Source of the DNA: an uncultured Gammaproteobacteria bacterium
GTDB taxonomy: Bacteria > Patescibacteriota > Patescibacteriia > SG8-24
Direction: 5' to 3'
DNA: 64,000 nucleotides
Assembly (NCBI GenBank): GCA_964626205.1
Contig: CAZVED010000004.1
Location: forward strand, 2,163 to 66,162
Shown here: positions 1-64,000 of the stretch, piece after piece
Position numbering within the stretch: the stretch's first letter is position 1
Layout: the number at the start of each line of letters is the position of its first letter
The notes under the pieces: generated by a model
The model's input: the letters and a program-made list of their open reading frames with translations, nothing else
Told to the model about the DNA's origin: nothing
Database searches by the model: none
Position numbers and translations under genes: made by a program

Positions 1-3000
1 TCGTTATGGAAGGCAACGCCAAACGGCGTATTCATTCCAGTCCTTGTTGTAGCGTTCAATGAGGACGTAAAATTCGGCTGACCATAGACGGCGGAGGCGT
101 TCATTCCATCTGTGATACCACCAGAGATGTCGAAAACGGTAACACGGTGATTACCGAATTCCGTGACGAAATATCGTTCGTCAGTCGTGTCTACAGCGAT
201 GCCGGCAGGCGATGCCATTCCACTCTGTGTTGCCGCGCTACCATTGCTCGTAAAGTCCGCCTGGCCGAGGACGTTCACTGCGGCTTCACCGTCAGTGATT
301 CCATCGGAGAGATCATAGATGAGGACACGGTTGTTTCCAGTGTCACCCACAAGCAGAAGCGCGTTGTTCGTATCATAGGAAATACCGTAGGCAGTAGACA
401 TCCCGCCCGCAGTCACTGCTGCGCCATTCGAGATAAAGTCCGCCTGACCGAGGACGTTCACCGCGGCTTCGCCGTCGGTAATAGACGCGACATCAAACAC
501 GAGGACGCGGTTGTTGCCGGCATCTGTGACGAACAGTCGGTCGGTTCCGGCATCGTAAGCGAGGGCAAGTGGCACTGACATTCCTGTTGCAGTGATCGCG
601 TCACCGTTCGAGGTAAAGTCCGCCTGACCGAGCACGTTCACCGCGGCCTCACCGTCGGTAATAGACGCGACATCAAACACGAGGACGCGGTTGTTGCCAA
701 GCTCGGCGACAAAGAGGCGCTGATTCACCGCATCATAAGCTGAGCCGATTGGCATGCTCATCCCTGTTACGGTGGTCGCAGCACCATTCGAGGTAAAGTC
801 TGCCTGACCGAGGACGTTCACCGCGGCTTCGCCGTCAGTAACCCCGTCGGAGACGTCATACACCAGTACGCGATTATTCAGATGATCGGAGACAAACAAT
901 CGACCGCCGATTGCATCGATGGATGTACCGCCAGTGCCGCTGAGTCCTGCAGCCGTGGTCGCGGCGCCATTGCTGGTGAAGTCTGCCTGGCCGAGGACGT
1001 TGTCAGCTTCAATACCGCTTCCAGCACCGGGGCAATCCCCGATTCCTCCGCCACCCTCAAAAATCATCATGCGGTTATTCCCGCGGTCCGGCACATAGAG
1101 ACGGTCATTCCCACCATCATACGCTAACCCGTCAGCGTTTGGGTTCAAGTTGAACGTACTCTGTGTCGTACCGCCCCCGGTTGCGGTGAAGTTCGCTTGG
1201 CCGAGAACATAGGCGGCACTGGCACCGTTGGTAAGGCCGCAACTCAGATTGTAGATAAGGACGCGATCGTGAGCGTTCGCATCCGCCACGAACAGCCGAT
1301 TGTTCGTGGCATCATATTCGAGTCCGGCAGGCGCCCCCATTCCGCTCTGCGTTGCCGCAACGCCTGAACTCGTGAAATCTGATTGACCGAGAACGAAGCT
1401 TGCATTCATTCCGTTCGTGATACCACCAGAGATGTCGTAGACAAGCGTACGGACATTACCTCCATCAGCGACAAAGAGGCGGTCGCTCGTCGAGTCATAC
1501 GTAAGCCCCACAGGACTGTTCATGCCGCTCTGGGTCGTTGCAGAAAGGCTCGAGGTGAAGTCTGCTTGGCCAAGGACGTTGGTCGCTGCGGCACCATTTG
1601 CAAGCGTGGAGACGGCATCAAACACCAAGACGCGGTTCGCGCCGCTATGAGCAGCAAAGAGGCGGTCGTTGTCCGGATCATAGGCAAGCGCAAACGCCTG
1701 GAAAAGCGTTTGTGTAGTGCCCAAGGCATTCGAAGTGAAGTCCGCTTGGCCGAGGACCTTGATTGCCGCTTCGCCATTGGTGATTGACGCGACATCGAAA
1801 GCAAGGATGCGGTTGGAGTTGCTACCACTCGTACCGTTCGCAACATAGAGGATATTGCGAACGCTGTCATATGCAAGTGCCGTCACCCACCCCATGTTCG
1901 ATGCGGTAGTGGGGCTGACGCCGCTGATAGCGAAATCTGGCTTGCCCAGCACGTAGTCCGGCACTCGATCGATGAGGTTATTGCTTATATCGAGGTTGTA
2001 GACGAGGACGCGACCAGCGGCATAATTACCGTCCGCGGTGTCCGCGACGAAAAGTCGATGATTAACGGTATCGATTGCAACGTCTGCCGCGCCACGGAAC
2101 GTAGCGCGTGAAAAGTTCGTAGCGCTCGGTCCGAACGATGGTGTACAGAGGCCAGTGGCAGCATCTTCACTACAAGGGCCGAGGCTATCACTTGCCATCA
2201 TGCCGTTCGCAAGAAGGTGGTCCGTCACTTCGAAAACGGAAACGCGTCGATTCTCGCGTTCAGCGACATAGAGACGGCCCGTGGCGGGATCGAACGTGCT
2301 ATGAAACGGGAATGCCATACCGGTCGCTGTCGTTGCGGCAGCACCCGAGGTAAAGTTCGCCTGTCCGAGTACTGCAATCGCATTCTCGCCGTTCGTGATG
2401 CTCGCAACATCAAAGACCATCACCCGATTTGAGAAAAAGTCAGCGACAAAGAGGCGGTCGGTAATCGGATCGTATCCCATACCGCTCGGACTACTGAACT
2501 TTGATTGTGTGACACCCGATGAGCTGGACGTGAAATCCGTCTGACCAAGCACGTTAATCGCCGCTTCACCATTCGTGATGGAGGCGACATCGTAGACGGT
2601 AACGCGGTTGGAATCCTGGGCGACAAAGAGGCGGTTACCCGTATTATTAACAGCAATCCCGAGGACACCAGACATCCCTGTCTGGGTCGTAGAAGATGTA
2701 TTACTTATGAAATCCGGCTGGCCGAGTACATACGTTGCGTTCATGCCATCCGTAATCGCACCGGAAAGGTCAAAAACAAGGACTCGATTATTGGATACGT
2801 CTCCGACATAGAGCCTGTCGTAGACTGGGTCATAGACAATTGGGTTGTTGCCATTGAATTTGGAGGCGCTAAGCCCAGGGGTGCTGGACGTGAAATCTGC
2901 TTGGCCGAGGACGTTCACCGCAGCCTCTCCATTGGTGATAGCAGCAACATCAAAAACCGTAATACGATGGTTGCCGTACTCCGAAACGAACAGGCGTTGA

Positions 3001-4604
3001 TTATTCGGATCGTAAGCGACATTGGCGGGATTCCTGAGGCCAGTCTGCGTCGTTGCGGCCACGCTCGAAATGAAATCTGCCTGACCGAGGACGGCAGTGG
3101 CGTTCTCACCATCGGTAACACCGTCCGAGACATTATAGACAAGGACGCGGTTATTGAAGTTGTCCGCAACGAACAGTCGATTATTAATCTGGTCGAGCGC
3201 CGAACCTTGCGGCCCCACCATGCCGCCCTGCGTCGTCGCGGAGACGCTGGAGGTGAGGTTCGCCTGGCCGAGGACGTTCGTGGCAGCCATACCGGTAGCA
3301 AGGAGGTCGTCTGTAATAACGAAGGAGACGGTGCGCTGATTACCAAAATCCGCAACATAGACAACGGAACCATCGCTGCTAACAACGACGTTGTGTGGAG
3401 CTGAAAGGCGGTCCTGTGCAGTACCAGAGGTCCCTGAGGTAAAGTTTGCCTGTCCTAGTACAGCAACGGCATTCTCGCCGTTCGTGATGGATGCAACATC
3501 GTAGACCAGAGTACGGTGATTGCTTTGATCCGTTACATACAGACGGTCATATGTCGCATCGTAAGCGACTCCATGGGGAGTATTCATCCCATTCTGCGTC
3601 GTAGCGCTTCCACTCGAGGTGAAGTCTGCTTGTCCTAGTACAGCAACGGCATTCTCACCGTTCGTGATGGAGGCGACATCGAAAACGAGAACGCGGTTGT
3701 TGTCAGAATCCGTCGCAAAGAGGTGCTGGCCGACTTCGTCGTATGCAAGCGCCTTGATGTTGCCAAAGCTCGCAGCGGTCGTACCGCCAATTCCACCAGT
3801 CACGAAATCGTTCTTGCCGAGAACAAAGCTCGCATCCATTCCATCAGTAATGCCGCCAGAGAGATCGAAAACGAGGATACGGTAGTTGTTGATGTCTGCA
3901 ACGAACAACCGTTCATTGACTGAGTCGTAGGCAACGCCACTCGCATTCTGAAATCCTGACTGCGTCGTAGCGCTTCCACTCGAGGTGAAGTCTACTTGAC
4001 CGAGCACGTTCACCGCAGCCTGGCCGTTCGAGAGGATTGAGGTATCGAATACGAGCACACGACTTCGTGAGGCGTCCGTTGCAAAAAGGCGATCATTGAC
4101 CGGATCGTATGCCATTTGGCTGCCCGCACCACAAATATTGCTAGCTGATGCCGTGCCGCATGACGCGAAGGAGTTGAAGTCGGTCTGCCCAAGAATGAAG
4201 TCCGCAAACGCATCGATTGGTCTGTTATCTGCATCAAGGTTGTAGACAAAGATGCGCTCCGATGCGAAGTCGCTTTCTTCACCACGAACGAACAGACGAT
4301 TATGGACAGAATCAAGAGTGGCTGTCCGCGGGTTGATCTTGCGATACGCAGGAGAACCGTAGATGCCATCTTTCGTGTAGAGGGGGGAAAGCGAGTCTGT
4401 GACGTTCAAATCGTACTGACCAAGCAGGTCAACGGCGTTCATTCCGTTCGTGAACTCGGCATGGGCTGGCTGAACGAAAATGACGAACAGTATGGAAACG
4501 GCGGTAAGAAGAGCGGCTAGGGCAACAAAAATACCCCTAAAAAGAGGAGTTGCCTTGGAAGGTATGCCGAAAATTATTTGAGCTTGCGCCTTGAAAAAGT
4601 GCAT
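1..4604 (-). CDS. Partial giant secreted NHL/beta-propeller repeat protein (>1530 aa). The N-terminus sits at 4604 and the 3' end runs off the window.
   Basis: Manual minus-strand translation from the ATG at 4602-4604 gives MHFFKAQAQIIFGIPSKATPLFRGIFVALAALLTAVSILFVIFVQPAHA (signal peptide, AHA cleavage site). It is followed by ~60-aa repeats of the form ..NGExAVxVLGQADFTSxxxxTTQxGxxxPxGVAYDxxxxRLFVADxxNxRVLVFD. 180-bp DNA repeats (e.g. 432-520 and 612-700) stay in frame. The ORF is absent from the track because it has no stop inside the window. Confidence 0.6.
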   Translation of the reverse strand, partial: MHFFKAQAQIIFGIPSKATPLFRGIFVALAALLTAVSILFVIFVQPAHAEFTNGMNAVDLLGQYDLNVTDSLSPLYTKDGIYGSPAYRKINPRTATLDSVHNRLFVRGEESDFASERIFVYNLDADNRPIDAFADFILGQTDFNSFASCGTASASNICGAGSQMAYDPVNDRLFATDASRSRVLVFDTSILSNGQAAVNVLGQVDFTSSGSATTQSGFQNASGVAYDSVNERLFVADINNYRILVFDLSGGITDGMDASFVLGKNDFVTGGIGGTTAASFGNIKALAYDEVGQHLFATDSDNNRVLVFDVASITNGENAVAVLGQADFTSSGSATTQNGMNTPHGVAYDATYDRLYVTDQSNHRTLVYDVASITNGENAVAVLGQANFTSGTSGTAQDRLSAPHNVVVSSDGSVVYVADFGNQRTVSFVITDDLLATGMAATNVLGQANLTSSVSATTQGGMVGPQGSALDQINNRLFVADNFNNRVLVYNVSDGVTDGENATAVLGQADFISSVAATTQTGLRNPANVAYDPNNQRLFVSEYGNHRITVFDVAAITNGEAAVNVLGQADFTSSTPGLSASKFNGNNPIVYDPVYDRLYVGDVSNNRVLVFDLSGAITDGMNATYVLGQPDFISNTSSTTQTGMSGVLGIAVNNTGNRLFVAQDSNRVTVYDVASITNGEAAINVLGQTDFTSSSSGVTQSKFSSPSGMGYDPITDRLFVADFFSNRVMVFDVASITNGENAIAVLGQANFTSGAAATTATGMAFPFHSTFDPATGRLYVAERENRRVSVFEVTDHLLANGMMASDSLGPCSEDAATGLCTPSFGPSATNFSRATFRGAADVAIDTVNHRLFVADTADGNYAAGRVLVYNLDISNNLIDRVPDYVLGKPDFAISGVSPTTASNMGWVTALAYDSVRNILYVANGTSGSNSNRILAFDVASITNGEAAIKVLGQADFTSNALGTTQTLFQAFALAYDPDNDRLFAAHSGANRVLVFDAVSTLANGAAATNVLGQADFTSSLSATTQSGMNSPVGLTYDSTSDRLFVADGGNVRTLVYDISGGITNGMNASFVLGQSDFTSSGVAATQSGMGAPAGLEYDATNNRLFVADANAHDRVLIYNLSCGLTNGASAAYVLGQANFTATGGGTTQSTFNLNPNADGLAYDGGNDRLYVPDRGNNRMMIFEGGGGIGDCPGAGSGIEADNVLGQADFTSNGAATTAAGLSGTGGTSIDAIGGRLFVSDHLNNRVLVYDVSDGVTDGEAAVNVLGQADFTSNGAATTVTGMSMPIGSAYDAVNQRLFVAELGNNRVLVFDVASITDGEAAVNVLGQADFTSNGDAITATGMSVPLALAYDAGTDRLFVTDAGNNRVLVFDVASITDGEAAVNVLGQADFISNGAAVTAGGMSTAYGISYDTNNALLLVGDTGNNRVLIYDLSDGITDGEAAVNVLGQADFTSNGSAATQSGMASPAGIAVDTTDERYFVTEFGNHRVTVFDISGGITDGMNASAVYGQPNFTSSLNATTRTGMNTPFGVAFHN

Positions 4605-4717
4605 ATTTGGCCAAATTTGAGCTTTTATTTTTGTTTCCAATGCTTTCTTTGCTTCTGTCCTCACTGAGCTTATCACAAACTAAGCTTATTTTCAAGCCCT
4701 ATTGGTTTGTACAAAGC

Positions 4718-4748
4718 AAAAAAAACGACCCTTTTGGGTCATTTTTTG
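4718..4748. terminator. Bidirectional rho-independent terminator (gaccc-tttt-gggtc flanked by an A-run and a T-run)
   Basis: The hairpin at 4727-4740 has a poly-A run before it and a poly-T run after it. It lies just downstream of the minus-strand oxidoreductase gene. Confidence 0.5.
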
Positions 4749-4820
4749 TTCAAAACTGTCTTGTGAGTAAAATGTGGATGACTGTCTTTTTAAGCTCAAA
4801 AATCTGAGCTTACCAACATC

Positions 4821-6020
4821 TTATCCACCAGATTCTAAAAACGTTTTTCCTTCGGTGTCCGTCCACAGAATCCGTTTCTCGATAAGCTCAGTGATCCATG
4901 CCCTATCTGTGAAGGGTCCGATGCAAGTTGCGGCGATAGCACGGCCACCTTTGATAAAGATTTGTACAATTTGTCCACAGCCATTATCGCGTACGATACG
5001 CTTATCTGGAGCGATATCTGTCGCTCCAAGGAAGGCTAGCGGGAGTCCAAAGCAAGAAATGGAATATGAGGTAACGCGTGAGAAGGGCGCCGGATTCCCA
5101 GTCATATTCTCCCCTGCTAGCTTGGCTTGGAAGAGCGCGTTCTGCCAGTTACCGACCACGTGATGCTCCCCAACGAGCGGGTCGAAAAACTCTGCCGCGT
5201 CCCCTGCCGCATATACGTCCGGAACGTTCGTCCGAAGCTCGGCATCTGTCACCACACCGCGGCGCGTCTCGATTCCGGAACCTTTCAAGAAGCTAACATT
5301 CGCGTCGATGCCGATGCCGAGTCCGACCGTTTGCGCATGGATCTCCGCGCCGTCGGACGCGCACACAACGGTCGCGTCGCCTTCGTGGCGCACGCTCACG
5401 ACCTCGACATCCGTCCGCACGTCGATCCCATGTTCCCGCAGCACCCCGCTCAGCGCACGCTTGCTCGCAGCATCAAGCACGGAAGAGAAGAATCCGTCCT
5501 TGCGCAACAAGGCGACGACCTCGCACCCGCGCTGCGCATACGACATGATGAGTTCGAGCGCGATGAAGCCTCCGCCAATGACGGCAGACGTTCCTTTCGG
5601 CGCCGCGGCGACCTCGCGCGCATCTTCGATGGTCTGCAGACGTTGTACGGTAATGTTCTCCGCACCGTCGCAGGTGAGACGTTTCGGCGTACCACCAGTC
5701 GCAATGAGGAGCTTGGAATACCCGAAAACATTGGCGTCGCTCGTGGTGACCGTTTTTGTTGCCGTGTCGATATGCGTCACCGAAACACCACGTCGAACAT
5801 CAATGCGTTGTTCTACGAATGCTTCGTCACGCTTGAGCCAGATCTTTTCTTCGCCAACCTTACCGCGAACGACGTGCGGCAAGAGTACGCGCGAATACGT
5901 GAGGTGCGACTCTTCGCCGATGACAAGAATCGATCCGTCAGGATCGTTCTTGCGAATCGTCTCCGCTGCGGTCGCGCCGCAGATACCGAGACCGATGATG
6001 ATGTAGTCGTATCGCTGCAC
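4821..6020 (-). CDS. FAD-dependent pyridine nucleotide-disulfide oxidoreductase (ferredoxin/rubredoxin-NAD(P) reductase-like)
   Basis: YDYIIIGLGICGATAAETI is a Rossmann FAD motif, and a second VIGGGFIALE NAD motif is present. The likely start is GTG at 6018-6020, preceded by GGAGG. The track's longer ORF would overlap the upstream ferredoxin gene by 64 nt. Confidence 0.8.
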   Translation of the reverse strand: MQRYDYIIIGLGICGATAAETIRKNDPDGSILVIGEESHLTYSRVLLPHVVRGKVGEEKIWLKRDEAFVEQRIDVRRGVSVTHIDTATKTVTTSDANVFGYSKLLIATGGTPKRLTCDGAENITVQRLQTIEDAREVAAAPKGTSAVIGGGFIALELIMSYAQRGCEVVALLRKDGFFSSVLDAASKRALSGVLREHGIDVRTDVEVVSVRHEGDATVVCASDGAEIHAQTVGLGIGIDANVSFLKGSGIETRRGVVTDAELRTNVPDVYAAGDAAEFFDPLVGEHHVVGNWQNALFQAKLAGENMTGNPAPFSRVTSYSISCFGLPLAFLGATDIAPDKRIVRDNGCGQIVQIFIKGGRAIAATCIGPFTDRAWITELIEKRILWTDTEGKTFLESGG

Positions 6021-6031
6021 GATTCCTCCGG

Positions 6032-6274
6032 TCACTCGGTGGGGTAGATCTGGTTGCCGTCCTCGTCGTACACGAAGATGGCCTTCGTCGGACACGACTC
6101 CGCGCCCATGAGCACGGTGTCCGGGTCGTCGCCATGCGGATCGATGACGACCGCCTTGTTTTCATCGTCCATGCGGAACGTCTTCATCGCAAGCACGGCG
6201 CAGGTCGCTGCACCGATGCAAAGGTCGCGATCCACGACGACCTTGGAGATTTTGAGGGGTTTTTTGTCGGCCAT
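6032..6274 (-). CDS. Small single-cluster ferredoxin (80 aa)
   Basis: The protein MADKKPLKISKVVVDRDLCIGAATCAVLA...ESCPTKAI carries a CxxxxxC...CP pattern typical of [3Fe-4S]/[4Fe-4S] ferredoxins. It sits 11 nt upstream of the oxidoreductase, so the two are a likely operon. Confidence 0.7.
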   Translation of the reverse strand: MADKKPLKISKVVVDRDLCIGAATCAVLAMKTFRMDDENKAVVIDPHGDDPDTVLMGAESCPTKAIFVYDEDGNQIYPTE

Positions 6275-6348
6275 AGTGCCTCAAGTGTGCGCTTCGGTGG
6301 GAGGCTCGTCAAGATTCCTTCCGTGCTATAGTATCCTCCGATACGCCT

Positions 6349-7230
6349 ATGCGCCGAAACCGCGAATCATCCGCATTTCCCCTCTTCGTCCTCCTTATCG
6401 TCGCCGCAAGCTTCGGTGGAGCGGTTTTCAAGTACCGCGGAGACCTCCATGAAGCGTACTTCCGGTGGCAGGTCGGACCTGTTCCGGAGCCGATGAGCCG
6501 GGCGGAATTCATCGAAATTGCGCTAAAAGATGCGCTGGATGCGCTTCCGGAAGCCGAGCCTGAACAGCTTGAAACGCCGCCTATCGACGAGCCAGATGTC
6601 GAGCCCGTGGACAATGTCGAAGTTATCCCCAAAACTGTGGATAACACGACAGTCTCTGGTCAAATTCCCGCACAAATGAACCTCCGTATCCCTTTCGTAG
6701 TCCAAGCTCCGAACGGCGTTTGGGATGCCATTCATGAGGATGCTTGCGAAGAAGCCTCGCTTATCATGCTCCAGGCGTACCTGACGGATGAAGCGACCGT
6801 GACCGTTGAGGAAGCATTGGAGCGAATTCAGGCCTTGGTTGCCACCCAAATGGAGATCTTTGGCTACTTTGAGAGCACCTCCGCAGCACAGGTCGTTGAA
6901 CTCATGAAGGAACACTACGACTACGATAAGCTCGTCGTAGAACCCCTCGACTCCATCGATAGCCTCAAAACAGCTGTTGCGCGCGGGTACCCGGTCATCG
7001 TCCCTGCGGATGGACGCGTACTCGACAACCCGTTCTTCTCCGGTGATGGACCTGAATACCACATGGTCGTTGTCAAAGGGTATACATCGACACACATCAT
7101 CACGCACGACCCCGGCACCAAACGTGGGGCTGATTTCCTCTACACGTACGCAAATTTCCTTGATGCAGCGCACGACTGGAACGATGGTGACGTTCAAAAC
7201 GGAGAAAAAGTCATGATTGTCGTCCGATAG
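6349..7230 (+). CDS. Membrane-anchored peptidase C39-like (YvpB-like) domain protein
   Basis: There is an N-terminal TM helix (FPLFVLLIVAASFGGAV) and an acidic linker. The C-terminal domain has Cys (DACEEASLIMLQAY), His (HMVVVKGY) and Asp (ITHDPG) in papain-like order. Confidence 0.55.
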   Translation: MRRNRESSAFPLFVLLIVAASFGGAVFKYRGDLHEAYFRWQVGPVPEPMSRAEFIEIALKDALDALPEAEPEQLETPPIDEPDVEPVDNVEVIPKTVDNTTVSGQIPAQMNLRIPFVVQAPNGVWDAIHEDACEEASLIMLQAYLTDEATVTVEEALERIQALVATQMEIFGYFESTSAAQVVELMKEHYDYDKLVVEPLDSIDSLKTAVARGYPVIVPADGRVLDNPFFSGDGPEYHMVVVKGYTSTHIITHDPGTKRGADFLYTYANFLDAAHDWNDGDVQNGEKVMIVVR

Positions 7231-7260
7231 TCGGCTCAGTGTGCTATACTGAGACCGATT

Positions 7261-8682
7261 ATGGAGCAGAAAGGTGCCTTCTTCCTCAAGCGAAACTGGC
7301 AGGTGATCTATGCGATCCTGCTGCTCTTGCTGGTACCGACGACCATCGTCCTCAACACCTTCTTCGTCATCAGCCGTTTCCGCGCGACGGTCGACATCGA
7401 GCTGCAACGGACCGCGCTTCTCATCGGAAAGATGGTGAATGTGACGAGCGTGGATCGCTTCGGCGACCCCGCCGCATTGCAAGAACGCCTCAAGGAGGTC
7501 GCCGCAATCATTCCGGAAGTGCGGTCCATGGACGTGCTCCGCAAGGATGGTGAGGACTTCGTCGTCGTCGCGAGCGTCAACGAGAGCGCCGTCGGTCAAC
7601 CGGCGCGCGGCACGCAGTACATCCTTTCCTGGTACAACGATCAGGCCATCGCCGCGCTCACCAAGTCGCCGCGCTCGGCCGGCGACGCGACGCCGCTGAC
7701 TCCGGCGGAACTACGGAGCGCGGACCGGTACTGGAGCGTCGTCATGCCGCTGCACGGAACGGACGGGGTGACGAAGGAGTATCTCCTCGTCGCGAAGATC
7801 TCGCTCTCGGTCATCGACGCGCTCGTGCGCGATAACCTCTTCTGGTCGTACATCTGGCTCGCGATCACGGTCCTTGCCGTCATCCTCGTGCTGTCGTCGA
7901 ACACGCGCATCTTCCAGTACGCGATCCTGTTCCGGAAGCTGCAGGAGGTCGACAAAATGAAGGATGACTTCATCTCCATGGCGTCGCATGAGCTGCGCGC
8001 GCCGATCACCGCGGTGCGCGGTTATCTTTCGCTCTTCCTCGAAGACGCATTCGGAAAGATGGAAGAAAAGCCGAAGCAGGTGCTGCAGACGACCTTCGCC
8101 ATCTCCACGCACCTCGCGGGACTCGTGGAAGACCTCCTCGACGTGTCGCGCATCGAACAGGGCCGCATGCAGTTGAGCCTCGAGGACGTCGATGCCGGCG
8201 CGATCATCGAGGAGATCGTGACACAGCTCCACTTCGAGGCCGAGCGGAAAGGGCTCGCGTTCTCCTACACGAAGCCGGACGCGCCGCTTCCGAAGATCCG
8301 GGCCGATGTCGCTCGGCTGAAGCAGGTCCTCATCAACCTCTGCTCGAACGCCATCAAGTACACGCCGAAAGGTTCCGTCACCGTGACGACGGAACTCACG
8401 AACGACAAGATGCTCGACATCCGCGTCACCGATACCGGCCTCGGCATGTCGGCGGAGGCGCAAGCGAAGCTCTTCCAGAAGTTCTACCGCGTGAAGACCG
8501 ACGAGACATCCGCGATTCCTGGCACCGGACTCGGCCTCTGGATTACGAAAAAGATCGTCGAGACAATGAGGGGTCGTATTACCGTGGAGTCCATCGAGAA
8601 GGTCGGTACCCAGATGAGCGTCGTGCTTCCCACCGTCTCTTCTCCCGCTACGCCTGAAAATAAGCCTGAAGTTGCATCCTAA
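7261..8682 (+). CDS. Sensor histidine kinase (two TM helices, HisKA + HATPase_c)
   Basis: The H-box is SMASHELRAPITAVRGYLSLF and the G-boxes include GTGLGLWITKKIVETMRGRITVES. No response regulator is adjacent. Confidence 0.85.
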   Translation: MEQKGAFFLKRNWQVIYAILLLLLVPTTIVLNTFFVISRFRATVDIELQRTALLIGKMVNVTSVDRFGDPAALQERLKEVAAIIPEVRSMDVLRKDGEDFVVVASVNESAVGQPARGTQYILSWYNDQAIAALTKSPRSAGDATPLTPAELRSADRYWSVVMPLHGTDGVTKEYLLVAKISLSVIDALVRDNLFWSYIWLAITVLAVILVLSSNTRIFQYAILFRKLQEVDKMKDDFISMASHELRAPITAVRGYLSLFLEDAFGKMEEKPKQVLQTTFAISTHLAGLVEDLLDVSRIEQGRMQLSLEDVDAGAIIEEIVTQLHFEAERKGLAFSYTKPDAPLPKIRADVARLKQVLINLCSNAIKYTPKGSVTVTTELTNDKMLDIRVTDTGLGMSAEAQAKLFQKFYRVKTDETSAIPGTGLGLWITKKIVETMRGRITVESIEKVGTQMSVVLPTVSSPATPENKPEVAS

Positions 8683-8706
8683 CCCCCTCCACACTAGGCT
8701 ACCGCA

Positions 8707-9984
8707 ATGATTACCCAAGCTGTCATCCTCCTTATCCTTCTCGCCTGCTCCGCCTTCTTCAGCGCCTCCGAAACGGCGCTCTTTTCCGTGAACATGCTAC
8801 GCGTCCATACGCTCGCCAGACAGGGAAGCCCTACGGCAAAGCTGGTCGAAAGGCTGCGCGGTGACGCGCGCGGGCTCCTCGGCACTATCCTGCTCGGCAA
8901 CAACGCGGTGAACGTCGGCGCCTCCGCGCTCGCGACCATCCTTGCCATCGAACTCTTCGGCAACGGAGCGCTCGGCATCGCAACCGGTGTGATGACGCTC
9001 CTCGTGCTCATCTTCGGCGAATTCATCCCGAAGTCCTATGCGGCACACGACGCGGAAAAGGCGGCATTCCTTTTTGCCTATCCCGTCTACGCGGTCACTG
9101 TCGTCCTCAAGCCACTCGTCTGGATGCTCGACAAGATCGTCTCGCGACTTGCCCCGCACGCCAACGCGGAAGATAAACCACGCGTCAGCGACGAGGAAAT
9201 CAAGACACTCGCACGCATGGGCGTGAAAGCCGGCACCATCGAGAAAGCGGAGTCCGAGCTCATCGAGCGCGCGCTCTTGTTCAGCGATATCACTGCGGAG
9301 GACGTCATGACGCCAGCGGAGCTCATCGACTACCTCGATGGCGGCAAGACCGTTGCGGAAGTAGTGGAGTACATCGCGGAAGAAGGGTTCTCTCGCTATC
9401 CGGTCTGGGACGGCACGCAAGCGAACATCGTCGGTATCGCGCATATCCGCAGCATCTTCGAGCGCATCACCGACGACCCGACGAATGCACTCCAGTCAGT
9501 GAAAATCCGCGATGTCGCGGAACCTGCGATGTACGTCGCAGCGACGATGCGTATCGACAACCTGCTCCGCGCGTTCCAAAAGCAGCGCACGCACATGGCG
9601 CTCGTCGTGAACGAATACGGCACCGTCATCGGACTCGTCACCATCGAAGACTTGCTTGAAGAGCTCGTCGGTGAGATCGCGGACGAAACGGACGTGGAGA
9701 CGCATGTCATCAAGCGCATCGACAAGAACACCGTCATCATCCACGGCGACGTGCAAGTGACCGACGTGAACCGCTTCCTCAATACGCGCATCGGCGAGCC
9801 ACCGAACAAGACCATCAGCCGCATCATCCTTGAGAAGCTCGGGAGCCTGCCAGAGCAGGGTCAGACGGTGAATATCCTCGACGACCTCGTCGCAGAGGTC
9901 CTTGTCGTGAGCGGACACCACATCGAACGGATCCGTCTCACCAAAGGAACCAAAGAACTCCCGAAGGGAACGGCGAGCGTATGA
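8707..9984 (+). CDS. CNNM/DUF21-CBS pair-CorC_HlyC family transporter-associated protein (TlyC/CorC-like)
   Basis: The N-terminus is a DUF21 membrane domain (SASETALFS), followed by CBS domains and a C-terminal CorC_HlyC-like region (TVNILDDLVAEVLVVSGHHIERIRL). Confidence 0.85.
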   Translation: MITQAVILLILLACSAFFSASETALFSVNMLRVHTLARQGSPTAKLVERLRGDARGLLGTILLGNNAVNVGASALATILAIELFGNGALGIATGVMTLLVLIFGEFIPKSYAAHDAEKAAFLFAYPVYAVTVVLKPLVWMLDKIVSRLAPHANAEDKPRVSDEEIKTLARMGVKAGTIEKAESELIERALLFSDITAEDVMTPAELIDYLDGGKTVAEVVEYIAEEGFSRYPVWDGTQANIVGIAHIRSIFERITDDPTNALQSVKIRDVAEPAMYVAATMRIDNLLRAFQKQRTHMALVVNEYGTVIGLVTIEDLLEELVGEIADETDVETHVIKRIDKNTVIIHGDVQVTDVNRFLNTRIGEPPNKTISRIILEKLGSLPEQGQTVNILDDLVAEVLVVSGHHIERIRLTKGTKELPKGTASV

Positions 9985-10916
9985 CGGAGCTCCGCGGAAT
10001 CGCGGCATGGCTGAACTCCCCGCCGCTCTCCACAGAAGACCTTCGTGATCGCGTGATACTCATCCATTTCTGGACTTCCACCTGTCCTGAGAGTATTCAA
10101 GCGGTCCCGCACCTCCTTCGTTGGCATGAGCGATACGGCGACAACGGACTCATCGTCGTCGGCGTCCATTCACCGGAATTCCCGTTCGAACACGAGCTTG
10201 CTGCCGTAAAGAAACAGGTTGCGCGACTCGGTATCACCTACCCCGTGGCACTGGATAACGACCATGCGACATGGGACGCCTACGGTAATCAGGCATGGCC
10301 GTCATCGTATCTCATGGACACGCAAGGACGTGTCCGTCATCGCCAAACCGGCGCACGCGGCTTCGCGGAAACGGAAGCAATCATCCGCATGCTCCTGCAG
10401 GAAACCGGCGCCGCTATCGACAGCGCACCGCTGCCGAAGACGCGTGAAACGGGCGACCACGACGACGTGACGCCGTCGATGATCCTCGGATATGACCGCA
10501 TGGAACGCCTCGGCTCCCCGGAAACGCTGCGCATGGACCGTGACCAGCGCTACACGGTTCCTCTGGAGCCGACACGAGGAATGTTGTATCTCGATGGCAC
10601 CTGGGAAATCCGTAAGGATCGTGCGGTCCCGAAAAGCTATGGCGCGGGCATCGTCTGCCGCGTTCATGCCGCGCGCATGGGAATGGTCTTGGACGGCACC
10701 GTTGCACCATCGCGCGCGCAGATCATGGTTGATGGAAAAGACATGAAGACCGCCATCAAAGGAAGTGACGTTGGGCGGCGTGGCGAAACGGCCGTCGTAC
10801 ACATCGATGAAGCGAGACTCTACGACGTCATCGACGGAACGCGGGCTCGGGAGATGCTCCTCGACATCCGGTTCCTCGAACCCGGCACGGAGGTCTACGC
10901 CGTCACGTTCGGCTGA
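9981..10916 (+). CDS. Thioredoxin-fold (TlpA/ResA/DipZ-like) protein with a CxxS motif and a C-terminal extension
   Basis: The motif ILIHFWTSTCPES...GLIVVGVHSPEF is redoxin-like. The start overlaps the upstream gene's stop by 4 nt. Confidence 0.55.
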   Translation: MTELRGIAAWLNSPPLSTEDLRDRVILIHFWTSTCPESIQAVPHLLRWHERYGDNGLIVVGVHSPEFPFEHELAAVKKQVARLGITYPVALDNDHATWDAYGNQAWPSSYLMDTQGRVRHRQTGARGFAETEAIIRMLLQETGAAIDSAPLPKTRETGDHDDVTPSMILGYDRMERLGSPETLRMDRDQRYTVPLEPTRGMLYLDGTWEIRKDRAVPKSYGAGIVCRVHAARMGMVLDGTVAPSRAQIMVDGKDMKTAIKGSDVGRRGETAVVHIDEARLYDVIDGTRAREMLLDIRFLEPGTEVYAVTFG

Positions 10917-10920
10917 GACG

Positions 10921-10950
10921 GAAAAGGACGGCAATGGCCGTCCTTTTATC
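10921..10950. terminator. Bidirectional terminator between convergent genes
   Basis: The hairpin is aaggacggc-aatg-gccgtcctt, followed by ttat. Confidence 0.6.
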
Positions 10951-11977
10951 GTTGCGGAGCATAGAGCTCTTTGCCTGCCTCCCATAGCTCGGGGCGTCCT
11001 TGTTCTCGCATCCAGTACCACCATTCGATACCCCAGAGATACGCTTCGGAGAATCCGATGCGCCGTACGAACGAAACGTTCTCGGCGAGCTTCTCCGCGT
11101 TCATGAGCTGTGTCTGTCGGTCGAGGGAAAGCTCACGGATGGGGCCAGGAGACCATGGTTCCGCCTGCAACTCGCTCACGATGATGCGGTCAACGAGCGG
11201 AAGGATGGCTCGGGCTCGCTGCGTATAGTATTTCGGACTCACCGGCCAATAGAAGTATCCGACGTACCGCGTCCAGACTTCGCGATACGTGCTGATGCCG
11301 AGAACATCCGCGAGTCCGGCGGTCTGCAGCCACGAGGACAGCTCTCCGGACTCCGTGACCATAATCGGTCTGTCATCGACAGAACGGACGACCGCGATTT
11401 CCTGCTGAAGGAATTTCCGATCGGGCGGCGGACACTCTCCGAATTCGAACAACGGCTCGTTCTCCACCTGCCACATGACGACGGTCGGATCGTCCTTGTA
11501 GCGCATCACGACGGCACGCAGCATCTCGAGGATCTCCGAACGGACCTCCTCTTCATCGAGGCGCTTCGTCCATTCCGGCACATGACACTCCGGCCATCGC
11601 GGTACCTTGCGCCCGATTGCCAGCACTACGTCCGCATCACGTTTCGCAGCCTCCGCGACCTGCCAATCGACGACGGAGTAGTCGAACCGGTCACGGACGC
11701 GTTCGAGGTCGGTCCAGTACACCGGAATACGCAGGCGTTTCACGCCGAGCTCGTCGAGCGTCGCGATGTACGTTTCCTGCCAATCAAGACCGAGGCTTTC
11801 TGCGTACGGCTTGGAGAACGTCGCACCGAAGAGCACGTCCTGTTCGTCCAGGCCAAGATCGCGCTTGATGACGTCAACGAAAAAAAGTCCGAGGACCATT
11901 ACCACGATAAGAAACCCGGAAAACCCGGCTTCCTGCCAAAACCGTGTTGAGGCGCTCTTCTGACGCTTGCTGCTCAT
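10946..11977 (-). CDS. Membrane-anchored TIM-barrel glycoside hydrolase (GH5-like clan GH-A; NEP catalytic motif)
   Basis: The active-site signature is VMWQVENEP, and an N-terminal TM helix (FSGFLIVVMVLGLFF) follows ATG 11977. The track start at 11992 is GTG. Confidence 0.55.
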   Translation of the reverse strand: MSSKRQKSASTRFWQEAGFSGFLIVVMVLGLFFVDVIKRDLGLDEQDVLFGATFSKPYAESLGLDWQETYIATLDELGVKRLRIPVYWTDLERVRDRFDYSVVDWQVAEAAKRDADVVLAIGRKVPRWPECHVPEWTKRLDEEEVRSEILEMLRAVVMRYKDDPTVVMWQVENEPLFEFGECPPPDRKFLQQEIAVVRSVDDRPIMVTESGELSSWLQTAGLADVLGISTYREVWTRYVGYFYWPVSPKYYTQRARAILPLVDRIIVSELQAEPWSPGPIRELSLDRQTQLMNAEKLAENVSFVRRIGFSEAYLWGIEWWYWMREQGRPELWEAGKELYAPQR

Positions 11978-12076
11978 GCTTGCAGTATACACCCGCAGAG
12001 GGGGCGTCCGGAAATTGACCGTGTCAGCATTACGATGCTATGAAACATCTGTACGTTCATTGGAAAGGAGGCCGGC

Positions 12077-12880
12077 ATGGCCTTCGGAAAACACGCGCTC
12101 CTTCTCATCGCATCCTATCTCTTCGCGCTCACGGTCCTCTTCGGACCAGCAGTGGCGGACATTCTCGGCACAGAAGCCCGTCTCGGTGAGCTTCCGGTGA
12201 AACCGAAGCTCTCGAAGCAGGAACGTGTTGCCTACGTGCGGAGCATAATCCTAGGAACCGTCACTGTCCGCGTACATCCGTACGACGGGGTACGCGGCAT
12301 GCTCCAAGGAAACGGGACCGGCGCCATCATTTCCGACGAAGGCCATATCCTCACCGCCGCGCATGTCGTGCGAGGAAGCGAGTTCGTCTACGTGACGTTC
12401 CACAGCCTCGACGGGATGGCGACCGGATTCCACGGTCTCCGTCAGGAGCCGGCCGACGTGCTTGCGGTCTCTCCCGAACGGGACATGGCCATCATCAAGC
12501 TTCGCCACCCGGCGCGAGTACGTCTCACGACGTTCGCTGTCGCGGCTGACGGGTTCCCGCCTCCGCAAGCGCGGTTCTGGTTCGTCGGAACCTCGTCTGT
12601 CGTGCAGTCAGGCGTTATCGTCGCAACGGACCAGACCGTCCCACTCGGTGACGTGAACGCTCCGAACGCTCCGCCGACCGTCGTCCGTAACGCGACCGTC
12701 GCGAGGACCACGGCGACACAAGGTGATTCCGGCGGTCCGGTATGCGATGCGAACGGTACCGTCGTTGGCATCCTCATCGGTAGCGACAATGCCGGCATCG
12801 GCGTCATCTCGCCGCTCCGATACGGATTTACCCAGCTCCTCGCGCAAGCAAAAGAAAAGGAGCGCACGCTCCCCAGATGA
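12077..12880 (+). CDS. Secreted trypsin-like (S1) serine protease
   Basis: The catalytic signatures are TAAHVV (His) and GDSGGPV (Ser). There is an N-terminal signal/TM segment and an AAGGAGG RBS. Confidence 0.8.
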   Translation: MAFGKHALLLIASYLFALTVLFGPAVADILGTEARLGELPVKPKLSKQERVAYVRSIILGTVTVRVHPYDGVRGMLQGNGTGAIISDEGHILTAAHVVRGSEFVYVTFHSLDGMATGFHGLRQEPADVLAVSPERDMAIIKLRHPARVRLTTFAVAADGFPPPQARFWFVGTSSVVQSGVIVATDQTVPLGDVNAPNAPPTVVRNATVARTTATQGDSGGPVCDANGTVVGILIGSDNAGIGVISPLRYGFTQLLAQAKEKERTLPR

Positions 12881-12885
12881 TGACG

Positions 12886-12921
12886 AAACCCCGCTCTCCG
12901 ACGAGAGCGGGGTCTTTTTTA
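12886..12921. terminator. Bidirectional terminator (aaccccgctctc-cgac-gagagcggggtc + T-run)
   Basis: A perfect 12-bp stem sits between convergent genes. Confidence 0.65.
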
Positions 12922-12938
12922 TGTACGGTCGTGTGGCA

Positions 12939-13601
12939 TTACAGACGACCGACAAGCGCGGCAAGGATGGCGCCCTGCACCTCCTCAATCCCCTTTGCGC
13001 CGTCGACTTCGCGCAGCAAGCCGCGAGAACCGTACATGGCGAGCAACGGGAACGTTTCAGCATGATAGATAGCGAGGCGGCGGCGGATTGCGTCTGGAGT
13101 ATCATCGGCGCGCTGCACGACCTCCGCACCGCAGGCGTCGCATGTACCATCGGTGGTCGTCGTCGGCATGGACTCCACATGGTAGATGCGCTCGCAGGCG
13201 GTGTTTGCGCAGACGCGGCGGCCGGAAATGCGCCGAACGGCGTCGTCGTCGGAAATGTTCAGGTAGACGACGTCCGTGATACCGCTCCCAAGTGAGGCCA
13301 TGATGCCATCGAGCGCTTCGGCCTGTTCAGCGGTACGTGGATACCCGTCCAGAATGACGCCCTGTGCGGCGTCGGGCCGCGAGAGGCGATCTACCATAAC
13401 CTGTCCCGCGACGTCACTCGGAACGATCTCCCCGCGTTCCATGTAAGCAGCCGCGCGCTTGCCGAGTTCGCTGCCGCTTGCAACCTCCGCGCGGAACATC
13501 GTCCCGAGCGAAAGGTGTGGAATGCTGAGCTTTTGCGCAAGCCGTTCGGACTGCGTTCCTTTGCCCGAACCTTGGGGACCGACCATGAGAATGACGTGCA
13601 T
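12939..13601 (-). CDS. adk: Adenylate kinase with a zinc-binding lid
   Basis: The sequence MHVILMVGPQGSGKGTQ is a P-loop, and the lid has CANTAC...CDAC. The track ORF extends 86 aa further upstream through a terminator and is not trusted. Confidence 0.9.
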   Translation of the reverse strand: MHVILMVGPQGSGKGTQSERLAQKLSIPHLSLGTMFRAEVASGSELGKRAAAYMERGEIVPSDVAGQVMVDRLSRPDAAQGVILDGYPRTAEQAEALDGIMASLGSGITDVVYLNISDDDAVRRISGRRVCANTACERIYHVESMPTTTTDGTCDACGAEVVQRADDTPDAIRRRLAIYHAETFPLLAMYGSRGLLREVDGAKGIEEVQGAILAALVGRL

Positions 13602-13690
13602 ACGGTGTGGTGAACGGGCGCGAAACCGCCCTAGACCGAGGGAGTATAGAAAAAACCCCGCTTCTTGAAAAGGGGGGTGGGGTACCGACA

Positions 13691-14209
13691 TTATTTCTTG
13701 GTGAAAGCGGCTCGACCGAGGGCGCGACCCCACAGGAGGAACGGCAGTTGCGCGAGAAGGAACGCGAGCGCGAGTGCGTTCATGCCGGGAAACTCGTAGG
13801 TTGGGACGGTCGTATCGACGACCTCGCCAATGCCGACCAAGTCGAGGTACCCGTTCCACATGAACCAGTTACCGGACTTGTCCGGATAGAGACCGCGATG
13901 CCAGTCCAGCAGGTCGAAATACGTCAGGACCTCCATGGTCCAGAATCCTGCAACGAACAGGACGAGTAGCGCATTCAACACTTTCGTCCGCCGATGAACT
14001 GCTTCCAATGAAAGCAAATGTCCGCGACAATGTGCGAACGCGACGAGTGCGGCGATGAGCCCGACAGCGAAGAATGTCGCCGGGTCCACCACGAACGTGC
14101 AGAGCGGCAGCGTTGCTCGCGCCTCTCTCGGGAGCGCGTAGCGCGCCTGCATCAGATGCGCGACGAAAACGCAGGCGAATAGCAGGAATGCGGCGTGAAG
14201 AGCGACCAT
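13691..14209 (-). CDS. Hypothetical polytopic membrane protein
   Basis: Its start is AGGAAGGAGG-N7-ATG. It has about 5 hydrophobic helices. Confidence 0.5.
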   Translation of the reverse strand: MVALHAAFLLFACVFVAHLMQARYALPREARATLPLCTFVVDPATFFAVGLIAALVAFAHCRGHLLSLEAVHRRTKVLNALLVLFVAGFWTMEVLTYFDLLDWHRGLYPDKSGNWFMWNGYLDLVGIGEVVDTTVPTYEFPGMNALALAFLLAQLPFLLWGRALGRAAFTKK

Positions 14210-14364
14210 GGGCGAATCCTCCTTCCTAAAGAACGGACGCCGGAAGTTCACCACACCCGCGGAAGAGGCGCAATATCGTTCGGCCAGAACTCGGAACGAT
14301 AGCATTGACGCACGAGGAAAACTGCGCTAAGAAGCACCTGCAGGTTTCCGACGAAAGAGGTGCT

Positions 14365-15120
14365 ATGGCGAAGCTCATTGGACATATTGGCGCCCCCCAT
14401 GGGCCGTACCGTTTCTCCGACGTACGTTGCGCCCGCAAAGGGTTTCTCAGCATCTTCACCTACCGCGTCAACAGCGTGTCACACCCCCTTGAAATGATGG
14501 AGCGTGGTCACGCGGTCGTCGTGCTTCCGGTGGATTTCTCAAAGGGGACGGTCATCCTCATCCGACAGCCACGTTTCAACCTCGGCTTCCTCGCATCTCT
14601 GGATGCGCGTGCCATGCAGGAACGGGCACTCGGGGTTTCGGGAGGTGTGCGCGGGGTGTTACGTCGCGCCGGTGCTTTCATCGCCGCTGCTCTCGCGCTC
14701 CACGAACGGAAACCGCGGGCGGTGCCGGTGCACGCAGACGTGCCGCCCGAAGCTGTCCTCACCTACGAGATGCCGGCCGGCGTCATCGACCCTGGCGAGA
14801 CAGCGCTCAATGCCGCAATCCGTGAACTTCGTGAAGAGACCGGCATTTCTGTCGATATGAAACGCGTATCGATGGTCGCGAAGTACCATCCGTCCATCGG
14901 CGGATCGACCGAGCAGCTGACCGCGTACATCGCGGACATCAGCGGATGCATCCCCGACCTCACGAACGCCGGCGAAGGCGACGAATCGATCGATGTCATG
15001 GAATTCACCGTTCGCGAAGCGTTCGCCATGCTCGCCGGTGGCGCGCTCCGATCCGCGAGCGCGAACATCCTTCTGCGCGAGCTGCGCATCCGGATACTGG
15101 AACGCGGATTCGCTCCTTGA
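14365..15120 (+). CDS. NUDIX hydrolase
   Basis: The Nudix box is GVIDPGETALNAAIRELREETG. RBS AAGAGG precedes ATG 14365. Confidence 0.8.
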   Translation: MAKLIGHIGAPHGPYRFSDVRCARKGFLSIFTYRVNSVSHPLEMMERGHAVVVLPVDFSKGTVILIRQPRFNLGFLASLDARAMQERALGVSGGVRGVLRRAGAFIAAALALHERKPRAVPVHADVPPEAVLTYEMPAGVIDPGETALNAAIRELREETGISVDMKRVSMVAKYHPSIGGSTEQLTAYIADISGCIPDLTNAGEGDESIDVMEFTVREAFAMLAGGALRSASANILLRELRIRILERGFAP

Positions 15121-15234
15121 ATCATTCTTCGTCCACCAACGCACATGCGGCCGCGGTGGACGCTTTCCTCCCGCTGCTGAGCACGTGCTCGGCGTCGGGA
15201 ACGGAAGCCCCGTTCATTGCAAAGGAGTACCATC

Positions 15235-16002
15235 GTGCCGAAACGACCCATCGTCGCCTCGGATATCGACGGGACACTGTTCCGACGGTTGACCATCGAG
15301 CTCCTTACGAAAGGACTCATCGATGCCGGCGTCTTTCCGAAGCGGCTCCGCAAGCCGTTCATGGAGCTGAGCTACGTCCAGCGCGATCGCGAGATCGGTT
15401 ATCCGGAATACAGCGCCCGTCTCCTCGAGATCTATCTCGGAGGCATCAAGGGCGCAAGCGTCCAGGACGTTGACCGTGTTGCGCGGAAGATCGCGAATGA
15501 ACGCGTGCGCTACGTCTACGCGTTCACCAAGCGCTTCCTCGAAGCCCACGCCGATACGCACCAGCGTGTCGCGATTACTGGAGCGAACGACCACATCATG
15601 AAGTACTTCGCGCCCGCGTGGGAATTCGACGCCTGCTACCCAACGGTGCTCGAAGTCGTGCATGGACGGTATACCGGCCATGAGGTCTCGCTTCCCGTTG
15701 CAGACAAAGCGCGCGCGCTCCTGGACCACGTCGCGCTCGGTGGGACGACTCTCGAAGGGTCTGCCGGTATCGGCGACACTTCGTCGGACATCCCGATGCT
15801 GGAGCTCGTTACGCACCCGATCGCCTTCAACCCGGACTTCGCGCTCCTCAGCACCGCTCTTGCCAACCACTGGCTCGTCGTCCACGAAAAGAAGGACACC
15901 ATCTCCGTGCGTCTCGGGCACACGGAGCATGACTTCCATCGTGGTGACGTGGATGCCGCCGTACAGCTCGCCATCAGCCTGCGTAATCGCACGCGACGCT
16001 GA
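15235..16002 (+). CDS. HAD-superfamily hydrolase (SerB-like HAD-IB phosphatase)
   Basis: Motif I is ASDIDGTLF and the motif IV region is GIGDTSSDIPML. The start is probably GTG, preceded by AAGGAG. Confidence 0.75.
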   Translation: MPKRPIVASDIDGTLFRRLTIELLTKGLIDAGVFPKRLRKPFMELSYVQRDREIGYPEYSARLLEIYLGGIKGASVQDVDRVARKIANERVRYVYAFTKRFLEAHADTHQRVAITGANDHIMKYFAPAWEFDACYPTVLEVVHGRYTGHEVSLPVADKARALLDHVALGGTTLEGSAGIGDTSSDIPMLELVTHPIAFNPDFALLSTALANHWLVVHEKKDTISVRLGHTEHDFHRGDVDAAVQLAISLRNRTRR

Positions 16003-16004
16003 AA

Positions 16005-16041
16005 AAAGAACAGGACCTCCCACGTGGGAGGTCCTTTTTTG
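16005..16041. terminator. Bidirectional terminator (aggacctcccac/gtgggaggtcct + T-run)
   Basis: A perfect palindrome sits between convergent genes. Confidence 0.65.
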
Positions 16042-16046
16042 TCTGC

Positions 16047-17111
16047 TTACTCTTCCTTGATGATACCGATCTCCTTGAGCCGCAGCGTGAGGTATTCCCC
16101 CGCGCTGCAGAGCACCTGGTTCGTCGGATGCAGCAAGCGGTGCTCCAGCCCCATCTTCTCGAGCTGCTGTTGCACCGACGGCTTGATCGACATGCTCGAA
16201 CGCATGCATTCGTGGAAGGTTTCCTTGGTGACGAGCGGCACCTCCGGCCTCGGATGCCCGAAGCACGGGATGTTGATACGCTCCGAGTCCGGGTCGTCGG
16301 TGTTCACGACGCGGTGCGTCATGGACGGGAAATCGCCGAACGACGCCATCTGCTCCATGTCGCCTGTCTGCATGATGATCGCGTCCGGCGGCGCTTCGAC
16401 GGCGACCCACCGCCCGTCGCGCATGAGCAGCTCGAGGCCGTCCACGGACCAGAGCATGGTCGTGAAGTTGATGTCCTCGTGCGGCGTGGCGCGCATCGCG
16501 ATGTTCGCGGTACCGCGGATCTCCTCTTCTGTCGGCATGGCGTCGAGCCACCCATTCGCATGCGCGTACTCCGCGAGGCGGCACAACTGCGCGACGTTGG
16601 GGTAGTGCAGGGCGCGCAGCAGCGTGTCGCCGCCGACCATCGCCTGCTCCATGGACACCGGGAGTTTCACGCCGGAGTAGCGCGTGAACGCCGCGGCGGA
16701 GCGGTACTGGAGCACGTCCATGGCCGCAAACAGCGCGCGCATGGTCGGCTCGAACTCCGGAACCTCTGCCGGAAACGGCGTCGGGTTGCGGTGGCCGAGA
16801 CGGTAGATGTGCCAGAAGTGCTTCAGGTCCCACCCGCCCTTGTGCTCCTTCGCCTTCTCTTCGCCGTAGCCGAAGTAGCCGGTGGTGAAGCGCGTATCGT
16901 CGCGCAGCGTGTGATGGTACCGATGCAGCGATTCGGGCGGCAGGTTGCCGACCTTACGCGTCGCTTCGAACGCCGCGCGCACGAGCGTCGGGTCGATGCC
17001 GTGGTTCACCGCGGCCACGAAGCCGTACTGCCGCTTCTTCTCGATGTAGTCGCGGTCCGCGTTCGGAGCCGTAAGGTCCACGATGGGAAGCGCGAGGGTG
17101 GAGCCGGTCAT
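16047..17111 (-). CDS. Isopenicillin-N-synthase-family 2OG/Fe(II)-dependent dioxygenase
   Basis: A DIOX_N-like N-terminus (LPIVDL...GFVAAVNHGI) is followed by an HxD motif (TPHEDINF) and a distal His (MTHRVVN). GGAGG-N6-ATG sits at 17111. Confidence 0.75.
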   Translation of the reverse strand: MTGSTLALPIVDLTAPNADRDYIEKKRQYGFVAAVNHGIDPTLVRAAFEATRKVGNLPPESLHRYHHTLRDDTRFTTGYFGYGEEKAKEHKGGWDLKHFWHIYRLGHRNPTPFPAEVPEFEPTMRALFAAMDVLQYRSAAAFTRYSGVKLPVSMEQAMVGGDTLLRALHYPNVAQLCRLAEYAHANGWLDAMPTEEEIRGTANIAMRATPHEDINFTTMLWSVDGLELLMRDGRWVAVEAPPDAIIMQTGDMEQMASFGDFPSMTHRVVNTDDPDSERINIPCFGHPRPEVPLVTKETFHECMRSSMSIKPSVQQQLEKMGLEHRLLHPTNQVLCSAGEYLTLRLKEIGIIKEE

Positions 17112-17258
17112 AAAGAACCTCCTGCGCACATGACGTACGCACCGCTACTCTAGACCATGATGCCGCCTCGTTCAAGTACTGTCCCACCATTGACAAAAGG
17201 GCAATTTTCGCTTAGCATGGCCACGTCACGTACTTGTTCCCTGACAGGAGAAGTTCCC

Positions 17259-17942
17259 ATGTCTGTTCCATCCCACGACATCTCCGACCGCGAGCTCGCG
17301 GCGAAAATCGACCTCACGCTGCTCAAGCCAGAGGCGTCGCCGATCCAGATTGCGGAATTGTGCACCGAGGCACGGAAACGCGGCTTCGCTGCCGTCTGCG
17401 TGAACCCGGTCAACGTGGCGTTCGCCGCGCTGCTACTCAAAGACACGCCAGTGCTCCCCATCACCGTCGTCGGCTTTCCGCTCGGCACGCATCTCAAGGA
17501 GCTGAAGGCGGTCGAAGCAGGGCTGGCCATCCGCGACGGCGCGAAGGAAATCGACATGGTCGCCCGCATCGACGCGCTCAAGTGGAACGATGATGATGCC
17601 GTCCGTGCGGACATCGCCGCAGTTGCCGACATCTGCCGCCAGTTCTCCGTCCCGCTGAAGGTCATCCTCGAAACGGCCACACTCACGGAGGAGGAGATTC
17701 TCCGCGGATGCGTGCTCGCGGAGCAGGCCGGGGCGCAATTCGTGAAAACGTCCACCGGCTTCCACCCTTCCGGCGGAGCGACGATCCGTGCAGTGCAGCT
17801 CATGCACCACGCGGTCGGAGGACGCCTCGGCATCAAGGCTTCCGGCGGCATCAAAGACTGTGCCGCCGCGCTCGCCATGCTCGCTGCTGGCGCCACGCGC
17901 ATCGGCGCGTCGAGCGGCGAAAGCATCATGAAGAAAGACTAG
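17259..17942 (+). CDS. deoC: Deoxyribose-phosphate aldolase
   Basis: The sequences IDLTLLKPEA, VCVNP, VVGFPLG and KxSTGF (VKTSTGFHPSGGAT) carry the Schiff-base Lys. Confidence 0.85.
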   Translation: MSVPSHDISDRELAAKIDLTLLKPEASPIQIAELCTEARKRGFAAVCVNPVNVAFAALLLKDTPVLPITVVGFPLGTHLKELKAVEAGLAIRDGAKEIDMVARIDALKWNDDDAVRADIAAVADICRQFSVPLKVILETATLTEEEILRGCVLAEQAGAQFVKTSTGFHPSGGATIRAVQLMHHAVGGRLGIKASGGIKDCAAALAMLAAGATRIGASSGESIMKKD

Positions 17943-17952
17943 TCTCCAACGA

Positions 17953-17977
17953 ACCCGGCGCAACGCCGGGTTTTTTC
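17953..17977 (+). terminator. Rho-independent terminator (cccggcg-caa-cgccggg-tttttt)
   Basis: A hairpin plus U-run follows deoC. Confidence 0.65.
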
Positions 17978-18032
17978 ATTTCCCGTATGTGCTACGATAC
18001 CGTCGATATCATTCATCGTAGCCCACCATCAC

Positions 18033-18590
18033 ATGATCGCTTCATCCAAACTTGCGACCCTCGCGCTCGCGCTCATCCTCGTCGGCGCAGGCTGTGCATC
18101 GAAACCCGCCACGCAGGATGCCCAAGAGCCGTCCGCCGCGCCGACCGAAACGTCCTCCGGCGACACGATGGATGGCGGCTCCGCGCAAGAGGCCAACGTT
18201 CGCGCCATCGACACCGCAGTCGAGACCGACGACACCTGGCGCACCTACGTGAATCAAGCGCTCGGCTTCGAGTTCATGTGGCCGACGGCAGGGCGCTATG
18301 CGCCGCTGTGGGAGGTGCAGTTCGTCACCAACGAACGGCTGGTGGATGGCTGTTTTGCAAGCGACCTCATGGAGCATCGCAAAGTCTCGGTCCGCGACGT
18401 CGTCTTCTGCCACTCAACCGACGAAGCGAGCGACGGTGTCCTGACCGACTACTACGTCACGACCATCGAAAACACCAACGCCATGATCGTATTCACGAAG
18501 AGTGCCGCTGGCATGGGTCCAGACTTCTCCCGCGAGGAGTACCGTGCACATCTCAATGAGATCGTCTCGACATTCCGCTCGACGAAGTAA
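18033..18590 (+). CDS. Hypothetical secreted protein, possibly a lipoprotein
   Basis: The signal peptide ends LALALILVGAGCAS, which is lipobox-like with a Cys. Confidence 0.45.
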   Translation: MIASSKLATLALALILVGAGCASKPATQDAQEPSAAPTETSSGDTMDGGSAQEANVRAIDTAVETDDTWRTYVNQALGFEFMWPTAGRYAPLWEVQFVTNERLVDGCFASDLMEHRKVSVRDVVFCHSTDEASDGVLTDYYVTTIENTNAMIVFTKSAAGMGPDFSREEYRAHLNEIVSTFRSTK

Positions 18591-18606
18591 CGCGTCGAGA
18601 AACGGG

Positions 18607-18641
18607 ATAAAAAACACCACCCTTTGACGGGTGGTGTTTTT
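18607..18641. terminator. Terminator (acaccaccc-tttgac-gggtggtgt + T-run)
   Basis: The hairpin is flanked by an A-run and a T-run. Confidence 0.6.
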
Positions 18642-18642
18642 G

Positions 18643-18718
18643 TGGGGTGGCCAGAGGGAATCGAACCCTCATCAGCAGGACCACAACCTGCTGTGCTAAC
18701 CGTTGCACCATGGCCACC
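18643..18718 (-). tRNA. tRNA-His (anticodon GTG) with G-1 and encoded CCA
   Basis: The cloverleaf was folded by hand. It has an 8-bp acceptor with G-1:C73, anticodon loop TTGTGGT, and T-arm GAGGG-TTCGATT-CCCTC. Confidence 0.85.
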
Positions 18719-18734
18719 ATGGAGTTTTGAGAAG

Positions 18735-18811
18735 TGGTGTCCCCGGGACGATTCGAACGTCCGACCTGCTGCTTAGAAGGCAGCTGCTCTATCCAACTGA
18801 GCTACGGGGAC
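18735..18811 (-). tRNA. tRNA-Arg (anticodon TCT) with encoded CCA
   Basis: The acceptor is GTCCCCG/CGGGGAC, the anticodon loop is CTTCTAA, and the T-arm is GGACG-TTCGAAT-CGTCC. Confidence 0.85.
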
Positions 18812-18899
18812 ATGTTGTGCCTGCCGCGCTCCATCCGAGGGTCTTTTACCACGGACGGAGATTAGCATGGCTTTGGTAAGCCGTCAACCGTCAAAAGGG

Positions 18900-19865
18900 T
18901 CACTTCTTCTTCCCTTTCCGGTCATGAAACGACGTGAAGACTTCCTTCAACCGTTCATCCGTGATGTGCGTATAGATCTGGGTCGTCGTGATGGAGGAGT
19001 GGCCGAGCATCGTCTGCACGCTTCGGATATCTGCGCCGTTCCGCAGCAGGTCCGTCGCGAACGTGTGCCGCATCGTGTGCGGGGTAATGGCCTTCGTGAT
19101 CCCCGCAACCTTCGCGCACTGTTTCACGATGCGCTGCACGCTTCTCGGCGTGAGCCCTACGGCTTCCTCGCGTCCGGACGCCGCGCGGTCGTGCCCGACG
19201 AAGAGGAACGGTTCCATGTCGCGGCGCTTGGCAAGATATTTCTCCAGCCAATACCGCGCTGAGTCCGACATGAAGACGACTCTCGGCTTGTCGCCCTTAC
19301 CGCGCACGGTAAGCTCCTCGCGTTTGAGATTCACCATGTCGCGGCGCAGCGATGCGAGCTCGGAAACACGCATACCGCTCGAGAACAGCAGTTCCAGAAT
19401 CGCCTTGTCGCGCAACTGCACGAGCGTCATCTCCTTCTCGCCGACCTTTCTGCCATCCTTGCGTGTCATCGGCGTTTCAAGGATGCGCTGCAGTTCATGG
19501 TCTTCCAAAAACTCCACATGGCGTTCTGGCATGCGTGCAAGCTCGATCTTCTCGGGCGCCAATGCATCGATGTCACGCTTGGAAAGGTATTTCAAAAATG
19601 ACCGCAATGAGATGAGGTGATAGTTCTGCGTGTTCTTCTTCATTCCCTTGCCATTCTTGTCCTTGTATCGGTTCAGCCACACGCGGTACGCGCGCACCAT
19701 ATCGAGCGTCACCGCCTTCGGCTCCACACCTTCCGCCCACGTAAAAAACCGCTCTAGGTAGAACTTGTAGTTGCGTACCGTCCGCTCGGAACGGTTTCGC
19801 TCGACTTCAAGGTAGACCATGAAGTCATCGATGAGTTTCTGCGCAGCGGGATTCGCTGTTGCCAT
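18900..19865 (-). CDS. Tyrosine site-specific recombinase, XerC/XerD-like
   Basis: An N-terminal SAM-like domain (FMVYLEVERNRSERTVRNYKFYLERF) is followed by a C-terminal catalytic domain with R...HTMRHTFATDLL...GHSSITTTQIYTH. Confidence 0.8.
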   Translation of the reverse strand: MATANPAAQKLIDDFMVYLEVERNRSERTVRNYKFYLERFFTWAEGVEPKAVTLDMVRAYRVWLNRYKDKNGKGMKKNTQNYHLISLRSFLKYLSKRDIDALAPEKIELARMPERHVEFLEDHELQRILETPMTRKDGRKVGEKEMTLVQLRDKAILELLFSSGMRVSELASLRRDMVNLKREELTVRGKGDKPRVVFMSDSARYWLEKYLAKRRDMEPFLFVGHDRAASGREEAVGLTPRSVQRIVKQCAKVAGITKAITPHTMRHTFATDLLRNGADIRSVQTMLGHSSITTTQIYTHITDERLKEVFTSFHDRKGKKK

Positions 19866-20077
19866 AGGTCTTCATATTATACGACACTTTTCAGTCGATG
19901 TCGACCGTCAGGGAAACCACCCTTGCCAAGTCTCTGGCCCGTTGCTACCCTACCCCAGTAAATCACTACGGCTCCCCGGCGACTTAAGCTCAATAAGGCT
20001 AGGGATACCGCTCATCGAGGCCGCTGAAAATAAGCTTGATTAGGCTCATTTCCAGCGCTCTCGCGAACTACCCATTT

Positions 20078-20353
20078 ATGCTCGATCGAGCAGCAAAAGA
20101 GAAGATTATCGCGAAATTCAAGATGCACGATAAGGACACCGGCTCGCCGCAGGTCCAAATCGCCATCCTGACCGCAGAGATCAAGGACCTTTCGGACCAC
20201 CTCCTCATGCACAAGAAGGACTTCTCCTCCCGGAAAGGTCTCCTCCGCAAGGTCTCCGAACGCCGCCGCCTCCTCAAGTATCTCGTCCGCGAGAGCAAGA
20301 AGGAGCACGACGACCTCGTCGAGAAGTTGAAGCTCAAGGTCACCAAGAAATAG
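20078..20353 (+). CDS. rpsO: 30S ribosomal protein S15
   Basis: The sequence is ...DTGSPQVQIAILTAEIKDLSDHLLMHKKDFSSRKGLLRKVSERRRLLKYL. Confidence 0.9.
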   Translation: MLDRAAKEKIIAKFKMHDKDTGSPQVQIAILTAEIKDLSDHLLMHKKDFSSRKGLLRKVSERRRLLKYLVRESKKEHDDLVEKLKLKVTKK

Positions 20354-20356
20354 GAC

Positions 20357-20385
20357 TGAAGCGCCGGTTTTTCCGGCGCTTTTGT
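20357..20385 (+). terminator. rpsO terminator/attenuator hairpin (agcgccgg-ttttt-ccggcgct + T)
   Basis: A hairpin plus U-tract lies immediately after rpsO. Confidence 0.6.
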
Positions 20386-20417
20386 CACTCCCGACGAGGG
20401 AGTATACTCAAGACACT

Positions 20418-21002
20418 ATGATCAAGCACAAGAGTCAGCGCGTCGGTGTCTTCATCGACGTGCAGAACATGTACTACTCGGCGAAGAAGCTCTATAACAT
20501 GAAGGTCAATTTCGGGGAGATCCTGAAGGAGGCCGTCGCAGATCGACAGCTCATCCGCGCGATTGCCTACGTCGTGAAGGCGACAGGCGAAGAAGGCGCG
20601 TTCTTCGAAGCCCTGCACGACCGCGGTCTCGAGACGCGCGAGCGTCCGGTGCAGGTGTTCCAAGACGGCGCAAAGAAGGCCGACTGGGACGTTGGCATGA
20701 CGGTCGACGCGATCCGTATCGGGGAACTCCTCGACGTAATCGTGCTCGTTTCCGGCGATGGTGACTTCGTGGAGCTGGTGGAATACCTCAAGCACCACGG
20801 ACGCCAAGTCGAAGTCCTCGCCTTCCGCGAAACGTCGTCCTCGAAGCTCGTGGAGGCGGTCGATAGCTTCACCGACCTGTCCCATGACCAAGAGCGGTAC
20901 CTCATCGTCGATCGTCGCGCCCCACATGGGCCGCGAAAGTCAGCAAAGAGCGGCTCCGATGACGCAGGGAAAAAAGGAACGCGCGGACGGATCATCACCT
21001 AA
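20418..21002 (+). CDS. NYN (LabA-like) domain protein
   Basis: The NYN signatures are VGVFIDVQN...VLVSGDGDF. The track ORF starts at TTG 20382. Confidence 0.7.
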   Translation: MIKHKSQRVGVFIDVQNMYYSAKKLYNMKVNFGEILKEAVADRQLIRAIAYVVKATGEEGAFFEALHDRGLETRERPVQVFQDGAKKADWDVGMTVDAIRIGELLDVIVLVSGDGDFVELVEYLKHHGRQVEVLAFRETSSSKLVEAVDSFTDLSHDQERYLIVDRRAPHGPRKSAKSGSDDAGKKGTRGRIIT

Positions 21003-21124
21003 GCACCGACAAAAAATCTTAACCAGCCGAGCGCGCGCTGGCCTGAAGACACCGAGACCTGGAGCCTCGCGGCACCGACGGTCTTACGCCTTCAGACGAG
21101 TTCACCGCGCCGGCCACAACTACT

Positions 21125-23356
21125 ATGGACGTGAAGTCCTTCGAAACCCAATGGGGCGGCAAGACCCTCACCGTCGAGACGGGAAAGCTTGCACTTCCCG
21201 CCGGCGGTGCCTGTACCGTCCGCTACGGCGACACCGTCGTCCTCGCGACCTGCACCAAATCCCCGAACCCTCGTGAAGGCGTCTCGTTCTTCCCGCTATC
21301 CGTCGACTACGAAGAGCGCCTCTACGCCTCCGGAAAGATCAAGGGCTCTCGTTTCATCAAGCGCGAAGGCCGCCCCGGCGACGAGGCCGTCATGACGGGC
21401 CGCATGATTGACCGCGCATTGCGACCGCTCTTCCCGGATGGCATCGTACATGAGGTACAAGTCATCGTCACCGTGCTCTCCGCGGATCTCGAAAACAATT
21501 CCGATATCGTTGGCATGGTCGCTGCGTTCATCGCGGTCTCTATCTCCGATATCCCCTGGAACGGCCCCATCGGCGGCATCCGCGTCGGTCGTGTGGATGG
21601 CGAATGGGTCATCAACCCGACGTTCGAGGCAATGAAGAAGTCCGACATGGATGTGGTCGTCGCGGGCACTCCGGACAAGGTCGTCATGCTCGAGGCAAAC
21701 GGGAACGAGATTCCCGAAGACGACATGGACGCCGCCATCCAATTCGGACAGAAGCACCTCAAGGAGATCATCGATCTTGCGAACCAGGTTGTCACCACGG
21801 TCGGTAAGAAAAAGTGCAGCATCGCCGAGCTCTCCGACTCTGCAGACGACGAAGAGACGAAGAAAGAGCGGGCAGAGCTCGTTGAGAAAGCGCGTACGTT
21901 CCTCGCCGATCGCATCGAGAAGGCTTTCTTCGGCGCGCCGAAAGAGACCAAATCCGAACGACGCGATGCGAAAGCCCGCCTGAAGCACGAACTTGATGAA
22001 ATGCTCAAAGAGCAGCAGGTCGGGAAGGACAAGCGCAAGATCGCGACGGACTGCGTCGAAGAGCTCGTTGAAGAAGCCGTCTCCAAGGCCATCCTCGAGC
22101 GCGGCCAACGTGTCGACGGACGCTCGCTCACGCAGATCCGCGAGCTCGGTGCCGAAGTCGGCCTGCTTCCACGCACGCACGGCTCCGGGTTCTTCCGCCG
22201 CGGTGAGACGCACGTGCTCTCCACTGTGACGCTCGGCTCCCCGAGTGCCGCACAGATCATCGATGGCATGGAAGAGGAGTACAAGAAGCGCTACATGCAC
22301 CACTACTACTTCCCACACTACTCCGTGGGCGAAACAGGGCGCATGGGCGGCACCGGGCGCCGCGAGATTGGTCACGGAGGCCTCGCTGAGCGCGCGCTCA
22401 TGCCGGTGCTTCCGGACAAAGAGACGTTCCCTTATACCATCCGCGTCGTCTCTGAAGTCGTCTCCTCCAACGGTTCCAGCTCCCAGGCATCCGCTTGCGG
22501 CTCTACGCTCGCGCTCATGGACGCAGGTGTCCCGCTGAAGCGCCCGGTGGCGGGTATCGCCATGGGCATCGCGACGGACGAAGCGACCGGCGCCTACAAG
22601 ATCCTCACGGATCTCCAGGACCTCGAAGACGGCGAGGGGGGCATGGACTTCAAGATTGCCGGCACCGAGAAAGGCATCACGACCATTCAGCTCGACACCA
22701 AGACCAAGGGTCTCTCGCACGCCATCGTCACCGAAACGCTCGCCCAGGCACGTCCGGCACGCATGCAGGTTCTCGGCGAGATGGCCAAGGCCATCGCCGC
22801 GCCGCGTGCAGAACTTTCTCAGTACGCCCCACGCCTCGTGAGCTTCTCGATTCCGATCGACAAGATCCGTGAAGTCATCGGTCCGGGCGGCAAGGTCATC
22901 AACGAGATCATCGACGCGACCGGCGTCACGATCGACATCGAACAAGATGGCATCGTCACTGTCTGCTCCACTTCTGGCCCAGCCATGGACGAAGCGGTCA
23001 CGCGCATCAAGCGCATCGTGAAGGGTGTCGAAGCCGGCGAGCTCTTCAAGGAGGCGAAGATTGTTCGCATCATGGACTTCGGCGCATTCGCCGCACTCAC
23101 CGCGACGCAGGACGGTCTCATTCACATCTCCGAACTCGCGCCGTGGCGTGTCGCCCGTGTAACGGACGTCGTCAACGTCGGCGACATCGTTCCAGTGAAG
23201 GTGGTTGCCATCGACGACATGGGTCGCGTGAACCTCTCACTCAAACGCGCGAAGGAAGAGCTCGGCATTCCGCAGGAAAAACCGGAAGGCTACGACGAGA
23301 ACAGCGGGGGCGATGACCGCCGAGGTCCGCCGAGCCGAGGTCCGCGCAAGTTCTAA
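21125..23356 (+). CDS. pnp: Polynucleotide phosphorylase (two RNase PH domains, KH, S1)
   Basis: The protein is 743 aa, with a typical PNPase N-terminus MDVKSFETQWGGKTLTVETGKLA... and C-terminal KH and S1 regions. Confidence 0.95.
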   Translation: MDVKSFETQWGGKTLTVETGKLALPAGGACTVRYGDTVVLATCTKSPNPREGVSFFPLSVDYEERLYASGKIKGSRFIKREGRPGDEAVMTGRMIDRALRPLFPDGIVHEVQVIVTVLSADLENNSDIVGMVAAFIAVSISDIPWNGPIGGIRVGRVDGEWVINPTFEAMKKSDMDVVVAGTPDKVVMLEANGNEIPEDDMDAAIQFGQKHLKEIIDLANQVVTTVGKKKCSIAELSDSADDEETKKERAELVEKARTFLADRIEKAFFGAPKETKSERRDAKARLKHELDEMLKEQQVGKDKRKIATDCVEELVEEAVSKAILERGQRVDGRSLTQIRELGAEVGLLPRTHGSGFFRRGETHVLSTVTLGSPSAAQIIDGMEEEYKKRYMHHYYFPHYSVGETGRMGGTGRREIGHGGLAERALMPVLPDKETFPYTIRVVSEVVSSNGSSSQASACGSTLALMDAGVPLKRPVAGIAMGIATDEATGAYKILTDLQDLEDGEGGMDFKIAGTEKGITTIQLDTKTKGLSHAIVTETLAQARPARMQVLGEMAKAIAAPRAELSQYAPRLVSFSIPIDKIREVIGPGGKVINEIIDATGVTIDIEQDGIVTVCSTSGPAMDEAVTRIKRIVKGVEAGELFKEAKIVRIMDFGAFAALTATQDGLIHISELAPWRVARVTDVVNVGDIVPVKVVAIDDMGRVNLSLKRAKEELGIPQEKPEGYDENSGGDDRRGPPSRGPRKF

Positions 23357-24788
23357 GCAGCATCGTGTGCGGTCGGTCCGAGTCATCACGACGCATCGCA
23401 CGACACAAGAGGGTGATGGACGCGCGTCGTCCGTCACCCTCTTCGTGCTAGGTATCGCCGCAATCGTCGCGGGAAGTTTCTTGTATGCCTACCGCGTCTC
23501 CCGCCCACTCGACACGATTGCCTCCTACGTTCCTGCTGAAGCCACTGCATACGTGCATTTACGTACGACGCAGCAGCATACGCTCGCGTACGGCTACACA
23601 CTCTTCGACATTCCCGCAGGCCTCACACCAAACGAAGCTGCCGCATTCCTCCTCGAAGACGCTGATGGTGGTGGTCGCTGGACGACCGTTCTTGCATGGA
23701 ACGACACTGCCTCCATCACTGCTGCGGAGCGCGACATCATCACAACGACCGATGTTGCATGGCTTAATGACGCGACGCTGGTTGTCCGGCACGACGATGG
23801 CAAGATGGTGTCGACGATGCTCGCCGCCAAAGCATCCGGAAACTCAATCAATGCCGGCGCTGTCGCGAACGGACTCCGACAAATGCGCTCCGTCGCACCG
23901 CTGCAGGGGTATGTTGCGGACGCGCGATTGTCAGACGACGCTACAGCTCCGACAGCGACCGTTTTCGGAACGACCTTCGATGACGACGGTGGCTCCTTGA
24001 CGCTCCTCCTGCCACTCGCCACAATCCCGAACGAATTACCACTTCTTGGGTTCGGCCTCGCAACCGCCGCGCGCAGTACGACCTCCTTGTCCGCGCGAGC
24101 CGCCGTTGTTTCCGACGCATCCGTCATCCATCGCCGCCTGAGCGGTGCTGCCGCCCCACCCTTCTTCGTGAACGACGATTTCATTGCCGCCGCCCGTGAC
24201 TACGGTGTGCCAGCCGACACCTCCATCGATGTCGCCTTTAGGGCACTTCTCGAGGGCCTTCACCCCCCTTTCACGTTCTCTGCCACCATAGACGGCACCG
24301 CACTGCTTCACCTGCCATCTACGGATCCCGAAGCCTTAGCGGACGACATCGACCATTTCCTCGGCGCGCTCTTCCCGGCAAAACATCCGCTCACCCTTCC
24401 GGACGGCACGACAACCAACGAGTTCCGTAGGGATACGACCCTGCCCGCGGTCATGACAGTAAACGACTCCTCCCCATGGCCGATGCGCGTTTCAGCGACT
24501 CACGTCTCTGGACTACAGCTCTTCATCTCCCCGGATGACAACCATGGCAGCCTCCTGGCAAGCTCTGTCGAGGGTCTTTCTCCATCAATGTCCCCCACCG
24601 TCACTTCGGACTTGAGCAACAGGTGTCGGCACCTTTCAAGCTTCGCCAAAGAATACCTCCTCACCGACAGCCTTCCAATACCCCTGAAAGAGGGCGGGCT
24701 GCTCTATTCCGATCCCCTGGGGCGACTTGGTTTGGGACAGGTGGTTTTGCTATATCTCGATGACGGCGTGTCCGTTGTCTGCGGATGA
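23313..24788 (+). CDS. Hypothetical membrane-anchored extracytoplasmic protein; the true start is uncertain (possibly GTG ~23364)
   Basis: A single TM helix (VTLFVLGIAAIVAGSFLYAY) is followed by a ~440-aa Ala/Thr/Asp-rich domain. The listed ORF start overlaps the pnp 3' end by 44 nt. Confidence 0.4.
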   Translation: MTAEVRRAEVRASSKQHRVRSVRVITTHRTTQEGDGRASSVTLFVLGIAAIVAGSFLYAYRVSRPLDTIASYVPAEATAYVHLRTTQQHTLAYGYTLFDIPAGLTPNEAAAFLLEDADGGGRWTTVLAWNDTASITAAERDIITTTDVAWLNDATLVVRHDDGKMVSTMLAAKASGNSINAGAVANGLRQMRSVAPLQGYVADARLSDDATAPTATVFGTTFDDDGGSLTLLLPLATIPNELPLLGFGLATAARSTTSLSARAAVVSDASVIHRRLSGAAAPPFFVNDDFIAAARDYGVPADTSIDVAFRALLEGLHPPFTFSATIDGTALLHLPSTDPEALADDIDHFLGALFPAKHPLTLPDGTTTNEFRRDTTLPAVMTVNDSSPWPMRVSATHVSGLQLFISPDDNHGSLLASSVEGLSPSMSPTVTSDLSNRCRHLSSFAKEYLLTDSLPIPLKEGGLLYSDPLGRLGLGQVVLLYLDDGVSVVCG

Positions 24789-25347
24789 TGTAGGTATCTT
24801 GTGGATAAATAAGCCTGCTCTGGGTAAAAATGAACAACTTCCGTGCTCAGTAAAAAAGTACGCCATCAACAGGCGTATTTTTTTGCTTCAACAAAGCGAT
24901 TTTATCGCTTGAGTACGCTTATTGACCATCAGCCTTATTCGTGGTATAGTTCCTTTGTCGTTCATTACAACGCTTCGAGAAGGAGAGCTGAGCCGGACCT
25001 CTGTCAGGCCCATTTCCCCTTCTCTACTACTCCTGCACTCCTCATCGAAATCAAAAACAAAATTCGAAAAAGGTGCCGGTATCCCTCATTATAAGGCTTC
25101 GGCCTTCGAGGGTTGCTACCAGGGAATGGTAAAGAAGTATCGTTCATTTACGCTGAAGTATCCGATCGATGCGGACGTGATGCTTGTCCTCTTACGAGGC
25201 CAAACACCACGTCCGACATAGACGCATACTCTAGCGCCTTCTAAGGTGCAGGTGATGCCAATAGTCTTCTATAAGGGCGTTCCTGCACCTTTTCAATTTC
25301 CAAAAATCCGCTGCTGCCGCCGCCCACCTCATCTCTGGCAGCTTACC

Positions 25348-25374
25348 GAAAGACCCCAAAAGGGGTCTTTTTTA
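25348..25374 (+). terminator. Rho-independent terminator (agacccc-aaaa-ggggtct-tttttt) inside a gene-free region
   Basis: The stem-loop is perfect and has a U-run. It lies ~70 nt upstream of the dksA-like start. Confidence 0.6.
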
Positions 25375-25439
25375 GGCCCCTGTTTGCGTTCCTTAGATGG
25401 AAACTATAGACTTCCTTTGCTGACGCTTGGTGCAGCGTA

Positions 25440-25820
25440 ATGACCCCTATGAACAAGGCATTCATCAAGGAAATGCAGGAGACGCTGGAGGCGGAAAAGA
25501 CCCGCTTAGAGGCCGAGCTCTCTGAGTTCTCGACCAAGAACCCGGCGAATTCCAGCGACTACACCGCGGACTTCCCGAACATGGGCGACAAAGAAGACGA
25601 GAACGCCGAAGAGGTCGCTACCTACAGCACGAACCTGACTCTCGAGCGCACGCTCGAAGCCTCTCTTCGCGATACGGAGAAGGCACTCAAACGTATCGCT
25701 GGGGGCACCTACGGTATCTGCAAATACTGCCAGAAAGAGATCGACGAGAAGCGCCTTCGCGCGCGGCCGTCATCCAGCTCCTGCGTCGAATGCAAGAAAT
25801 CATTCACTCAAGAGATGTAG
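25440..25820 (+). CDS. DksA/TraR-family C4 zinc-finger protein
   Basis: An N-terminal coiled-coil is followed by a C-terminal CKYCQKEIDEKRL...CVECKK motif (CxxC-N17-CxxC). Confidence 0.75.
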   Translation: MTPMNKAFIKEMQETLEAEKTRLEAELSEFSTKNPANSSDYTADFPNMGDKEDENAEEVATYSTNLTLERTLEASLRDTEKALKRIAGGTYGICKYCQKEIDEKRLRARPSSSSCVECKKSFTQEM

Positions 25821-26236
25821 CTCGCGCGCGGTCCATCCTCTGGGCCGCGTTTGCGATTCTGGCCGCAGACCGCGTCGCTAAGATGCTGGTTGCACTCGAC
25901 GTGTCCGCTCAAATCCTTCCGGGGGTCGATTTCCGCCTGTTTCGGAATGACGGTATCGCCTTCAGCATTCCCGTGCCGGATATCGTCTTCTGGCCGCTCG
26001 CCGTCGCGGCATTCCTCGCGCTCATCCGTCTCTGGAATACCTTGCGAGAGCGACAGGACGAGATCGGTTCTGCCTTCGTCACGATGATCCTGCTCGGTGC
26101 GCTCTCCAACATCGCCGACAAGCTGCTCACCGGAGCCATCACCGACTATCTCATTTTCGCCGGACGGTCGGCAGTAAACCTCGCGGACGCCATGATCATC
26201 GGCGGCGCGCTCGCGCTCCTCTTACGCAAGACATAA
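25790..26236 (+). CDS. lspA: Lipoprotein signal peptidase (signal peptidase II)
   Basis: The sequences AAFAILAADRVAK, FRNDGIAFS and NIADKLL...AVNLADAMI match LspA (Asn/Asp catalytic motifs). The gene overlaps the dksA-like gene by 31 nt. Confidence 0.8.
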   Translation: MQEIIHSRDVARARSILWAAFAILAADRVAKMLVALDVSAQILPGVDFRLFRNDGIAFSIPVPDIVFWPLAVAAFLALIRLWNTLRERQDEIGSAFVTMILLGALSNIADKLLTGAITDYLIFAGRSAVNLADAMIIGGALALLLRKT

Positions 26237-26268
26237 AAAAAGCCCGCCCTCATCCGGGCGGGTTTTGC
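26235..26268. terminator. Bidirectional terminator (gcccgccc-tcatcc-gggcggg + ttttg, A-run before)
   Basis: The hairpin sits between lspA (+) and the convergent minus-strand small-gene cluster. Confidence 0.6.
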
Positions 26269-26291
26269 GTTCGAGACGCATGGCTTCGTCG

Positions 26292-26684
26292 TCACTTCGA
26301 CAGGTTCGCGATGGCACCACGAGTCGCGGCGACCTCCTTTGCAACGGAGGCGGCATCCGCTTCCAGGTCCGCCTTGAGTCGCTCGAGGAGCGGCAACAGA
26401 TCCACCCTGAGCACCGTGACCTGCTTCGCGATCTTCTCCGCGACGATCGAGGCGATGCGGAGCTTTGCCGGAAGCAACGACTTCGCGGCCTCCAACGACT
26501 CCTGCACCCACTTCGATTGTTTCGGCGTGAGCGGGACCTTGGCGACAGCCGTTCCGTCTGCGAACGCCTCGATAGCGCAGGACACGACGACAAGCTTGTG
26601 GCGAATCGACGCCTGGCGCTCCTCGAGCCTGCTCGCGACCATGGTCAACTCCGCAATCTTGCGCTGCGTTTCCGTTGTGGGCAT
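26292..26684 (-). CDS. Hypothetical soluble coiled-coil protein (~130 aa)
   Basis: AGGAGG-N7-ATG sits at 26684. The protein is MPTTETQRKIAELTMVASRLEERQASIRHKL... Confidence 0.45.
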   Translation of the reverse strand: MPTTETQRKIAELTMVASRLEERQASIRHKLVVVSCAIEAFADGTAVAKVPLTPKQSKWVQESLEAAKSLLPAKLRIASIVAEKIAKQVTVLRVDLLPLLERLKADLEADAASVAKEVAATRGAIANLSK

Positions 26685-26785
26685 TACACCCTCCTTCTGG
26701 CCGCTAAGAAGGCCGTGTCGGTAGCTTACCTTTCTGCACAAAAAAGAAAACCCCGGTACATGATCGAGGTTTATGGCACGCCGCA

Positions 26786-27088
26786 TTACCGCATCTCCTC
26801 ACGTTCGTCGACGATCTTCGTGCGCCACGCGAACAACGCCAACGGGAGACCAAGAACAAGAAGGACTGTGAGGCCTGGCAAGCCGAGAGATGCGAAGAGC
26901 ACCATCGCCGCGACGATCGCGGCGACACCCGCACCACCAACGATGCGCACGAACATGCCGAGTGCCACGTTCATCCCGATGCAGGTAAGAACGAAACCAT
27001 CGTGAACTTGAAGGAAACCCGCAAGGACCACGAAAGCGACAACACCGAACCCAAGAAGAAAGAGCAGGAAGTCCTTGTAACGCAACAT
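26786..27088 (-). CDS. Small membrane protein (~100 aa, 3 predicted TM)
   Basis: AAGGAGG-N5-ATG sits at 27088. The protein is MLRYKDFLLFLLGFGVVAFVVLAGF... Confidence 0.45.
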   Translation of the reverse strand: MLRYKDFLLFLLGFGVVAFVVLAGFLQVHDGFVLTCIGMNVALGMFVRIVGGAGVAAIVAAMVLFASLGLPGLTVLLVLGLPLALFAWRTKIVDEREEMR

Positions 27089-27152
27089 GACCACCTCCTT
27101 GCAGGACAGGTGAACGTAGCACAGAAACCCCGTGGCGTCAATCATTAACCAA

Positions 27153-27183
27153 CGAAAAAACCGTACCGGCAAGGCGGTACGGT
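27153..27183 (-). terminator. Terminator for the downstream small gene (ccgtaccg-gcaag-gcggtacgg; T-run on minus strand)
   Basis: The hairpin is followed by an A6 run on the plus strand. Confidence 0.5.
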
Positions 27184-27192
27184 TTCCGAAAG

Positions 27193-27450
27193 TCATCGCG
27201 GCGGCTCTTGCGTGGCTCGACAACCCGGGCACCCGTCCTCACCGAACGGAAGGCCGTGCAGCGCGCAATGCTGCGGCCCGAGCTCTCTGCGGTTTGCCGC
27301 CATGCGCATCGAAACGAGCACGGTCAGGCTGACGAGAGCGATGAAGAGCGAGATGACAGACTCCAGCAATCGGACCTCTTCCCGTATTCCGATAAGAAGT
27401 CCTACAACGATAGCAACGGAAAGTGCGGCTTCGATGAGCGCTTGTCGCAT
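27193..27450 (-). CDS. Small membrane protein (85 aa, 2 TM)
   Basis: GGAGG-N5-ATG sits at 27450. The protein is MRQALIEAALSVAIVVGLLIGIREEVRLLESVISLFIALVSLTVLV. Confidence 0.45.
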   Translation of the reverse strand: MRQALIEAALSVAIVVGLLIGIREEVRLLESVISLFIALVSLTVLVSMRMAANRRELGPQHCALHGLPFGEDGCPGCRATQEPPR

Positions 27451-27465
27451 GATGACCTCCGTGCG

Positions 27466-27636
27466 CTAGTGTCCCTGCAGCAAATGCTGGTACAGGTACT
27501 GCTCGTAGCCGGACCTCATGTTTCCGAGCATCATCATGCCGATGTCGTGCATGCTGGTGACGAGCAGGAACCCCACGGCACCGACCGCCAGCAGCGCTGC
27601 CGCTACCAGACAAACGGACCCGATGGCGGACAACAT
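27466..27636 (-). CDS. Small membrane protein (~56 aa, 1 TM); an alternative TTG start ~27660 would give ~64 aa
   Basis: The protein is MLSAIGSVCLVAAALLAVGAVGFLLVTSMHD... AAGGAGG lies 5 nt upstream of an in-frame TTG. Confidence 0.35.
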   Translation of the reverse strand: MLSAIGSVCLVAAALLAVGAVGFLLVTSMHDIGMMMLGNMRSGYEQYLYQHLLQGH

Positions 27637-27741
27637 TTCGTTCTTCGGACGTTCGTTTTCCAAACGATCCTCCTTGGTGGTTGTCCCGCGATGTTCCGAG
27701 GGACGTTCCAGTATGCACCCTGACGCCTCGTCCGTCAATAC

Positions 27742-27771
27742 GAAAAAACCGCACCCAGAAAAGGGTGCGGT
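27742..27771 (-). terminator. Terminator (ccgcaccc-agaaaa-gggtgcgg with A6 on plus = U-run on minus)
   Basis: It lies downstream of the 48-aa gene. Confidence 0.55.
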
Positions 27772-27777
27772 CGACTG

Positions 27778-27924
27778 CTACTGCGGACGCCGAAGGCGGC
27801 GAATGGCGCTAGCGTAGATGACGAGTCCGAGAAGTCCGAGAAGGACAACTTTCTTGACGATGGCGACAGCGACGAGCGTACCGGCGACGGCAATACCGCC
27901 GAATACGAACAGCTTCATGCGCAT
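27778..27924 (-). CDS. Small membrane protein (48 aa) not in the ORF track
   Basis: AAGGAGG-N5-ATG. The protein is MRMKLFVFGGIAVAGTLVAVAIVKKVVLLGLLGLVIYASAIRRLRRPQ. Confidence 0.4.
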   Translation of the reverse strand: MRMKLFVFGGIAVAGTLVAVAIVKKVVLLGLLGLVIYASAIRRLRRPQ

Positions 27925-27936
27925 GAGAACCTCCTT

Positions 27937-28206
27937 TCAACGATGTCTGGCGTGGTGCGCCGCACCACTGGTTCGTGGTGGTGCGGAATACCCGCCGTAT
28001 CGACCCTGCTCCTCACCCTCGCTCCAAACCGCCGATCCGAGGACGGCGAGGCAGGTGCCGAGGACGATCACGATTCCGGAAACGACGGTGGTACCCGTGT
28101 TGTTGTACGACTGCTGAGTGACGAACCAGCAGCCAGCGACGATCAAGACGAGGCCGCCGAGGAAAAGCACCGCACCGACCAAGCAAAAGAACAGTTCAGC
28201 GATCAC
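27937..28206 (-). CDS. Small membrane protein (~89 aa, 2 TM) with a GTG start
   Basis: AAGGAGG-N5-GTG sits at 28204-28206. The protein is VIAELFFCLVGAVLFLGGLVLIVAGCWFVTQQ...IVIVLGTCLAVLGSAVW. Confidence 0.4.
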   Translation of the reverse strand: MIAELFFCLVGAVLFLGGLVLIVAGCWFVTQQSYNNTGTTVVSGIVIVLGTCLAVLGSAVWSEGEEQGRYGGYSAPPRTSGAAHHARHR

Positions 28207-28359
28207 AACATCCTCCTTTTTTGCGCCCACTTTCAAGCAGTGCGCAGGTCGCGAACATAGCACGAAGCTACCCGAGCGTCAAGCCTACGCGACAGGCGCT
28301 TGCGCCTTCCGAGCTTCGCTGCTAGATAGGCCGCGTCACCTTTAGCCCCAACACCTCCT

Positions 28360-29874
28360 ATGCCCGCAAAGACCTATTCCTCTGCACTTGTCGGACTCGA
28401 TGCTGTACCCGTCGAGATTGAGGCCGACATTGCACCGGGACTCCCATCGTTCACTGTCGTCGGTCTTCCTGATACGACCGTGAAAGAATCCCGCGAACGC
28501 ATCCGCGCCGCATTCCGAAATTGCGGCCTCCCTTTTCCGCGCACGCGTCTCACGGTAAACCTCGCGCCAGCGCACATCCGGAAGGAAGGGCCTGCCTATG
28601 ACCTTCCCATCGCCGTGGCCATCCTCGCCGCACAAGACGCGCTTCCTGCGACAGCACTCACGACACCGCACGTCTTCCTCGGCGAGTTGGCTCTGAATGG
28701 CACACTCCGCCCGATTACCGGTGCGCTTCCTGCGGCATTAGGAGCGGCAGAGCACGGTATCCGTACGCTCTGTCTGCCCGCAGCAAATGCGGAAGAGGCA
28801 TCGCTTGCTCCAAGCGTCGACATCATTCCCATCATCGATCTTCCCCAACTCGTTCGACATTTCCAAGGAACGGAACCTGTTCCCGTATTCGCTAGGACGA
28901 CGACGTCTGTGGCAGCACCCGAAGCTGTCGCTGCTGACTTCGCGTCCGTCAAAGGGCAGTCTGCAGCGAAACGCGCGCTGGAGATCGCCGCTGCCGGTAA
29001 CCACAACATCCTTCTCTCCGGACCTCCCGGTGCCGGCAAGACCATGCTCTCCCGTGCGCTCCCGGGGATCCTACCTCCCATGACGACCGAGGAAACGCTC
29101 GAAGTGACAAAGATTCATTCCGTAACCGGCCTCACCTCCGGGGGCCGCATCGTCACCACGCGACCGTTCCGAACACCGCACCACTCCGCGTCAGGAGCAG
29201 CGCTCATCGGCGGCGGGTCGTGGCCGAAGCCTGGCGAGGTGAGCCTCGCTCATCGCGGAGTGCTCTTCCTCGACGAATTTCCTGAGTTCGCCCGCACCAC
29301 GCTCGAGTGCTTGCGCCAGCCGCTGGAGGACGGCATCGTTACCATCTCCCGCGCGAACGGCACGTTGCGCTTCCCGGCGGAATTCATGCTCGTTGCCGCG
29401 ATGAACCCGTGTCCTTGCGGCATGTCATCGGTGGATGGCTCCTCCTGCTCCTGTACGGCAGCGCAGGTCGCGGCATACGACAAGCGCGTCTCCGGGCCAC
29501 TACTCGACCGCATCGACCTGCATGTGCACGTTCCAAAAACGACGGTCGGCGATCTTTTCGATGCAACAAACGCCGAGCCCTCGTCCGCCGTACGCGCACG
29601 CGTCGAAGCATGTCGACGCGTGCAACAGAAAAGGTTCGCCGGTACGCGAATCCGTACCAATGCGGACATGGGGCATCGCGACGTGCAGAAACACTGCCGT
29701 ATCGACGTCGTCTCACGAGACATGCTCCGTGCGGCAGCGGAAAAAATGGGGCTCTCGGCACGCGCCTGCACGCGTGTCCTCAAGCTAGCGCGCACCATCG
29801 CCGATCTTGCCACCGAACCAGACATCAGCGCCTCACATCTTGCGGAAGCGCTACAGTTCCGGGAACGGCGCTAA
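28360..29874 (+). CDS. comM: YifB/ComM family Mg-chelatase-like AAA+ ATPase
   Basis: It has an N-terminal Lon-like domain, Walker A (GPPGAGKTMLSRALPGILP), Walker B (VLFLDEFPEF) and a C-terminal Mg-chelatase subunit ChlI-like region. Confidence 0.9.
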   Translation: MPAKTYSSALVGLDAVPVEIEADIAPGLPSFTVVGLPDTTVKESRERIRAAFRNCGLPFPRTRLTVNLAPAHIRKEGPAYDLPIAVAILAAQDALPATALTTPHVFLGELALNGTLRPITGALPAALGAAEHGIRTLCLPAANAEEASLAPSVDIIPIIDLPQLVRHFQGTEPVPVFARTTTSVAAPEAVAADFASVKGQSAAKRALEIAAAGNHNILLSGPPGAGKTMLSRALPGILPPMTTEETLEVTKIHSVTGLTSGGRIVTTRPFRTPHHSASGAALIGGGSWPKPGEVSLAHRGVLFLDEFPEFARTTLECLRQPLEDGIVTISRANGTLRFPAEFMLVAAMNPCPCGMSSVDGSSCSCTAAQVAAYDKRVSGPLLDRIDLHVHVPKTTVGDLFDATNAEPSSAVRARVEACRRVQQKRFAGTRIRTNADMGHRDVQKHCRIDVVSRDMLRAAAEKMGLSARACTRVLKLARTIADLATEPDISASHLAEALQFRERR

Positions 29875-29949
29875 ACCTGCAGGCGATCAGTCTTGACAAA
29901 ACACACTTAGGCGATTAGTGTGTCCGAACCCGTTCATTTGGAGGCTACC

Positions 29950-30378
29950 ATGCTGCACGATGCATTATCAGGACGCAACGATGAGGTACCCGAGGCGGAA
30001 AACGTCCGTGGGTGGGCGGCATTCCACGCGAGAAACGAGCTCGATGGTTCTCGCATCCTGATCCACACCTACGACCGCATCACCTCAGCGACCATTACCA
30101 AGGCGACGACGTTCCGCGATGATGGAGCGGGGGGATGCCTCCTGCAAAACGTCCGGCGCGCGACGAAGCTGAAGGGTCACGACGTTCGCAAGCCGTTCGA
30201 GAAGGCGCGCGACCAAACGTTCCGTCTCGACCCGCGCGCCTGCAAGATCGAAGAGCTCGGCGACGGCACCTACTACTTCGAGACCACGAACTCCGGCGCG
30301 GAACGCATCTACGGATTCATCTTCCCGCGCGCACGCTACCTTCTTTCCTTCCTCTTGAGGGCGCCCGTCGAGGCCTGA
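29950..30378 (+). CDS. Hypothetical protein (~142 aa)
   Basis: GGAGG-N5-ATG sits at 29950. Upstream is a TTGACA-N17-TAGTGT promoter-like element overlapping the inverted repeat ACACACT-N9-AGTGTGT. Confidence 0.45.
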   Translation: MLHDALSGRNDEVPEAENVRGWAAFHARNELDGSRILIHTYDRITSATITKATTFRDDGAGGCLLQNVRRATKLKGHDVRKPFEKARDQTFRLDPRACKIEELGDGTYYFETTNSGAERIYGFIFPRARYLLSFLLRAPVEA

Positions 30379-30379
30379 C

Positions 30380-30426
30380 AAAAAAAACGAATCCCGCCCT
30401 TCGCATGGGGCGGGATTTCTTTTTCC
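30380..30426. terminator. Bidirectional terminator (aatcccgccc-ttcgcat-ggggcgggatt, A8 before / T-run after)
   Basis: A strong hairpin sits between convergent genes. Confidence 0.65.
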
Positions 30427-30436
30427 GGCAATACCA

Positions 30437-31852
30437 TTACCGGACGTAGCTGAATGGGTTGACGCGGTTGTAGATGCCGCCTTTCATGACCTCGAAGTGA
30501 AGGTGTGGGCCTGTCGATCGACCAGTCGACCCCATGAGAGCAATCACGTCTCCGCGAGCGACCGTGTCGCCAACGCTGACAAGGTTGCGCGTGGAGTGCG
30601 CGTAGCGCGTGTATAGGCTGTTACCGTGATCGAGAATGATCATGTTGCCGTAACCGCCGGAATTCCATCCGGAGAAGACCACTGTTCCGTCCGTCGCGGC
30701 GTAGATTGGCGTGCGCATCGGACCGGCGATGTCGACGCCGGTGTGTCGTGGACCATAGTACTGCGTGATGCGACGGACGCCAGCCGGCCACACCATCTCA
30801 TTCTCACCGACCTCTTCGGTGGATGGCGGCGGAATCGGTGTAGGTGTCGCTGGGGCAGCGGGTGTGGGTGGACGCGTCGGTGTCGTAGCGACGTACCTCG
30901 GGGGCGGCGGTGCGGGCGGTTTCGCACCAGGAAGGACGAGTGTCTCCCCGATACGCAGGCCGGCGGATTCGACAATGCCGTTCGCATCCATAATCGTCGT
31001 CGCCGGAATGGCGTATGTCGAAGCGATGCGTGCGACCGTATCTCCGCTCTTCACCTTGTAGGAAACGCCGTCGTCAGGAAGGATGCGTAACGTCTGACCG
31101 GGGCGGATAACGGACCATGAGTTGAGGTTGTTCTCCCACAGGATGGTCGTCGTGTTGAGACCGAAACGTCGTGCGATCGTCCCGATGGAATCCCCCTGCT
31201 CTACCACGTACTCGACAATTTGCGTCCGTGTAGGGCCAGTGCTCGATGACGCGCCTTCGCCCGTCGGAATCGGACGTACCGCGTTCACGATATGCGACGC
31301 CGCACTGTCGTCATACATCCCGTCATCGGTGCCGAAATACCCTCCGGTTTCATCGTCTGCCGGGTAATAGTCGCGCATGCTGAGCGCGTGAGTCCCAAGA
31401 TATGACACATCCCGCCGCTCGCCGGCGACCGCCTCCCATGCAGCGCCCTGAATCACGACGTCCTCTTCACCGTACAACAACGTCGTTTCGGCAAGGATGC
31501 CGCCGTCGACGGCTATCTCCGGCGTTGCAGCGAATTCGTTCGCATAGATGTTGTTGCCGCTGACCAACAGCGCGACACACAGCACCGTAACCGATGCCGC
31601 GTGTCGTCCGATAAGCACGTGACGGAACGCCCCTCGTGCCGGCTCATAAAAAGAAAGCGCCACCTTACGAACGCGCCGGTACGCCGAATACGTGACGGTC
31701 AGAAGCGGAAACACTAACGCGTGCCACACCACTTTCGCTGGAACGCTGATGACCGAAAAAACAAGAAAGGTGGCCACTTTCTTGAGTCCGACGAGCCCCT
31801 TCATGACCCACAACAACAGTCTGATGGCCCATTTTTTGACGACTTTCGGCAT
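30437..31852 (-). CDS. M23 family metallopeptidase with two LysM domains and an N-terminal membrane anchor
   Basis: The C-terminal M23 motifs are YGNMIILDHGNSLYTRYAHS...GSTGRSTGPHLHFEV. The LysM domains are YVVEQGDSIGTIARRFG and YKVKSGDTVARIASTY. The start is uncertain (ATG 31852 or TTG 31918). Confidence 0.85.
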   Translation of the reverse strand: MPKVVKKWAIRLLLWVMKGLVGLKKVATFLVFSVISVPAKVVWHALVFPLLTVTYSAYRRVRKVALSFYEPARGAFRHVLIGRHAASVTVLCVALLVSGNNIYANEFAATPEIAVDGGILAETTLLYGEEDVVIQGAAWEAVAGERRDVSYLGTHALSMRDYYPADDETGGYFGTDDGMYDDSAASHIVNAVRPIPTGEGASSSTGPTRTQIVEYVVEQGDSIGTIARRFGLNTTTILWENNLNSWSVIRPGQTLRILPDDGVSYKVKSGDTVARIASTYAIPATTIMDANGIVESAGLRIGETLVLPGAKPPAPPPPRYVATTPTRPPTPAAPATPTPIPPPSTEEVGENEMVWPAGVRRITQYYGPRHTGVDIAGPMRTPIYAATDGTVVFSGWNSGGYGNMIILDHGNSLYTRYAHSTRNLVSVGDTVARGDVIALMGSTGRSTGPHLHFEVMKGGIYNRVNPFSYVR

Positions 31853-32026
31853 GGTGGTCGCGGCACTGTTAGTGCCGGATAAGAGTTCTACCGTACCACC
31901 GACCCGCGATAGCGTCAACGCCCTTTCGCTGTGTTGAGCCTAAAAAAGCATTTTTTAGCTCCTCTTGCCGCTTGCCCGCAGCGCCCGCTCGTGATAGGAA
32001 AACCCTGTCCTTGTCTGGAGGTTTCT

Positions 32027-32851
32027 ATGCCCGAGAATCGACACTCGTTCTTTGCTCGTATCGACTTCATGTCGCCCACCGAGCTCGCGCTCATCTGCGA
32101 CGCCTACGACCTCGCGAAAGCAACGCACAAGAACCAGTTCCGCAAGGAAATCGGTCCTGATGGCACTCCGAAGCGATACTTCGAACATGTCCGCGAAGCC
32201 GCCATCATTGCAATCGACGAGCTTGGCATCACGGACCCCTCCGTCATCGCGCTCATTCTGATGCACGACGTCCTCGAGGATGCCGAACCCGCAGCCGATG
32301 TAACGCCGGAAAAAATCGAACGTCGTTTCGACCCGCTCATGACGCGACGCTTGCTCCTCCTCAGCAAGAAGCGCGTTCCGAAAAACGCCCTGATGCTGGA
32401 AAAGGAGGGGTTGCGGGCAGAGTACGTGTATCGCCTGCACCATTTCGCCGACCTGACCGTCCTTTTGGCAAAAGGCCTCGACCGGCTGCACAACCTGCGC
32501 ACGCTCTGCTGCAACGGAACGACGACTGACTTCATCCAGAAGCAGTGTCGCGAGACACGCTCAGACTACGTCCCGTTGTTCGCCAAAATGGAAGAGGTTG
32601 CGCGCGGAACAGTCTTCCATGCTGCAGCACTGCAACTGCGCATCCTCATCCATGAAGAGCTTGTTCGTTGCGAGATGCGGCTCGCTCGGAAAAGGCGTGG
32701 GCCCATCCTTGGCACACCGGCTCCCATCGAAGATGACAACGCCTTCAGTGGCGATCATGGTGTGGTCGTCGAAAAACCCTCCGAAGGCCCCTCCGTGTCC
32801 GACGGAGGCGCTGTCTGCGCTGATCATGCCGCTCGCCTCGACCGCGGCTGA
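32027..32851 (+). CDS. HD-domain hydrolase, RelA/SpoT-type (p)ppGpp hydrolase-like
   Basis: The sequence ...YFEHVREAAIIAIDELGITDPSVIALILMHDVLEDAEP matches the SpoT HD motif. GGAGG-N6-ATG sits at 32027. Confidence 0.6.
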   Translation: MPENRHSFFARIDFMSPTELALICDAYDLAKATHKNQFRKEIGPDGTPKRYFEHVREAAIIAIDELGITDPSVIALILMHDVLEDAEPAADVTPEKIERRFDPLMTRRLLLLSKKRVPKNALMLEKEGLRAEYVYRLHHFADLTVLLAKGLDRLHNLRTLCCNGTTTDFIQKQCRETRSDYVPLFAKMEEVARGTVFHAAALQLRILIHEELVRCEMRLARKRRGPILGTPAPIEDDNAFSGDHGVVVEKPSEGPSVSDGGAVCADHAARLDRG

Positions 32852-32854
32852 CTC

Positions 32855-32887
32855 GCAACCGCCCTAAAAGGGCGGTTTTCTTTTTCC
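32855..32887 (+). terminator. Terminator (aaccgccc-taaaa-gggcggtt + T-run)
   Basis: A hairpin plus U-run follows the HD gene. Confidence 0.65.
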
Positions 32888-32980
32888 TGCTTATTTTGGG
32901 GCTATTCCGTTGACATTATCCCCTTAGCTCGCCTATGATTCCTCCGTTATTCATTCATTTCGCTCCGGCCCCATTGGCCG

Positions 32981-35002
32981 TTGACGCTAACAAACGTTAT
33001 GGAAAAAGCCTTACTTTATTCGATTTTGGCAGGCCTCCTCGCCGTCGCCTACGGCTGGGTCCTGATCCGCTGGGTGCTCGCAAAGCCTCAAGGAAACGAG
33101 ACGATGGTCGGTATCGCGAAGGCGATTCAGGAAGGCGCTAACGCCTACCTTCGCCGCCAGACCAAGTCCGCGTCCGTTGTCGCGGCAGTCCTCTTTATCC
33201 TGCTCTGGCTCAGCCTCGGTGCTACCACCGCCGTCGCCTTCCTCGTCGGAGCAGTACTCTCCGGCCTCGCAGGCTTCATCGGCATGCGCGTTTCCGTGCA
33301 AGCGAACGTCCGTACGACTGAAGCCGCGAAGACCGGTCTTCGCGAAGCGTTCGATGTCGCCTTCCGTGGCGGCGCTGTCACCGGCATGCTCGTTGTCGGT
33401 CTCGGCCTTCTCGGTGTCGCCGGCTACTATGCGCTCACGCACGACGTGAACGCGCTCATCGGCCTCGGCTTCGGTGGCTCGCTTATCTCCGTTTTCGCAC
33501 GTCTCGGCGGCGGCATCTACACCAAAGCAGCTGACGTCGGTGCCGACCTCGTGGGCAAAGTAGAGGCAGGCATCCCTGAAGACGACCCGCGCAACCCGGC
33601 CGTCATCGCCGACAACGTTGGTGACAACGTCGGTGACTGCGCCGGTATGGCTGCTGACCTCTTCGAGACGTACGCCGTCACCGCCATCGCGGCGATGCTG
33701 CTTGGCTCGCTCGTCTTCGGCACGGAAACCGCCATCCTGTATCCGCTCGTACTCGGCGCCATCTCCATTGTGGCATCCATCGCCGGCACGTTCGTCGTAA
33801 AGATTGGCGAAAACAAGAACATCATGGCCGCCCTGTATAAGGGCCTTGCTGGCGCATCCGTTGTCGCCGCCGCGCTCTTCTGGCCGGTCACGCAATCGAT
33901 GATGGGTGAGAACGGCCTGTACTCTGCCGGTCGCATCTATCTCGCAGCTCTTGTCGGCCTTGCAGTCACAGGCCTCATCTTCGTCATCACGGAGTTCTAC
34001 ACTGGCACGGAATACTCCCCTGTTCGTCACATTGCCAAAGCTTCTGAATCTGGTCACGGCACCAACATCATCGCCGGCCTTGGGGTCTCGATGCGCTCGA
34101 CCGCAGCACCCGTCCTCGTCATCGTCGCGGGCATCCTCTCCTCGTTCGCGCTCGCTGGCGAGTACGGTGTCGCCATCGCATCCATGGCAATGCTCTCGCT
34201 CACTGGCATCATCGTTGCGATCGACGCCTATGGCCCAATTACAGACAACGCTGGCGGCATCGCGGAGATGTCCGGCCTTCCGGAATCCGTTCGCGCTGTC
34301 ACTGACCCGCTCGATGCAGTCGGTAACACCACGAAGGCCGTGACAAAGGGCTATGCTATCGGCTCTGCCGGTCTCGCCGCTGTCGTCCTCTTCTCCGCCT
34401 ACACGCATGAACTCAAGAACGCGGGCCTGGATCTCGCCTTCTCACTCTCTGAACCGAAGGTGCTCGTTGGTCTCTTCCTCGGCGGCCTCATTACCTACCT
34501 CTTTGGCGCAATGGCCATGGAGGCTGTCGGTCGCACGGCCCAGCAGGTCGTGGAGGAAGTTCGCCGCCAGTTCAAGGCAATCCCTGGCATCATGGAAGGC
34601 ACGGCTAAGCCGGAATACGGCCGCTGCGTCGACATCGTGACAGCAGCAGCAATCAAAGAAATGGTCGTTCCAGCCCTCCTCCCGATCGCCGCTCCGGTTA
34701 TCGTCGGTGTCGTCTTCAAGGAGATGCTCGGACCCGAAGCACTCGGCGGCATGCTCGTCGGCGCCATCGTCTCCGGCATCTTCGTCGCCATCTCCATGAC
34801 CACCGGTGGTGCAGCGTGGGACAACGCGAAGAAGTACATCGAGCTCGGCAACCACGGCGGCAAGGGCTCCTTCGCTCACCAAGCTGCGGTTACTGGCGAC
34901 ACGGTCGGTGATCCGTACAAGGACACCGCTGGTCCGGCAATCAACCCGATGATCAAGATCCTCAACATCGTCGCGCTCCTCATTGTGGGGCTGATGGTCT
35001 AA
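32981..35002 (+). CDS. hppA: Membrane-bound proton/sodium-translocating pyrophosphatase
   Basis: This is a 673-aa polytopic protein with typical H+-PPase motifs ([20 protein letters not shown]; [19 protein letters not shown]). Confidence 0.9.
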
Positions 35003-35011
35003 GGAACTGGA

Positions 35012-35041
35012 AGGCGGCTCCCTCAAGGGGGCCGTTTTTTA
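35012..35041 (+). terminator. hppA terminator (ggctccc-tcaa-gggggcc + T6)
   Basis: The stem (with one GU pair) is followed by a U-run. Confidence 0.55.
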
Positions 35042-35092
35042 TATTACAAAACCGCTATTCGATGCTACGGTATATATACAAAGGGGGTGCCT

Positions 35093-35242
35093 ATGACCAC
35101 CGCTCCTTCGGTCCTTGTCGGCGGACTTATCTACTACGTTCTTCACATCATGTTCGGCGTCGGATTCCTTCCCACGTTCATTGTCGGAATGCTCTTTATG
35201 GCAGCCTCCGGCTACATCGCACGACGACGCTTCGATGATTGA
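35093..35242 (+). CDS. Small hydrophobic protein (49 aa, 2 predicted TM) not in the ORF track
   Basis: AAGGGGGTG-N4-ATG. The protein is MTTAPSVLVGGLIYYVLHIMFGVGFLPTFIVGMLFMAASGYIARRRFDD. Confidence 0.4.
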   Translation: MTTAPSVLVGGLIYYVLHIMFGVGFLPTFIVGMLFMAASGYIARRRFDD

Positions 35243-35309
35243 CAAATGCGTCTTTTTATGCTATGGTAAGCAGTCAATGATGGTTCGTTTTTGCTGAAAG
35301 GAGGGCAAC

Positions 35310-35393
35310 ATGCCCAGCTTCGAACAACTCCTGATTTTCGGCGGCGGAGCCGGTTGGCTCGTGGTAATCGTCGCCGTCTGCTACGCACTCTAA
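35310..35393 (+). CDS. Tiny hydrophobic peptide (27 aa) not in the ORF track
   Basis: AAAGGAGGG-N4-ATG. The protein is MPSFEQLLIFGGGAGWLVVIVAVCYAL. It is followed by a hairpin at 35404-35436. Confidence 0.3.
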   Translation: MPSFEQLLIFGGGAGWLVVIVAVCYAL

Positions 35394-35403
35394 CACCCTC
35401 GCC

Positions 35404-35436
35404 TGACCGCCTCTCTTCTTAGAGGGGCGGTCTTTC
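35404..35436 (+). terminator. Terminator-like hairpin (gaccgcctct...agaggggcggtc + tttcatt)
   Basis: This imperfect stem-loop sits upstream of tig. Confidence 0.4.
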
Positions 35437-35498
35437 ATTGTTGACAACCTGTGGATTCCTGCCTATACTCTCAAGTCATACCCTTAAAACGTCCGCTT

Positions 35499-36785
35499 AT
35501 GGAGATGAAATCGAAGCAGCTTCCCAAGAATGGGTTGGAACTGACCTTCACGCTCACATTGGAAGACATCCGCGCCGACCTCGAGCGCAGCGCAAACGAG
35601 CTCACGGAGAAGCGTCCACTGGAGGGCTACCGCCCCGGCAAGGCTCCGTACGACATCGTCAAGAACCGTTTCGGAGAAATGGCGATCTACGAGAACGCGC
35701 TTCCGACGATTATTCGTCGCACCTATGCGCGCGCCATCATCGACGGAAAGCTTCGTCCGTTTGGCGAACCGGACATCAAGGTCACCAAAATGGCTCCAGG
35801 TAACAACCTTGAGTTCACGGCGACCATTGTCCTTGTTCCGAACATCTTGAAGCTCGCCGACTACATGGCGATCAAAGTGAGGCGCAACACGGTGACAGTC
35901 GACGAGAAAGAAGTCGATAAGACCGTCAACCAGCTCGCCAAGATGCAGATTAAGGACGCCAAAGTCGAACGCGCGTTGACCGACAAGGACAAGGCTGTCG
36001 TTGATATGTTCATGAGCATCGACAACGTCCCACTCGAAGGCGGACAGGCACTGGACCACAGCGTCTACCTTAACGAGGAGTACTTCATCCCCGGCCTCAA
36101 GGAGAAGATCGTCGGTGCCAACGCCGGCGAAGAACGGGTGTTCTCACTTCCGTTCCCAAAGGATCACTTCAAGAAAGAACTTGCCGGCAAGACTGTCGAC
36201 TTCAAGGTAAAGGTCAAGGAGGTCTACGAACTCATCCACCCAACGATTGACGAAACATTCGCCAAGTCGCTCGGTCAAGAATCCGTCGAAAAACTCCGCG
36301 AGCTCATCAAGCAAAACCTCACATCCGAGGCAGACGAAAAGGAAGACCAGCGCGCAGACAACGAGTTCCTCGAAAAGCTCGTTGAGAAAACAACGTTTGA
36401 GGATGTCTCCGACACCATTGTGAACCAAGAGATCGAGCGGATGATGCACGAGCTGGAACACAACGTCGAAGCCCAGGGTGGGAAGTTCGAGGACTACCTC
36501 ACAAGCATCAAGAAGACCGAGGGTGACCTGAAGCTCGAGATGGTCCCACAGGCGCTGAAGCGCATCAAGATTGCGCTCATCATCCGCGATATCGGCGAGC
36601 GCGAAAAGGTCGAGGCTGAAGACGCCGAGGTGATCGCTGAGCAGACAAAGCTCCTCAACAAGTATCCGGATAACGCCGAGGCGCAGGAACAGATTCGCTC
36701 CGAAGATTACGCTGACTACCTCCGCACGACCATCAAAAACCGTAAGGTCGTGGAATTGCTCCGCAAGGTCGGTGTGGAGCGCTAA
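35499..36785 (+). CDS. tig: Trigger factor
   Basis: The protein has an N-terminal ribosome-binding domain, a PPIase domain and a C-terminal domain. It reads MEMKSKQLPKNGLELTFTLTLEDIRADL... Confidence 0.9.
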   Translation: MEMKSKQLPKNGLELTFTLTLEDIRADLERSANELTEKRPLEGYRPGKAPYDIVKNRFGEMAIYENALPTIIRRTYARAIIDGKLRPFGEPDIKVTKMAPGNNLEFTATIVLVPNILKLADYMAIKVRRNTVTVDEKEVDKTVNQLAKMQIKDAKVERALTDKDKAVVDMFMSIDNVPLEGGQALDHSVYLNEEYFIPGLKEKIVGANAGEERVFSLPFPKDHFKKELAGKTVDFKVKVKEVYELIHPTIDETFAKSLGQESVEKLRELIKQNLTSEADEKEDQRADNEFLEKLVEKTTFEDVSDTIVNQEIERMMHELEHNVEAQGGKFEDYLTSIKKTEGDLKLEMVPQALKRIKIALIIRDIGEREKVEAEDAEVIAEQTKLLNKYPDNAEAQEQIRSEDYADYLRTTIKNRKVVELLRKVGVER

Positions 36786-36797
36786 ACGTAAGACTCC

Positions 36798-37028
36798 ATG
36801 ACTGAACGGCGCATTACCGTGAAAGCCCGTCCGAGGTCCCGAGAGCGCTCTATAAAGGAGCTTGGGCCGGACACGTATGAAATCCGTACCACGGAACCGC
36901 CGGATAAGGGGAAGGCGAATGAGGATATTGTGGACATCCTTGCCGAACACCTCGATGTCCCGAAATCTTCCATTGAATTGCTTCGTGGGGCGACAGCATC
37001 AATGAAAACATTCAAAATAACCGCTTAA
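36798..37028 (+). CDS. DUF167 (YggU-like) small protein
   Basis: The sequence ITVKARPRSRERSI...TEPPDKGKANEDIVDILAEHLDVPKSSIELLRGATASMKTFKI matches the DUF167 pattern. Confidence 0.65.
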   Translation: MTERRITVKARPRSRERSIKELGPDTYEIRTTEPPDKGKANEDIVDILAEHLDVPKSSIELLRGATASMKTFKITA

Positions 37029-37050
37029 CAAAGCGGTTATTTTGTTTTTG
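37014..37050. terminator. Bidirectional terminator (aataaccgctt-aaca-aagcggttatt + T-run) overlapping the DUF167 stop codon
   Basis: A perfect 11-bp stem sits between DUF167 (+) and yidD (-). Confidence 0.6.
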
Positions 37051-37294
37051 GAACTTCGTCAATTCCTCCCTTGTTCCACGGGTTGCAGCGTACGATTCTC
37101 CACGCAGCAAGGTTCAAACCTTTAATTATCCCGAACCTATCCACAGCGATAAGCCCATACTCTGAGCATGTTGGGTGAAACTTGCAGTATCCGTACGGAA
37201 ACAGTTTTTTGAGCGGCCCGTGGTCCGGCGATAGTGTCTTTTGGTACGCCCGAATCGCTGCTAAAACGGTCTTTTTTGCGGATTCAGCAATCAT
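37037..37294 (-). CDS. yidD: Membrane protein insertion efficiency factor YidD
   Basis: The sequence YQKTLSPDHGPLKKLFPYGYCKFHPTCSEYGLIAVDRFGIIKG is conserved in YidD. Confidence 0.85.
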   Translation of the reverse strand: MIAESAKKTVLAAIRAYQKTLSPDHGPLKKLFPYGYCKFHPTCSEYGLIAVDRFGIIKGLNLAAWRIVRCNPWNKGGIDEVPKTK

Positions 37295-37635
37295 GTCCGT
37301 AAAAGATTCGCCTTCTTCAAAAGGTTGTCCAGGCTCTGACGAAGATCCGCGGGGGGTAGCGTCAACGTCTGTGCCTTCGTCATGATGACGATATCAAGAC
37401 CGGGAGCCAGGTCCCCCACCCGTTTCCGAACCGCCTCACGAAGACGACGCTTCAGAAGATTGCGAACGACTGCTTTTTTGGAAACCTTCGTGCTCACAAC
37501 GAAAGCAACCCTGCTCTCCGGGAGGTTGTTGCGGACGGCACGGACGCTTAACGCGTTGCCGTGTGTCGTCTTTCCTTTCTTGAAAATCCTTCCGAAATCG
37601 CGCTCGGAAGTGAGGCGGTTGCGTTTTTGCAACAT
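37291..37635 (-). CDS. rnpA: RNase P protein component
   Basis: The protein is MLQKRNRLTSERDFGRIFKKGKTTHGNALSV...RNLLKRRLREAVRK. It overlaps the yidD start by 4 nt. Confidence 0.85.
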   Translation of the reverse strand: MLQKRNRLTSERDFGRIFKKGKTTHGNALSVRAVRNNLPESRVAFVVSTKVSKKAVVRNLLKRRLREAVRKRVGDLAPGLDIVIMTKAQTLTLPPADLRQSLDNLLKKANLLRT

Positions 37636-37682
37636 ATGGAAAGTCCGTACCCGGCTTGCGTTCCCGTGGTACGGACGTCGGA

Positions 37683-37844
37683 TTACTTCTTGGAGCGGAC
37701 CTTCGACTTGACGCTGAGCTTTTTGCGTCCTTTGGCGCGACGGCGCTGAAGGACCTGGCGACCCTTTGCCGTGCTCATGCGCTTGCGAAACCCGTGGGTC
37801 TTTGCACGCTTCTTTTTCTTCGGTTGATACGTTCGTTTTGGCAT
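37683..37844 (-). CDS. rpmH: 50S ribosomal protein L34
   Basis: The protein is [45 protein letters not shown]. The track start is 7 codons upstream. Confidence 0.9.
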
Positions 37845-38185
37845 AGTCAATGATTCAGGACTCAATTAGGGCTATATTGCCACATCTTGTCGGTCTGCGC
37901 AAGCCCTAAAGCACCGCATTTTTAGCCTTATTTTACGCCATGCTGTCCTTTTTCGACCCTCTCTTGCTTGTGTATCTCTTTTTTGATAGGTCATGCAAAA
38001 ATTTTTACAGGAGCTTCGATCTGTCAAAAAAATACTGTCAGCGGTGCGGTGTCGGCGTCCTTGCAAGAAATGAAAAAGATATACACAATTGGTACACACG
38101 ATATCACCATATCCATCCTTTCCACAGGGGGTGGTATCACGTAGAATTCGAAAAGCTTTCACATTTCAAACCAGCAGCGACCACT

Positions 38186-39586
38186 ATGAACACGCATGAA
38201 CTTTGGCAGGCGGTACTCGGCGAATTGGAGCTTTCGTTGAGCAAGGCAAATTTCACCACCTGGTTCAAAAACACGTTCATCGCGTCAATTGAAAATGATT
38301 CTGTGGTCATTAGTGTCCCGAACACCTTCACAAAGGCCTGGCTTGAGAAAAAATATAACGCTCCCATCATCGATTCCTTGCGATCAGTAAGCAAGCTTCC
38401 GATTCGCGAGGTTGTTTACAAGGTAGAGATCCGACCTCAGGTCAAAGCAGCTCCTGGTCAGGAGTCTTTTAAGGACGTTCCTTCGTATGGGCAAATGGCC
38501 CCTGCGGCGGCTACGGCAACGGCTGTAAAAACGCTAAGTGTAGATAAAAAAGCGACCTCTGATCTTCAAATGAACGAGCGGTATTCTTTCGAAACGTTCA
38601 TCGTCGGCAAAGGAAGCGAGCTCGCACATGCCGCATCTGTCGCTGTTGCGGAAAACCTTGGAACGAAATACAACCCGCTCTTCATTTACGGCGGGGTCGG
38701 TCTCGGAAAGACACATCTTTTGCAAGCAATCGGAAACGAGACGCTCCGCAGGAAGCCCTCTGCAAGGATTCGTTACGTCACCTGTGAGAAGTTCACGAAC
38801 GATTTCATCAACGCCGTAAAGAGCGGTCGTGGAAAGGAGTTCAAGGACTCCTACCGCAATGTTGATCTCCTCATGATCGACGATGTGCAGTTCCTTACAG
38901 GTAAGGATGGTACGCAGGAGGAATTCTTCCATACCTTCAACGCTCTCCACGAGATGAACAAGCAGGTTGTCCTGACCTCTGATCGCCCGCCGAAACAGAT
39001 TCCGGCCCTGGAGCAGCGCCTCGTTTCCCGTTTCGAGTGGGGAATGACCGCAGATGTCTCGAGCCCAGATTTTGAGACCCGCATCGCCATTCTTGAGTCC
39101 AAGTGCAAAGAGCGCTCCTACGACCTCGAGGAGTCGGTTCTTCGCTATGTTGCCACGGTCGTCCAGTCCAATGTACGTGAACTGGAAGGTGCCCTGAACA
39201 AGATCATCGCCTACCACCAGTTCAAGAACACACAGCCGACTTTGGAAGGGGTAAAACAACTTCTTTCAAGCTTTGGTCCGTCTCAGGCAAAGAAGAATAT
39301 CACCGCGAAGCACCTTATTTCGACGGTTTCGCAGTATTTCGATGTCACCGAGGAAGAAATGCTCGGAAAATGCCGAGAAAAGCGCCTTGCTTTCCCTCGT
39401 CAGATCATCATGTACCTCATGCGCGAAGAAATGCGCTCTTCGTATCCGACCATCGGGCAGGAGATTGGGGGTCGCGATCACACGACGGCCATGCATGCCT
39501 ACGATAAGATCTCCAAGGAGCTCGAGGTAAGTCCGAAGCTTCGTCAGGATTGTGACCTCATCAAACAACGCTTGTACAACGCCTGA
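38186..39586 (+). CDS. dnaA: Chromosomal replication initiator DnaA
   Basis: It has an AAA+ Walker A (GGVGLGKTHLLQAIGNE) and the C-terminal DNA-binding helix region. The track ORF adds a spurious 82-aa leader through the origin spacer. Confidence 0.95.
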   Translation: MNTHELWQAVLGELELSLSKANFTTWFKNTFIASIENDSVVISVPNTFTKAWLEKKYNAPIIDSLRSVSKLPIREVVYKVEIRPQVKAAPGQESFKDVPSYGQMAPAAATATAVKTLSVDKKATSDLQMNERYSFETFIVGKGSELAHAASVAVAENLGTKYNPLFIYGGVGLGKTHLLQAIGNETLRRKPSARIRYVTCEKFTNDFINAVKSGRGKEFKDSYRNVDLLMIDDVQFLTGKDGTQEEFFHTFNALHEMNKQVVLTSDRPPKQIPALEQRLVSRFEWGMTADVSSPDFETRIAILESKCKERSYDLEESVLRYVATVVQSNVRELEGALNKIIAYHQFKNTQPTLEGVKQLLSSFGPSQAKKNITAKHLISTVSQYFDVTEEEMLGKCREKRLAFPRQIIMYLMREEMRSSYPTIGQEIGGRDHTTAMHAYDKISKELEVSPKLRQDCDLIKQRLYNA

Positions 39587-39589
39587 GGA

Positions 39590-39855
39590 ATACTCGTGGA
39601 TAAGCAGTCGATAACAGGTCTATAAAGACCGGAAAACTTCGATACTTTCCCACAGTATCTCCACCGAAGAAATTCTCTCGTTCGGTTCCATCCCTAGGTT
39701 ATCCATCCGTCCCCACACGTTCCTCACAGGTCGTCCCATCGTTTTCTCAGCGCAACGCAGGTATTTTTGACGACTTATCCCTGTTATCCCCGCTATTACT
39801 GTTATTACCAAGAAGTTTTCACTTAAAAAATCAATTCAATAACAGGACTAAGAAA
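39590..39855. other. Candidate oriC: DnaA-box cluster plus an AT-rich unwinding element in the dnaA-dnaN spacer
   Basis: The boxes are CGTGGATAAG (39595-39604, 8/9 to TTATCCACA), TTTCCCACAG, GGTTATCCATCC, CTTATCCCTG and TGTTATCCCCG. An AT-rich tract TTTCACTTAAAAAATCAATTCAATAACAGG lies before dnaN. More box-like sites lie in the rpmH-dnaA spacer (38105-38125). Confidence 0.6.
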
Positions 39856-40998
39856 ATGAAATTCTCCTGCACACAAGAGAACCTCCATCAGGGACTTTCC
39901 GTCGTGAGTCATATCGCGAGCAGGAACGTAAACCTTCCGATTCTTGGAAACGTTCTCATCAAATGTGATGGTACTGTCTTGAAGCTGTTGTCCACGAATT
40001 TGGAAATCGCCATCAGCTGCACGGTTCGGGGAAAGATCGAAGAGGTTGGAGAGTTTACTGTCCCGTCGAAACTCTTCTCAGATTACGTCAGTCTGCTTTC
40101 TAAGGACCGGATCGACATAGAACAGTCCGGAAGCGTTGTGGAGGTCTCCTGCGGGTCTTACAAGACGAAATTGAACGGCGTTCATGCCAGTGAGTTCCCT
40201 CTCATCCCAGCTGTCGATAAACAACAGGAATTCATCGTTAAGGTAAGTGATCTTCGTCGCGCTATCAGTCAGGTTCTTTTTGCGGTCGCTCCGAATGAGT
40301 CCCGCCCAGAGATCAGTGGTGTCCTGTTTGCTTTTGAGCAATCAAAAAACAACCTTTCTTTGACGTTGGCGGCCACAGATAGCTACCGTCTGGCGGAAAA
40401 AACAGTTCCTGCAAAAGGGGTAATCAAGGACCAGGCGGTTTCTGTCATCGTTCCGGCACGAACTGTAGCGGAAATCATCCGCATTCTTACGGTCTTTAAG
40501 GATGATTCGGAGTCACCGGAAGACGTCAATATTTCTTTGAGTGACAACCAGATCTTGTTCTCCTATGGGTCAGTCGAGCTTATTTCAAGAACGATTGAGG
40601 GTAAGTATCCGGATTATCGACAACTTATCCCCGACACCTATCAGACAGAGGTTCGGCTTTCCAAAGACGAGCTTCAACGGGCCATTAAGGCAACAAGTCT
40701 GTTTTCCAGGACAGGGCTTAACGATATTACCGTTGCCTTCAAGCCCGATAGCGAGATCCATGTCCGGGCGACGAACTCACAAACCGGGGAACATTCGGTA
40801 GACCTAGAAGGAGCGATTATCGGTAAGGAAAACGTCATCACAGTGAACTACAAATACCTTTTGGATGGGGTCAATAATATCGATACAGATCTCGTTGCCA
40901 TGAAGATGATCGATGGTATGAGTCCGTGTCTCATCCAGTCAGGGTCGGATGAGACAAAACCAGACTATCTCTACATCGTCATGCCGATTCGTCAGTAA
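39856..40998 (+). CDS. dnaN: DNA polymerase III beta sliding clamp
   Basis: The protein is 380 aa with a three-domain clamp and begins MKFSCTQENLHQGLSVVSHIASRNVNLPILGNVLI. Confidence 0.95.
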   Translation: MKFSCTQENLHQGLSVVSHIASRNVNLPILGNVLIKCDGTVLKLLSTNLEIAISCTVRGKIEEVGEFTVPSKLFSDYVSLLSKDRIDIEQSGSVVEVSCGSYKTKLNGVHASEFPLIPAVDKQQEFIVKVSDLRRAISQVLFAVAPNESRPEISGVLFAFEQSKNNLSLTLAATDSYRLAEKTVPAKGVIKDQAVSVIVPARTVAEIIRILTVFKDDSESPEDVNISLSDNQILFSYGSVELISRTIEGKYPDYRQLIPDTYQTEVRLSKDELQRAIKATSLFSRTGLNDITVAFKPDSEIHVRATNSQTGEHSVDLEGAIIGKENVITVNYKYLLDGVNNIDTDLVAMKMIDGMSPCLIQSGSDETKPDYLYIVMPIRQ

Positions 40999-41007
40999 AT
41001 ACAGAAA

Positions 41008-41041
41008 CAGAAAAGAAGCCGTGACAACGGCTTCTTTTCTG
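41008..41041. terminator. Bidirectional terminator (agaagccg-tgacaa-cggcttct + T-run)
   Basis: It sits between the convergent dnaN and PBP1A genes. Confidence 0.6.
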
Positions 41042-43921
41042 TTAGCGCAGAACTTGGACCGAGATCTCCTCTTCTTTAATGTCTCCGTTTCGAAGTTCGG
41101 CACGAACGATGATAGTGTGGTTCCCGACCGTGTCCGGCAGCGTCCGCCATTCCAACGACATTCTCGGCAGACTCGGAGATTCAATCGTTCCGATAGCGTA
41201 CTCTTTTTCTTGGAAACCTTCCTCGCGAGCGAATACGCGAATTCTTCGGATGCTTGCGATATCATCAATACGGAATCGGACTGTCAACGGGAATCCGGAA
41301 ACATAGATAGACGAGTACGGAACAGGCGTTTCCCACTCGACACCAAGCGGACCTGCTTCGGCATTCAAGTTGATAGTGACGCTGGTTGAGGCGCGGTTTC
41401 CTACGTCGTCGAGCACGGTTGCGGTGAACGTATGGAAGCCACGAGGGAACCGGTTCGGTATCGATACAGGTGATGTGAGTGGCCACGCGCGTTCAGCAAA
41501 CTGCTCACCATCCAAAGAGAAGCGTACTTTTGCGATACCGCGGCGAGCTGTCGCATTCAATTGGACCGAAAGAGCACGATCCATGATAACTTGTGCATCC
41601 CTTGGTGAAACGAATGAGATGGACGGGATATTTTCCGGAACGTGGATATCATCGTATTCAGTCGGTGGGACGTCGGTCGATATCTCCAAGCCCTGCTTGG
41701 CGACCCAGTCAGCGACAGCACGCTCCCATCGTGCGAATTGCGGATCATTTTCTGGGTGCTCTGGAACCGGTCCGCGCGGATCCGAAGGGTCGACGAAGAA
41801 GAGGATGCTGTGCGGCACTCCGAACCCGCGTTCCTCAACGTATTCCTCAGGCGTATATTCGGTCGCGAGTTTTCCGGAGACGGTATCGATACGAACCTTC
41901 ATTTGAGCGTTCCTCTCACCATCCAAGATCGGTTTTCCGGTCACGACAGGAAGCGCCGAAGGGAACGTTTCCACCGGAGAACCTTCCAAGGCTTTGCGCA
42001 TGAAGACGTTCCAAATAGGCGCTGCAACGATGGACCCGTCCGCACCAGCTTTCATGAACGCTCCAGACGCGTTACCCACCCAGACACCGGAGACAAGCGA
42101 CGGTGTATACCCGACCGCCCACGCGTCCTTGTTGGAGTTCGTGGTACCGGTTTTTGCGCCGACAGGACGGGCTCCGAGGGTGAGATAGTTGCTTTCACCG
42201 AAGACCCATGCGCGCGCGGTGTTGTCCGTGAGGATATCGTTGATTTGTCGAGCGATTTCCTTGTCGACGGCCTGTTTTCCAGAAACCGATTTTTCGGCCT
42301 CAAACAACACTTTTCCGGAGATGTCTTCCACTTTTAGGATGGCTCGCGGATCGCGATATACCCCATCTTGTGCAAGAACACTGAACGCATTGATGTGTTC
42401 CAGTGGGACGACTTCCGCTCCGCCGAGAACGAGCGAGAGACCGAAACGTGACGTATCTGAGAGCGTGGTGTAACCAAAACGGGAAGAGAAATCCGAGAAA
42501 TATTTTAACCCGGCAATGTATAAGGCTTTTACAGCCGGGATATTGAGCGACCCCGCAAGCGCCTGCCGGATGGTCACTGGACCGTTCTCGTTCAGACTGT
42601 AGTTACGTGGGCGATACGGATTCGGCCCATCACTGAAATCCGTTTCGACATCATAGAGGACGGTGTCTGGCGCGAGTCCTTTCTCGAAAGCTGCCGCATA
42701 GACGATCGGTTTGATGGAAGAGCCAGGCTGCAAGCGTCCAACCATGGCGTTGTAGTTTCCATTGATGGATTCGTCAAAATAATCGGCGGAACCGACCATT
42801 GTAAGGATGTCGCCGTTCTTTGCATCGATAGCGACGAGGCCGGCAGTATTTCCACCCCACCGTGTGATGACAGGAAGATGTTCTTTGATGGCTTCTTCTG
42901 CGATACGCTGTTTCTCGAGATCGATACTGGTGATGACCTTGAGCCCACCGCGATCAAGGACGTCTTCACCATATTCTTTAGCGAGCTGTTCGCGAACATA
43001 GAATACGAAATGCGGAGCTATGATTCTTGCTTTTTGCGGTTGGATGCGCGCGAGAAGATCGTCTTGCTTCGCCTCTTCCGCCTCCTCGGGAGAGATAGAC
43101 TCGGTCGCGACCATCTGGTCGATAATCCAATGCGTCCGCTCGATGAGTTTGTCGGTGTTGTTACCGTACGGCGAATAATATGTCGTCGCGTTCGAGACGG
43201 CCGTAATCATTGCCGCTTCGGAAATAGTGAGATCTCGTGCATCTTTTCCGAAGAAGGATTCCGCAGCGGACTGAATGCCATAAATGACCGGTCCGTACGG
43301 AATCTCGTTGAGGTACATCTTGAGAATCTCCTGCTTGCTAAAACGCCGCTCGATCTCATAAGAGAAGACGAGCTCTTTCGCTTTACGTGTGTAGGTCTTT
43401 TCCGGGGTGAGAACGGCGTTCTTCACGAACTGTTGCGTGATAGTAGAACCACCTTCTGTGCGCTCGCCTGCACGGAAATTTTTATAGAACGCACGAAGGT
43501 ACCCCGTGATGCTGAACCCCTTGTGCTCGTAGAAATGTTTATCTTCGGCGGAAATCGTCGCGGAGATGACGTGTGGAGAAACATCTTCAAGTTCGACAAC
43601 GGTGCGTTTTTGCGCCCCATGAACCTCGTAAAGGATGGTTTCACCTGTACGATCATAGATACGAGTCGTTTGTGCGACCGAGCGGGTACCGATGGCGTCC
43701 GGGTCAGGGAGTTCGTTTGCGAGCCAAGCATACATTCCTACAGCAGAAACAGACCCAGCAAGGAGAAGGGCGATACCGGCCCAAAAAGCATAGGAAAGAT
43801 ACGTTTTTACTTTTTTCGGACCGCGCCCACCAAATCGTCGATTGGCGAAGAACGACGAAAAAAAGCCGGAACGACCACTTTTTCTGATGTTTTGCTGAAC
43901 GACAATGCGCCGTGAAGACAT
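41042..43921 (-). CDS. Class A penicillin-binding protein (PBP1A-type transglycosylase/transpeptidase) with a ~250-aa C-terminal beta-rich extension
   Basis: The GT51 motifs are EDKHFYEHKGF and RFSKQEILKMYLNEIPYG. The TP motifs are SSIKP, SLN and KTGT. There is an N-terminal TM helix. Confidence 0.9.
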   Translation of the reverse strand: MSSRRIVVQQNIRKSGRSGFFSSFFANRRFGGRGPKKVKTYLSYAFWAGIALLLAGSVSAVGMYAWLANELPDPDAIGTRSVAQTTRIYDRTGETILYEVHGAQKRTVVELEDVSPHVISATISAEDKHFYEHKGFSITGYLRAFYKNFRAGERTEGGSTITQQFVKNAVLTPEKTYTRKAKELVFSYEIERRFSKQEILKMYLNEIPYGPVIYGIQSAAESFFGKDARDLTISEAAMITAVSNATTYYSPYGNNTDKLIERTHWIIDQMVATESISPEEAEEAKQDDLLARIQPQKARIIAPHFVFYVREQLAKEYGEDVLDRGGLKVITSIDLEKQRIAEEAIKEHLPVITRWGGNTAGLVAIDAKNGDILTMVGSADYFDESINGNYNAMVGRLQPGSSIKPIVYAAAFEKGLAPDTVLYDVETDFSDGPNPYRPRNYSLNENGPVTIRQALAGSLNIPAVKALYIAGLKYFSDFSSRFGYTTLSDTSRFGLSLVLGGAEVVPLEHINAFSVLAQDGVYRDPRAILKVEDISGKVLFEAEKSVSGKQAVDKEIARQINDILTDNTARAWVFGESNYLTLGARPVGAKTGTTNSNKDAWAVGYTPSLVSGVWVGNASGAFMKAGADGSIVAAPIWNVFMRKALEGSPVETFPSALPVVTGKPILDGERNAQMKVRIDTVSGKLATEYTPEEYVEERGFGVPHSILFFVDPSDPRGPVPEHPENDPQFARWERAVADWVAKQGLEISTDVPPTEYDDIHVPENIPSISFVSPRDAQVIMDRALSVQLNATARRGIAKVRFSLDGEQFAERAWPLTSPVSIPNRFPRGFHTFTATVLDDVGNRASTSVTINLNAEAGPLGVEWETPVPYSSIYVSGFPLTVRFRIDDIASIRRIRVFAREEGFQEKEYAIGTIESPSLPRMSLEWRTLPDTVGNHTIIVRAELRNGDIKEEEISVQVLR

Positions 43922-43969
43922 GTTTTTTCGCTTAACTGAGCGGAACCGTACCGTACTCAGCAGTTTTCG

Positions 43970-44854
43970 TCAATCTTTTCGAGATATGGTCGTCAGAAGA
44001 GCTGCCCCAACGACATTCGCTGTATCACCAAGAACGGCCTTTTTGATGGGTGTTTTTGCAAGTTGAGGATACACGAGGTGGGAACGGACTCGTTTACTAA
44101 GACCAGACCACAACGCCTTCATACGGCTGACCCCGCCACCAATAATGACAACCTCCGGATTCAGGACATGGATAATATTAGCAATACCGACCGCCAAAGC
44201 GTTGCGCATGATTGAAATGGTCTCAATTGCCGCCTGATCGCCTTTGAGAGCCGCCCGTTCAACAGAAAGAGCATCAAGACGCACACCGGTCCTTTCGGCA
44301 TACATACGGGCCATAGCGGTTCCAGAGGCAAGATCTTCGAAATCGCGCGCATTGTCACCGATGATCATGTGACCGACCTCGCCTGCAGCGTTGTTTTTTC
44401 CGCGGTAGAGCCTCCCATCTATGACGATTCCACCGCCAATTCCTGTCCCAAGCGTCAAACCAACGACCAGAGAGTGTCCTTTGCCGGCGCCGAAGCGTGA
44501 TTCACCTAACGTGAAACAATGAACGTCGTTATCAACCATGACAGGAACAGAAAAACGTCGTTTAAGCTCCTTGGCGACAGAGATGTTTCGGAACGATCGA
44601 GGGAAGTTCGGCCCTTGAAGGTAGATTCCTTTTTTTGCATCGACAATACCCGCAAGGCCGACGCCTATTGCCCTAACATCGTTATGCCACACGCCGCAAA
44701 TCGCAGCCTCAATGTTTTTGAGGATGACAGACCTGCCTTTAGACGCTTCGGTCGGAACCTTGAAGCGTTTAAGGACCCTTCCTTGTGGGGTGACCAATCC
44801 GGCATGGATTTTTGTTCCGCCGACATCCAACCCGACGATAAGGTATTTTGGCAT
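43970..44854 (-). CDS. ROK family sugar kinase (glucokinase-like)
   Basis: The protein begins MPKYLIVGLDVGGTKIHAGLV... and has ROK motifs including the CxCGxxGCxE-like region (CFTLGESRFGAGKGH). The upstream 94 codons of the track ORF cover the tRNA-Cys region. Confidence 0.8.
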   Translation of the reverse strand: MPKYLIVGLDVGGTKIHAGLVTPQGRVLKRFKVPTEASKGRSVILKNIEAAICGVWHNDVRAIGVGLAGIVDAKKGIYLQGPNFPRSFRNISVAKELKRRFSVPVMVDNDVHCFTLGESRFGAGKGHSLVVGLTLGTGIGGGIVIDGRLYRGKNNAAGEVGHMIIGDNARDFEDLASGTAMARMYAERTGVRLDALSVERAALKGDQAAIETISIMRNALAVGIANIIHVLNPEVVIIGGGVSRMKALWSGLSKRVRSHLVYPQLAKTPIKKAVLGDTANVVGAALLTTISRKD

Positions 44855-44960
44855 AGTCTGTAAGCTTGATTTCTGCTTAAGTATAGCAAAAAGTTGGGGT
44901 GATGGATAGGGTTGCGTTTCGGTGCTCGAAATGGTAAAAAGAGACGGTATCAAGAAGCCC

Positions 44961-45036
44961 TGGCCCGATAGCCAAGCAGTAAGGCAGGGGTCTGCAAAAC
45001 CCTTATGCGCGGGTGCAATTCCCGCTCGGGCCTCCA
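44961..45036 (+). tRNA. Candidate tRNA-Cys (anticodon GCA) with non-canonical D- and T-loops
   Basis: The acceptor is GGCCCGA/TCGGGCC, with U73 discriminator and encoded CCA. The anticodon arm is GGGGT-CTGCAAA-ACCCT. The T-arm is GCGGG-TGCAATT-CCCGC, which has G instead of U55. The D-loop lacks G19. Confidence 0.5.
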
Positions 45037-45101
45037 AAGTGCCCCGCTCATCCGGGCGGGGCATTGTGCATAGCGAATTTACCAACCTGAGCCGAACGGC
45101 G

Positions 45102-47834
45102 ATGGCTGCATCAAAAAAAACAACCCTGCTCATCATTGACGGTCACGCGGTACTACACCGTGCGTGGCATGCGCTTCCTCCGCTTGCGACGAAGGATGGA
45201 AGGATTGTTTCCGGGGCGTACGGGTTCATCACGACACTGCTCAAGGCGATCAGGGAATTCCAGCCGACGCATGTCGCTGTGACGTTCGATGTCGATGGAG
45301 GCACATTTCGGCACGAGGAGTACAAAGAGTACAAAGGAAAGCGCCAAGAACAACCGGAGGAGCTGTATCAACAAGTTCCGGTCATCGAGGAGATTCTCGG
45401 AGTGATGCATATTCCTGTTTTTACGAAAAAAGGTTTTGAGGCGGATGATGTCATCGGCACCATTACGCGTCTTGCAAAGGAGCAGAACAAGGACGTGACG
45501 AGCATCATTGCGACTGGCGACATGGATACGTTGCAGCTCGTCGACGATCGCACGAAGGTGTTCACCATGCGCAAAGGTTTTTCGGACACAGTGGTGTACG
45601 ACGAGCGTGCAGTCATGGAGCGCTTCGGTCTGCAGCCACGCCAACTCATCGAGTACAAGGCGTTGCGCGGCGATCCGTCCGATAACATCCCCGGTGTTCG
45701 CGGTGTTGGCGAAAAGACCGCGTCGCAACTCATTCGCGACTTCGGATCCGTCGCGGCGCTCTATGAAGCGATTGATAAGGGGGAAAAGAAGGCTGAAACA
45801 CTGACAAAAGGCATTCTTCAGAAGCTTACAGACGACCGAAAGAATGCCGAATTGGCGCACAGGTTGGTGACTATTCATCGGGATGTCCCCATTTCGTTTT
45901 CTCTCGAACAGTGCGTGTATGAGCCAGTGGCACGCGAAGTGCTCGAACCATTGTTTACCGACCTTCAATTTACAAGGTTGCTACAGCAAATTCCGGAAAA
46001 GAAGCCGGTCACAACGACGGGTGGTGCGGCCCCGCAAGAGGCGACCGCATCGTTGTTTGGTGCGGGAGAAGCAACGACACCTGTTGTATCGCCATTGCTA
46101 ACAATCGAGGATCTCGAGCGGGACTTGCGGAAAGTATTCAGTGCGAAAGAAGTCGCGTTCCGCTCATTGACGCGCCAGGATGATCCGCTTTTGCCAGACA
46201 TCATCGCATTCGCGTTTTCATCTCACGAAACGACAGTTCTTCTTGATACCAATGGTCTCGAACAACTTCGCGGAATCGTCGCGGAATCGTTATCCGGACA
46301 TGGTGGAACGCTTGTCGTCCATGATTTGAAGCGCGAACTCAATGTGCTGCGTTCCGCGGGTATCGTCCCAGGTGGGCATCCATTCGACCTGATGATTGCC
46401 TCATATTTGTTGCACTCCGGTGATCGTCGCTCATCGCTCGATGCCATGCTTGCGTTTCACCGCAATGTCGCGGCGCCGGGAAAGATGACGACCGACGAGG
46501 AGCGCACCGCACGTCTTCGCACGGAAGTTGGGTATTTCGTTTCGCTTGCAGCAGAGCTTGGCAAAGAGCTTGAAACGCACCGCTTGAAGGAGCTTAATGA
46601 GGAAATGGAGCTTCCGCTCGCCCCTGTATTGGCGCGTATGGAGCGCGTGGGAATCGCCATCGACCCGAAACACTTCGCAGCCCTATCGAAGAAGCTTGCC
46701 AAGCGTATCGACAGCCTAACCTCCGATATTACTGCGGCCGCAGGTACTGAGTTCAACATCAACTCACCTGCACAGCTCCGCGATGTATTGTTCAACCGCC
46801 TCAAAATCATGCCGCGGGGCCTTAAAAAGACCGAGAAGAGCGGGACGATTTCGACGGCTGCTGGAGAACTGGAAAAGCTCAAAGAAGACCACCCTATCAT
46901 CCGGCTCATTCTTGAGTATCGCGAACTCGCCAAACTGCAGTCGACGTACGTCGATGCCATCCCGCCGCTAGCGCACGCTGTGACGAAGCGCATTCATGCA
47001 AGCTTCAACCAGACGGTCGCGGCGACAGGCCGGCTTTCTTCGTCTGATCCGAACATGCAAAACATTCCTTCGACGGACACCGAGCATGGTAAGCAGGTCC
47101 GCAACGGCTTTGTCGCATCAAAAGGCTACACTCTTCTTGCTGCAGACTATTCCCAAGTCGAGCTTCGCATCGCCGCACATATCGCCAAAGAAAAGAAAAT
47201 GATTGATGCGTTCCGTAAAGGGGAAGACATTCATTGGCGCACTGCGGTCGAGATGTTTGGTGAAGAACAGGCAAAAGAAAAGCGTCGCATCGCGAAGGTC
47301 ATCAACTTCGGGATCCTCTATGGCATGGGCGCAAGCAGCCTCGCTATTGCCGCAGATATCCCGTTCGCTGACGCGCGCGATTACATCGAGCGGTATTTTG
47401 CCAACTATCAGGGCATCGCGACCTATATGGCAGAAATGGCAGAACGTATCGCGAAGGTTGGTCATGTGGAGACGCTTTTCGGACGCAAGCGATTCTTCCC
47501 GAATTTCGATGTGATGAATCGACGCGAGCAGGCGGAGGCCGAGCGCCAGGCGATCAACATGCCCATTCAAGGAACGAACGCGGACATGATCAAGACGGCC
47601 ATGATTCGCATCGACCAGCATATCACCAAGACGTATGGTGCAGGCGATGATGTACCAGTCCGCATGCTCCTTCAGGTTCACGACGAGCTCGTGTTCGAGG
47701 TGAAGCCGGAGGTCCTTGAAACGTTTGCCGACGTCCTCGTCCCGCTCATGGCAGACACCATCGACCTCTCGGTTCCCATTGTCGTGAATCTGTCGAAAGG
47801 TGCGCGTTGGGGTGAGCTCGAGAAGATTGCGTAG
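45102..47834 (+). CDS. polA: DNA polymerase I
   Basis: The 5'-3' exonuclease N-terminus is LLIIDGHAVLHRAWHA, and pol motifs A, B and C are present (DYSQVELRIAAH, RRIAKVINFGILYGM, VHDELVFE). Confidence 0.95.
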   Translation: MAASKKTTLLIIDGHAVLHRAWHALPPLATKDGRIVSGAYGFITTLLKAIREFQPTHVAVTFDVDGGTFRHEEYKEYKGKRQEQPEELYQQVPVIEEILGVMHIPVFTKKGFEADDVIGTITRLAKEQNKDVTSIIATGDMDTLQLVDDRTKVFTMRKGFSDTVVYDERAVMERFGLQPRQLIEYKALRGDPSDNIPGVRGVGEKTASQLIRDFGSVAALYEAIDKGEKKAETLTKGILQKLTDDRKNAELAHRLVTIHRDVPISFSLEQCVYEPVAREVLEPLFTDLQFTRLLQQIPEKKPVTTTGGAAPQEATASLFGAGEATTPVVSPLLTIEDLERDLRKVFSAKEVAFRSLTRQDDPLLPDIIAFAFSSHETTVLLDTNGLEQLRGIVAESLSGHGGTLVVHDLKRELNVLRSAGIVPGGHPFDLMIASYLLHSGDRRSSLDAMLAFHRNVAAPGKMTTDEERTARLRTEVGYFVSLAAELGKELETHRLKELNEEMELPLAPVLARMERVGIAIDPKHFAALSKKLAKRIDSLTSDITAAAGTEFNINSPAQLRDVLFNRLKIMPRGLKKTEKSGTISTAAGELEKLKEDHPIIRLILEYRELAKLQSTYVDAIPPLAHAVTKRIHASFNQTVAATGRLSSSDPNMQNIPSTDTEHGKQVRNGFVASKGYTLLAADYSQVELRIAAHIAKEKKMIDAFRKGEDIHWRTAVEMFGEEQAKEKRRIAKVINFGILYGMGASSLAIAADIPFADARDYIERYFANYQGIATYMAEMAERIAKVGHVETLFGRKRFFPNFDVMNRREQAEAERQAINMPIQGTNADMIKTAMIRIDQHITKTYGAGDDVPVRMLLQVHDELVFEVKPEVLETFADVLVPLMADTIDLSVPIVVNLSKGARWGELEKIA

Positions 47835-47836
47835 GT

Positions 47837-48805
47837 ATGTACTTCCTTCTTTACGGCGAGGACACGTATCGGTCGCGCAAGACGCTTGTCCGCATGGAAG
47901 CGAAGTTCCGCGCGGACCGCGATGCGACCGGTATGAACGCCGCACGCATTGCGGCGAAAGGTACGACAGTAGACGACGTTGCTGCGGTGGTTTTTGCGAC
48001 ACCGTTTCTTGCGGAAAAGAAGCTTGTTGTGTTGGATGGGTTCCTGAAAGCATCGAAAGACCTCCAAGAAGCCGTTGTCGGATTCCTGGAGAGGAAGCCG
48101 GACTCCACGACGATTATCTTCTATGAGGAGGGCTCCGCCGAGGATTTCAAAAAATCCGCACTTTTCTCCGTCCTGAAGGATGTTGAGTACACCACGGAAC
48201 ACGCGGCCCTGTCCCCTGTCCAAGCACAAAAGCTCGTTACGGAAACCTGTCGGGAGCTGGGCCTCTCCATTTCCTCGCGGGCAGCGCAAGACTTTGTTGC
48301 GGCGGTCGGAAAACTTTCGTGGCAGCGCGAGACCGAACTAGAGAAGCTGTGCGCATATGCCGCTGCGACCGGAGCGAAGGAAATTGATGGGCAAATGATA
48401 CGAGACTTGGTCCCTACGGCACAAGAAGAGGACATGTTCGCCTTTATTGACGCCTGTCTTGCGGGGAAGGCAAAAGACTCCATCGTGTTGCTTGAGGCGA
48501 TGCTCGCGTCGGGAGCGTCGGAGATTCAGGTCGTGGCGATGCTGTCGAAACACTTTCGAAACCTTGTCGCCATCCGGGACTGCATGGATCGCGGCATCAT
48601 GGACAAGCATCTTGTCGCCAAAGAGGTCGGTATGCACCAGTTCCCTGCAGGAAAGGCCATCCAAGCATGCCGAAGGTTCTCCTCCGAGGAGGTGCGCGCG
48701 CTCCATGCGCAGGTCCTTGATGTGGACCGCGCTCTCAAGACGACGTCTGGCAAGAGCAAGATTCTATTGGAAACCTTCGTCGTCCGACTTGCCACAACGG
48801 CCTAG
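47837..48805 (+). CDS. holA: DNA polymerase III delta subunit
   Basis: The protein begins MYFLLYGEDTYRSRKTLV...ATPFLAEKKLVVL and has a delta-like fold signature. It starts 3 nt after the polA stop. Confidence 0.75.
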   Translation: MYFLLYGEDTYRSRKTLVRMEAKFRADRDATGMNAARIAAKGTTVDDVAAVVFATPFLAEKKLVVLDGFLKASKDLQEAVVGFLERKPDSTTIIFYEEGSAEDFKKSALFSVLKDVEYTTEHAALSPVQAQKLVTETCRELGLSISSRAAQDFVAAVGKLSWQRETELEKLCAYAAATGAKEIDGQMIRDLVPTAQEEDMFAFIDACLAGKAKDSIVLLEAMLASGASEIQVVAMLSKHFRNLVAIRDCMDRGIMDKHLVAKEVGMHQFPAGKAIQACRRFSSEEVRALHAQVLDVDRALKTTSGKSKILLETFVVRLATTA

Positions 48806-48817
48806 GGATCTTTTTGA

Positions 48818-48852
48818 AGAAAAACCCCACCCTTTGCGGGGTGGGGTTTTTC
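48818..48852. terminator. Bidirectional terminator (aaccccaccc-tttgc-ggggtggggtt + T-run)
   Basis: It sits between holA (+) and rpsT (-). Confidence 0.65.
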
Positions 48853-48857
48853 GTCCG

Positions 48858-49127
48858 TTACTTCGCCGCGACCTTGCGGGTCGCTTTGACGAGACGGGAC
48901 TTGATGCGCGCACCGGTGTTCTTCTTGACGATGCCATGCTGCATCGCCTTGTCGACCGCTTTCACGATCTGGGAGAGCAAGGCTTCCGCTTCTTTCGCGT
49001 CCTTCGCCTCCATAGCCTTGCGGCTCATGCGGCGGAGATAGGCCAAGCTTTCCTTCACCTGCCGGTTCCGTTCCGTCTTCTTGACGGTCTGCCGGAGCGC
49101 TTTCATTGCTGAACGTTTGATCGGCAT
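48858..49127 (-). CDS. rpsT: 30S ribosomal protein S20
   Basis: The protein begins MPIKRSAMKALRQTVKKTERNRQVKESLAYLRRM. Confidence 0.9.
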   Translation of the reverse strand: MPIKRSAMKALRQTVKKTERNRQVKESLAYLRRMSRKAMEAKDAKEAEALLSQIVKAVDKAMQHGIVKKNTGARIKSRLVKATRKVAAK

Positions 49128-49185
49128 AGTTCCTAGTTAATGAGGATAGGAGGATGGTAGCCTCCCCTGCCTAAAACGTCAAGCC

Positions 49186-50139
49186 TCACTCCAGCAGCTT
49201 CACCTGGTCGATTTTCCCAGTGAGCTTGGCGTAGCCGGATTGCGCCGTATCCATGGCACTTTTGGCGTTGGTGATGTGCCGAGAAACGACACTGAGGTTC
49301 TCATTGAACCGGACGGACTCCTGCTGCACACCCTTGAGAATGTCCCAAATTTTTTGCGCCTGCTCCTGGAGCTTGTTGCGCTCCATGCCCATCATGATGA
49401 CGCGGAGGAAGTTGAAGAAGCCGTGCGGAGAAATGATGAGAACCCCCTTCGTTTTGGCGTAGTCGAGGAGGCCGGACTCATCGTCGGTAAGGATATGATA
49501 GTAGACGTTTTCGGACGGCACATACATGACACCGAAGTTCACGGTCCCCTCGTCCGGACGGAGGTACTTCTTGGCGATGTCGTCCACGTGTTTTTTGACC
49601 GCCTTCATGAACTCGCGCTGCGCGACCTTGCGGGATTCCTCCGTTTCCGCGCGGGTGAATTGTTTGAAGTTCTCGAGCGGGAACTTGGAGTCAATGGGAA
49701 TGAGCCCTGACTGCGTTCGAATGACTGCATCGACGGTCTCCCCTGCCGAGAACTTATACTGCAGCTGGTAGTGCTCATCCGAGAAGACCTGCGCCAGCAT
49801 ATCTGCAAGAATCTGTTCACCGATGTTGCCGCGGAGCTTCGGGTGCATAAGATCGCTGAACTCCTCGAACCCCTTGAACCGCTCCTGGACCGTTCCAAGC
49901 TCTTTCTGCACCGCCATGATGACCTGGGCCGCCTTGTCGAGCCGTTGATTCATGGATTCCGTGCTTTTGTCGATGCGTTCGTTCATGCCCTGAAGGTTCT
50001 GATTCAGCATGACGAGGCCCTTGTCGTTGGAGTGCGCGTCTTTCCATTCGGAGATCTTACGGGAAACGGTAAATGCGACCGCGATAAGTGCGAGGACGGT
50101 AAGGATGAGGATGCCGAGCAACAATGTTTCGATGGTCAT
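49186..50139 (-). CDS. rmuC: DNA recombination protein RmuC
   Basis: There is an N-terminal TM helix, a coiled-coil and a C-terminal RmuC nuclease-like region (GVLIISPHGFFNFLRVIMMG). Confidence 0.8.
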   Translation of the reverse strand: MTIETLLLGILILTVLALIAVAFTVSRKISEWKDAHSNDKGLVMLNQNLQGMNERIDKSTESMNQRLDKAAQVIMAVQKELGTVQERFKGFEEFSDLMHPKLRGNIGEQILADMLAQVFSDEHYQLQYKFSAGETVDAVIRTQSGLIPIDSKFPLENFKQFTRAETEESRKVAQREFMKAVKKHVDDIAKKYLRPDEGTVNFGVMYVPSENVYYHILTDDESGLLDYAKTKGVLIISPHGFFNFLRVIMMGMERNKLQEQAQKIWDILKGVQQESVRFNENLSVVSRHITNAKSAMDTAQSGYAKLTGKIDQVKLLE

Positions 50140-50182
50140 ATGCCGGAAGTATACGCGAACGTACGTTCAGGAAAAAGGAGAA

Positions 50183-50209
50183 ACAAAAACGCCGACCTTG
50201 CGATCGGCG
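50183..50209 (-). terminator. Terminator after the tRNA-Arg/Ala pair (cgccga-N8-tcggcg; U-run on minus strand)
   Basis: On the plus strand the A5 run at 50184-50189 precedes the hairpin. Confidence 0.45.
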
Positions 50210-50215
50210 ACTTTG

Positions 50216-50291
50216 TGGTGGACCCGAAGAGACTCGAACTCTTCACCTCTGCAATGCGAATGCAGCGCTCTACCAGATGAGCTACGGGCCC
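50216..50291 (-). tRNA. tRNA-Ala (anticodon CGC) with G3:U70 and encoded CCA
   Basis: Folded by hand: acceptor GGGCCCG/CGGGTCC, anticodon loop TTCGCAT, T-arm AAGAG-TTCGAGT-CTCTT. Confidence 0.85.
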
Positions 50292-50345
50292 ACAGGCTTC
50301 CAATGACCGTCTGAGGATAGCGTGATTTTGGGAAAGTGTAAACCG

Positions 50346-50421
50346 TGGTGCCCCCAGAGGGACTTGAACCCCCATCTTGTCCTTAGGAGAGACCTGCTCT
50401 ATCCAGTTGAGCTATAGGGGC
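50346..50421 (-). tRNA. tRNA-Arg (anticodon CCT) with encoded CCA
   Basis: The acceptor is GCCCCTA/TGGGGGC, the anticodon loop is CTCCTAA, and the T-arm is GGGGG-TTCAAGT-CCCTC. Confidence 0.8.
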
Positions 50422-50439
50422 TTACTTCCTCATCTGAGC

Positions 50440-51400
50440 GAGGTGGAGCATAGCACGGTATCCCCCATTTGGAAAGACGTGATAAAGGTATTTATGTGTC
50501 GTACAATTTTATATTATTTATATTGTTGTGTAGCAAATAGACTTGATACAACGTTTTAAAATTTATGCATGAAAAAATAAAGAGACGGCCAAGACGAAAA
50601 GCAATTCGGAAGCGTAGAATTTCGAGTGCCATTAAATGTTTCACATGGAACAACAGACGTAAGTTCTTTATACAAGTTTCACGTGAAACACATTTTCAAT
50701 TTTTGGAAATGATCAGGCTGTTTCATGTGAAACATTTTTACAACCGACAAAGCACGGTTTCAGTGTTTCATGTGAAACACCAATACAGACTCCTGACAAC
50801 GCAGATTGATCAGTGTGCGAACTGAAGAAAAACGAGAAGACCTTAGTGAAAATGCTGCCGCTACAAAGGAGCGTTGGAAAATATGTTCAGTAGGCATAAC
50901 AGTCTTGTGTATTAAAGCAAAAACGAGGCAATGACCTCTGGTTTTCAAGGCAGGTATTTTTATTGCAGTGTTGAATAGTCATATGTTTGAAAAAATGACC
51001 GGATGTTTCACGTGAAACATCAAAAGATTTGCTTGGTTAGTTGGCTAGGTGACAAAAGAAACAAAGAAATAAAAATTTTACGACACAAAATGAACGTTTT
51101 TTGATGCAAAAACAGATCAGTTTGTTTGGTGTGGACAAAGATGCCAGTCCAAGCTCAAAAATAAGTCTTTCTGTGGACAGTTTAGGGGATAAGCTACCCA
51201 ATTTGTGAATAGTTTTTTTGTACAACTTATGATTTGTTGAAAAAGTTCTTAACATGCCCATTTTTACTCTATATTTAGCCAAAAAACAGCACATTGGATG
51301 ATTGACTTTGAGCTTATTTTCTGCTAAAATAGATATGTACTAGAGAAATTGCGGCGAAAAGCCGTGTACAAAATCTAAAAATACCAAGACAAGGTACCCA
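50440..51400. promoter_or_regulatory. ~960-bp AT-rich non-coding island with a 16-bp palindrome array, upstream of the surface-protein gene cluster
   Basis: GC drops sharply relative to the ~60% background. TGTTTCATGTGAAACA occurs at 50719-50734 and 50765-50780. GTTTCACGTGAAAC occurs at 50676-50689 and 51005-51020. A degenerate copy TGTTTCACATGGAACA lies at ~50637-50652. Only short spurious ORFs are present. Confidence 0.55.
51302..51330 (+). promoter_or_regulatory. Sigma70-like promoter TTGACT-N17-TAAAAT for the first surface-protein gene
   Basis: It is a near-consensus -35 and -10 with 17-bp spacing, ~65 nt upstream of ATG 51400. Confidence 0.5.
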
Positions 51401-52197
51401 TGCACCTACCGAGTCGCGGAAAACATATTGTGGCAATCATGCTGTTTTCGTTCAGCATGATTGTTGTTTTTTCCGGTGCGGTTAAGGCGGAACGGATGAG
51501 TTCCAGCAACTATGTGATTCAAGCAGATGCCATGGGAATCGCTGGTGGTTCCAGCACCTCAACGAATTACTGGGTTATAGACACCCTCGGTGAGGTGGCA
51601 ACTGGGGAAAACCTCCAGAGCACGAACTACCGAGGCTGTGCAGGATTCGAGTGTTTCCAGGAAGAGCCGTACATCTCCTTCGTGGTTCGTCAGGGTACCT
51701 CCGCACCGGGGTCATCGGGGGCCGGTGTGAACCTTGGGGTGCTCTCGCCATCAACGGTCAAGACGTCGGATGGGGCAACGGTGAACTCAATTTTCCTGAC
51801 AGTCGAGAGCAACGCTGCCCACGGGGTCATTGCAAGCGTTCGAAGCCAGAACGCCGGCTTGCAGCGCACCTCAAATGCTCTTGCGAACATTCCATCATCG
51901 ACGGTGGCCCTTGTTCCGGGGGTCGAAGGGTACGGAGTCTGCGTTTTTTCTGCCGCAGAGGACGGCTTGAGCCCCACGGTCTTTGTGGAGAATGCCCCAT
52001 ATGACGGGACCTGCACCACAACGACGGGCCACGATGTTGGGATCGTTGACGAGACGCCACGAGCGATTCTTTCCTCCGCCGGGCAGCTCAAGGGAGGGGA
52101 ATCGGAGATTCTCGTCAAGGCAAGCGCGGGTATTTGGACCGAGGCAGGGGACGACTATGTCGATACGCTCACATTCATTTTGTCGGCGACATACTAG
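51400..52197 (+). CDS. Secreted protein, paralog A (WxL-like C-terminal motif DYVDTLTFILSATY)
   Basis: A signal peptide (MLFSFSMIVVFSGAVKA) is followed by Ser/Thr/Gly-rich beta-type sequence. The C-terminal motif is shared with the next paralog. Confidence 0.5.
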   Translation: MHLPSRGKHIVAIMLFSFSMIVVFSGAVKAERMSSSNYVIQADAMGIAGGSSTSTNYWVIDTLGEVATGENLQSTNYRGCAGFECFQEEPYISFVVRQGTSAPGSSGAGVNLGVLSPSTVKTSDGATVNSIFLTVESNAAHGVIASVRSQNAGLQRTSNALANIPSSTVALVPGVEGYGVCVFSAAEDGLSPTVFVENAPYDGTCTTTTGHDVGIVDETPRAILSSAGQLKGGESEILVKASAGIWTEAGDDYVDTLTFILSATY

Positions 52198-52843
52198 CCT
52201 CCACACCCTGCTTCCGGATGTCGTCCGGGAGTGCGGTGCGGAGGGTAGCGTTAAGCCACTCACGCAAAAATGTCTATGCGTCAGCGAACAAAAACAAAAC
52301 TGTTTTCGTTGCTGGTGAAGATGACAACGGTCGCGATGGTCGCAGGCATGGTCACGAGGATCATGCCGATCGGCCGCTAAACGACCGCTTCGGACAGTGT
52401 CGCGCGTTTTGCCCTCCAACGTCCGGAATTGCCGTCAAAAATCAACGGCAAAAACGGAATCCGCCCCTGGTGCAACAGGGAGGGCTGGATGAGGGCAGTA
52501 CTCGCGATGGTGATCCGAAGACGTCGTTCGGTGTCGGTTCCGCATCCTGTCGTCGTGAGAACGATGACCGCAGGAATGCGGAGGTGACTCCGTGTATATC
52601 GAACAGCCCAAGGTCGACTGATGTCGCGTGTCCGGGCGACTCAGTATCACGTCAGCGTATTCTTCTGCCGCGTCTCGCCTGTCCAAAGGGCGGAAACGGC
52701 ATGGCGTTGACGACGGATATTTATTCTTTACTGCTGCTTCCAAGCACGCTCGCGCATTTGCCAATAACGTCATCCTCAACTCGAGAAGGGATGACGTGAC
52801 GGTGCGCAGGCCTTAGCAAGGAAGCGAGCCTACAAGTACGACA

Positions 52844-53965
52844 ATGAAAAACAAAATATTCTCGTTCGTTGCAAAGCTGACCTCTGTGGCGATGATCCTG
52901 TCATCCCTGCTGCAGGTCGCTCCGGTCCGTGCGGCGACCGTGACCTCGCTCAGCGATGTTATGACGCGCCTCGCGGCATCCGTTGCCTCTAATCACGAAA
53001 TCAAGTTCGTGATACCCGGAGGTATCGCCGCAGGAGAAACTGTTACGTTGACCTTTGGATCCGGATTCGACATCTCCTCAATCGTCGAGGACGATGTGGA
53101 TTTCGCGGTCGGCAATTCTAACAATTGCTCCACCGCAACATTCACGGAAGAAGCTACTGCGGCGGTGGCTGACGCTGCCGACTGGGGTGTCGCCGTTTCC
53201 AGCCAGGTGCTGACCATCACGAGCGGTACTGACACGCTTGTCGCGGACCGTTGTGTCCGCATCCGCGTCGGAACCAATGCTGTCAGCTCCGGCACAGGCG
53301 CCAATCAGGCGGTCAACCCGACGGCTGGCGCAAACACGATTGTGGTCGGCGGCACCATGGGTGATGTCGGCACGATCGCTCTCTCCATCGTCGACTCGGA
53401 TCAGGTCACGGTTACCGCGACCGTCGATCCGTCGCTGACGTTCGATCTCGACACCGCGACCTCGGATACGAACTCTGCGAGCCCGTATTCCGTGGCGCTC
53501 GGCACCCTTACGCCGGGTACACCGAAGTCGTCCGACCAGTCAGCCATCAACAGCATCTACGTCGACCTGACAACGAACGCCACCTCCGGCGCGGTTGTCA
53601 CGGTCCGTAATGCCAATGGTGCAGATGGTCTCGTGAGTACATCCGTACCCACAGACACCATCGACAGTGCGGACGGTACGATGTCCAGCGCGACAGCCAA
53701 CTACGGCATCTGCATTGAGTCGGTCACACAGACGGCCGGTGCGACGCTGACGGAGGTCGCCCCGTATGACGGCACCTGCGTCGCTGGTGCTACGGACAAC
53801 GTCGTCGGTGGCCTGCTCGCCACCGCGACGAACATCCTGACCGCCGCGAGTCCGATTAACGTCGGTCGCGCGGAGATCCTCGTGAACGCCAACGCAACGG
53901 CGCTCACGGTGGCTCACAACGACTATACCGACACCCTGACCTTCATCGCGACGGGTACGTTCTAA
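52844..53965 (+). CDS. Secreted protein, paralog B (C-terminal AEILVNANATALTVAHNDYTDTLTFIATGTF)
   Basis: It has a signal peptide (LTSVAMILSSLLQVAPVRA). Its C-terminal 30 aa align with paralog A (SEILVKASAGIWTEAGDDYVDTLTFILSATY). Confidence 0.5.
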   Translation: MKNKIFSFVAKLTSVAMILSSLLQVAPVRAATVTSLSDVMTRLAASVASNHEIKFVIPGGIAAGETVTLTFGSGFDISSIVEDDVDFAVGNSNNCSTATFTEEATAAVADAADWGVAVSSQVLTITSGTDTLVADRCVRIRVGTNAVSSGTGANQAVNPTAGANTIVVGGTMGDVGTIALSIVDSDQVTVTATVDPSLTFDLDTATSDTNSASPYSVALGTLTPGTPKSSDQSAINSIYVDLTTNATSGAVVTVRNANGADGLVSTSVPTDTIDSADGTMSSATANYGICIESVTQTAGATLTEVAPYDGTCVAGATDNVVGGLLATATNILTAASPINVGRAEILVNANATALTVAHNDYTDTLTFIATGTF

Positions 53966-54051
53966 GTGGTCGTTGCTTGCTTGGTCCCCCTCGACTTCGA
54001 GGGGGGTCATCCTGCGGCGATTACGGACAATCATCACTAACCTCAACTCCT

Positions 54052-55068
54052 ATGCGAAAATCCAGACATTTGCTCGGAACGGTCACGCTCACGCTTGCGC
54101 TCGCGGCGGCACTTCTGCCGGTTTCCGCGAGCGCGCTCACCATCTCTCCGCCATCGTTCGATTACAACCTGAACCCCGGAGACACGGTCCTCGATGTCGT
54201 GAAGGTCTATAACGAGAATGAAACGACAGAGATCGTGTATCCCGTCCTCGTTGATTTCGTTGCTGACGAAGGCGAGGCTGGCGCTCCACGTTTCGTTCCT
54301 GCAGGGACCGATGCTGCGGGAGCCGGTATTTCCGACTGGATTTCCATGGACATGTCCGGGCTCGTCGTTGCTCCAGACGAGCGCATCAACTTCCCGTTTT
54401 CCATCAACGTCCCGGCAGACGCGTCGCCGGGTGGTCACTACGGCGCCATCCTGCTTTCTACGGAACCGCCATCCGATGTCCCGGGAGGCGTCGGTGTCGC
54501 GTCGCAGATCGCCGCGCTCATTCTCGTGAACGTTTCCGGAGACGTTCGAGAAGTCGGCGCTATCGCGGAATTCGGATTCGTGGATCCGCAGGTCTGGTAC
54601 GACCACCTGCCTATCGACTTTTTCCTCCGTTTCGAGAACTCGGGCAACACGCACCTGCGCCCATCCGGCAACCTATTTGTCGAGGACTGGACCGGTCGCC
54701 AGGTCGCATCCATCAAAGTGAACGAAAGCTTCAACGGTGTTTTACCGATGAGCATCCGTCGATTCCAGTTCGGTTGGCAGAAGCGCGGTTTCGACACGTC
54801 AGACTCCGGGCTCGAACGCGAATGGAAGAATTTCGCGATCGGTAAACACACGGCGACCCTCGTCTTGAACTACGGCAGAGCGACCGGACAGGTCGTGAGT
54901 GAGCAGCGCGTGTTCTATGTCTGGCCGTGGAGGCTCATGATCGTGAGCGGCATCGTCCTGCTTATCCTCGCGGTGCTGTGGGTCATTCGTCGAAAGATGT
55001 TCGCGAAGGGCGTTATTGCGCGGTATGAGGAGGCCAAGCGTAAAGAAGCAGCCTTGAGGAAGGGATAG
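54052..55068 (+). CDS. Cell-surface protein with an N-terminal signal peptide and a C-terminal TM anchor plus basic tail (DUF916/CscA-like architecture)
   Basis: The protein begins MRKSRHLLGTVTLTLALAAALLPVSASA. It then has ~280 aa of beta-rich domain, and ends ...WPWRLMIVSGIVLLILAVLWVIRRKMFAKGVIARYEEAKRKEAALRKG. Confidence 0.5.
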   Translation: MRKSRHLLGTVTLTLALAAALLPVSASALTISPPSFDYNLNPGDTVLDVVKVYNENETTEIVYPVLVDFVADEGEAGAPRFVPAGTDAAGAGISDWISMDMSGLVVAPDERINFPFSINVPADASPGGHYGAILLSTEPPSDVPGGVGVASQIAALILVNVSGDVREVGAIAEFGFVDPQVWYDHLPIDFFLRFENSGNTHLRPSGNLFVEDWTGRQVASIKVNESFNGVLPMSIRRFQFGWQKRGFDTSDSGLEREWKNFAIGKHTATLVLNYGRATGQVVSEQRVFYVWPWRLMIVSGIVLLILAVLWVIRRKMFAKGVIARYEEAKRKEAALRKG

Positions 55069-55116
55069 GAGGAAAAGTAGAGAGCTATTGACCCGTATAT
55101 ATATAGAAGCACGAAA

Positions 55117-58100
55117 ATGAACCAGGAGACGCGACAAACGACCTTGCTGCAGCGACTGAGCCTGACTCTCGGGTTCGGGCTGCTTGTCGTTGTCGCGTCA
55201 TCCACGCTCGTCTTCTTCGCTTCTGCGACCGCGGTATCCGAACGCTCGGATACGCTCTCCAACCAGACGTCGGGTCAGGCATCTTCCCACACCATCCGCT
55301 TCACGCTGTCGGGTGGCAATGCGTTTGCCGCCGCCGAACAGATCGTCGTTGATTTCGGCGAGGATGATGCCAGGTTTGCCGTGGCTGGCATGACCTTTGC
55401 CGCAGCCGACATCGAGGTTGATGACGGGACATCGCGCACAACATACTCCGTGACGAACGGTCCGGCTTCATGTGTGGGTTCTTTGGGGGCGAACGACATT
55501 GCCGTCGGCATCGACGATGCGACAGGTGTCATTACCATGGAAGCGTGCCCATCCTTCGTTGCAAGCGCGGCCGGCGCTCTTGTGACGATCCGTATCGGCG
55601 CGGTCGCTGGCGGTACGGACAGGATTACGAACCCGACCGCCGGAAGCCACCTTATCGATATCGTCGATGCGGCAGGAGACTGCCAGACCTTCGGTGACGT
55701 CTGCGCCATCGGCATCGCCATCCTTGATGCGGGGATGGTCACCATCAGCGCGGTCGTCCCTCCGGTGTGCGGCGACGGCAAGGTAGAAGGCGACGAAATG
55801 TGCGATGACGGAAACCTTGTCGGTGGCGACGGGTGTTCAAGCACGTGTCGTAATGAGAATGATGGCGGAACCTCCGTCGACATCGCGCCACCGGTTATTT
55901 CCAACGTACGCGTGGAAGATGTCACGACGACTTCGGTGACGGTCGCGTGGGATGCCAATGAACCTGCATCCGGACGTGTTGAGTACGGTGCAGATCAGAC
56001 GTATGGAAGCGTCGCCGGTCAGTCGGCATTCCTGTACGCGCACACCATCGGTCTCTCCGGCCTCCAGCCGAACACGACGTATCACTTCCGTGTCTGTTCG
56101 ACGGATCCGACGCAGAACGAAGCGTGCTCCGGCGACGCCACGTTCATGACCGCATCCGTGCAGGACGCGCTCCCGCCAGTCATCACGAACATCCAGGTGA
56201 CGAGCGTCACCGCGACCAGCGCGACAATCGTCTGGACCACGGACGAAGCCGCGACGTCCTTCGTAGACTACGACACCGACGGCGCTCCGTATGCTTCCGT
56301 CGCGACGACCGCCGGTCTTGCGACCGCGCACTCCGTCGCGCTGTCCGGCCTCCAGCCGAACACGACGCATCACTTCCGCGTACGTTCCGGTGACGCATCT
56401 TCAAACGAGGCGTTTAGTACGGACCTTACCTTCATGACCGCATCCGTGCAGGACACGCTCCCGCCAGTCATCACGAACATCCAGGTGACGAATGTCACTG
56501 CGACCAGTGCGACGATCGTCTGGACCACGGACGAAGCCGCGACGTCCTTCGTAGACTACGATACCGACGGCGCTCCGTACGCTGCCGTCGCGCCAACGTC
56601 GGGTCTTGCGACCGCGCACTCCGTTACGCTGTCCGGCCTCCAACCGAATACGACGTACCATTTCCGCGTGCGTTCTGTGGATGCATATGGAAACGAGTCG
56701 TTCGGTACGAATATGACGCTTGCGACATGGGACGCGCTCCCGCCAGTCATCACGAACATCCAGGTGACGAGCGTCACCGCGACCAGCGCGACAATCGTCT
56801 GGACCACGGACGAAGCCGCGACGTCCTTCGTAGACTACGACACCGACGGCGCTCCGTATGCTTCCGTCGCGACGACCGCCGGTCTTGCGACCGCGCACTC
56901 CGTCGCGCTGTCCGGCCTCCAGCCGAACACGATGCATCACTTCCGCGTGCGTTCTGTAGACGGGGGTGCGAACGAGGCGGTTTCGGAGAACGCGACATTC
57001 AGGACCTTGGTACCAGCAGCACCGGTTGTGAGCGATGTTCAGGTGACGGATGTGACGGACTCATCCGCCCGCATCACGTGGGTCACGGATACGACATCGA
57101 CCACTGTCGTGGAGTATGGACTTTCGACAACATATGGCGCTGTCGTCTCGAACCCGACGTTGTCCACGAACCATCTTGCGCTCATCACCGGGCTTACGAA
57201 CGGCACGATGTATCACTTCCGCGTATCATCGACCGATGCCTATGACCAAACGACGATTGTCGATGGAGGGACATTCACGACCACCGCAGACGTGACCGCA
57301 CCTCCGAATGTTACTGGTTTCATCGCCGAGCCAGGAGATGCTTTGGTGCTGCTTTCATGGACGAACCCGGCGGCCGCGGACTTCGCTGGCGTCCGCATCC
57401 TCCGAAAGACGACGGGATTCTCTTCCGGTCCGACGGACGGTGACATGGTGTACTCCGGCGTTGCGCAATCGTTCGCGGACATGGGTGTGTCGAACGACAT
57501 CGTGTACTACTACACCATCTTCGCTTTCGACGAGGTGCCGAACTTCTCGACTGGCGCGGTCGTGTCTGCGACCCCGGTCGGACCAGAGGACATGACGCCG
57601 CCGGGACCGGTGACCGGTTTCATGGCCATCGCTGGAGACGCCAGCGTGGAACTTTCGTGGACGAACCCGATGGACGCCGATCTTCGCGGTGTTCGTATCG
57701 TCCGCAAAGAAGACGGGTGCCCTGTCGACGAGACCGACGGCACGACCGTGTACGCTGGCCTCGCGACGTCGCGCATGGACATCGGGCTCATGAACGATAC
57801 GACGTATTGCTATGCGGCATACGCATACGATGCTGTTCCGAACTTCTCGTTCGGTACGACTGCGACCGCGACGCCTGTCGCAATAGAGGATGTGACGCCG
57901 CCTGGGCCGACCACTGACTTCGTCGCCACCGCCGGAGACGCCATCGTTCTCCTTACATGGACGAACCCGACGGATACGGATTGGCGAGGGACGCGCATCG
58001 TTCGCAAGGTCGGTTCCGACCCGACGTCGCCGACAGACGGCACTGTCTTGTATGAGGCTGCCGCGAGCTTCTTCTGGGATGACATCAATCTGACGAATGG

Positions 58101-60396
58101 CGTGACGTATCACTACGCGGCATACGCATACGACGAAGCCGGAAATTTCTCGGCAGGCGCGTTCGCCAACGCGACACCGCTTGAGGGGCTTCCACTTCCG
58201 GTTCTCGCCTGCTCCGACTCCGATGGTGGCCTCTCGTTCGAGGTCGCAGGAACGGTGACGACGCCATCCGGAGCGTTCATCGACGCATGCGTGGACGAGA
58301 CGATGCTTCGCGAATACTTCTGTGCCGGAACATCCGTACAGGAACAAGCGTACGTTTGCGATGCTGGCGCACGTTGCTTGGCAGGACGCTGCGTCCCTGA
58401 GGACTACGTGCCCATGCCGGATACATGCGGTAACAGTTTCTGTGATGGTGTCGAGACGAACCTTTCATGTCCGTCGGATTGTCCGGTGGCAGCAGGTATT
58501 CCGTTGCAGCATCTTGGGGCGACAAACGTGCCTCCCGAAGAGCGTTTGCAACTGGATTTGGTGCGGTTCTATGCGACCGAACGACAGATTGAGCTCGTCT
58601 TCGACGAGAATAACCGTATCGCCATCTATCCGGCGACGACCGTCCGTGTGTATCTGCCGGACGCAGCGATCCGGAAGCCGATTCGCGAGGCATATGCGAC
58701 CATCGAAAGTTCTTCGTATGCGATGCGTGAGACGCGGAGCTATGAGACGAGCATCGTCATGCCGAAGGAGACCGCAGACCACCCGCTCACGTTCAGCGTG
58801 CTGTATCAGGACGGCACACACGAGATCACGGAGTACTCGTTCGTCGTCAATCCGTTCAGCGTCATCTATGAGGTGGTCGGTGGCAAGCCGGTTCCGGTCG
58901 CGGATGCTCGTGTGGCCGTCTTCCGACAGGACGAGCGTGGCAGGTTCGGCCTGTGGGATGCCGATCGCTTCGGGCAACAGAATCCGATCGTCACGAACGT
59001 TTCCGGCTCGTACGGCTTCATTGCCGAACCCGGCACGTACCGCCTGCAGGTGGAAGCTCCCGGATTCCGTCCGTTCCAGACGCTGCCGTTCCGCGTCCGC
59101 GAGAACCTTGTCGGTCGTGATGTCGAGATGGTCCGGTTGCCACCGCCATTCATCGAGAATCCCGTGGAGAACATCGTCAACCGTGCGGCATTCTTGCTCG
59201 ATGCGACACGGCAAGAAGTGATGGAGTTCATCGATAACGAGTTCGTCGAGGAGGGGACGGTAACCGTGGCACCGGTCGCCCTCGCTGTCGCCGCGACGAA
59301 TGCCGCGGCCGTGGTGCCTCACCTGCCATTCCTGTACTCGCTCCTTGCGCACCCGTTCCGCATCATCGCAATGCGGCGCAGGAAGAAGTGGGGGGTCGTT
59401 TTCGACGCCATCACGCAGATGCCGGTGGACCTCGCGATTGTCCGTTTGCTGGACGCGGAGACTGGACGCATCATGCGTACCGCCGTGACGGATCAGCAAG
59501 GTCGGTACGCATTCATCGTGAAGCCAGGGTCGTATCGCTTGACGGCGACCAAAGTCGGCATGACGTTCCCATCCGTCTTCCTGAAGGAAAAGAAAGAATC
59601 TGCGCGTTTCATCGACCTGTACCACGGAGAGCCTGTGGCTGTCAGCGCGGAAGACGTCATCACTGCGAATATCCCGCTTGATCCGATTGGTAGCGCAAAG
59701 ACGCCGACGCGCATCGTATGGGAGGGCGTTGGCCGGAGGTTCCAGCACGGCATCGGCATTCTCGCCATTGTCACGATGGTCGGCGTCATGGTCATCGCGC
59801 CGAGCATGTTCACGGCGGCGCTCTTGGCCGGGAATGTGATCTTCTATGCGGTCTTCCGGCGTGTCACATCGGTACGGCACCCGAAGAGCTGGGGTATCGT
59901 CTACGACGAGGAAACGGGCAAGCCCCTTACGAACGTCGTCGCCCGCGTGTTCGACACGGCATACGACAAGCTGCTGGAGACACAAGTGACAGACATCAAA
60001 GGTCGGTACGCGTTCCTTGTCGGCAATAACGTGTATTACGTGACGTTCGAGAAGCCAGGATATCGGAAACGGCAGAGTGACAAGGTTGACCTGCTCGCCG
60101 GCGACAAGGCGAAGGATCAGGTCGTCGCGGTCGATGTTACGCTCTCGCAGGCGAAGGGCGATGGCGAGACGAAAAAGCCGGAGGCTCCACCACCCCTTCT
60201 CGTGCCACCGCCTACGGCGACGCCTCCTCCGATGTCACCGCTCGCCCCGCATGCGCGGGAGATCGACGAAGAGCAGCTCGCGGAATCGGCGGTCGGGTCC
60301 GTCGCTCAGATGCTCGAGCATGAGGAGCCTGATGATGGGCAGAAAAAGGAATGGATAGAGCGACATCGACCGGAGGATGAAGAAGGTAAACAGTGA
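55117..60396 (+). CDS. Giant (1759 aa) membrane-anchored multidomain surface protein with FN3-like repeats (4 + 4), a Cys-rich module, three CarboxypepD_reg-like domains interleaved with TM segments, and a Pro-rich tail
   Basis: The N-terminal TM/signal is GFGLLVVVASSTLVFFASA. Repeats of type PPVITNIQVTSVTATSATIVWTTDEAATSFVDYDTDGAPYASV...LSGLQPNTTHHFRVRS (purple-acid-phosphatase-N-like FN3) occur 4 times. A second FN3-like type with SWTNP...GVRIxRK occurs 4 times. Further on are GRYAFIVKPGSYRL and GSYGFIAEPGTYRL motifs, a TM stretch ILAIVTMVGVMVIAPSMFTAALLAGNVIFYAVF, and a C-terminal PPPLLVPPPTATPPPMSP. Confidence 0.75.
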   Translation: MNQETRQTTLLQRLSLTLGFGLLVVVASSTLVFFASATAVSERSDTLSNQTSGQASSHTIRFTLSGGNAFAAAEQIVVDFGEDDARFAVAGMTFAAADIEVDDGTSRTTYSVTNGPASCVGSLGANDIAVGIDDATGVITMEACPSFVASAAGALVTIRIGAVAGGTDRITNPTAGSHLIDIVDAAGDCQTFGDVCAIGIAILDAGMVTISAVVPPVCGDGKVEGDEMCDDGNLVGGDGCSSTCRNENDGGTSVDIAPPVISNVRVEDVTTTSVTVAWDANEPASGRVEYGADQTYGSVAGQSAFLYAHTIGLSGLQPNTTYHFRVCSTDPTQNEACSGDATFMTASVQDALPPVITNIQVTSVTATSATIVWTTDEAATSFVDYDTDGAPYASVATTAGLATAHSVALSGLQPNTTHHFRVRSGDASSNEAFSTDLTFMTASVQDTLPPVITNIQVTNVTATSATIVWTTDEAATSFVDYDTDGAPYAAVAPTSGLATAHSVTLSGLQPNTTYHFRVRSVDAYGNESFGTNMTLATWDALPPVITNIQVTSVTATSATIVWTTDEAATSFVDYDTDGAPYASVATTAGLATAHSVALSGLQPNTMHHFRVRSVDGGANEAVSENATFRTLVPAAPVVSDVQVTDVTDSSARITWVTDTTSTTVVEYGLSTTYGAVVSNPTLSTNHLALITGLTNGTMYHFRVSSTDAYDQTTIVDGGTFTTTADVTAPPNVTGFIAEPGDALVLLSWTNPAAADFAGVRILRKTTGFSSGPTDGDMVYSGVAQSFADMGVSNDIVYYYTIFAFDEVPNFSTGAVVSATPVGPEDMTPPGPVTGFMAIAGDASVELSWTNPMDADLRGVRIVRKEDGCPVDETDGTTVYAGLATSRMDIGLMNDTTYCYAAYAYDAVPNFSFGTTATATPVAIEDVTPPGPTTDFVATAGDAIVLLTWTNPTDTDWRGTRIVRKVGSDPTSPTDGTVLYEAAASFFWDDINLTNGVTYHYAAYAYDEAGNFSAGAFANATPLEGLPLPVLACSDSDGGLSFEVAGTVTTPSGAFIDACVDETMLREYFCAGTSVQEQAYVCDAGARCLAGRCVPEDYVPMPDTCGNSFCDGVETNLSCPSDCPVAAGIPLQHLGATNVPPEERLQLDLVRFYATERQIELVFDENNRIAIYPATTVRVYLPDAAIRKPIREAYATIESSSYAMRETRSYETSIVMPKETADHPLTFSVLYQDGTHEITEYSFVVNPFSVIYEVVGGKPVPVADARVAVFRQDERGRFGLWDADRFGQQNPIVTNVSGSYGFIAEPGTYRLQVEAPGFRPFQTLPFRVRENLVGRDVEMVRLPPPFIENPVENIVNRAAFLLDATRQEVMEFIDNEFVEEGTVTVAPVALAVAATNAAAVVPHLPFLYSLLAHPFRIIAMRRRKKWGVVFDAITQMPVDLAIVRLLDAETGRIMRTAVTDQQGRYAFIVKPGSYRLTATKVGMTFPSVFLKEKKESARFIDLYHGEPVAVSAEDVITANIPLDPIGSAKTPTRIVWEGVGRRFQHGIGILAIVTMVGVMVIAPSMFTAALLAGNVIFYAVFRRVTSVRHPKSWGIVYDEETGKPLTNVVARVFDTAYDKLLETQVTDIKGRYAFLVGNNVYYVTFEKPGYRKRQSDKVDLLAGDKAKDQVVAVDVTLSQAKGDGETKKPEAPPPLLVPPPTATPPPMSPLAPHAREIDEEQLAESAVGSVAQMLEHEEPDDGQKKEWIERHRPEDEEGKQ
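56139..56990 (+). repeat. In-frame tandem DNA repeat inside the giant gene: three units of ~279-288 bp, with ~195-bp stretches perfectly identical between units 1 and 3, plus a diverged unit 0 at ~55850-56138
   Basis: GCTCCCGCCAGTCATCACGAACATCCAGGTGACG recurs at 56169, 56457 and 56736. The antisense track ORFs 55837..56373 and 56401..56940 share identical peptides, which confirms the DNA identity. Confidence 0.75.
57290..58190 (+). repeat. Second in-frame tandem repeat (3-4 units of 300 bp, diverged) encoding SWTNP-type FN3-like domains
   Basis: TGGACGAACCCG recurs at 57358, 57658 and 57958. Confidence 0.5.
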
Positions 60397-60491
60397 CCGG
60401 CCCGGGAGCTTTCTCTGCTGAAAGCTCCCGCCCGGTCCCTGGTTACGAGGACTGCGAAACAGCAGCCGCGTACAAGGGACTGAAATACAAA

Positions 60492-63400
60492 ATGTCAGGT
60501 TTGCAGTACAACAAGGTTCTTCCGCTTTTGCGGCGAATGTTCACGCTTGGCGTGCATGCTTTGGGCATGCTCGCTGTGCTTTTGGTGGCATCCGTCGCTT
60601 TGGCATCGGGTCCGGACCAGAACCGCATTCTCAACTACCAGATCCGCCTCACGGATGCCAATGGCATCGCGGTTCCGGACGGAACGACCGACATCAAGCT
60701 CACTTTCTACACTGCCGCATCCGGAGGGACGCAGCTCTACACGGCCTGTTCCGCCGACGGTTCACCGACCGGTACGCCGACAGCAGTCGAGGCGACGTTC
60801 ACTTCAGGCGTCGCGACGGTGCTTATTGGCGATACGGGCATCACGTGCGCTTCCGGATCCGCCGTGGCGATTCCGGCGACATTGTTCACCAACACCGCGA
60901 TGTATCTCGGCGTCACCGTCGAGGCGGATGCGGAAATGACCCCACGCAAGCGCATTGTCGCGGCCGGATACGCATTGAATGCCGACCGTCTCGATGACCT
61001 TGAGACATCGGCAGTCGGTGGCTCTGGTGCATTCGTGCCGATCACGGACGGCAGCGGCAACCTGACGTTGACCGAGGACCTTGCAGTGGACGGCACCACG
61101 TTCCTTGTCGACAGCGCGAACAACCGCATCGGTATCGGCACGATCACACCGGATGCCGTGCTCGATATCGAGGGTGCGGAAGACACAGAACGCATTCGCC
61201 TCACGGACGCGACGAACGTCGATTCCGTCGGCATTTATACCGGCTCCGGTACGCCGAACGGCTCGCTCACTGCGCAGGCCGGCTCCATCTTCCTCGATCA
61301 GACCGGTGGCGTGTACGTAAACACGAACGATGGTACCGCATGGTCGTTGTTGTCCGCAGGCGGCAGCATGGCTATCGGTGGCACGATTACGAGCGGCACG
61401 GTCGGCTCGCTGCTGTTCGTCGGTTCCGGTCCGTCACTCGCACAAGATAACGCGAACGTGTTCTGGGATGATGCGAGTAACCGACTCGGCATCGGCACCA
61501 ACGCGCCGTTGCGTACGCTCGACGTCGCGGGCTCGCAGCGCCTCCGTGGTACTGGCAGCACAGTGCTTACCGGCACTATCGATCCCGCTGCATCCACGAC
61601 AGTGACTGGCGTAGGTACTGCGTTTACCACGGAGATCGCGCTTGGCGACCGTATCGTCGTCGGTGGCGAAACTCGCACTGTGGTCGCGATCGCTTCCGAC
61701 ACGTCGCTCACGGTCGATCAGGCATTCTCGGACAATGCGAACGATACGTCGCCGGATGTGCTGTCCGCGATTGCGACGTTCCTGAAGAGCGACGGAACTC
61801 TGGGTCCGTCCGTGAACGACATCGGTGAACTCGTCATCGGACACCTTACCTCCGACCCGCTCGGTGGAAAGGCGCACATGTACTACAACACCACGACGAA
61901 CAAGTTCCGTTGTTACGAGAACACCACGTGGAAAGACTGCGTCGTCGATACGAGTGGTGACATTACGGGTACCGGTTCCAATGGTGCGGTGACTTTCTGG
62001 AGCGGATCATTGACGCTCTCCGCAGACTCCGCAAACTTCTTCTGGGATGACACGAACAACCGACTCGGCATCGGCGACGCGACACCCGCAGCGAGCCTCA
62101 CCGTCGGTTCCGGCGATTTGTTCCAGGTGGCCGGTGCTTCGGGCAACATCACGACGGCCGGTACGCTCACGGTGAACGGCACTGGCGCCTCGCTCATCGG
62201 CGGCAACCTCACGGTGAACGGTAACACCACGCTCGGTAACGCGGTGGGAGACACCGTAGCGTTCACGGGACGCCTGAACTCGCCGACGCATGGTGCCAGC
62301 AAGGGGTTGCTGCTGCCGACAAACGCTGGTGCGCCGAGTCCGGTGACCGGCACGACTGAGGGTGATATCGTGTGGGATACTACGAACGACCTTCTCTACG
62401 TGTACGACGGCTCCGCCTTCACGAGCTTCTCTGCAGGCGGTGTGAGCATTGGTGGTGATGTCTCTGGCGGTACGGTTGGCTCGGTACTCTTCGTGGGCAC
62501 GAGCGGACTGCTCACGCAGGACAACGCATCGTTCTTCTGGGATGACACCAACAATCGCCTCGGCATTGGCGACGCGACGCCGGCCGCCACGCTCACTGTC
62601 GGTTCCGGCGACCTGTTCCAGGTGGCGGGGGCTTCGGGCAACATTACGACCGCCGGCACACTTACGGTGAACGGCACCGGTGCTTCGCTCATCGGCGGCA
62701 ACCTCACGGTGAACGGCACGACCGCGCTCGGAAATGCCTCCGGAGACACCGTCACTGTCGCAGGCCGCTTGGTGACCTCGAACCATGCCGCAAATCAAGG
62801 CTTCAAGATTCCGACTTACGGTGCAGGGGCGCCTGGTGCCGTGACTGGCACGGTTGAAGGAGACATCGTATGGGATACGACCAACGACGTGCTCTATATT
62901 TATGACGGTGCCGATTTCACGAGCTTCTCTGCAGGCGGCGGCGTGAGCATTGGTGGCGCGGTGGCGAGCGGTACGGTCGGATCCATCCTGTTCGTCGGCG
63001 CAGGCGGCAATCTCGACCAGGACAACCCCGCATTGTACTGGGACTACACGAACGACCGCCTCGGTCTGGGTGACGCGACTCCGAGCTATACGCTTGATAT
63101 TAACGGCACATTCCGCGCCACCGGCGCCGCGCTCTTCGATGGCACGGTCGCGCTCGGCAATGCGGCAGGGGACACGGTCACTGTCGCGGGCCGTCTCGAC
63201 CTTGGAGCACACGCAGCGAATATCGGTTTGAACATTCCGACGAGCGCGGGCGTGCCGAGCGGCGTCACTGGAACCGCCGAGGGCGACATCGTCTGGGATG
63301 CGACGAACAACACGCTGTATCTGTATGACGGTGCATCCTTCGCGCAGATCAACGGTGCAATCGGTATTGGCAACACGGTCTCGAGCGGTACGAGCGGCTC

Positions 63401-64000
63401 CATTCTGTACGTGAACGGGTCCGGCCAGCTTGCGCAGGAGAATGCGAATCTGTTCTGGGACGACACCAACAACCGACTCGGCCTCAATGATACGACCCCG
63501 AGCTACACGCTCGACATCAACGGCACGTTCCGCACCACAGGCGCTGCGCTCTTCGATGGCACGGTCGCGCTCGGCAACGCGGCGGGGGACACGGTCACTG
63601 TCGCCGGCCGCCTCGATCTCGGCGTGCATGCTGCGAACATCGGTTTGAACATTCCGACGAACGCGGGCGTGCCGAGCGGCGTCACCGGAACCGCGGAAGG
63701 TGACATCGTCTGGGATTCAACCAACGACTCCTTGTACATCTACGATGGTGCGGCGTTCACGGCGTTCACTGCCGGCGGTGATATCGCCATTGGTGGCGAC
63801 ATCTCGGGTGGCACGGTCGGTTCCATACTCTTCGTGGACACGAGCGGAAATCTCGGTCAGGACAATGCCAGCTTCTTCTGGGACGACACCAACAACCGCC
63901 TCGGCATTCTTGACGCCACGCCGGACGCAACGCTCGATGTCGCCGGTTCCACGCACCTCGGTAGCTCTACGTCGCATCGCGTGACCATCACCGGCGAGTT
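60492..64000 (+). CDS. Partial tail-fibre-like repeat protein (>1169 aa; N-terminal TM anchor; 3' end outside the window)
   Basis: Manual translation from ATG 60492 gives MSGLQYNKVLPLLRRMFTLGVHALGMLAVLLVASVALASG... It then shows recurring FFWDDTNNRLGIGDATPAATLTVGSGDLFQVAGASGNITTAGTLTVNGTGASLIGGNLTVNG...GDIVWDTTNDxLYxYDG units, with DNA periodicity of ~0.43-0.5 kb from 62040. The antisense 540-aa track ORF 62007..63629 is an artefact. Confidence 0.6.
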   Translation, partial: MSGLQYNKVLPLLRRMFTLGVHALGMLAVLLVASVALASGPDQNRILNYQIRLTDANGIAVPDGTTDIKLTFYTAASGGTQLYTACSADGSPTGTPTAVEATFTSGVATVLIGDTGITCASGSAVAIPATLFTNTAMYLGVTVEADAEMTPRKRIVAAGYALNADRLDDLETSAVGGSGAFVPITDGSGNLTLTEDLAVDGTTFLVDSANNRIGIGTITPDAVLDIEGAEDTERIRLTDATNVDSVGIYTGSGTPNGSLTAQAGSIFLDQTGGVYVNTNDGTAWSLLSAGGSMAIGGTITSGTVGSLLFVGSGPSLAQDNANVFWDDASNRLGIGTNAPLRTLDVAGSQRLRGTGSTVLTGTIDPAASTTVTGVGTAFTTEIALGDRIVVGGETRTVVAIASDTSLTVDQAFSDNANDTSPDVLSAIATFLKSDGTLGPSVNDIGELVIGHLTSDPLGGKAHMYYNTTTNKFRCYENTTWKDCVVDTSGDITGTGSNGAVTFWSGSLTLSADSANFFWDDTNNRLGIGDATPAASLTVGSGDLFQVAGASGNITTAGTLTVNGTGASLIGGNLTVNGNTTLGNAVGDTVAFTGRLNSPTHGASKGLLLPTNAGAPSPVTGTTEGDIVWDTTNDLLYVYDGSAFTSFSAGGVSIGGDVSGGTVGSVLFVGTSGLLTQDNASFFWDDTNNRLGIGDATPAATLTVGSGDLFQVAGASGNITTAGTLTVNGTGASLIGGNLTVNGTTALGNASGDTVTVAGRLVTSNHAANQGFKIPTYGAGAPGAVTGTVEGDIVWDTTNDVLYIYDGADFTSFSAGGGVSIGGAVASGTVGSILFVGAGGNLDQDNPALYWDYTNDRLGLGDATPSYTLDINGTFRATGAALFDGTVALGNAAGDTVTVAGRLDLGAHAANIGLNIPTSAGVPSGVTGTAEGDIVWDATNNTLYLYDGASFAQINGAIGIGNTVSSGTSGSILYVNGSGQLAQENANLFWDDTNNRLGLNDTTPSYTLDINGTFRTTGAALFDGTVALGNAAGDTVTVAGRLDLGVHAANIGLNIPTNAGVPSGVTGTAEGDIVWDSTNDSLYIYDGAAFTAFTAGGDIAIGGDISGGTVGSILFVDTSGNLGQDNASFFWDDTNNRLGILDATPDATLDVAGSTHLGSSTSHRVTITGE

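What the first reader, a model, noticed from the sequence alone, without database searches (positions are those of the whole stretch)
26292..28206. Run of six consecutive small (48-130 aa), mostly membrane-protein genes between lspA and comM
Each gene has its own near-consensus Shine-Dalgarno (AAGGAGG-N5-start), and several have their own terminators. Five of the six are predicted 1-3-TM hydrophobic proteins. Two are missing from or mis-started in the ORF track. Such tandem micro-membrane-protein cassettes are uncharacterised. They could be stress or toxin-like peptides, regulatory subunits of membrane complexes (analogous to KdpF/AcrZ-type small proteins), or a bacteriocin/immunity-like set. 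Their location next to comM, a known island-insertion hotspot in other bacteria, adds interest.
Basis: partly seen in the sequence, partly recalled or inferred. Interest (0 to 1): 0.6.

Follow-up and report, generated by a model that had tools for sequence, protein, structure and literature searches.

The report
Clade-specific array of small membrane-protein genes
Six small genes between lspA and comM are real: five encode membrane proteins and one a coiled-coil protein, they occur only in one narrow group of uncultured Patescibacteria, they evolve very fast, match no known family, and their function is still unknown.

Summary
Six minus-strand genes (130, 100, 85, 65, 48 and 89 aa) fill 26292-28206. 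Each has a GGAGG-type Shine-Dalgarno exactly 5 nt before its start. They form four promoter/terminator-bounded units: g6-g5, g4-g3, g2 and g1. Five products are 1-4-TM proteins; g1 is a soluble coiled coil. They are genuine genes: five of the six families recur in the same order between lspA and comM on the four relatives' contigs I could read, and two more contigs without DNA show the same layout of gene lengths. Conserved features include a C-x2-H-x8-9-C-x2-C-R-x2-x-EPP tail in g3. No family matches Pfam, NCBIfam, PADLOC, PHROGs, PDB, phages, plasmids or viral contigs. An exhaustive profile search of 1.84 billion proteins found only about eight g3 relatives. The cassette diverges far faster than its flanks (30-42% versus 94% ComM identity in one pair). 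The lspA-comM interval carries different cargo in more distant relatives. My best reading is a lineage-restricted, fast-evolving accessory membrane module, possibly one small complex. I found no signature of toxins, bacteriocins or phage or defence genes. Function remains inferred. Interest is modest. In passing I found a well-supported, apparently undescribed structured RNA of about 350 nt upstream of dksA (24922-25305).

The parts
28254..28282 (-). Promoter-like site for the g6-g5 unit: TTGACG-N14-TGC-TATGTT (extended -10)
   Evidence: The pattern TTGACG-N14/15-TGC-WAYNYT occurs twice in 64 kb against 0.01 expected by chance. Both sites lie in this cluster.
27937..28206 (-). g6: 89 aa, GTG start, 2 TM, polar loop TQQSYNNTGTT, charged C-tail
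   Evidence: this exact 89-aa product is in the public gene calls. Homologues lie at L084 702-941 and L082 9599-9847.
27778..27924 (-). g5: 48 aa, TM hairpin with a KK turn and an RRLRR tail; starts 12 nt after g6
   Evidence: It is the best conserved family (35-54% identity to relatives, present in L081-L084).
27740..27772 (-). Intrinsic terminator after g5 (10-bp stem plus U6)
   Evidence: (-20.3 kcal/mol, z -4.64).
27710..27738 (-). Promoter-like site for the g4-g3 unit: TTGACG-N17-CATACT, preceded by TGC
   Evidence: Relatives have an equivalent terminator-promoter spacer.
27466..27663 (-). g4: 65 aa, TTG start, 1 TM, conserved C-terminal motif SM(M/L/I)MLG(Q/N)(M/I)(R)xGYE
   Evidence: this exact 65-aa product is in the public gene calls.
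27193..27450 (-). g3: 85 aa, TM hairpin plus a C-terminal knuckle (inferred cytoplasmic) with invariant C62, H65, C74, C77, R78 and E82-P83-P84; starts 15 nt after g4
   Evidence: alignments; AF2 pLDDT 88.6: helices 2-22 and 28-57, then knuckle and short helix; only about 8 family members found.
27150..27187 (-). Intrinsic terminator after g3
   Evidence: -18.3 kcal/mol, z -3.25. It is 75% identical over 32 nt to the g5 terminator (family D4).
27113..27141 (-). Promoter-like site for g2: TTGACG-N14-TGC-TACGTT
26786..27088 (-). g2: 100 aa, 3-4 TM; accessory member, with a homologue only in L082
   Evidence: (31% identity over 91 aa, E 1e-7 to L082 8071-8385).
26738..26772 (-). Weak terminator-like hairpin plus U-tract after g2
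   Evidence: z 0.14, not better than shuffles. Relatives have a clearer terminator at this position.
26723..26728 (-). Putative -10 (TAAGCT) of g1, followed by the conserved 5'UTR block GCTACCGACAYGRCC
   Evidence: Direct comparison of the spacers before g1 in the window, L081 and L083. Inference only.
26292..26684 (-). g1: 130 aa, soluble and all-helical (predicted antiparallel coiled coil), conserved N-terminus MPTxET
   Evidence: (single-sequence AF2, pLDDT 70: helices 4-42, 54-67, 71-129). The conserved N-terminus supports the 130-aa start over the 164-aa one.
26243..26262 (-). Terminator after g1, shared back to back with the end of lspA
   Evidence: z -2.14.

Best explanation
Shown. The six ORFs are genuine protein-coding genes arranged as four tandem units, each with its own promoter and terminator: g6-g5, g4-g3, g2 and g1. 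They encode five small integral membrane proteins and one soluble coiled-coil protein. The families occur only in one narrow, uncultured Patescibacteria clade, whose nearest named relatives are Ca. Uhrbacteria. They sit in a fixed order in the lspA-comM interval. g5, g4, g3 and g1 form a conserved core, and g6, g2 and a 124-130-aa protein I call gX are accessory.

Inferred.
- The core products work together at the cytoplasmic membrane as a small hetero-oligomeric module.
- The TM helices serve mainly as anchors and evolve almost freely.
- The constrained parts lie outside the bilayer, probably on the cytoplasmic face. They are the metal-binding C-x2-H...C-x2-C knuckle and EPPR end of g3, the Met-rich helix of g4, the basic turn and tail of g5, and the coiled coil g1 as a peripheral partner.

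The most likely role is an accessory scaffolding or regulatory membrane module of the KdpF/AcrZ type. I think a toxin, bacteriocin or phage cassette is less likely. The biochemical function is not known.
For: Real genes.
- All six have a Shine-Dalgarno at a fixed 5-nt spacing.
- The codon score favours the proposed frame.
- The exact products of g3, g4, g5 and g6 are in the public gene calls.
- Open reading frames, lengths, TM counts and Shine-Dalgarno sites are retained in L081-L084 despite 28-56% identity and saturated synonymous sites.

Linked function.
- The gene order is the same on every contig that covers it.
- g5, g4 and g3 are always found together.
- Adjacent genes overlap by 4 nt, which suggests translational coupling: g5/g4 in L081 and L083, and g5/gX and g3/g2 in L082.

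Conserved parts lie outside the TM segments (alignments). The g3 model is confident: a TM hairpin plus a C-terminal knuckle, pLDDT 88.6.

Expression signals. Three promoter-like sites have the same form as the site upstream of the tRNA pair near 18859. Terminators are described. Relatives have the same terminator-promoter-SD spacers.

No matches. None of the six hits PADLOC or PHROGs. Of the searches I ran, g3 and g4 profiles found nothing in viral contigs, g1 nothing in phage records and g3 nothing in plasmids. No flanking repeats or integrase mark the interval.
Against: - There is no direct evidence of expression or of physical interaction.
- Each unit has its own promoter and terminator, which one obligate complex would not need.
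- pN/pS is high (0.4-1.0). For several pairs it cannot be told apart from neutrality at this divergence.
- Gene content varies: g2, g6 and gX come and go, so stoichiometry cannot be strict.
- Membrane topology rests only on hydropathy and the positive-inside rule.
- Metal binding by g3 is inferred from four invariant ligand residues and a model without metal.
- The g1 model is single-sequence with moderate confidence, and its fold matches are generic coiled coils.
Confidence: 0.45

Rival explanations
1. Variable-islet cargo with a conflict-related role, such as phage exclusion or defence, surface variation or host interaction. The cassette is kept as highly divergent alleles by diversifying or frequency-dependent selection, or by recombination.
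For: L081 and L083 share 94% ComM identity, and 70-96% nucleotide identity over most of NfeD and ComM, yet their cassette proteins are only 30-42% identical. Nucleotide identity drops sharply to 40-68% at the cassette edge. Similarity among cassettes does not follow similarity among ComM proteins: L081's g5 is the outlier although its ComM is nearly identical to L083's. In more distant relatives the interval carries unrelated cargo: LexA plus a Y-family polymerase, a histidine kinase, a methyltransferase, or nothing.
Against: There are no PADLOC or PHROGs hits, and no integrase, att-like repeats or GC anomaly. The predicted extracellular loops are tiny, so little surface would be exposed to selection from outside. 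Fast divergence is also expected for TM helices and coiled coils under weak constraint. The conserved motifs are most likely intracellular.
Confidence: 0.2
2. Membrane-active toxin, holin or stress peptides. Each bicistronic pair (g6-g5 and g4-g3) would be a small hydrophobic killer with its modulator, similar to type I toxins, holin/antiholin pairs or Psp/Lia-type stress modules.
For: The proteins are short and very hydrophobic with basic tails (g5 is 48 aa). They are arranged in pairs and have strong stand-alone promoters and terminators.
Against: No antisense RNA or promoter signature was seen in the scan. The genes are single-copy, syntenic and chromosomally inherited within the clade. Nothing matches holin, Psp or toxin families above noise. 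The g1 fold search did not retrieve PspA/ESCRT-III. Constitutive sigma-70-like promoters of the same form as the tRNA promoter are unexpected for toxins.
Confidence: 0.12
3. A bacteriocin plus immunity gene set.
For: The only support is that the genes encode small hydrophobic peptides in tandem.
Against: There is no double-glycine or Sec-type leader with a conserved cleavage site. No ABC exporter, peptidase, modification enzyme or two-component regulator lies within the flanks. The conserved motifs are probably cytoplasmic tails.
Confidence: 0.03
4. Some or all of the ORFs are not translated, and the region is non-coding or decaying sequence.
For: pN/pS is near 1 for some pairs. The codon score is weak for g3, g4 and g6.
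Against: At dS of about 1, neutral sequence would not keep six open frames, their lengths, the fixed-spacing Shine-Dalgarno sites, the TM hydropathy and the invariant motifs in five lineages. The alternative frames are full of stop codons.
Confidence: 0.03

Closest known systems
Small accessory membrane subunits (KdpF, AcrZ, CydX, MgtS type)
   Same: They are 30-100 aa with one or two TM helices, and sequence constraint lies mostly outside the helix. By inference from my own knowledge of these proteins, they act by binding larger membrane partners.
   Different: No sequence or profile similarity was found. No transporter or oxidase partner gene is adjacent. Here several such genes are arrayed together with their own promoters, and one carries a metal-binding knuckle.
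Psp/Lia envelope-stress modules (PspA coiled coil plus small TM proteins PspB/C/D/G, LiaI/H)
   Same: Both combine a soluble coiled-coil protein with several small membrane proteins in one gene neighbourhood.
   Different: There are no Pfam or NCBIfam matches to PspA/B/C or LiaI. The g1 model's best matches are generic coiled coils (p85 iSH2, RipC), not PspA/Vipp1/ESCRT-III, and none reaches E 0.001. g1 is 130 aa, against about 220 aa for PspA.
Membrane-anchored zinc-finger regulators (ZAS anti-sigma factors, zf-HC2)
   Same: g3 joins TM segments to a small Cys/His metal-binding element that is predicted to be cytoplasmic.
   Different: The motif and its position differ: a C-terminal C-x2-H-x8-9-C-x2-C against the N-terminal H-x3-C-x2-C of ZAS factors. 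There is no zf-HC2 hit and no sigma-factor gene nearby.
Type I toxins and holins
   Same: They share the size, the hydrophobicity and the basic C-termini.
   Different: There is no family match, no antisense partner, no phage context, and the genes are inherited in synteny.
comM-targeted resistance islands (AbaR/Tn6022 family in Acinetobacter; from my own knowledge)
   Same: Variable cargo lies next to comM.
   Different: Those islands interrupt comM and carry transposition genes. Here comM is intact (504 aa, full-length Pfam architecture). No transposase, integrase or repeats flank the cassette.

Membership tests
Any curated protein family (Pfam-A, NCBIfam) | A profile match at or above the curated cut-off | tested here: not met
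   The best hits score 10-16 bits against cut-offs of 23-230 bits, and all are hydrophobic or coiled-coil noise.
Known anti-phage defence proteins (PADLOC) and phage protein families (PHROGs) | A significant profile match | tested here: not met
   PADLOC gave no hits at E<=1. PHROGs gave only E 0.07-0.8. The phage, plasmid and viral-contig searches I ran were also negative.
Bacterial lipoprotein (LspA substrate), considered for g6 because of the adjacent lspA | An N-terminal signal peptide with a positively charged n-region, followed by a lipobox [LVI][ASTVI][GAS]C | tested here: inconclusive
   g6 has IVAGC at residues 22-26 and L084 has VVAC, but L082 has CIGC. The n-regions are acidic (MIAE, MAD, MET), and a second TM helix follows the Cys (sequences read directly). 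A typical lipoprotein is unlikely.
Type IV pilin or competence pseudopilin | A prepilin leader ending in G, followed by F/M-T-L-I/L-E | tested here: not met
   None of the six sequences contains such a motif (sequences).
Class II bacteriocin precursor | A double-glycine leader (LSxxELxxIxGG) and a nearby C39-ABC exporter or immunity gene | tested here: not met
   No leader consensus is present in g4, g5 or g6. No exporter lies in the flanks.
PspA/IM30/ESCRT-III | A PspA_IM30 profile match or an ESCRT-III helical-hairpin fold match | tested here: not met
   There is no Pfam hit. Foldseek against the PDB returned only generic coiled coils at E>=0.1. The model is single-sequence (pLDDT 70), so this negative result is weak.
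ZAS-type anti-sigma factor (zf-HC2) | An N-terminal H-x3-C-x2-C motif and an adjacent ECF sigma gene | tested here: not met
   The g3 motif is C-terminal with different spacing. No sigma gene is present.
Type I toxin-antitoxin | An overlapping or adjacent antisense RNA, and toxicity on expression | not testable with these tools
   The scan showed no convergent promoter, but antisense transcription and toxicity need an experiment.
comM-inserted genomic island (AbaR-like) | An interrupted comM, transposition genes and terminal repeats | tested here: not met
   comM is intact, and there are no repeats or transposase.

The most novel reading that the evidence does not exclude
The cassette may be a previously unknown small-protein membrane machine specific to one Patescibacteria clade. 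It would be built around a membrane-tethered Cys/His metal knuckle (g3) and a Met/His-rich juxtamembrane helix (g4). It might sense or handle a metal such as Cu(I) or Zn; a relative carries two extremely Cys-rich proteins in the same cassette. It would be kept as sharply divergent alleles within otherwise near-identical chromosomal flanks, which implies diversifying selection or cassette exchange at a dedicated lspA-comM hotspot.
Probability: 0.12. Interest if true: 0.6.

Novelty: new variant of a known kind. Interest (0 to 1): 0.33.

Why it matters
Small membrane proteins are under-annotated everywhere. In Patescibacteria (CPR), most lineage-enriched protein families are unannotated membrane proteins (Méheust et al. 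2019, PMC6744442). This locus gives a clean, well-delimited example. It comprises five or six new families with exact starts, promoters, terminators, conserved motifs and a confident model for one member (g3). The cassette also diverges far faster than its flanks. If the products do form a complex, or handle a metal, that would add a new type of small-protein module. If not, the locus still serves as a calibrated case of orphan genes evolving fast under weak constraint. Either way the practical impact is limited, because the organism is uncultured and the clade is tiny.

Tried and rejected
- **comM scan of GTDB genomes.** The peptide patterns were too universal. None had homologues of the six genes.
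- **Word-index search with g1.** It found only g1 itself, although 30-40% homologues exist in the same collection, so that tool is not sensitive enough for these proteins.
- **Metagenome and viral-contig scans with the g3 and g4 profiles.** Nothing was found.
- **dN/dS.** Synonymous sites are saturated for most pairs and alignments are uncertain at 30% identity. The ratios are therefore only indicative.
- **Weak hit of g6 to the NfeD membrane domain (E 0.027).** NfeD genes sit at the same place in L081 and L083. I rejected a link because they are on the opposite strand and the hit is hydrophobic noise.
- **Rfam Leu_leader hit at 26236-26326 (23 bits against a cut-off of 50).** This is the terminator hairpin, not a leader.
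- **Mobile-element signatures (repeats, integrase, GC shift).** None were found.
Full report
**1. What is in the sequence**

Reading 25600-28800 on both strands and listing every candidate start with its upstream bases gives six minus-strand genes:

| Gene | Coordinates (with stop) | Length | Start |
|---|---|---|---|
| g1 | 26292-26684 | 130 aa | ATG |
| g2 | 26786-27088 | 100 aa | ATG |
| g3 | 27193-27450 | 85 aa | ATG |
| g4 | 27466-27663 | 65 aa | TTG |
| g5 | 27778-27924 | 48 aa | ATG |
| g6 | 27937-28206 | 89 aa | GVG... GTG |

- Five genes have AAGGAGG and g3 has ACGGAGG, in every case exactly 5 nt before the start codon.
- The window holds 19 AAGGAGG sites on both strands. Nine precede a start with an ORF of at least 30 aa, and five of those nine are here.
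- This is the only place in the 64 kb where small ORFs combine such a ribosome-binding site with hydrophobic segments.
- I trained a codon-usage model on the window's long ORFs. It scores the proposed frame best or tied-best for all six. The result is clear for g1, g2 and g5. It is weaker for g3, g4 and g6, where the in-register antisense frame ties, as is usual in GC-rich DNA. The other frames are full of stops.
- Hydropathy gives no TM in g1, 3-4 in g2, 2 in g3, 1 in g4, a hairpin in g5 and 2 in g6.
- The Shine-Dalgarno-supported products of g3, g4, g5 and g6 are exactly the sequences on record for this contig, a 101,677-bp NCBI record. g1 is recorded with a longer 164-aa start.
- The conserved N-terminus MPTxET in the g1 homologues supports the 130-aa start.

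**2. Transcription architecture**

The three spacers of 101-114 nt each hold a hairpin plus U-tract, and each is followed by a Shine-Dalgarno. Two of them have a clear promoter-like site.

- Terminators after g5 and g3 are strong (z -4.6 and -3.3). The one after g1 is shared with lspA. The one after g2 is weak.
- Promoter-like sites upstream of g6 and g2 read TTGACG-N14-TGC-TAYGTT. This pattern occurs twice in the window against 0.01 expected. The site before g4 reads TTGACG-N17-CATACT.
- A site of the same form lies upstream of the tRNA-Arg/His pair at 18859-18887. I take these to be ordinary housekeeping-type promoters, which is an inference.
- g5 starts 12 nt after g6, and g3 starts 15 nt after g4.
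- The units are therefore [g6 g5], [g4 g3], [g2] and [g1]. g1 has only a weak -10 (TAAGCT), followed by a conserved 5'UTR block.

**3. Context**

Pfam identifies the flanks. On one side lie PNPase, a 491-aa hypothetical protein, a DksA/TraR zinc-finger protein and LspA. On the other lie ComM/YifB, a hypothetical protein, an M23-LysM peptidase, an HD-domain protein and an H+-pyrophosphatase. GC content in the interval is unremarkable. No flanking repeats or recombinase genes mark the interval.

**4. Relatives**

- None of the six proteins matches Pfam, NCBIfam, PADLOC or PHROGs above noise.
- The closest ComM proteins in a collection of 5.8 billion proteins are 76-82% identical. The next level is 60-66% and includes Ca. 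Uhrbacteria MAGs. The organism is therefore an uncultured member of the Patescibacteria.
- The contigs carrying the four closest ComM proteins (L081-L084) have the same backbone. Between lspA and comM they also have a run of small minus-strand genes.
- BLASTP and family HMMs show that these genes are homologues of the window's genes, in the same order:

| Contig | Gene content from the comM side to the lspA side |
|---|---|
| Window | g6, g5, g4, g3, g2, g1 |
| L082 | g6, g5, gX (124 aa, TM), g4, g3, g2, two Cys-rich proteins, g1 |
| L084 | g6, g5, gX, then the contig ends |
| L081 and L083 | a plus-strand NfeD/S49 gene, then g5, g4, g3, g1 |

- A profile search with g3 found one more member. 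An exhaustive HMM search of 1.84 billion representative proteins found three further small members plus three long, multi-stretch hits that I take to be spurious.
- Two of the new members lie on contigs from JGI sample 3300056388. No DNA was available for them, but the gene lengths follow the L082-type layout next to a partial gene at the comM position.
- The families therefore occur on about seven contigs of one small clade. They are absent from the next ring of relatives (L085-L088), from 80 more distant comM loci, and from the phage, plasmid and viral-contig searches I ran.

**5. Conserved features**

- **g3.** Eight members share an invariant C-x2-H-x8-9-C-x2-C-R-x2-x-E-P-P motif close to the C-terminus, after two variable TM helices. 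AlphaFold2 with this alignment gives a confident model (pLDDT 88.6): a TM hairpin, then a knuckle and a short helix. The basic stretch after TM2 places the knuckle in the cytoplasm by the positive-inside rule, which is an inference.
- **g4.** It keeps the motif SM(M/L/I)MLG(Q/N)(M/I)(R)xGYE just after its TM helix.
- **g5.** It keeps a KK turn and an R-rich tail.
- **g1.** It keeps MPTxET, an A..AF..G...AK..L.P block and P.L..L..DL. A single-sequence model (pLDDT 70) is an antiparallel coiled coil.
- **Fold searches.** Searches against the PDB return only generic helical hairpins or coiled coils for g1 and g3.
- **Gene overlaps.** In relatives, adjacent genes overlap by 4 nt: g5/g4 in L081 and L083, and g5/gX and g3/g2 in L082. 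The terminator-promoter-SD spacers recur at equivalent positions.

**6. Rate of evolution**

- Against ComM at 76-82% and DksA at 88-90% identity, the small proteins are 23-54% identical. This is similar to the lineage-specific 491-aa neighbour, at 40-46%.
- pN/pS is 0.4-1.0, against 0.1-0.3 for ComM. Synonymous sites are saturated and alignments are uncertain at this divergence, so these ratios are only indicative.
- Six frames stay open, with their lengths, Shine-Dalgarno sites, hydropathy and invariant motifs, at dS of about 1. That is not what neutral sequence would do. I read this as purifying selection on a few positions and on overall physicochemical character.
- One observation goes beyond this. 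L081 and L083 have 94% identical ComM proteins and 70-96% nucleotide identity over most of NfeD and ComM. Yet their g1, g3, g4 and g5 are only 30-42% identical, and nucleotide identity falls abruptly to 40-68% at the cassette edge.
- Similarity among the g5 proteins also does not follow similarity among the ComM proteins.
- Either the cassette evolves in bursts, or alleles are exchanged by recombination. I could not tell which.

**7. The interval is variable in the wider lineage**

- At 62-64% ComM identity, the same backbone carries three unrelated plus-strand genes and a histidine kinase in L086. In L087 it carries a Y-family polymerase, LexA and two other genes.
- L088, a Ca. Uhrbacteria MAG, is rearranged: comM faces a methyltransferase gene and lspA.
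- In a more distant metagenomic relative, L090, lspA and comM lie about 400 nt apart.
- The cassette is therefore clade-specific cargo of a variable interval. It is not an insertion into comM.

**8. Interpretation**

- *Shown:* the genes are real, each carries its own expression signals, they are syntenically conserved in a narrow clade, and they have no known relatives.
- *Inferred:* the core products (g5, g4, g3, with g1) act together at the membrane. The functional surfaces would be the conserved tails outside the bilayer, probably cytoplasmic.
- *In favour of the inference:* the fixed gene order, the constant co-occurrence of g5, g4 and g3, the overlapping genes and the location of the conserved motifs.
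- *Against it:* the separate promoters and terminators, and the variable gene content.
- *Rivals:* a conflict-related variable cassette is the main rival, because of the sharp divergence boundary. Toxin, holin and bacteriocin readings lack every specific signature I could test. A non-coding reading is very unlikely.
- *Speculation only:* a metal-related role is conceivable. It would draw on the g3 Cys/His knuckle, the Met/His-rich g4 motif and the two very Cys-rich proteins in the L082 cassette.

**9. Novelty and interest**

These are new protein families. However, unannotated small membrane proteins are the rule in CPR genomes (PMC6744442), and nothing here yet points to a new mechanism. I rate the finding as a new variant of a known kind, with modest interest.

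**10. Seen in passing**

The 650-nt ORF-free gap upstream of dksA (24789-25439) is conserved at the nucleotide level even in relatives with 49-62% ComM identity.

- It has a strong promoter, TTGACC-N17-TATAGT with an extended -10, at 24922-24950.
- The structured core spans 25006-25291 and ends in a conserved GC-rich hairpin plus U-tract.
- On six sequences, 94% of cells in a 72-pair structure are paired, against 42-46% when the partners are slid. 32 pairs show compensatory changes, against 2-8 in the slid controls, and no shuffle out of 500 reached the observed covariation score.
- A motif scan found six more metagenomic copies, all on contigs that carry the dksA-like gene, from about 290 nt to 1.9 kb away from it.
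- In an 11-sequence alignment, 24 of the 54 predicted pairs show compensatory changes.
- Rfam 15 has no match.
- This looks like an undescribed structured RNA of about 350 nt. It may deserve more attention than the cassette.

Noticed in passing
window 24922-25305 (+); also L081 4520-4913, L082 5460-5851, L086 2910-3308, L087 2299-2713, L088 5551-5964 (-), and L089-L094: A conserved structured RNA of about 350 nt with its own promoter (TTGACC-N17-TGG-TATAGT) and a terminator-like 3' hairpin, on the same contig as the dksA-like gene and from about 290 nt to 1.9 kb away from it. It has an invariant 14-bp long-range helix (CUUCUnUACUAnUCC with GGnnUGGUArAGAAG) and two long hairpins rich in compensatory changes. 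In the 72-pair structure, 94% of cells are paired against 42-46% in slid controls, and 32 pairs show compensatory changes. There is no Rfam 15 match. It is probably an undescribed ncRNA class of a Patescibacteria lineage.
   Followed up: partly
L081 5800-7200 versus L083 1-1550 (cassette), compared with L081 7200-9769 versus L083 1550-4097 (NfeD and ComM): Two contigs have 94% identical ComM proteins, but their homologous small-gene cassettes are only 30-42% identical in protein sequence. Nucleotide identity drops abruptly at the cassette edge. Similarity among the g5 proteins does not follow similarity among the ComM proteins. The cause is unresolved: allele exchange or burst-like divergence.
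   Followed up: partly
lspA-comM interval in L086 4280-9639, L087 3740-7383, L088 3922-4555 and L090 5551-5956: The interval between lspA and comM is a variable slot across the lineage. It holds a histidine kinase plus three small genes (L086), a Y-family polymerase plus LexA plus others (L087), a methyltransferase in a rearranged locus (L088), or almost nothing (L090). In L083, a LexA gene follows g1 where the window has lspA.
   Followed up: partly
L082 7250-7979 (-): Two overlapping genes inside the relative's cassette encode very Cys/His-rich soluble proteins (98 and 146 aa). They carry repeated CxxC...H...C spacings that suggest metal-binding modules. They have no family match. They are absent from the window.
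   Followed up: no
window 18859-18887 (-), 27113-27141 (-), 28254-28282 (-), 24922-24950 (+): The tRNA-Arg/His pair, the structured RNA and the small-gene units share one promoter form: TTGAC(G/C), a 17-nt spacer ending in TG(C/G), then TAnnnT. This may be the clade's strong housekeeping promoter consensus.
   Followed up: no
window 23313-24788 (+): A 491-aa protein with no Pfam domain is conserved in position next to PNPase across the whole lineage, but it evolves fast (19-46% identity). Its longest-ORF start overlaps the end of the PNPase gene by 44 nt, so the true start may lie further downstream.
   Followed up: no
window 27152-27183 and 27740-27771: The terminators after g3 and g5 are 75% identical over 32 nt, and both are followed by a TTGACG promoter (family D4). 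This suggests that the terminator-promoter spacer was duplicated as the array was built.
   Followed up: no
window 28330-28362: comM has no GGAGG-type ribosome-binding site on its own strand before the ATG at 28360. The AGGAGG seen there lies on the opposite strand and precedes only a 9-codon ORF (read directly).
   Followed up: no

Follow-up and report, generated by a model that had tools for sequence, protein, structure and literature searches.

Four adjacent genes (g1 to g4) in a 64,000-nucleotide stretch of bacterial DNA, here called the window, are best read, with a probability of about 0.8, as a divergent Pam-type pilus operon, i.e., one encoding a chaperone-assisted, usher-less, donor-strand-exchange pilus of CPR bacteria. 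The product is most likely a thin surface fibre of the Pam type, which we infer to polymerise on an ultrasmall CPR bacterium. Homologs of the locus proteins are almost all from Patescibacteria, and the host is probably an Uhrbacteria-like CPR organism. Pam pili were described in Ca. Mycosynbacter amalyticus (Saccharimonadia), and their pilins were seen as filaments by cryo-EM (Troman et al., bioRxiv 10.64898/2026.03.03.709456; NCBIfam NF058579, NF058581).

The locus and its putative control region

Features are listed with the evidence used in brackets.

50216-50291, minus strand: tRNA-Ala(cgc) (ARAGORN; Rfam tRNA)
50346-50421, minus strand: tRNA-Arg(cct) (ARAGORN; Rfam tRNA)
50480-51399, no strand: AT-rich putative control region, ~0.9 kb (GC drop, palindrome array)
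50638-50651, 50676-50689, 50720-50733, 50765-50778, 51005-51018: five copies of the 14-bp palindrome GTTTCAYGTGAAAC (sequence match)
51302-51330: sigma-70-like site TTGACT-17-TAAAAT with extended TG (consensus match only)
51400-52197, plus strand: g1, putative PamT-like tip subunit, 265 aa (NCBIfam, BLASTP, motif)
52270-52380, plus strand: candidate small gene in the g1-g2 spacer, 36-aa hydrophobic peptide MSMRQRTKTKLFSLLVKMTTVAMVAGMVTRIMPIGR (ORF list)
52767-52797, plus strand: candidate stem-loop in the pilin gene leader, stem ACGTCATCC / GGATGACGT, loop with CTCGAG
52844-53965, plus strand: g2, putative shaft pilin, 373 aa (model, conservation, HH comparison); signal peptide, residues 1-29
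52931-53392, plus strand: g2 N-terminal beta-sandwich, residues 30-183
53393-53434, plus strand: g2 linker and putative donor strand SDQVTVTATVDPS, residues 184-197
53435-53962, plus strand: g2 acceptor C-terminal domain, residues 198-373
54052-55068, plus strand: g3, DUF916/WxLIP and PapD-like chaperone, 338 aa, counted from ATG; the ORF opens at TTG 53977 (model, Foldseek, HMM)
55117-60396, plus strand: g4, putative terminator/anchor, 1759 aa (BLASTP, Pfam, hydropathy)
55225-55764, plus strand: g4 pilin-like N-domain and donor strand, residues 37-216
59257-59373, plus strand: g4 TM segment, residues 1381-1419 (hydropathy)
59749-59859, plus strand: g4 TM segment, residues 1545-1581 (hydropathy)
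60492-64000, plus strand: fifth gene, at least 1169 aa, running off the window end (open frame)

The tRNA pair (Rfam scores of 62.9 and 59.9 bits) is the upstream border of the locus and lies outside the system. An earlier, sequence-only reading had called the locus a tRNA-flanked island. It placed the tRNAs correctly, but they lie on one side only; the neighbours are the housekeeping genes PolA, HolA and RmuC, and therefore nothing marks the locus as a mobile island. The AT-rich region claimed to follow the tRNAs is present and measures ~0.9 kb instead of ~1 kb, with a GC content of 0.36 over 50500-51500 versus ~0.58 elsewhere. Its palindrome GTTTCAYGTGAAAC occurs five times against 0.32 expected, and nowhere else in the 64 kb. 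Allowing at most one mismatch, we found 46 occurrences in 16 related loci, all lying upstream of the first pilus gene by 190-3572 bp, and none away from operon upstream regions in the ~1.3 Mb of loci. This array, confined to the upstream regions of these operons in the 16 related loci, is new, and the region that carries it probably controls operon expression.

As proposed, the four genes that follow are co-directional, all on the plus strand; the set is not complete at 60396, since a fifth plus-strand gene begins at 60492. The order tip, pilin, chaperone, anchor is repeated in loci L005-L015, L018 and L072, and is kept in more than ten CPR genomes; gene order at such loci is shared by dozens of CPR species. 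The sequence-only reading had reasoned that loss of synteny in related genomes would help reduce the four genes to unrelated hypothetical proteins; the synteny is kept, and that reduction therefore does not follow. Chance adjacency of unrelated hypothetical secreted or S-layer/envelope proteins is in fact extremely improbable. Although no Pfam family matches g1 or g2, the conserved gene order, significant homology to the Pam and WxLIP families and the conserved upstream cis-element all speak against it, and the synteny and profile results already contradict it.

Two smaller elements lie between g1 and g2. L018, L013 and L010 keep the reading frame of MSMRQRTKTKLFSLLVKMTTVAMVAGMVTRIMPIGR in their corresponding g1-g2 spacers; it is possibly a small gene, though uncertain. 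L006, L008, L013, L014, L018 and L072 also carry the pilin-leader stem-loop, 40-90 nt ahead of the pilin start, and RNAalifold predicted eight pairs, two with compensatory changes (n=7), which weakly suggests a conserved element. Downstream, the frame of the fifth gene stays open from 60399 until the window ends. The predicted protein begins with a signal/TM segment and continues with repeats, for example FFWDDTNNRLGIGDATP, and has PHROG repeat matches (phrog_5906 at 4e-35). It resembles a tail-fibre-type repeat protein and, by analogy with the tail-fibre-like protein that co-localises with pam operons (bioRxiv 10.64898/2026.03.03.709456), may be an adhesin associated with the pilus system.

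Putative tip, pilin and chaperone proteins

All four proteins (4/4) have a hydrophobic N-terminal signal sequence with an AXA-type cleavage site. The AF2 model of g2 (pLDDT 92.9) contains two beta domains, and the linker between them forms coil in the monomer. Across 50 homologs, conservation is highest in this linker and in the C-terminal strand, as in Pam pilins (bioRxiv 10.64898/2026.03.03.709456). Each pilin has two Cys pairs. In g1, cleavage after VKA is followed by a conserved ~55-aa motif, MSSxNY..D..GG..S.S.NY..DT.GE..TGE..S.NY..G[FY][EQ]C, and then by an acceptor C-terminal domain only, with neither N-domain nor linker strand. The proposal that g1 and g2 are paralogs with a shared terminal motif was borne out: their C-terminal domains are 36% identical over 181 aa (BLASTP, E=2e-26), well beyond chance, and end in DYVDTLTFILSATY and DYTDTLTFIATGTF, respectively.

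No NCBIfam Pam model matches g2, and g1 matches NF058579 (CPR_pilus_PamT) at E=2e-12 and 47 bits, far under the equivalog cutoff of 240 bits; the case for Pam membership is therefore made through profiles and intermediate sequences. A profile of window-type C-domains matched bona fide Pam_pilin_C domains with an HH probability of 99.3% (E=5e-20). At E<=1e-3, 2,715 cluster representatives belong to the g2 family. Among 85 pilin-family ORFs from related loci, 38 match CPR_Pam_pilin_C (best 7e-51) and 29 match PamT. L027 encodes pilins above the NCBIfam cutoffs, directly followed by a g3 homolog, and its PamT-like proteins, which score 192 bits, share the N-terminal motif of g1. PDB sequence searches for M. 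amalyticus PamA-E and PamR found nothing.

After its signal peptide, g3 contains two beta-sandwich domains of Ig-like type (about residues 29-160 and 165-290), then a C-terminal TM helix (residues 287-319, or about 293-315 in the domain layout) and a K/R-rich cytoplasmic tail; signal, helix and tail are all as the sequence-only reading described. Its AF2 model (pLDDT 93.5) shows the two Ig-like domains and the TM helix. The best Foldseek match in PDB was the E. faecium WxLIP (9i1y/9i25, E=4e-10), followed by CfaA, CsuC, Caf1M, DraB, FaeE and PapD (E 2e-9 to 5e-7). PF06030 matches g3 alone marginally (E=0.11) and matches 34 of 54 close homologs (best 1.2e-9), some of which NCBI names DUF916 proteins. 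HH probabilities for g3 were 97.9% and 99.8%; profile-profile comparison with ten Firmicute WxLIPs, each adjoining WxL genes, accounts for the 97.9% (E=6e-13, both Ig domains). A g3 homolog directly follows the pilin gene in 4/4 loci of one contig set and in most related-genome loci with an NTD+CTD pilin gene. By sequence and model, g3 thus clearly falls within the DUF916/WxLIP (CscA-like) superfamily. The suggested likeness to CscA/DUF916-DUF3324 holds for DUF916; DUF3324 had no Pfam match at the locus. This chaperone lineage connects Pam pili and WxLIPs, so far treated separately; the link is new here and the Pam preprint does not mention it.

Firmicute WxL/Csc clusters encode a small WxL protein, a large WxL protein, a WxLIP (DUF916, DUF3324 and TM) and an LPXTG protein (PMC1534035, PMC9772566, PMC10599100; PDB 9i1y, 9i25). 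The locus could encode a surface complex of this type, with g1 and g2 permanently tethered to the cell surface through a strand inserted by g3, g4 acting as an anchored adhesin of its own, and no polymer being formed. The superfamily membership of g3 fits this, as does the gene set, a small and a large subunit with a TM-anchored partner, which equals a minimal WxL cluster; WxLIP is moreover described as a stable WxL binder, and the WxLIP-WxL complex has been solved (9i25). We nevertheless consider it quite unlikely. The subunits are homologous to Pam pilins, which form filaments, and the conserved g2 linker strand, repeated in g4 and absent from g1, would have no role in a 1:1 tether. The WxL identity suggested by the terminal motif of g1 and g2 was not upheld by Pfam, HH comparison or fold search. 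A Pfam scan of the 85 family members reported 42 families at E<=1; PF13731 (WxL) is not among the 25 of these with the most matches, so at most one member could match it, weakly. Against WxL profiles the g1/g2 C-domain reached HH probabilities <=5.5%, scoring much as unrelated beta-sandwich controls do, and neither g1 nor g2 could be shown to be a WxL-domain protein. Of the idea of a csc-type complex outside Firmicutes, one half stands, the shared chaperone lineage; the subunits are members of the Pam pilin family.

The giant g4 protein and proposed assembly

The g4 protein starts with a signal peptide and a pilin-like N-domain with donor strand, lacks an acceptor domain, and continues with a Cys-rich repeat, about eight FN3-type domains and a Cys-rich, beta-rich middle part; in its C-terminal part, TM segments are interleaved with three CarboxypepD_reg domains before a Pro-rich acidic tail (Pfam, hydropathy). 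The earlier placement of a TM-anchored giant in the LPXTG-partner position agrees with these TM segments, and no LPXTG motif was found at the locus. The g4 N-terminus is 27% identical to g2 over N-domain and linker (BLASTP, E=6e-10). The alignment runs through the donor strand (GMVTISAVVPP in g4, QVTVTATVDPS in g2) and ends exactly where the acceptor domain would start.

From the Pam cryo-EM work and domain logic, we propose the following route. The four proteins would be exported by Sec and cleaved at their AXA sites, with g3 staying on the cytoplasmic membrane, tethered by its C-terminal helix. There g3 would hold newly exported g1 and g2 by lending a strand to their C-terminal Ig-like domain, which is incomplete. 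Because g1 is an acceptor domain only, it would start the fibre at the distal tip. Subunits of g2 would then be added serially, the linker strand V-T-V-T-A-T-V displacing the chaperone strand in the preceding subunit. Because g4 has the pilin N-domain and donor strand without an acceptor domain, it would be addable and not extendable, ending growth, and would fix the fibre to the membrane via its long FN3 stalk and C-terminal TM helices.

The fibre may also be real and g4 not its base. In that case, g4 would be a giant adhesin anchored in the membrane, or a scaffold spanning the envelope, that acts independently and merely shares a pilin-like N-domain, and fibres would have another terminator/anchor or be shed. 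The TM/CarboxypepD_reg module occurs in other loci as a separate ~840-aa protein without pilin N-domain, and in L024-L026 g4 is divided between two proteins, one with the N-domain and FN3 part and one with the TM module; this conserved module may have an additional role besides anchoring. Pam pili also detach easily, and PamR is much smaller than g4 (bioRxiv 10.64898/2026.03.03.709456). Against this stand the extent of the g4/g2 alignment and the full-length, N-domain-first g4 orthologs found immediately downstream of the chaperone gene in ten or more loci. A donor strand without an acceptor domain is also what a terminator requires, and PapH terminates Pap pili in this way. We regard g4 as the probable base and the alternative as unlikely.

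Comparison with known systems

Chaperone-usher pili (Pap, Fim, CFA/I, Csu, Caf1) have the same two-domain Ig-like chaperone fold, a donated strand completing incomplete Ig-like subunits (as would occur here) and the same tip, shaft and terminator logic. They are Gram-negative, whereas the present system has no outer membrane and no usher, its chaperone is membrane-anchored, its donor strand is an internal interdomain linker instead of an N-terminal extension, and sequence similarity is not detectable.

With WxL/Csc clusters, as the sequence-only reading observed, the locus shares its layout: a domain-only small subunit, a large subunit with the same domain C-terminal, a TM-anchored partner and a big anchored protein. 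The partner, g3, is homologous to WxLIP over both Ig-like domains and has the C-terminal TM helix as well. Strand insertion as the mode of partner binding would also be shared. The spacing between the WxL motifs G[WYF]x[LV] and Yxxx[LI]x[WY]x[LI] is 96-119 aa, and ~4 aa follow as a tail; in g1/g2, TNAxxG and YxDTLTFI come in corresponding order at a spacing of 116-117 aa, also with a tail, of 4 aa. In contrast, the g1/g2 C-domain has no Trp and no detectable WxL domain, DUF3324 is unmatched, and anchoring is by TM helix and not LPXTG/sortase. Nothing like the conserved donor strand inside g2 and g4 has been described for WxL proteins, which are characterised as complexes bound to peptidoglycan and not as filaments.

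Pam operons are the system to which this locus most probably belongs. Common to both are a C-domain-only tip subunit (PamT; g1), a pilin with N-terminal beta-sandwich, linker/donor strand and truncated Ig-like C-domain (PamA/B; g2), a PapD-like chaperone with C-terminal TM helix (PamC/D; g3), a TM-anchored terminator with FN3 (PamR; g4), paired pilin cysteines, a nearby tail-fibre-like gene, a CPR host and the absence of an usher. Here, however, the sequences are too divergent for the curated models, there is one shaft pilin versus PamA/B/E and one chaperone versus PamC and PamD, and ATP synthase, CorB and MFS genes are not adjacent, the neighbours being PolA, HolA and RmuC. The Uhrbacteria-like host lies outside the two classes that hold most Pam homologs (bioRxiv 10.64898/2026.03.03.709456). 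PamR, by description, has an N-terminal strand, two FnIII domains and one TM helix, whereas g4 differs in size and membrane topology: its 1759 aa join a complete pilin N-domain and the donor strand to ~8 FN3 domains and, towards the C-terminus, to a polytopic TM/CarboxypepD_reg module. This giant fusion, the putative anchor, is new.

A probable Pam-type pilus operon and its subunits

The four co-directional genes g1 to g4, which follow a tRNA-Ala/tRNA-Arg pair, most likely form a Pam operon that is streamlined and has diverged strongly, and whose anchor is a giant fusion protein. The first description of Pam pili dates from 2026 and concerns a single cultured species of Saccharimonadia, the parasite Ca. 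Mycosynbacter amalyticus, whose thin filaments were solved by cryo-EM (bioRxiv 10.64898/2026.03.03.709456). According to the same preprint, PamT consists of a C-domain alone and is the proposed tip; PamC and PamD are PapD/FimC-like chaperones that retain a C-terminal transmembrane (TM) helix; and PamR, which has FnIII domains, a TM helix and an N-terminal strand, is the proposed terminator and anchor (bioRxiv 10.64898/2026.03.03.709456).

Features of the locus
50216-50291, minus strand: tRNA-Ala(cgc), predicted by ARAGORN
50346-50421, minus strand: tRNA-Arg(cct), predicted by ARAGORN
51302-51330: sigma-70-like site, a consensus match only
51400-52197, plus strand: g1, PamT-like putative tip subunit, 265 aa
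52270-52380, plus strand: 36-aa hydrophobic ORF in the g1-g2 spacer, frame kept in the related loci L018, L013 and L010
52767-52797, plus strand: stem-loop with CTCGAG in the loop, also in the related loci L006, L008, L013, L014, L018 and L072
52844-53965, plus strand: g2, putative shaft pilin, 373 aa
54052-55068, plus strand: g3, putative TM-anchored chaperone, 338 aa
55117-60396, plus strand: g4, giant putative anchor, 1759 aa
60492-64000, plus strand: fifth gene, an open-ended frame that runs off the window, at least 1169 aa

Each of the four proteins begins with a hydrophobic signal sequence that has an AXA-type site at its end. g1 and g2 have a common 180-aa C-terminal domain (CTD; 36% identity, E = 2e-26), and both end in DY(V/T)DTLTFI. 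Pfam held no family for either protein, PDB sequence searches with g1 and g2 were also empty, and a CTD profile gave chance matches only against PDB sequences. In NCBIfam, g1 matched NF058579 ('CPR-type pilus protein PamT') with E = 2e-12 and 47 bits, the equivalog cutoff being 240 bits. Judged from its sequence, g1 is a PamT homolog of the same architecture, not an equivalog at the NCBI threshold. An N-terminal SxNY motif (MSSxNY..D..GG..S.S.NY..DT.GE..TGE..S.NY) directly follows its signal peptide and is also found in the PamT-like proteins (192 bits) of L027, one of the homologous loci compared with the window.

For g2 itself, no NCBIfam Pam model was matched, including NF058581 at E <= 1. 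By sequence comparison, its link to Pam is secure through related loci: among 85 pilin-family ORFs from these loci, 38 matched NF058581 (CPR_Pam_pilin_C, best 7e-51) and 29 matched PamT. Moreover, the window-type CTD profile aligned with the CTDs of proteins matching NCBIfam Pam models, a set that includes L027 proteins above the curated cutoff, with an HH probability of 99.3% (E = 5e-20). In the AF2 model of g2 (pLDDT 92.9), two beta domains are joined by a coil linker, residues 184-197, which is unstructured in the monomer. The family is conserved over its full length (285 word-filtered matches with 40-54% identity, all unnamed or from Patescibacteria) and is large, i.e., 2,715 cluster representatives at E <= 1e-3 in an exhaustive profile search. 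Conservation peaks in the linker (DDDQVTVTATV) and in the C-terminal strand (DYTDTLTFIATGTF), the same two elements that the preprint describes as best conserved in Pam pilins.

The pilin family also includes giant proteins of 1,000-3,000 aa (among P0256, P0279, P0298, P0315, P0327 and P0267). Some of them end in a pilin module or in the acceptor C-domain alone; they resemble 'large WxL' proteins and are candidates for tip adhesins. One 3,077-aa member has the N-domain at its N-terminus, like g4.

In g4, residues 37-216 align with the N-domain and linker of g2 (27% identity, E = 6e-10), GMVTISAVVPP being placed against QVTVTATVDPS of g2, and the similarity stops where the acceptor domain would begin. 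Beyond this region come first a Cys-rich repeat and then FN3 domains, five of them clear and three more FN3-like, before a middle part rich in Cys and beta structure. The membrane module next to it consists of TM segments (near residues 1381-1419 and 1545-1581) interspersed with three CarboxypepD_reg domains, and the protein ends in a Pro-rich acidic tail. Since such a protein would donate a strand but could not accept one, it would have to be the last subunit added, and the best reading of g4 is a terminator that doubles as membrane anchor, with an FN3 stalk that would span the envelope. Reading through the g4 sequence revealed no LPXTG motif; anchoring would be by the TM segments. At least 10 loci encode a full-length g4 ortholog after the chaperone; in L024-L026 the protein is divided in two, an N-domain+FN3 part and a TM-module part. 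Other Pam-type loci have the TM module by itself, and it may therefore have an additional role.

The gene order is conserved. In an encoding-contig search, a pilin gene was followed directly by a g3 homolog in 4/4 loci. A scan of GTDB species representatives yielded 147 g3 relatives, of whose loci 80 were examined, and in most of the pilin-bearing ones the g3 homolog again came directly after the pilin gene. These 80 loci and the named g2 and g3 homologs are almost all from Patescibacteria, the closest being Uhrbacteria-type. Four-gene synteny in the exact order tip, pilin, chaperone and anchor was found in L005-L015, L018 and L072. In L027, pilins that pass the Pam cutoffs directly precede the g3 homolog, and more distant loci resemble M. 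amalyticus in having several pilins as well as 2-4 chaperone paralogs.

An additional gene was observed in L001, a complete 842-kb Patescibacteria genome, where a 121-aa 23S_rRNA_IVP/bAvd-like four-helix protein is encoded between the PamT-like and pilin genes (9423-9788). bAvd is an accessory protein of diversity-generating retroelements; therefore, pilin diversification may occur in some lineages.

The chaperone and its WxL-cluster relatives

The AF2 model of g3 (pLDDT 93.5) contains two Ig-like sandwiches and a long C-terminal helix (residues 293-337), and the protein ends with a TM helix followed by a K/R-rich tail. In a Foldseek search of PDB, the first match was the WxLIP of E. faecium (9i1y, E = 4e-10); 9i25 ('WxLIP bound to long WxL') was also among the matches. 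Next came the chaperone-usher chaperones CfaA, CsuC, Caf1M, YadV, DraB, FaeE and PapD, with E values from 2e-9 to 5e-7. The g3 family profile did not reach WxLIP among PDB sequences.

Sequence evidence for the same relationship came from the homologs of g3. On its own, g3 matched PF06030 (DUF916/WxLIP_PGBD) marginally (E = 0.11); 34 of 54 close homologs matched this family, the best with 1.2e-9, and some are named DUF916 proteins by NCBI. Searches of plasmids with tblastn identified a Deinococcus protein (7e-10) and annotated DUF916 proteins of Clavibacter, Streptomyces, Arthrobacter, Cellulosimicrobium and the Firmicute Rossellomorea. Sets of WxL proteins, WxLIPs and actinobacterial partners were then assembled from plasmid annotations. 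The g3 family profile aligned with 10 Firmicute DUF916/DUF3324 proteins whose genes adjoin annotated WxL genes (one of the 10 is from B. anthracis pXO1) over 216 columns and both domains (columns 36-277; HH 97.9%, E = 6e-13), and with the actinobacterial and Deinococcus set at HH 99.8% (E = 2e-29). A Pfam scan of the g3 family at E <= 0.01 gave no DUF3324 (PF11797) match; the HH alignment with the Firmicute WxLIPs spans this second domain. Thus, the Pam chaperone belongs to the DUF916/WxLIP superfamily, and the suggestion that g3 is a DUF916-type protein was borne out by profile and fold. The Pam preprint (bioRxiv 10.64898/2026.03.03.709456) does not mention WxL or DUF916. In our literature searches, WxL and donor-strand assembly occurred together only in one incidental review, and DUF916 was absent from the top-ranked CPR papers of a combined search.

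Whether g1 and g2 are themselves WxL domains is a separate matter. Among the 25 most often matched of the 42 Pfam families that the 85 pilin-family ORFs hit at E <= 1, the WxL family PF13731 was absent, and neither of the g1/g2 motifs contains Trp. An alignment of 14 WxL sequences, run alone or with the actinobacterial partners, reached an HH probability of at most 5.5% and a score of about 22 against Pam CTD profiles. None of 167 column-shuffled controls reached this score, but unrelated beta-sandwich profiles scored 10-24; the score is therefore not evidence, and the shuffle result was dropped as proof of homology.

The unsupervised WxL/Pam CTD alignment is collinear over ~130 columns and pairs G[WYF]x[LV] with TNAxxG(Y/A)xV and Yxxx[LI]T[WY]x[LI] with YxDTLTFI. 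The two motifs are 96-119 aa apart in WxL proteins and 116-117 aa apart in g1 and g2, and the 4-residue tail agrees. We regard these motifs and their spacing as a resemblance only. Trp is not obligatory, because DUF916-adjacent actinobacterial proteins that lack it are true WxL homologs (HH 96.5%, E = 7e-10 against WxL). A homolog search with the Rossellomorea WxL protein recovered the query alone. Common ancestry of WxL and the pilin C-domain is plausible, given homologous chaperones and matching architectures. The csc/WxL interpretation in the sequence-only reading thus stands for the chaperone and the architecture but not for a WxL domain in g1 and g2, whose proper family is Pam.

Several DUF916 loci outside Patescibacteria had features of their own. 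On actinobacterial plasmids (L086, L098-L101), DUF916 genes are preceded by small secreted Trp-less proteins, annotated as hypothetical, that end in ...DYSSTITLSLFE or ...NYTATIVHSVI. In the Deinococcus loci (L085, L103), the g3 homolog (E = 5e-27) lies between unclassified partners with a similar C-terminal strand, and a protein of >1000 aa follows. The pXO1-like plasmids of the B. cereus group, namely L091 (B. anthracis pXO1, 4193-5954), L093, L095 and L096, have small WxL, DUF916/DUF3324 and large WxL genes in a cluster. It lies in the conjugation region, directly downstream of both a CpaF/VirB11 ATPase gene and two or three ORFs of ~67 aa (three in L093, L095 and L096); this location suggests a role in mating-pair adhesion.

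Putative control region and genomic surroundings

GC content drops from ~0.58 to 0.36 across 50500-51500, past the tRNA pair. Together with the ARAGORN tRNAs, the ORFs and the CTD shared by g1 and g2, this drop confirms the initial description of the four-gene locus. The AT-rich stretch contains a 14-bp palindrome, GTTTCAYGTGAAAC, in five copies at 50638-51018 (0.32 expected), with none elsewhere in the window. With up to one mismatch, it was found in 46 copies in 16 related loci (L006-L008, L010, L012-L018, L024-L026, L041 and L072). Each copy precedes the first pilus gene by 190-3572 bp, usually within AT-rich DNA, and the remainder of the ~1.3 Mb of loci has none. From its distribution, the array looks like a conserved candidate operator for a regulator. 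No transcription-factor gene adjoining the operon was seen in the window.

The g1-g2 spacer is 646 nt long, and its counterparts in relatives measure 330-840 nt. The 36-aa ORF within it may encode a small membrane peptide or be a signal peptide left behind when a pilin gene was lost. The CTCGAG stem-loop precedes the start codon of the shaft pilin by 40-90 nt and has two compensatory pairs (n = 7 sequences); further upstream is a second conserved block, AAAAGGTCGATATAYCYT. Both could be leader or processing elements that set a high pilin-to-tip ratio. An Rfam scan of 50100-53000 identified the two tRNAs and nothing else.

A mobile island was ruled out as an explanation of the locus. The tRNAs are on one side only, no integrase is present, and the upstream neighbors are housekeeping genes (PolA, HolA, RmuC), so nothing marks such an island. 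Further upstream, ARAGORN predicted a tRNA-Cys (44962-45036, plus strand) that overlaps the 5' part of a minus-strand ROK-family ORF (43970-45136). Since Pfam matches this ORF from residue 101 onward only, translation probably starts further in, and the tRNA may be genuine. Downstream, the fifth gene product has a signal/TM N-terminus followed by repeats (FFWDDTNNRLGIGDATP...) that match phage tail-fibre-type PHROG families (phrog_5906, 4e-35), and a tail-fibre-like gene co-localises with pam operons (bioRxiv 10.64898/2026.03.03.709456). Long alternative-frame ORFs in g4 and downstream, e.g., one of 540 aa on the minus strand (62007-63629), are shadows of the plus-strand genes.

Proposed assembly, implications and comparison with known systems

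Gene content, homologies, predicted folds and synteny were established directly; from these, the Pam structures and domain logic, we infer the following assembly. The subunits would be exported by Sec, and membrane-tethered g3 would cap the CTD groove. Fibre formation would be nucleated by g1 and continued by g2 through linker-strand exchange, with growth from the base, until g4 terminates and anchors the fibre.

A life attached to host cells is assumed for CPR bacteria, and how they make contact is poorly understood. Our data extend the Pam machinery to Uhrbacteria-like and many other Patescibacteria, in a form with one tip, one pilin, one chaperone and a giant fused anchor; the host of the window belongs to a CPR lineage outside those emphasised so far for Pam. 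Curated models currently miss these divergent genes, and the palindrome array could be a route to the regulator that controls the pilus genes.

Of most interest, the chaperone gives the supposedly CPR-exclusive Pam system relatives elsewhere: as it is a DUF916/WxLIP protein, Firmicutes, Actinobacteria and Deinococcus provide an outgroup. We tentatively propose, at odds of roughly two in five, that CPR Pam pili, Firmicute WxL/Csc clusters and the actinobacterial and Deinococcus plasmid DUF916 clusters are one ancient family of surface systems in single-membrane bacteria, characterized by a membrane-anchored chaperone and strand complementation without an usher, with the Pam pilin C-domain corresponding to WxL. 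In that case, Pam pili would not be an invention exclusive to CPR bacteria, and WxL proteins, whose role has stayed obscure since 2006, may be assembled, even polymerised, by donor-strand exchange. The chaperone relationship also converts the long-standing problem of WxL/Csc cluster function into a specific structural hypothesis open to testing.

The window genes can be paired with the Pam components one for one, and the CPR/Patescibacteria host is also shared. g1 has the C-domain-only architecture of the Pam tip, without the linker strand; the g2 model has the two beta domains and linker of Pam pilins; and g3, compared by fold and synteny, corresponds to the TM-anchored PapD-like chaperones PamC and PamD. 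g4, compared by description, may correspond to PamR: it has a putative donor strand, FN3 domains and TM helices, but is much larger and carries a full pilin N-domain. The two-domain chaperones of chaperone-usher systems are similar to g3 at the fold level only and, unlike g3, are not membrane-anchored; no usher-family match was found for g1-g4 and flanking genes (Pfam and NCBIfam) or for the fifth gene (Pfam and PHROGs). WxL clusters encode a small, domain-only WxL protein, a large WxL protein, a WxLIP with a TM helix and usually an LPXTG protein (PMC1534035, PMC9772566, PMC10599100); AF2 prediction places a WxLIP strand inserted into WxL (WxL-cluster literature). The sortase-anchored LPXTG partner has no counterpart in g4. 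g3 shares with WxLIP the DUF916 first domain and the C-terminal TM helix, and the small/large WxL pair is paralleled by the CTD-only g1 and by g2 with its N-domain and CTD, both encoded directly upstream of g3.

What the first reader, a model, noticed from the sequence alone, without database searches (positions are those of the whole stretch)
50630..51025. Array of 16-bp perfect palindromes TGTTTCA(C/T)GTGAAACA in an AT-rich gene-free island
There are four exact copies and one degenerate copy of a zero-spacer inverted repeat. Two of the copies are identical 16-mers 46 bp apart. The repeat has a CACGTG/CATGTG core. All copies sit in ~960 bp of AT-rich non-coding DNA upstream of a strong TTGACT-N17-TAAAAT promoter. 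Repeated dyad operators of this kind suggest cooperative binding of one dimeric regulator, or nucleoid-protein silencing, over the surface-protein cluster. The motif does not match operator consensuses I know (Rex, CRP/FNR, LexA, CodY, Fur, CcpA).
Basis: seen in the sequence. Interest (0 to 1): 0.65.

Follow-up and report, generated by a model that had tools for sequence, protein, structure and literature searches.

The report
Origin-proximal parS centromere cluster, CPR bacterium
The repeated 16-bp dyads are copies of the textbook bacterial centromere sequence parS, bound by the chromosome-partition protein ParB. They lie about 11 kb from the replication origin of an uncultured Patescibacteria (CPR) chromosome, so this is an ordinary, well-understood feature in a little-studied organism, not a new regulator's operator.

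Summary
The array is real. Five sites lie at 50637-51019 in a 978-bp island of 36% GC. The scan gave 11 strand-hits against 0.81 expected.

The core sequence TGTTTCACGTGAAACA is the canonical chromosomal parS consensus (TGTTNCACGTGAAACA). All 14 papers in the library that contain this 16-mer concern ParB-parS or origin finding.

The window is the origin region of a Uhrbacteria-like CPR chromosome. It has the layout rnpA-rpmH <-> dnaA-dnaN, and the skew breakpoint is at about 38-40 kb. The cluster sits 11 kb downstream of dnaA.

In 2.2 Mb of related loci there are 51 parS-like sites against about 0.5 expected. In the 19 relatives with a complete orthologous island, 39 of 39 sites fall inside it and none in the other 340 kb.

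The repeat does not extend beyond the 16-mer, so it is not a MITE. Rfam gives no credible RNA match, and no regulator gene was found nearby.

Best explanation: a ParB loading site, which nucleates the partition complex and probably loads SMC.

Main caveat: no parB or parA gene is in the window or in any of the 165 related origin-region loci. The cognate protein is therefore inferred.

Side observations: the island also carries conserved DnaA boxes, two divergent promoter-like elements and a tRNA pair whose orientation flips among relatives.

Low novelty and low interest.

The parts
50637..50652 (.). parS-like site 1, TGTTTCACATGGAACA (2 mismatches to the consensus)
50675..50690 (.). parS site 2, AGTTTCACGTGAAACA (1 mismatch; 14-bp core is a perfect palindrome; the same 5' A as in the S. 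pneumoniae consensus AGTTTCACGTGAAACT)
50719..50734 (.). parS site 3, TGTTTCATGTGAAACA (C8T at the dyad centre)
   Evidence: the same variant occurs in relatives
50764..50779 (.). parS site 4, TGTTTCATGTGAAACA, identical to site 3, 45 bp downstream start to start
51004..51019 (.). parS site 5, TGTTTCACGTGAAACA, a perfect match to the canonical consensus and a perfect palindrome
50422..51399 (.). AT-rich non-coding island (978 bp, GC 0.36) that holds the parS array. It is conserved as an island between rmuC/tRNAs and the pilus-like operon in relatives.
50216..50421 (-). tRNA-Ala(CGC) 50216-50291 and tRNA-Arg(CCT) 50346-50421. The pair is a conserved component of the island in relatives, but its orientation and order vary.
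50495..50507 (-). Promoter-like element (reverse complement ATTGTACGACACA) pointing at the tRNA genes. It is an inverted copy of the element at 51075-51087. The two elements bracket the parS array.
   Evidence: (inverted repeat I2)
51075..51087 (+). Conserved ATTTTACGACACA block (second copy found in 12 of 19 islands), lying 11-140 bp after the last parS. It is preceded by the GTGACA-N16-AAAAAT promoter-like match at 51049-51076.
51130..51180 (-). DnaA-box-like elements TTGTCCACA (51130-51138) and CTGTCCACA (51172-51180). Relatives carry perfect TTATCCACA boxes at the equivalent position.
51302..51330 (+). Sigma-70-type promoter-like site TTGACT-N17-TAAAAT upstream of the 265-aa PamT-like gene (51400-52197)
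37940..40998 (+). dnaA (37940-39586) and dnaN (39856-40998). They mark the replication origin region against which origin proximity of the parS array is judged.

Best explanation
The five dyads are chromosomal parS sites, that is, the centromere of this CPR chromosome.

Shown here:
- They match the universal parS consensus.
- They lie about 11 kb from dnaA and the skew-defined origin.
- They are conserved as a cluster at the orthologous position in related genomes, while the surrounding non-coding DNA diverges.

Inferred from established ParABS biology:
- Dimers of a ParB/Spo0J protein encoded elsewhere in the genome bind each parS through their helix-turn-helix domains.
- With CTP bound, the dimers close into clamps and slide or spread over the neighbouring kilobases.
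- This forms one partition complex per origin copy. The complex is segregated with or without a ParA ATPase and loads SMC condensin onto the origin region.
- Several closely spaced sites raise the loading rate.
- The array sits in the gap between two promoter-like elements that point away from each other. If both are active, little transcription would run through the loading sites.
For: 1. Sequence identity. Site 5 equals TGTTTCACGTGAAACA and the others differ by 1-2 bases. All 14 papers holding this 16-mer are on ParB-parS or oriC. [quoted passage not shown]

2. Origin proximity. rnpA-rpmH <-> dnaA-dnaN lie at 37.3-41.0 kb. The cumulative GC skew minimum is at about 40 kb. A gene-wise GC3-skew regression puts the breakpoint at 38 kb.

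3. Non-random, localised distribution. There are 51 sites (<=2 mismatches) in 2.22 Mb of window plus related loci, against 0-2 in shuffles. In the 19 loci with a complete island, 39 of 39 sites are inside it (34.7 kb) and 0 are in the other 339.8 kb.

4. Conservation. 15 of the 19 islands (the window and 18 relatives) carry 1-4 sites, many of them perfect (L006 x3, L009 x3, L022 x2), and L025 (island without p265) has x2. L163 has three perfect sites about 10 kb downstream of its dnaA.

5. Pattern of variation. Differences fall mainly at positions 5/12, 8/9 and 1/16. Positions 5 and 1/16 are the ones written as degenerate in published consensuses. Positions 3, 4, 6, 11 and 13-15 are invariant in 44 sites (the <=2-mismatch selection biases this).

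6. Extent of the repeat. Similarity does not extend past about 16-20 nt.
Against: No ParB or ParA gene was found in the 64-kb window. Pfam was run on 40 ORFs, NCBIfam on the unannotated ones, and tblastn on all six frames.

None was found in 165 related loci totalling 2.24 Mb around rmuC and dnaA either (tblastn; phmmer at E<=10 with a working positive control). The cognate protein is therefore not demonstrated for this lineage. The rest of the genome could not be reached.

Four of the 19 islands have only decayed remnants with 3-4 mismatches, so the position is not obligatory.

Nothing was found in the searchable literature on ParB or parS in Patescibacteria. No binding data exist.
Confidence: 0.9

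Rival explanations
1. ParB-parS centromere that also works as a transcriptional control element. ParB bound at or spreading from the array would repress or tune the two flanking promoter-like elements (the tRNA pair on one side, the pilus-like operon on the other). This is close to the reader's 'silencing' idea and is not exclusive of the best explanation.
For: The last parS lies 11-57 bp upstream of the conserved ATTTTACGACACA promoter-like block in the window, L001, L009, L013, L021, L022 and L023. The review lists a study titled as showing ParB-potentiated repression of promoters adjacent to parS3/parS4 in P. aeruginosa (ref 203). ParB spreading from parS modulates competence development in S. 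pneumoniae (PMC4488948).
Against: The parS sites are 283-665 bp from the -35 hexamer of the strongest promoter. The parS-to-promoter spacing is not fixed among relatives. From general knowledge, ParB spreading in most species studied has little effect on transcription.
Confidence: 0.15
2. Operator array of a dedicated dimeric transcription factor (not ParB) that controls the downstream surface-protein/pilus operon.
For: Repeated dyads upstream of an operon with a strong promoter. The cognate ParB has not been found.
Against: The 16-mer is identical to the parS consensus. No regulator gene was found flanking the island here, and none is conserved next to it in the four relatives' loci whose called genes were listed. 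The sites are far upstream of the promoter. The cluster keeps its position relative to the origin-region genes.
Confidence: 0.03
3. The island is the replication origin, or one half of a bipartite origin. parS and DnaA boxes would then be parts of oriC.
For: A perfect DnaA box TTATCCACA is present in 16 of 19 orthologous islands, with up to 6 copies. Perfect boxes are rare next to dnaA in this clade: 4 of 72 dnaA-dnaN spacers. The island is the most AT-rich stretch of the window. One paper once read TGTTTCACG half-sites as species-specific DnaA boxes.
Against: The GC3-skew regression fits a breakpoint at 34-41 kb (RSS 874) much better than one at 51 kb (RSS 1185). The dnaN-to-island segment has net positive skew in the window and on average in 15 relatives, with no sign switch at the island. 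The window's own island has only 1- and 2-mismatch boxes.
Confidence: 0.06
4. Copies of a miniature mobile or repetitive element, or a structured RNA gene.
For: Several near-identical copies in AT-rich DNA next to tRNA genes, which are typical integration sites.
Against: Similarity stops at about 16-20 nt and the flanks are unrelated. There are no other copies in the remaining 63.6 kb at <=2 mismatches. There is no Rfam match above noise. The position is the same across relatives.
Confidence: 0.01

Closest known systems
Bacillus subtilis Spo0J (ParB)-parS; the review table gives 10 sites, 8 in the origin domain, consensus TGTTNCACGTGAAACA
   Same: The same 16-bp palindrome. Multiple copies concentrated near oriC. 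Degeneracy at position 5.
   Different: Here five sites are packed into 383 bp of one intergenic island, whereas the B. subtilis sites are not confined to one short island (from memory, not checked here). No parB (spo0J) or parA (soj) gene lies in the origin region here.
[quoted passage not shown]
   Same: Several closely related sites that all lie in the origin domain.
   Different: From memory, not checked here, the sites in those species lie next to or near parAB. Here and in all 165 related loci, parAB is absent from the neighbourhood.
Streptococcus pneumoniae ParB-parS without ParA (4 sites, AGTTTCACGTGAAACT)
   Same: Site 2 (AGTTTCACGTGAAACA) shares the 5' A variant. The system shows that parS/ParB can work without ParA, mainly through SMC loading, and that spreading can influence neighbouring genes.
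   Different: Whether this CPR lineage has ParA, ParB or SMC is unknown. None was seen in the sequence available.
Noc and its binding site (NBS), a ParB paralogue in Firmicutes
   Same: A related 16-bp palindrome bound by a ParB-family protein. The typed Spo0J control also matched the Noc model.
   Different: From memory, the NBS consensus (about ATTTCCCGGGAAAT) differs at specificity positions that the window's sites keep in the parS state, and NBS sites are excluded from the terminus rather than clustered at the origin. L004's TGTTTCACGGGAAACA is only halfway towards it.
Plasmid ParB-family global repressors (KorB type)
   Different: From memory, KorB recognises a different operator sequence. 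The context is plasmid-borne, and there is no evidence here of a plasmid or a KorB-like gene.

Membership tests
Chromosomal parS (ParABS centromere) | 16-bp palindrome matching TGTTNCACGTGAAACA | tested here: met
   One perfect site, three with 1 mismatch and one with 2 mismatches. Consensus taken from PMC7022226.
Chromosomal parS (ParABS centromere) | Location in the origin-proximal domain of the chromosome | tested here: met
   11 kb downstream of dnaA. The skew minimum and the regression breakpoint are at 38-40 kb. Genes are arranged the same way in relatives.
Chromosomal parS (ParABS centromere) | Sites under selection: conserved at the orthologous locus while the flanks diverge, and not scattered | tested here: met
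   51 sites against about 0.5 expected in 2.22 Mb. 39 of 39 sites lie inside the island in the 19 loci with a complete island. 15 of those 19 islands have sites.
Chromosomal parS (ParABS centromere) | Cognate ParB (TIGR00180 / PF02195) encoded in the same genome | tested here: inconclusive
   Absent from the window and from 165 related loci (2.24 Mb) by Pfam, NCBIfam, tblastn and phmmer, with validated queries.
Chromosomal parS (ParABS centromere) | Specific, CTP-dependent ParB binding and spreading; SMC loading | not testable with these tools
   Needs EMSA, DAP-seq or ChIP-seq.
Operator array of a local transcription factor | Cognate regulator gene adjacent, and sites overlapping or abutting the regulated promoter | tested here: not met
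   No regulator gene was found flanking the island. The sites lie 283-665 bp upstream of the -35 hexamer at 51302.
Miniature repeat / mobile element | Shared sequence beyond the core, and dispersed copies | tested here: not met
   Similarity ends at about 16-20 nt. There are no other copies in the window at <=2 mismatches.
oriC | Cluster of DnaA boxes in AT-rich DNA | tested here: inconclusive
   Perfect boxes occur in 16 of 19 islands, but only 1- and 2-mismatch boxes in the window's island.
oriC | Strand-composition switch at the site | tested here: not met
   The best breakpoint is at 38 kb (RSS 874), against RSS 1185 at 51 kb. There is no sign switch at the island in 15 relatives.
Noc-binding site | NBS-specific bases (from memory: A at position 2 and C at position 7 of each half-site) | tested here: not met
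   All five sites keep G2 and A7. Of 44 sites, 43 have G2 and 43 have A7.

The most novel reading that the evidence does not exclude
The island may be a conserved composite organiser of the origin domain, specific to this Uhrbacteria-like CPR clade. It combines a parS array, canonical DnaA boxes, two divergent copies of a lineage-specific promoter-like element and a tRNA pair whose orientation flips among relatives. It sits in genomes where parAB is not linked to the origin at all and where dnaA-flanking DNA is nearly devoid of perfect DnaA boxes. In the most novel version, the DnaA boxes make it a second origin element or a DnaA-titration or reactivation site (datA- or DARS-like) coupled to the centromere, or the lineage lacks a canonical ParB and the sites are read by another protein.
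Probability: 0.07. Interest if true: 0.55.

Novelty: new member of a known kind. Interest (0 to 1): 0.15.

Why it matters
It matters little as a discovery, because parS is textbook biology.

It is useful as annotation. It marks the centromere and, together with dnaA and the skew, the origin domain of an uncultured CPR chromosome. It implies that these ultra-small, probably episymbiotic bacteria use ParB-based origin segregation and/or SMC loading. It also gives a ready-made DNA probe for testing a CPR ParB in vitro.

The observations that go slightly beyond the ordinary are these:
- parAB was not found in 2.2 Mb of origin-region sequence from this clade.
- Canonical DnaA boxes are co-conserved with parS in the island.

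I found nothing on parS or ParB in Patescibacteria in the searchable literature.

Tried and rejected
- **Rfam.** The whole window at gathering thresholds gave only tRNAs. The island at E<=1 gave only two noise-level eukaryotic miRNA models. An RNA gene is rejected.
- **MITE or repeat element.** The repeat finder shows no shared flanks. Rejected.
- **ParB/ParA hunt.**
  - Pfam on 40 ORFs.
  - NCBIfam on unannotated ORFs.
The queries were validated as ParB and ParA by NCBIfam.
  - Nothing was found.
- **Reaching the rest of the source contig.** Exact-protein look-ups for three proteins all failed, because the source genome is not indexed.
- **Literature on ParB or parS in CPR/Patescibacteria.** Five searches and two papers read, with nothing relevant.
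- **Island as oriC.** I considered this seriously after finding the DnaA boxes. I rejected it as the main reading on skew evidence.
- **Remaining whole-database protein searches.** Their output is the 120 nearest neighbours of the query, and I had no ParB from this lineage to start from, so they could not be aimed at this genome.
- **The 3-mismatch hit at 13852-13867** (TGGTTCATGTGGAACG). It lies inside a coding region and is within chance expectation. I do not count it as a site.

Full report
**1. Observation**

Reading 50000-51800 and scanning the window for TGTTTCAYGTGAAACA with up to 3 mismatches gives five sites:

| Site | Coordinates | Sequence |
|---|---|---|
| 1 | 50637-50652 | TGTTTCACATGGAACA |
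| 2 | 50675-50690 | AGTTTCACGTGAAACA |
| 3 | 50719-50734 | TGTTTCATGTGAAACA |
| 4 | 50764-50779 | TGTTTCATGTGAAACA |
| 5 | 51004-51019 | TGTTTCACGTGAAACA |

The scan returned 11 strand-hits against 0.81 +/- 1.07 expected, and no shuffle out of 100 reached 11. The only other hit in 64 kb is a 3-mismatch match at 13852, which is within chance.

Only site 5 is a perfect palindrome. Sites 3 and 4 are identical and 45 bp apart start to start.

The sites lie in a 978-bp non-coding island (50422-51399, GC 0.36; 2-kb windows elsewhere mostly read 0.49-0.63). The island lies between tRNA-Arg(CCT)/tRNA-Ala(CGC) on the minus strand and a 265-aa gene on the plus strand. The TTGACT-N17-TAAAAT promoter-like site is at 51302-51330.

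**2. What the motif is**

TGTTTCACGTGAAACA is the canonical chromosomal parS sequence. This started as a recollection, so I tested it.

- The exact 16-mer occurs in 14 papers of the library, and all of them deal with ParB-parS or origin finding.
- The same review tabulates species consensuses:
  - B. subtilis TGTTNCACGTGAAACA
  - Hyphomonas TGTTTCACGTGAAACA
  - S. pneumoniae AGTTTCACGTGAAACT
  - M. smegmatis GTTTCACGTGAAAC
  - M. xanthus TGTTCCACGTGGAACG

**3. Where the window comes from**

Pfam annotation and the sequence upstream of dnaA show the classic origin layout:

- rnpA and rpmH on the minus strand, facing dnaA (37940-39586) and dnaN (39856-40998) on the plus strand
- then PBP1A, a ROK-family protein, tRNA-Cys, polA, holA and rmuC (49186-50139, minus strand)
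- then the two tRNAs, the island, and an operon of secreted proteins ending in a 1759-aa fn3-repeat protein

Cumulative GC skew is lowest at about 40 kb. A gene-by-gene regression of third-codon-position skew separates a coding-strand term (-0.13) from a replication term (+0.09). Its best breakpoint is at 38 kb. The parS array is therefore about 11 kb into the right replichore. RmuC homologues identify the organism as a Patescibacteria/CPR bacterium near 'Candidatus Uhrbacteria'.

**4. Conservation**

I fetched loci in three ways:

- orthologous loci through RmuC homologues
- 80 loci from species-representative genomes with an RmuC alignment
- 80 dnaA-centred loci from metagenomes

Results:

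- Sites with up to 2 mismatches occur only in the closer relatives (RmuC identity of about 51% or more). With one exception (L028, about 4 kb upstream), they lie 0.1-2 kb upstream of rmuC, in the orthologous region.
- Of the 19 islands that are complete (the window and 18 relatives), 15 carry 1-5 sites. Examples are L006 with three perfect sites, L009 with three perfect plus one, and L022 with two perfect plus one. L025, whose island lacks p265, has two perfect sites.
- The four exceptions keep only remnants with 3-4 mismatches.
- Over all 2.22 Mb there are 51 sites, against 0-2 in shuffles and 0.58 by arithmetic.
- In the 19 loci with a complete island, 39 of 39 sites lie inside the island (34.7 kb) and none in the other 339.8 kb.
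- Variation falls mainly at positions 5/12, 8/9 and 1/16, and the arms are otherwise invariant (with the caveat that sites were selected at <=2 mismatches).
- L163 has three perfect sites about 10 kb downstream of its dnaA, as in the window.

The motif is neither scattered nor missing from orthologous loci.

**5. What it is not**

- Not a mobile element. The repeated unit does not extend beyond about 16-20 nt and the flanks are unrelated.
- Not an RNA gene. Rfam finds nothing credible.
- Not an obvious local operator array. No regulator gene was found next to the island here, and none is conserved next to it in the four relatives' loci whose called genes were listed. The sites are 283-665 bp from the -35 hexamer of the strong promoter.

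**6. Anatomy of the island**

The order is conserved across relatives:

1. rmuC
2. the tRNA-Arg/tRNA-Ala pair
3. one to several parS sites
4. a conserved block ATTTTACGACACA
5. DnaA box(es) 160-350 bp upstream of the first operon gene
6. the operon

In the window, the ATTTTACGACACA block is at 51075-51087. It is preceded by the GTGACA-N16-AAAAAT match, so I read it as the -10 and start region of a promoter. This is inference. An inverted copy at 50495-50507 points at the tRNAs (repeat I2). The five parS sites therefore sit between two promoter-like elements that point away from each other.

The tRNA pair is inverted in about half of the relatives, and parS sites can flank it on both sides, as in L006.

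**7. The oriC alternative**

A k-mer census showed a perfect DnaA box (TTATCCACA) in 16 of 19 islands, with up to six copies. Perfect boxes are rare beside dnaA in this clade: 4 of 72 dnaA-dnaN spacers. This made 'the island is oriC' a real rival. Three results speak against it:

- The regression strongly prefers a breakpoint at 34-41 kb (RSS 874, against 1185 at 51 kb).
- The dnaN-to-island segment has positive skew in the window and on average in 15 relatives, with no switch at the island.
- The window's own island has only imperfect boxes.

I keep the DnaA boxes as an unexplained, conserved auxiliary feature. They may be regulatory or may serve DnaA titration.

**8. The missing protein**

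No ParB or ParA is encoded in the window or in any of the 165 loci (2.24 Mb) by tblastn or by phmmer, even at E<=10. NCBIfam validated them: Spo0J scored 227 bits on TIGR00180 and Soj matched ParA-family models. A self-hit control also passed.

The source genome is not indexed, so its other contigs cannot be read. Nothing was found in the literature on ParB in this phylum. The cognate ParB is therefore inferred from the exact conservation of its recognition sequence. It has not been shown. parAB is evidently not origin-linked in this clade.

**9. Mechanism**

The following is inferred from established ParABS biology as summarised.

- ParB dimers recognise each parS through their HTH domains.
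- They bind CTP, close into clamps and slide off. This loads many ParB molecules onto the surrounding kilobases.
- The resulting complex marks each origin copy. It is segregated with or without ParA (S. pneumoniae lacks ParA) and recruits SMC.
- Five sites within 383 bp should raise the loading rate.
- Any effect on the neighbouring promoters would be secondary.

**10. Verdict**

This is a canonical, origin-proximal parS cluster in a CPR chromosome: a new member of a thoroughly known kind. Interest is low.

Noticed in passing
window 51130-51180; L001-L024 islands: A perfect DnaA box TTATCCACA is conserved in 16 of 19 orthologous islands, 160-350 bp upstream of the pilus-like operon, with up to 6 copies (L011). 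The window has only TTGTCCACA and CTGTCCACA. In the same clade, perfect boxes are rare beside dnaA (4 of 72 dnaA-dnaN spacers). Their function is unexplained (regulatory, DnaA titration or an origin element).
   Followed up: partly
L099 (about 6.0 kb upstream of dnaA), L116 (about 4.3 kb upstream), L135 (about 9.7 kb upstream): Tight groups of two or three perfect DnaA boxes spaced 17-31 bp apart lie 4-10 kb away from dnaA in some relatives. They may be the real oriC or a DnaA-box cluster in those genomes.
   Followed up: no
window 51400-60396: The first gene after the island (265 aa) weakly matches NCBIfam NF058579 'CPR-type pilus protein PamT' (E 2e-12, 47 bits, far below the 240-bit cutoff). 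The 1759-aa protein carries fn3, Pur_ac_phosph_N and CarboxypepD_reg repeats.
   Followed up: partly
window 50495-50507 (-) and 51075-51087 (+); islands of relatives: The conserved block ATTTTACGACACA (ATTGTACGACACA in the inverted copy) recurs upstream of the tRNA genes and after the last parS in relatives. It is probably the -10 and start region of a lineage-typical promoter.
   Followed up: partly
L001-L028, tRNA-Arg(CCT)/tRNA-Ala(CGC) pair: The orientation and order of the tRNA pair inside the island flip among close relatives. In L006, parS palindromes flank the pair on both sides. This may reflect inversion between inverted repeats.
   Followed up: no
all 165 loci (2.24 Mb around rmuC and dnaA): No ParA/Soj-like or ParB-like ORF was found anywhere, even at E<=10, so parAB is not origin-linked in this clade. 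This differs from the arrangement I recall for most bacteria, with parAB near oriC.
   Followed up: yes
L007, L010, L014, L015: Several relatives' contigs end exactly at the AT-rich island upstream of rmuC, which suggests the island is a recurrent assembly breakpoint.
   Followed up: no
L004/L005 compared with the window: In the 1.5-Mb contig relative, the island and rmuC are joined to genes homologous to window 14-19 kb (NUDIX, integrase, tRNA-His/Arg) instead of holA-polA-dnaN. The parS island has therefore survived a large rearrangement. Three of its sites read TGTTTCACGGGAAACA.
   Followed up: no
window 4501-4979: A second AT-rich spot carries three one-mismatch DnaA boxes (4773, 4821, 4971), close to a local maximum of cumulative GC skew at about 4-5 kb.
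   Followed up: no
L003 (JAXOUH010005391.1): GC skew is extreme (+0.25 to +0.33) over 8-10 kb on both sides of the island, unlike all other relatives. No intact parS is present there.
   Followed up: no
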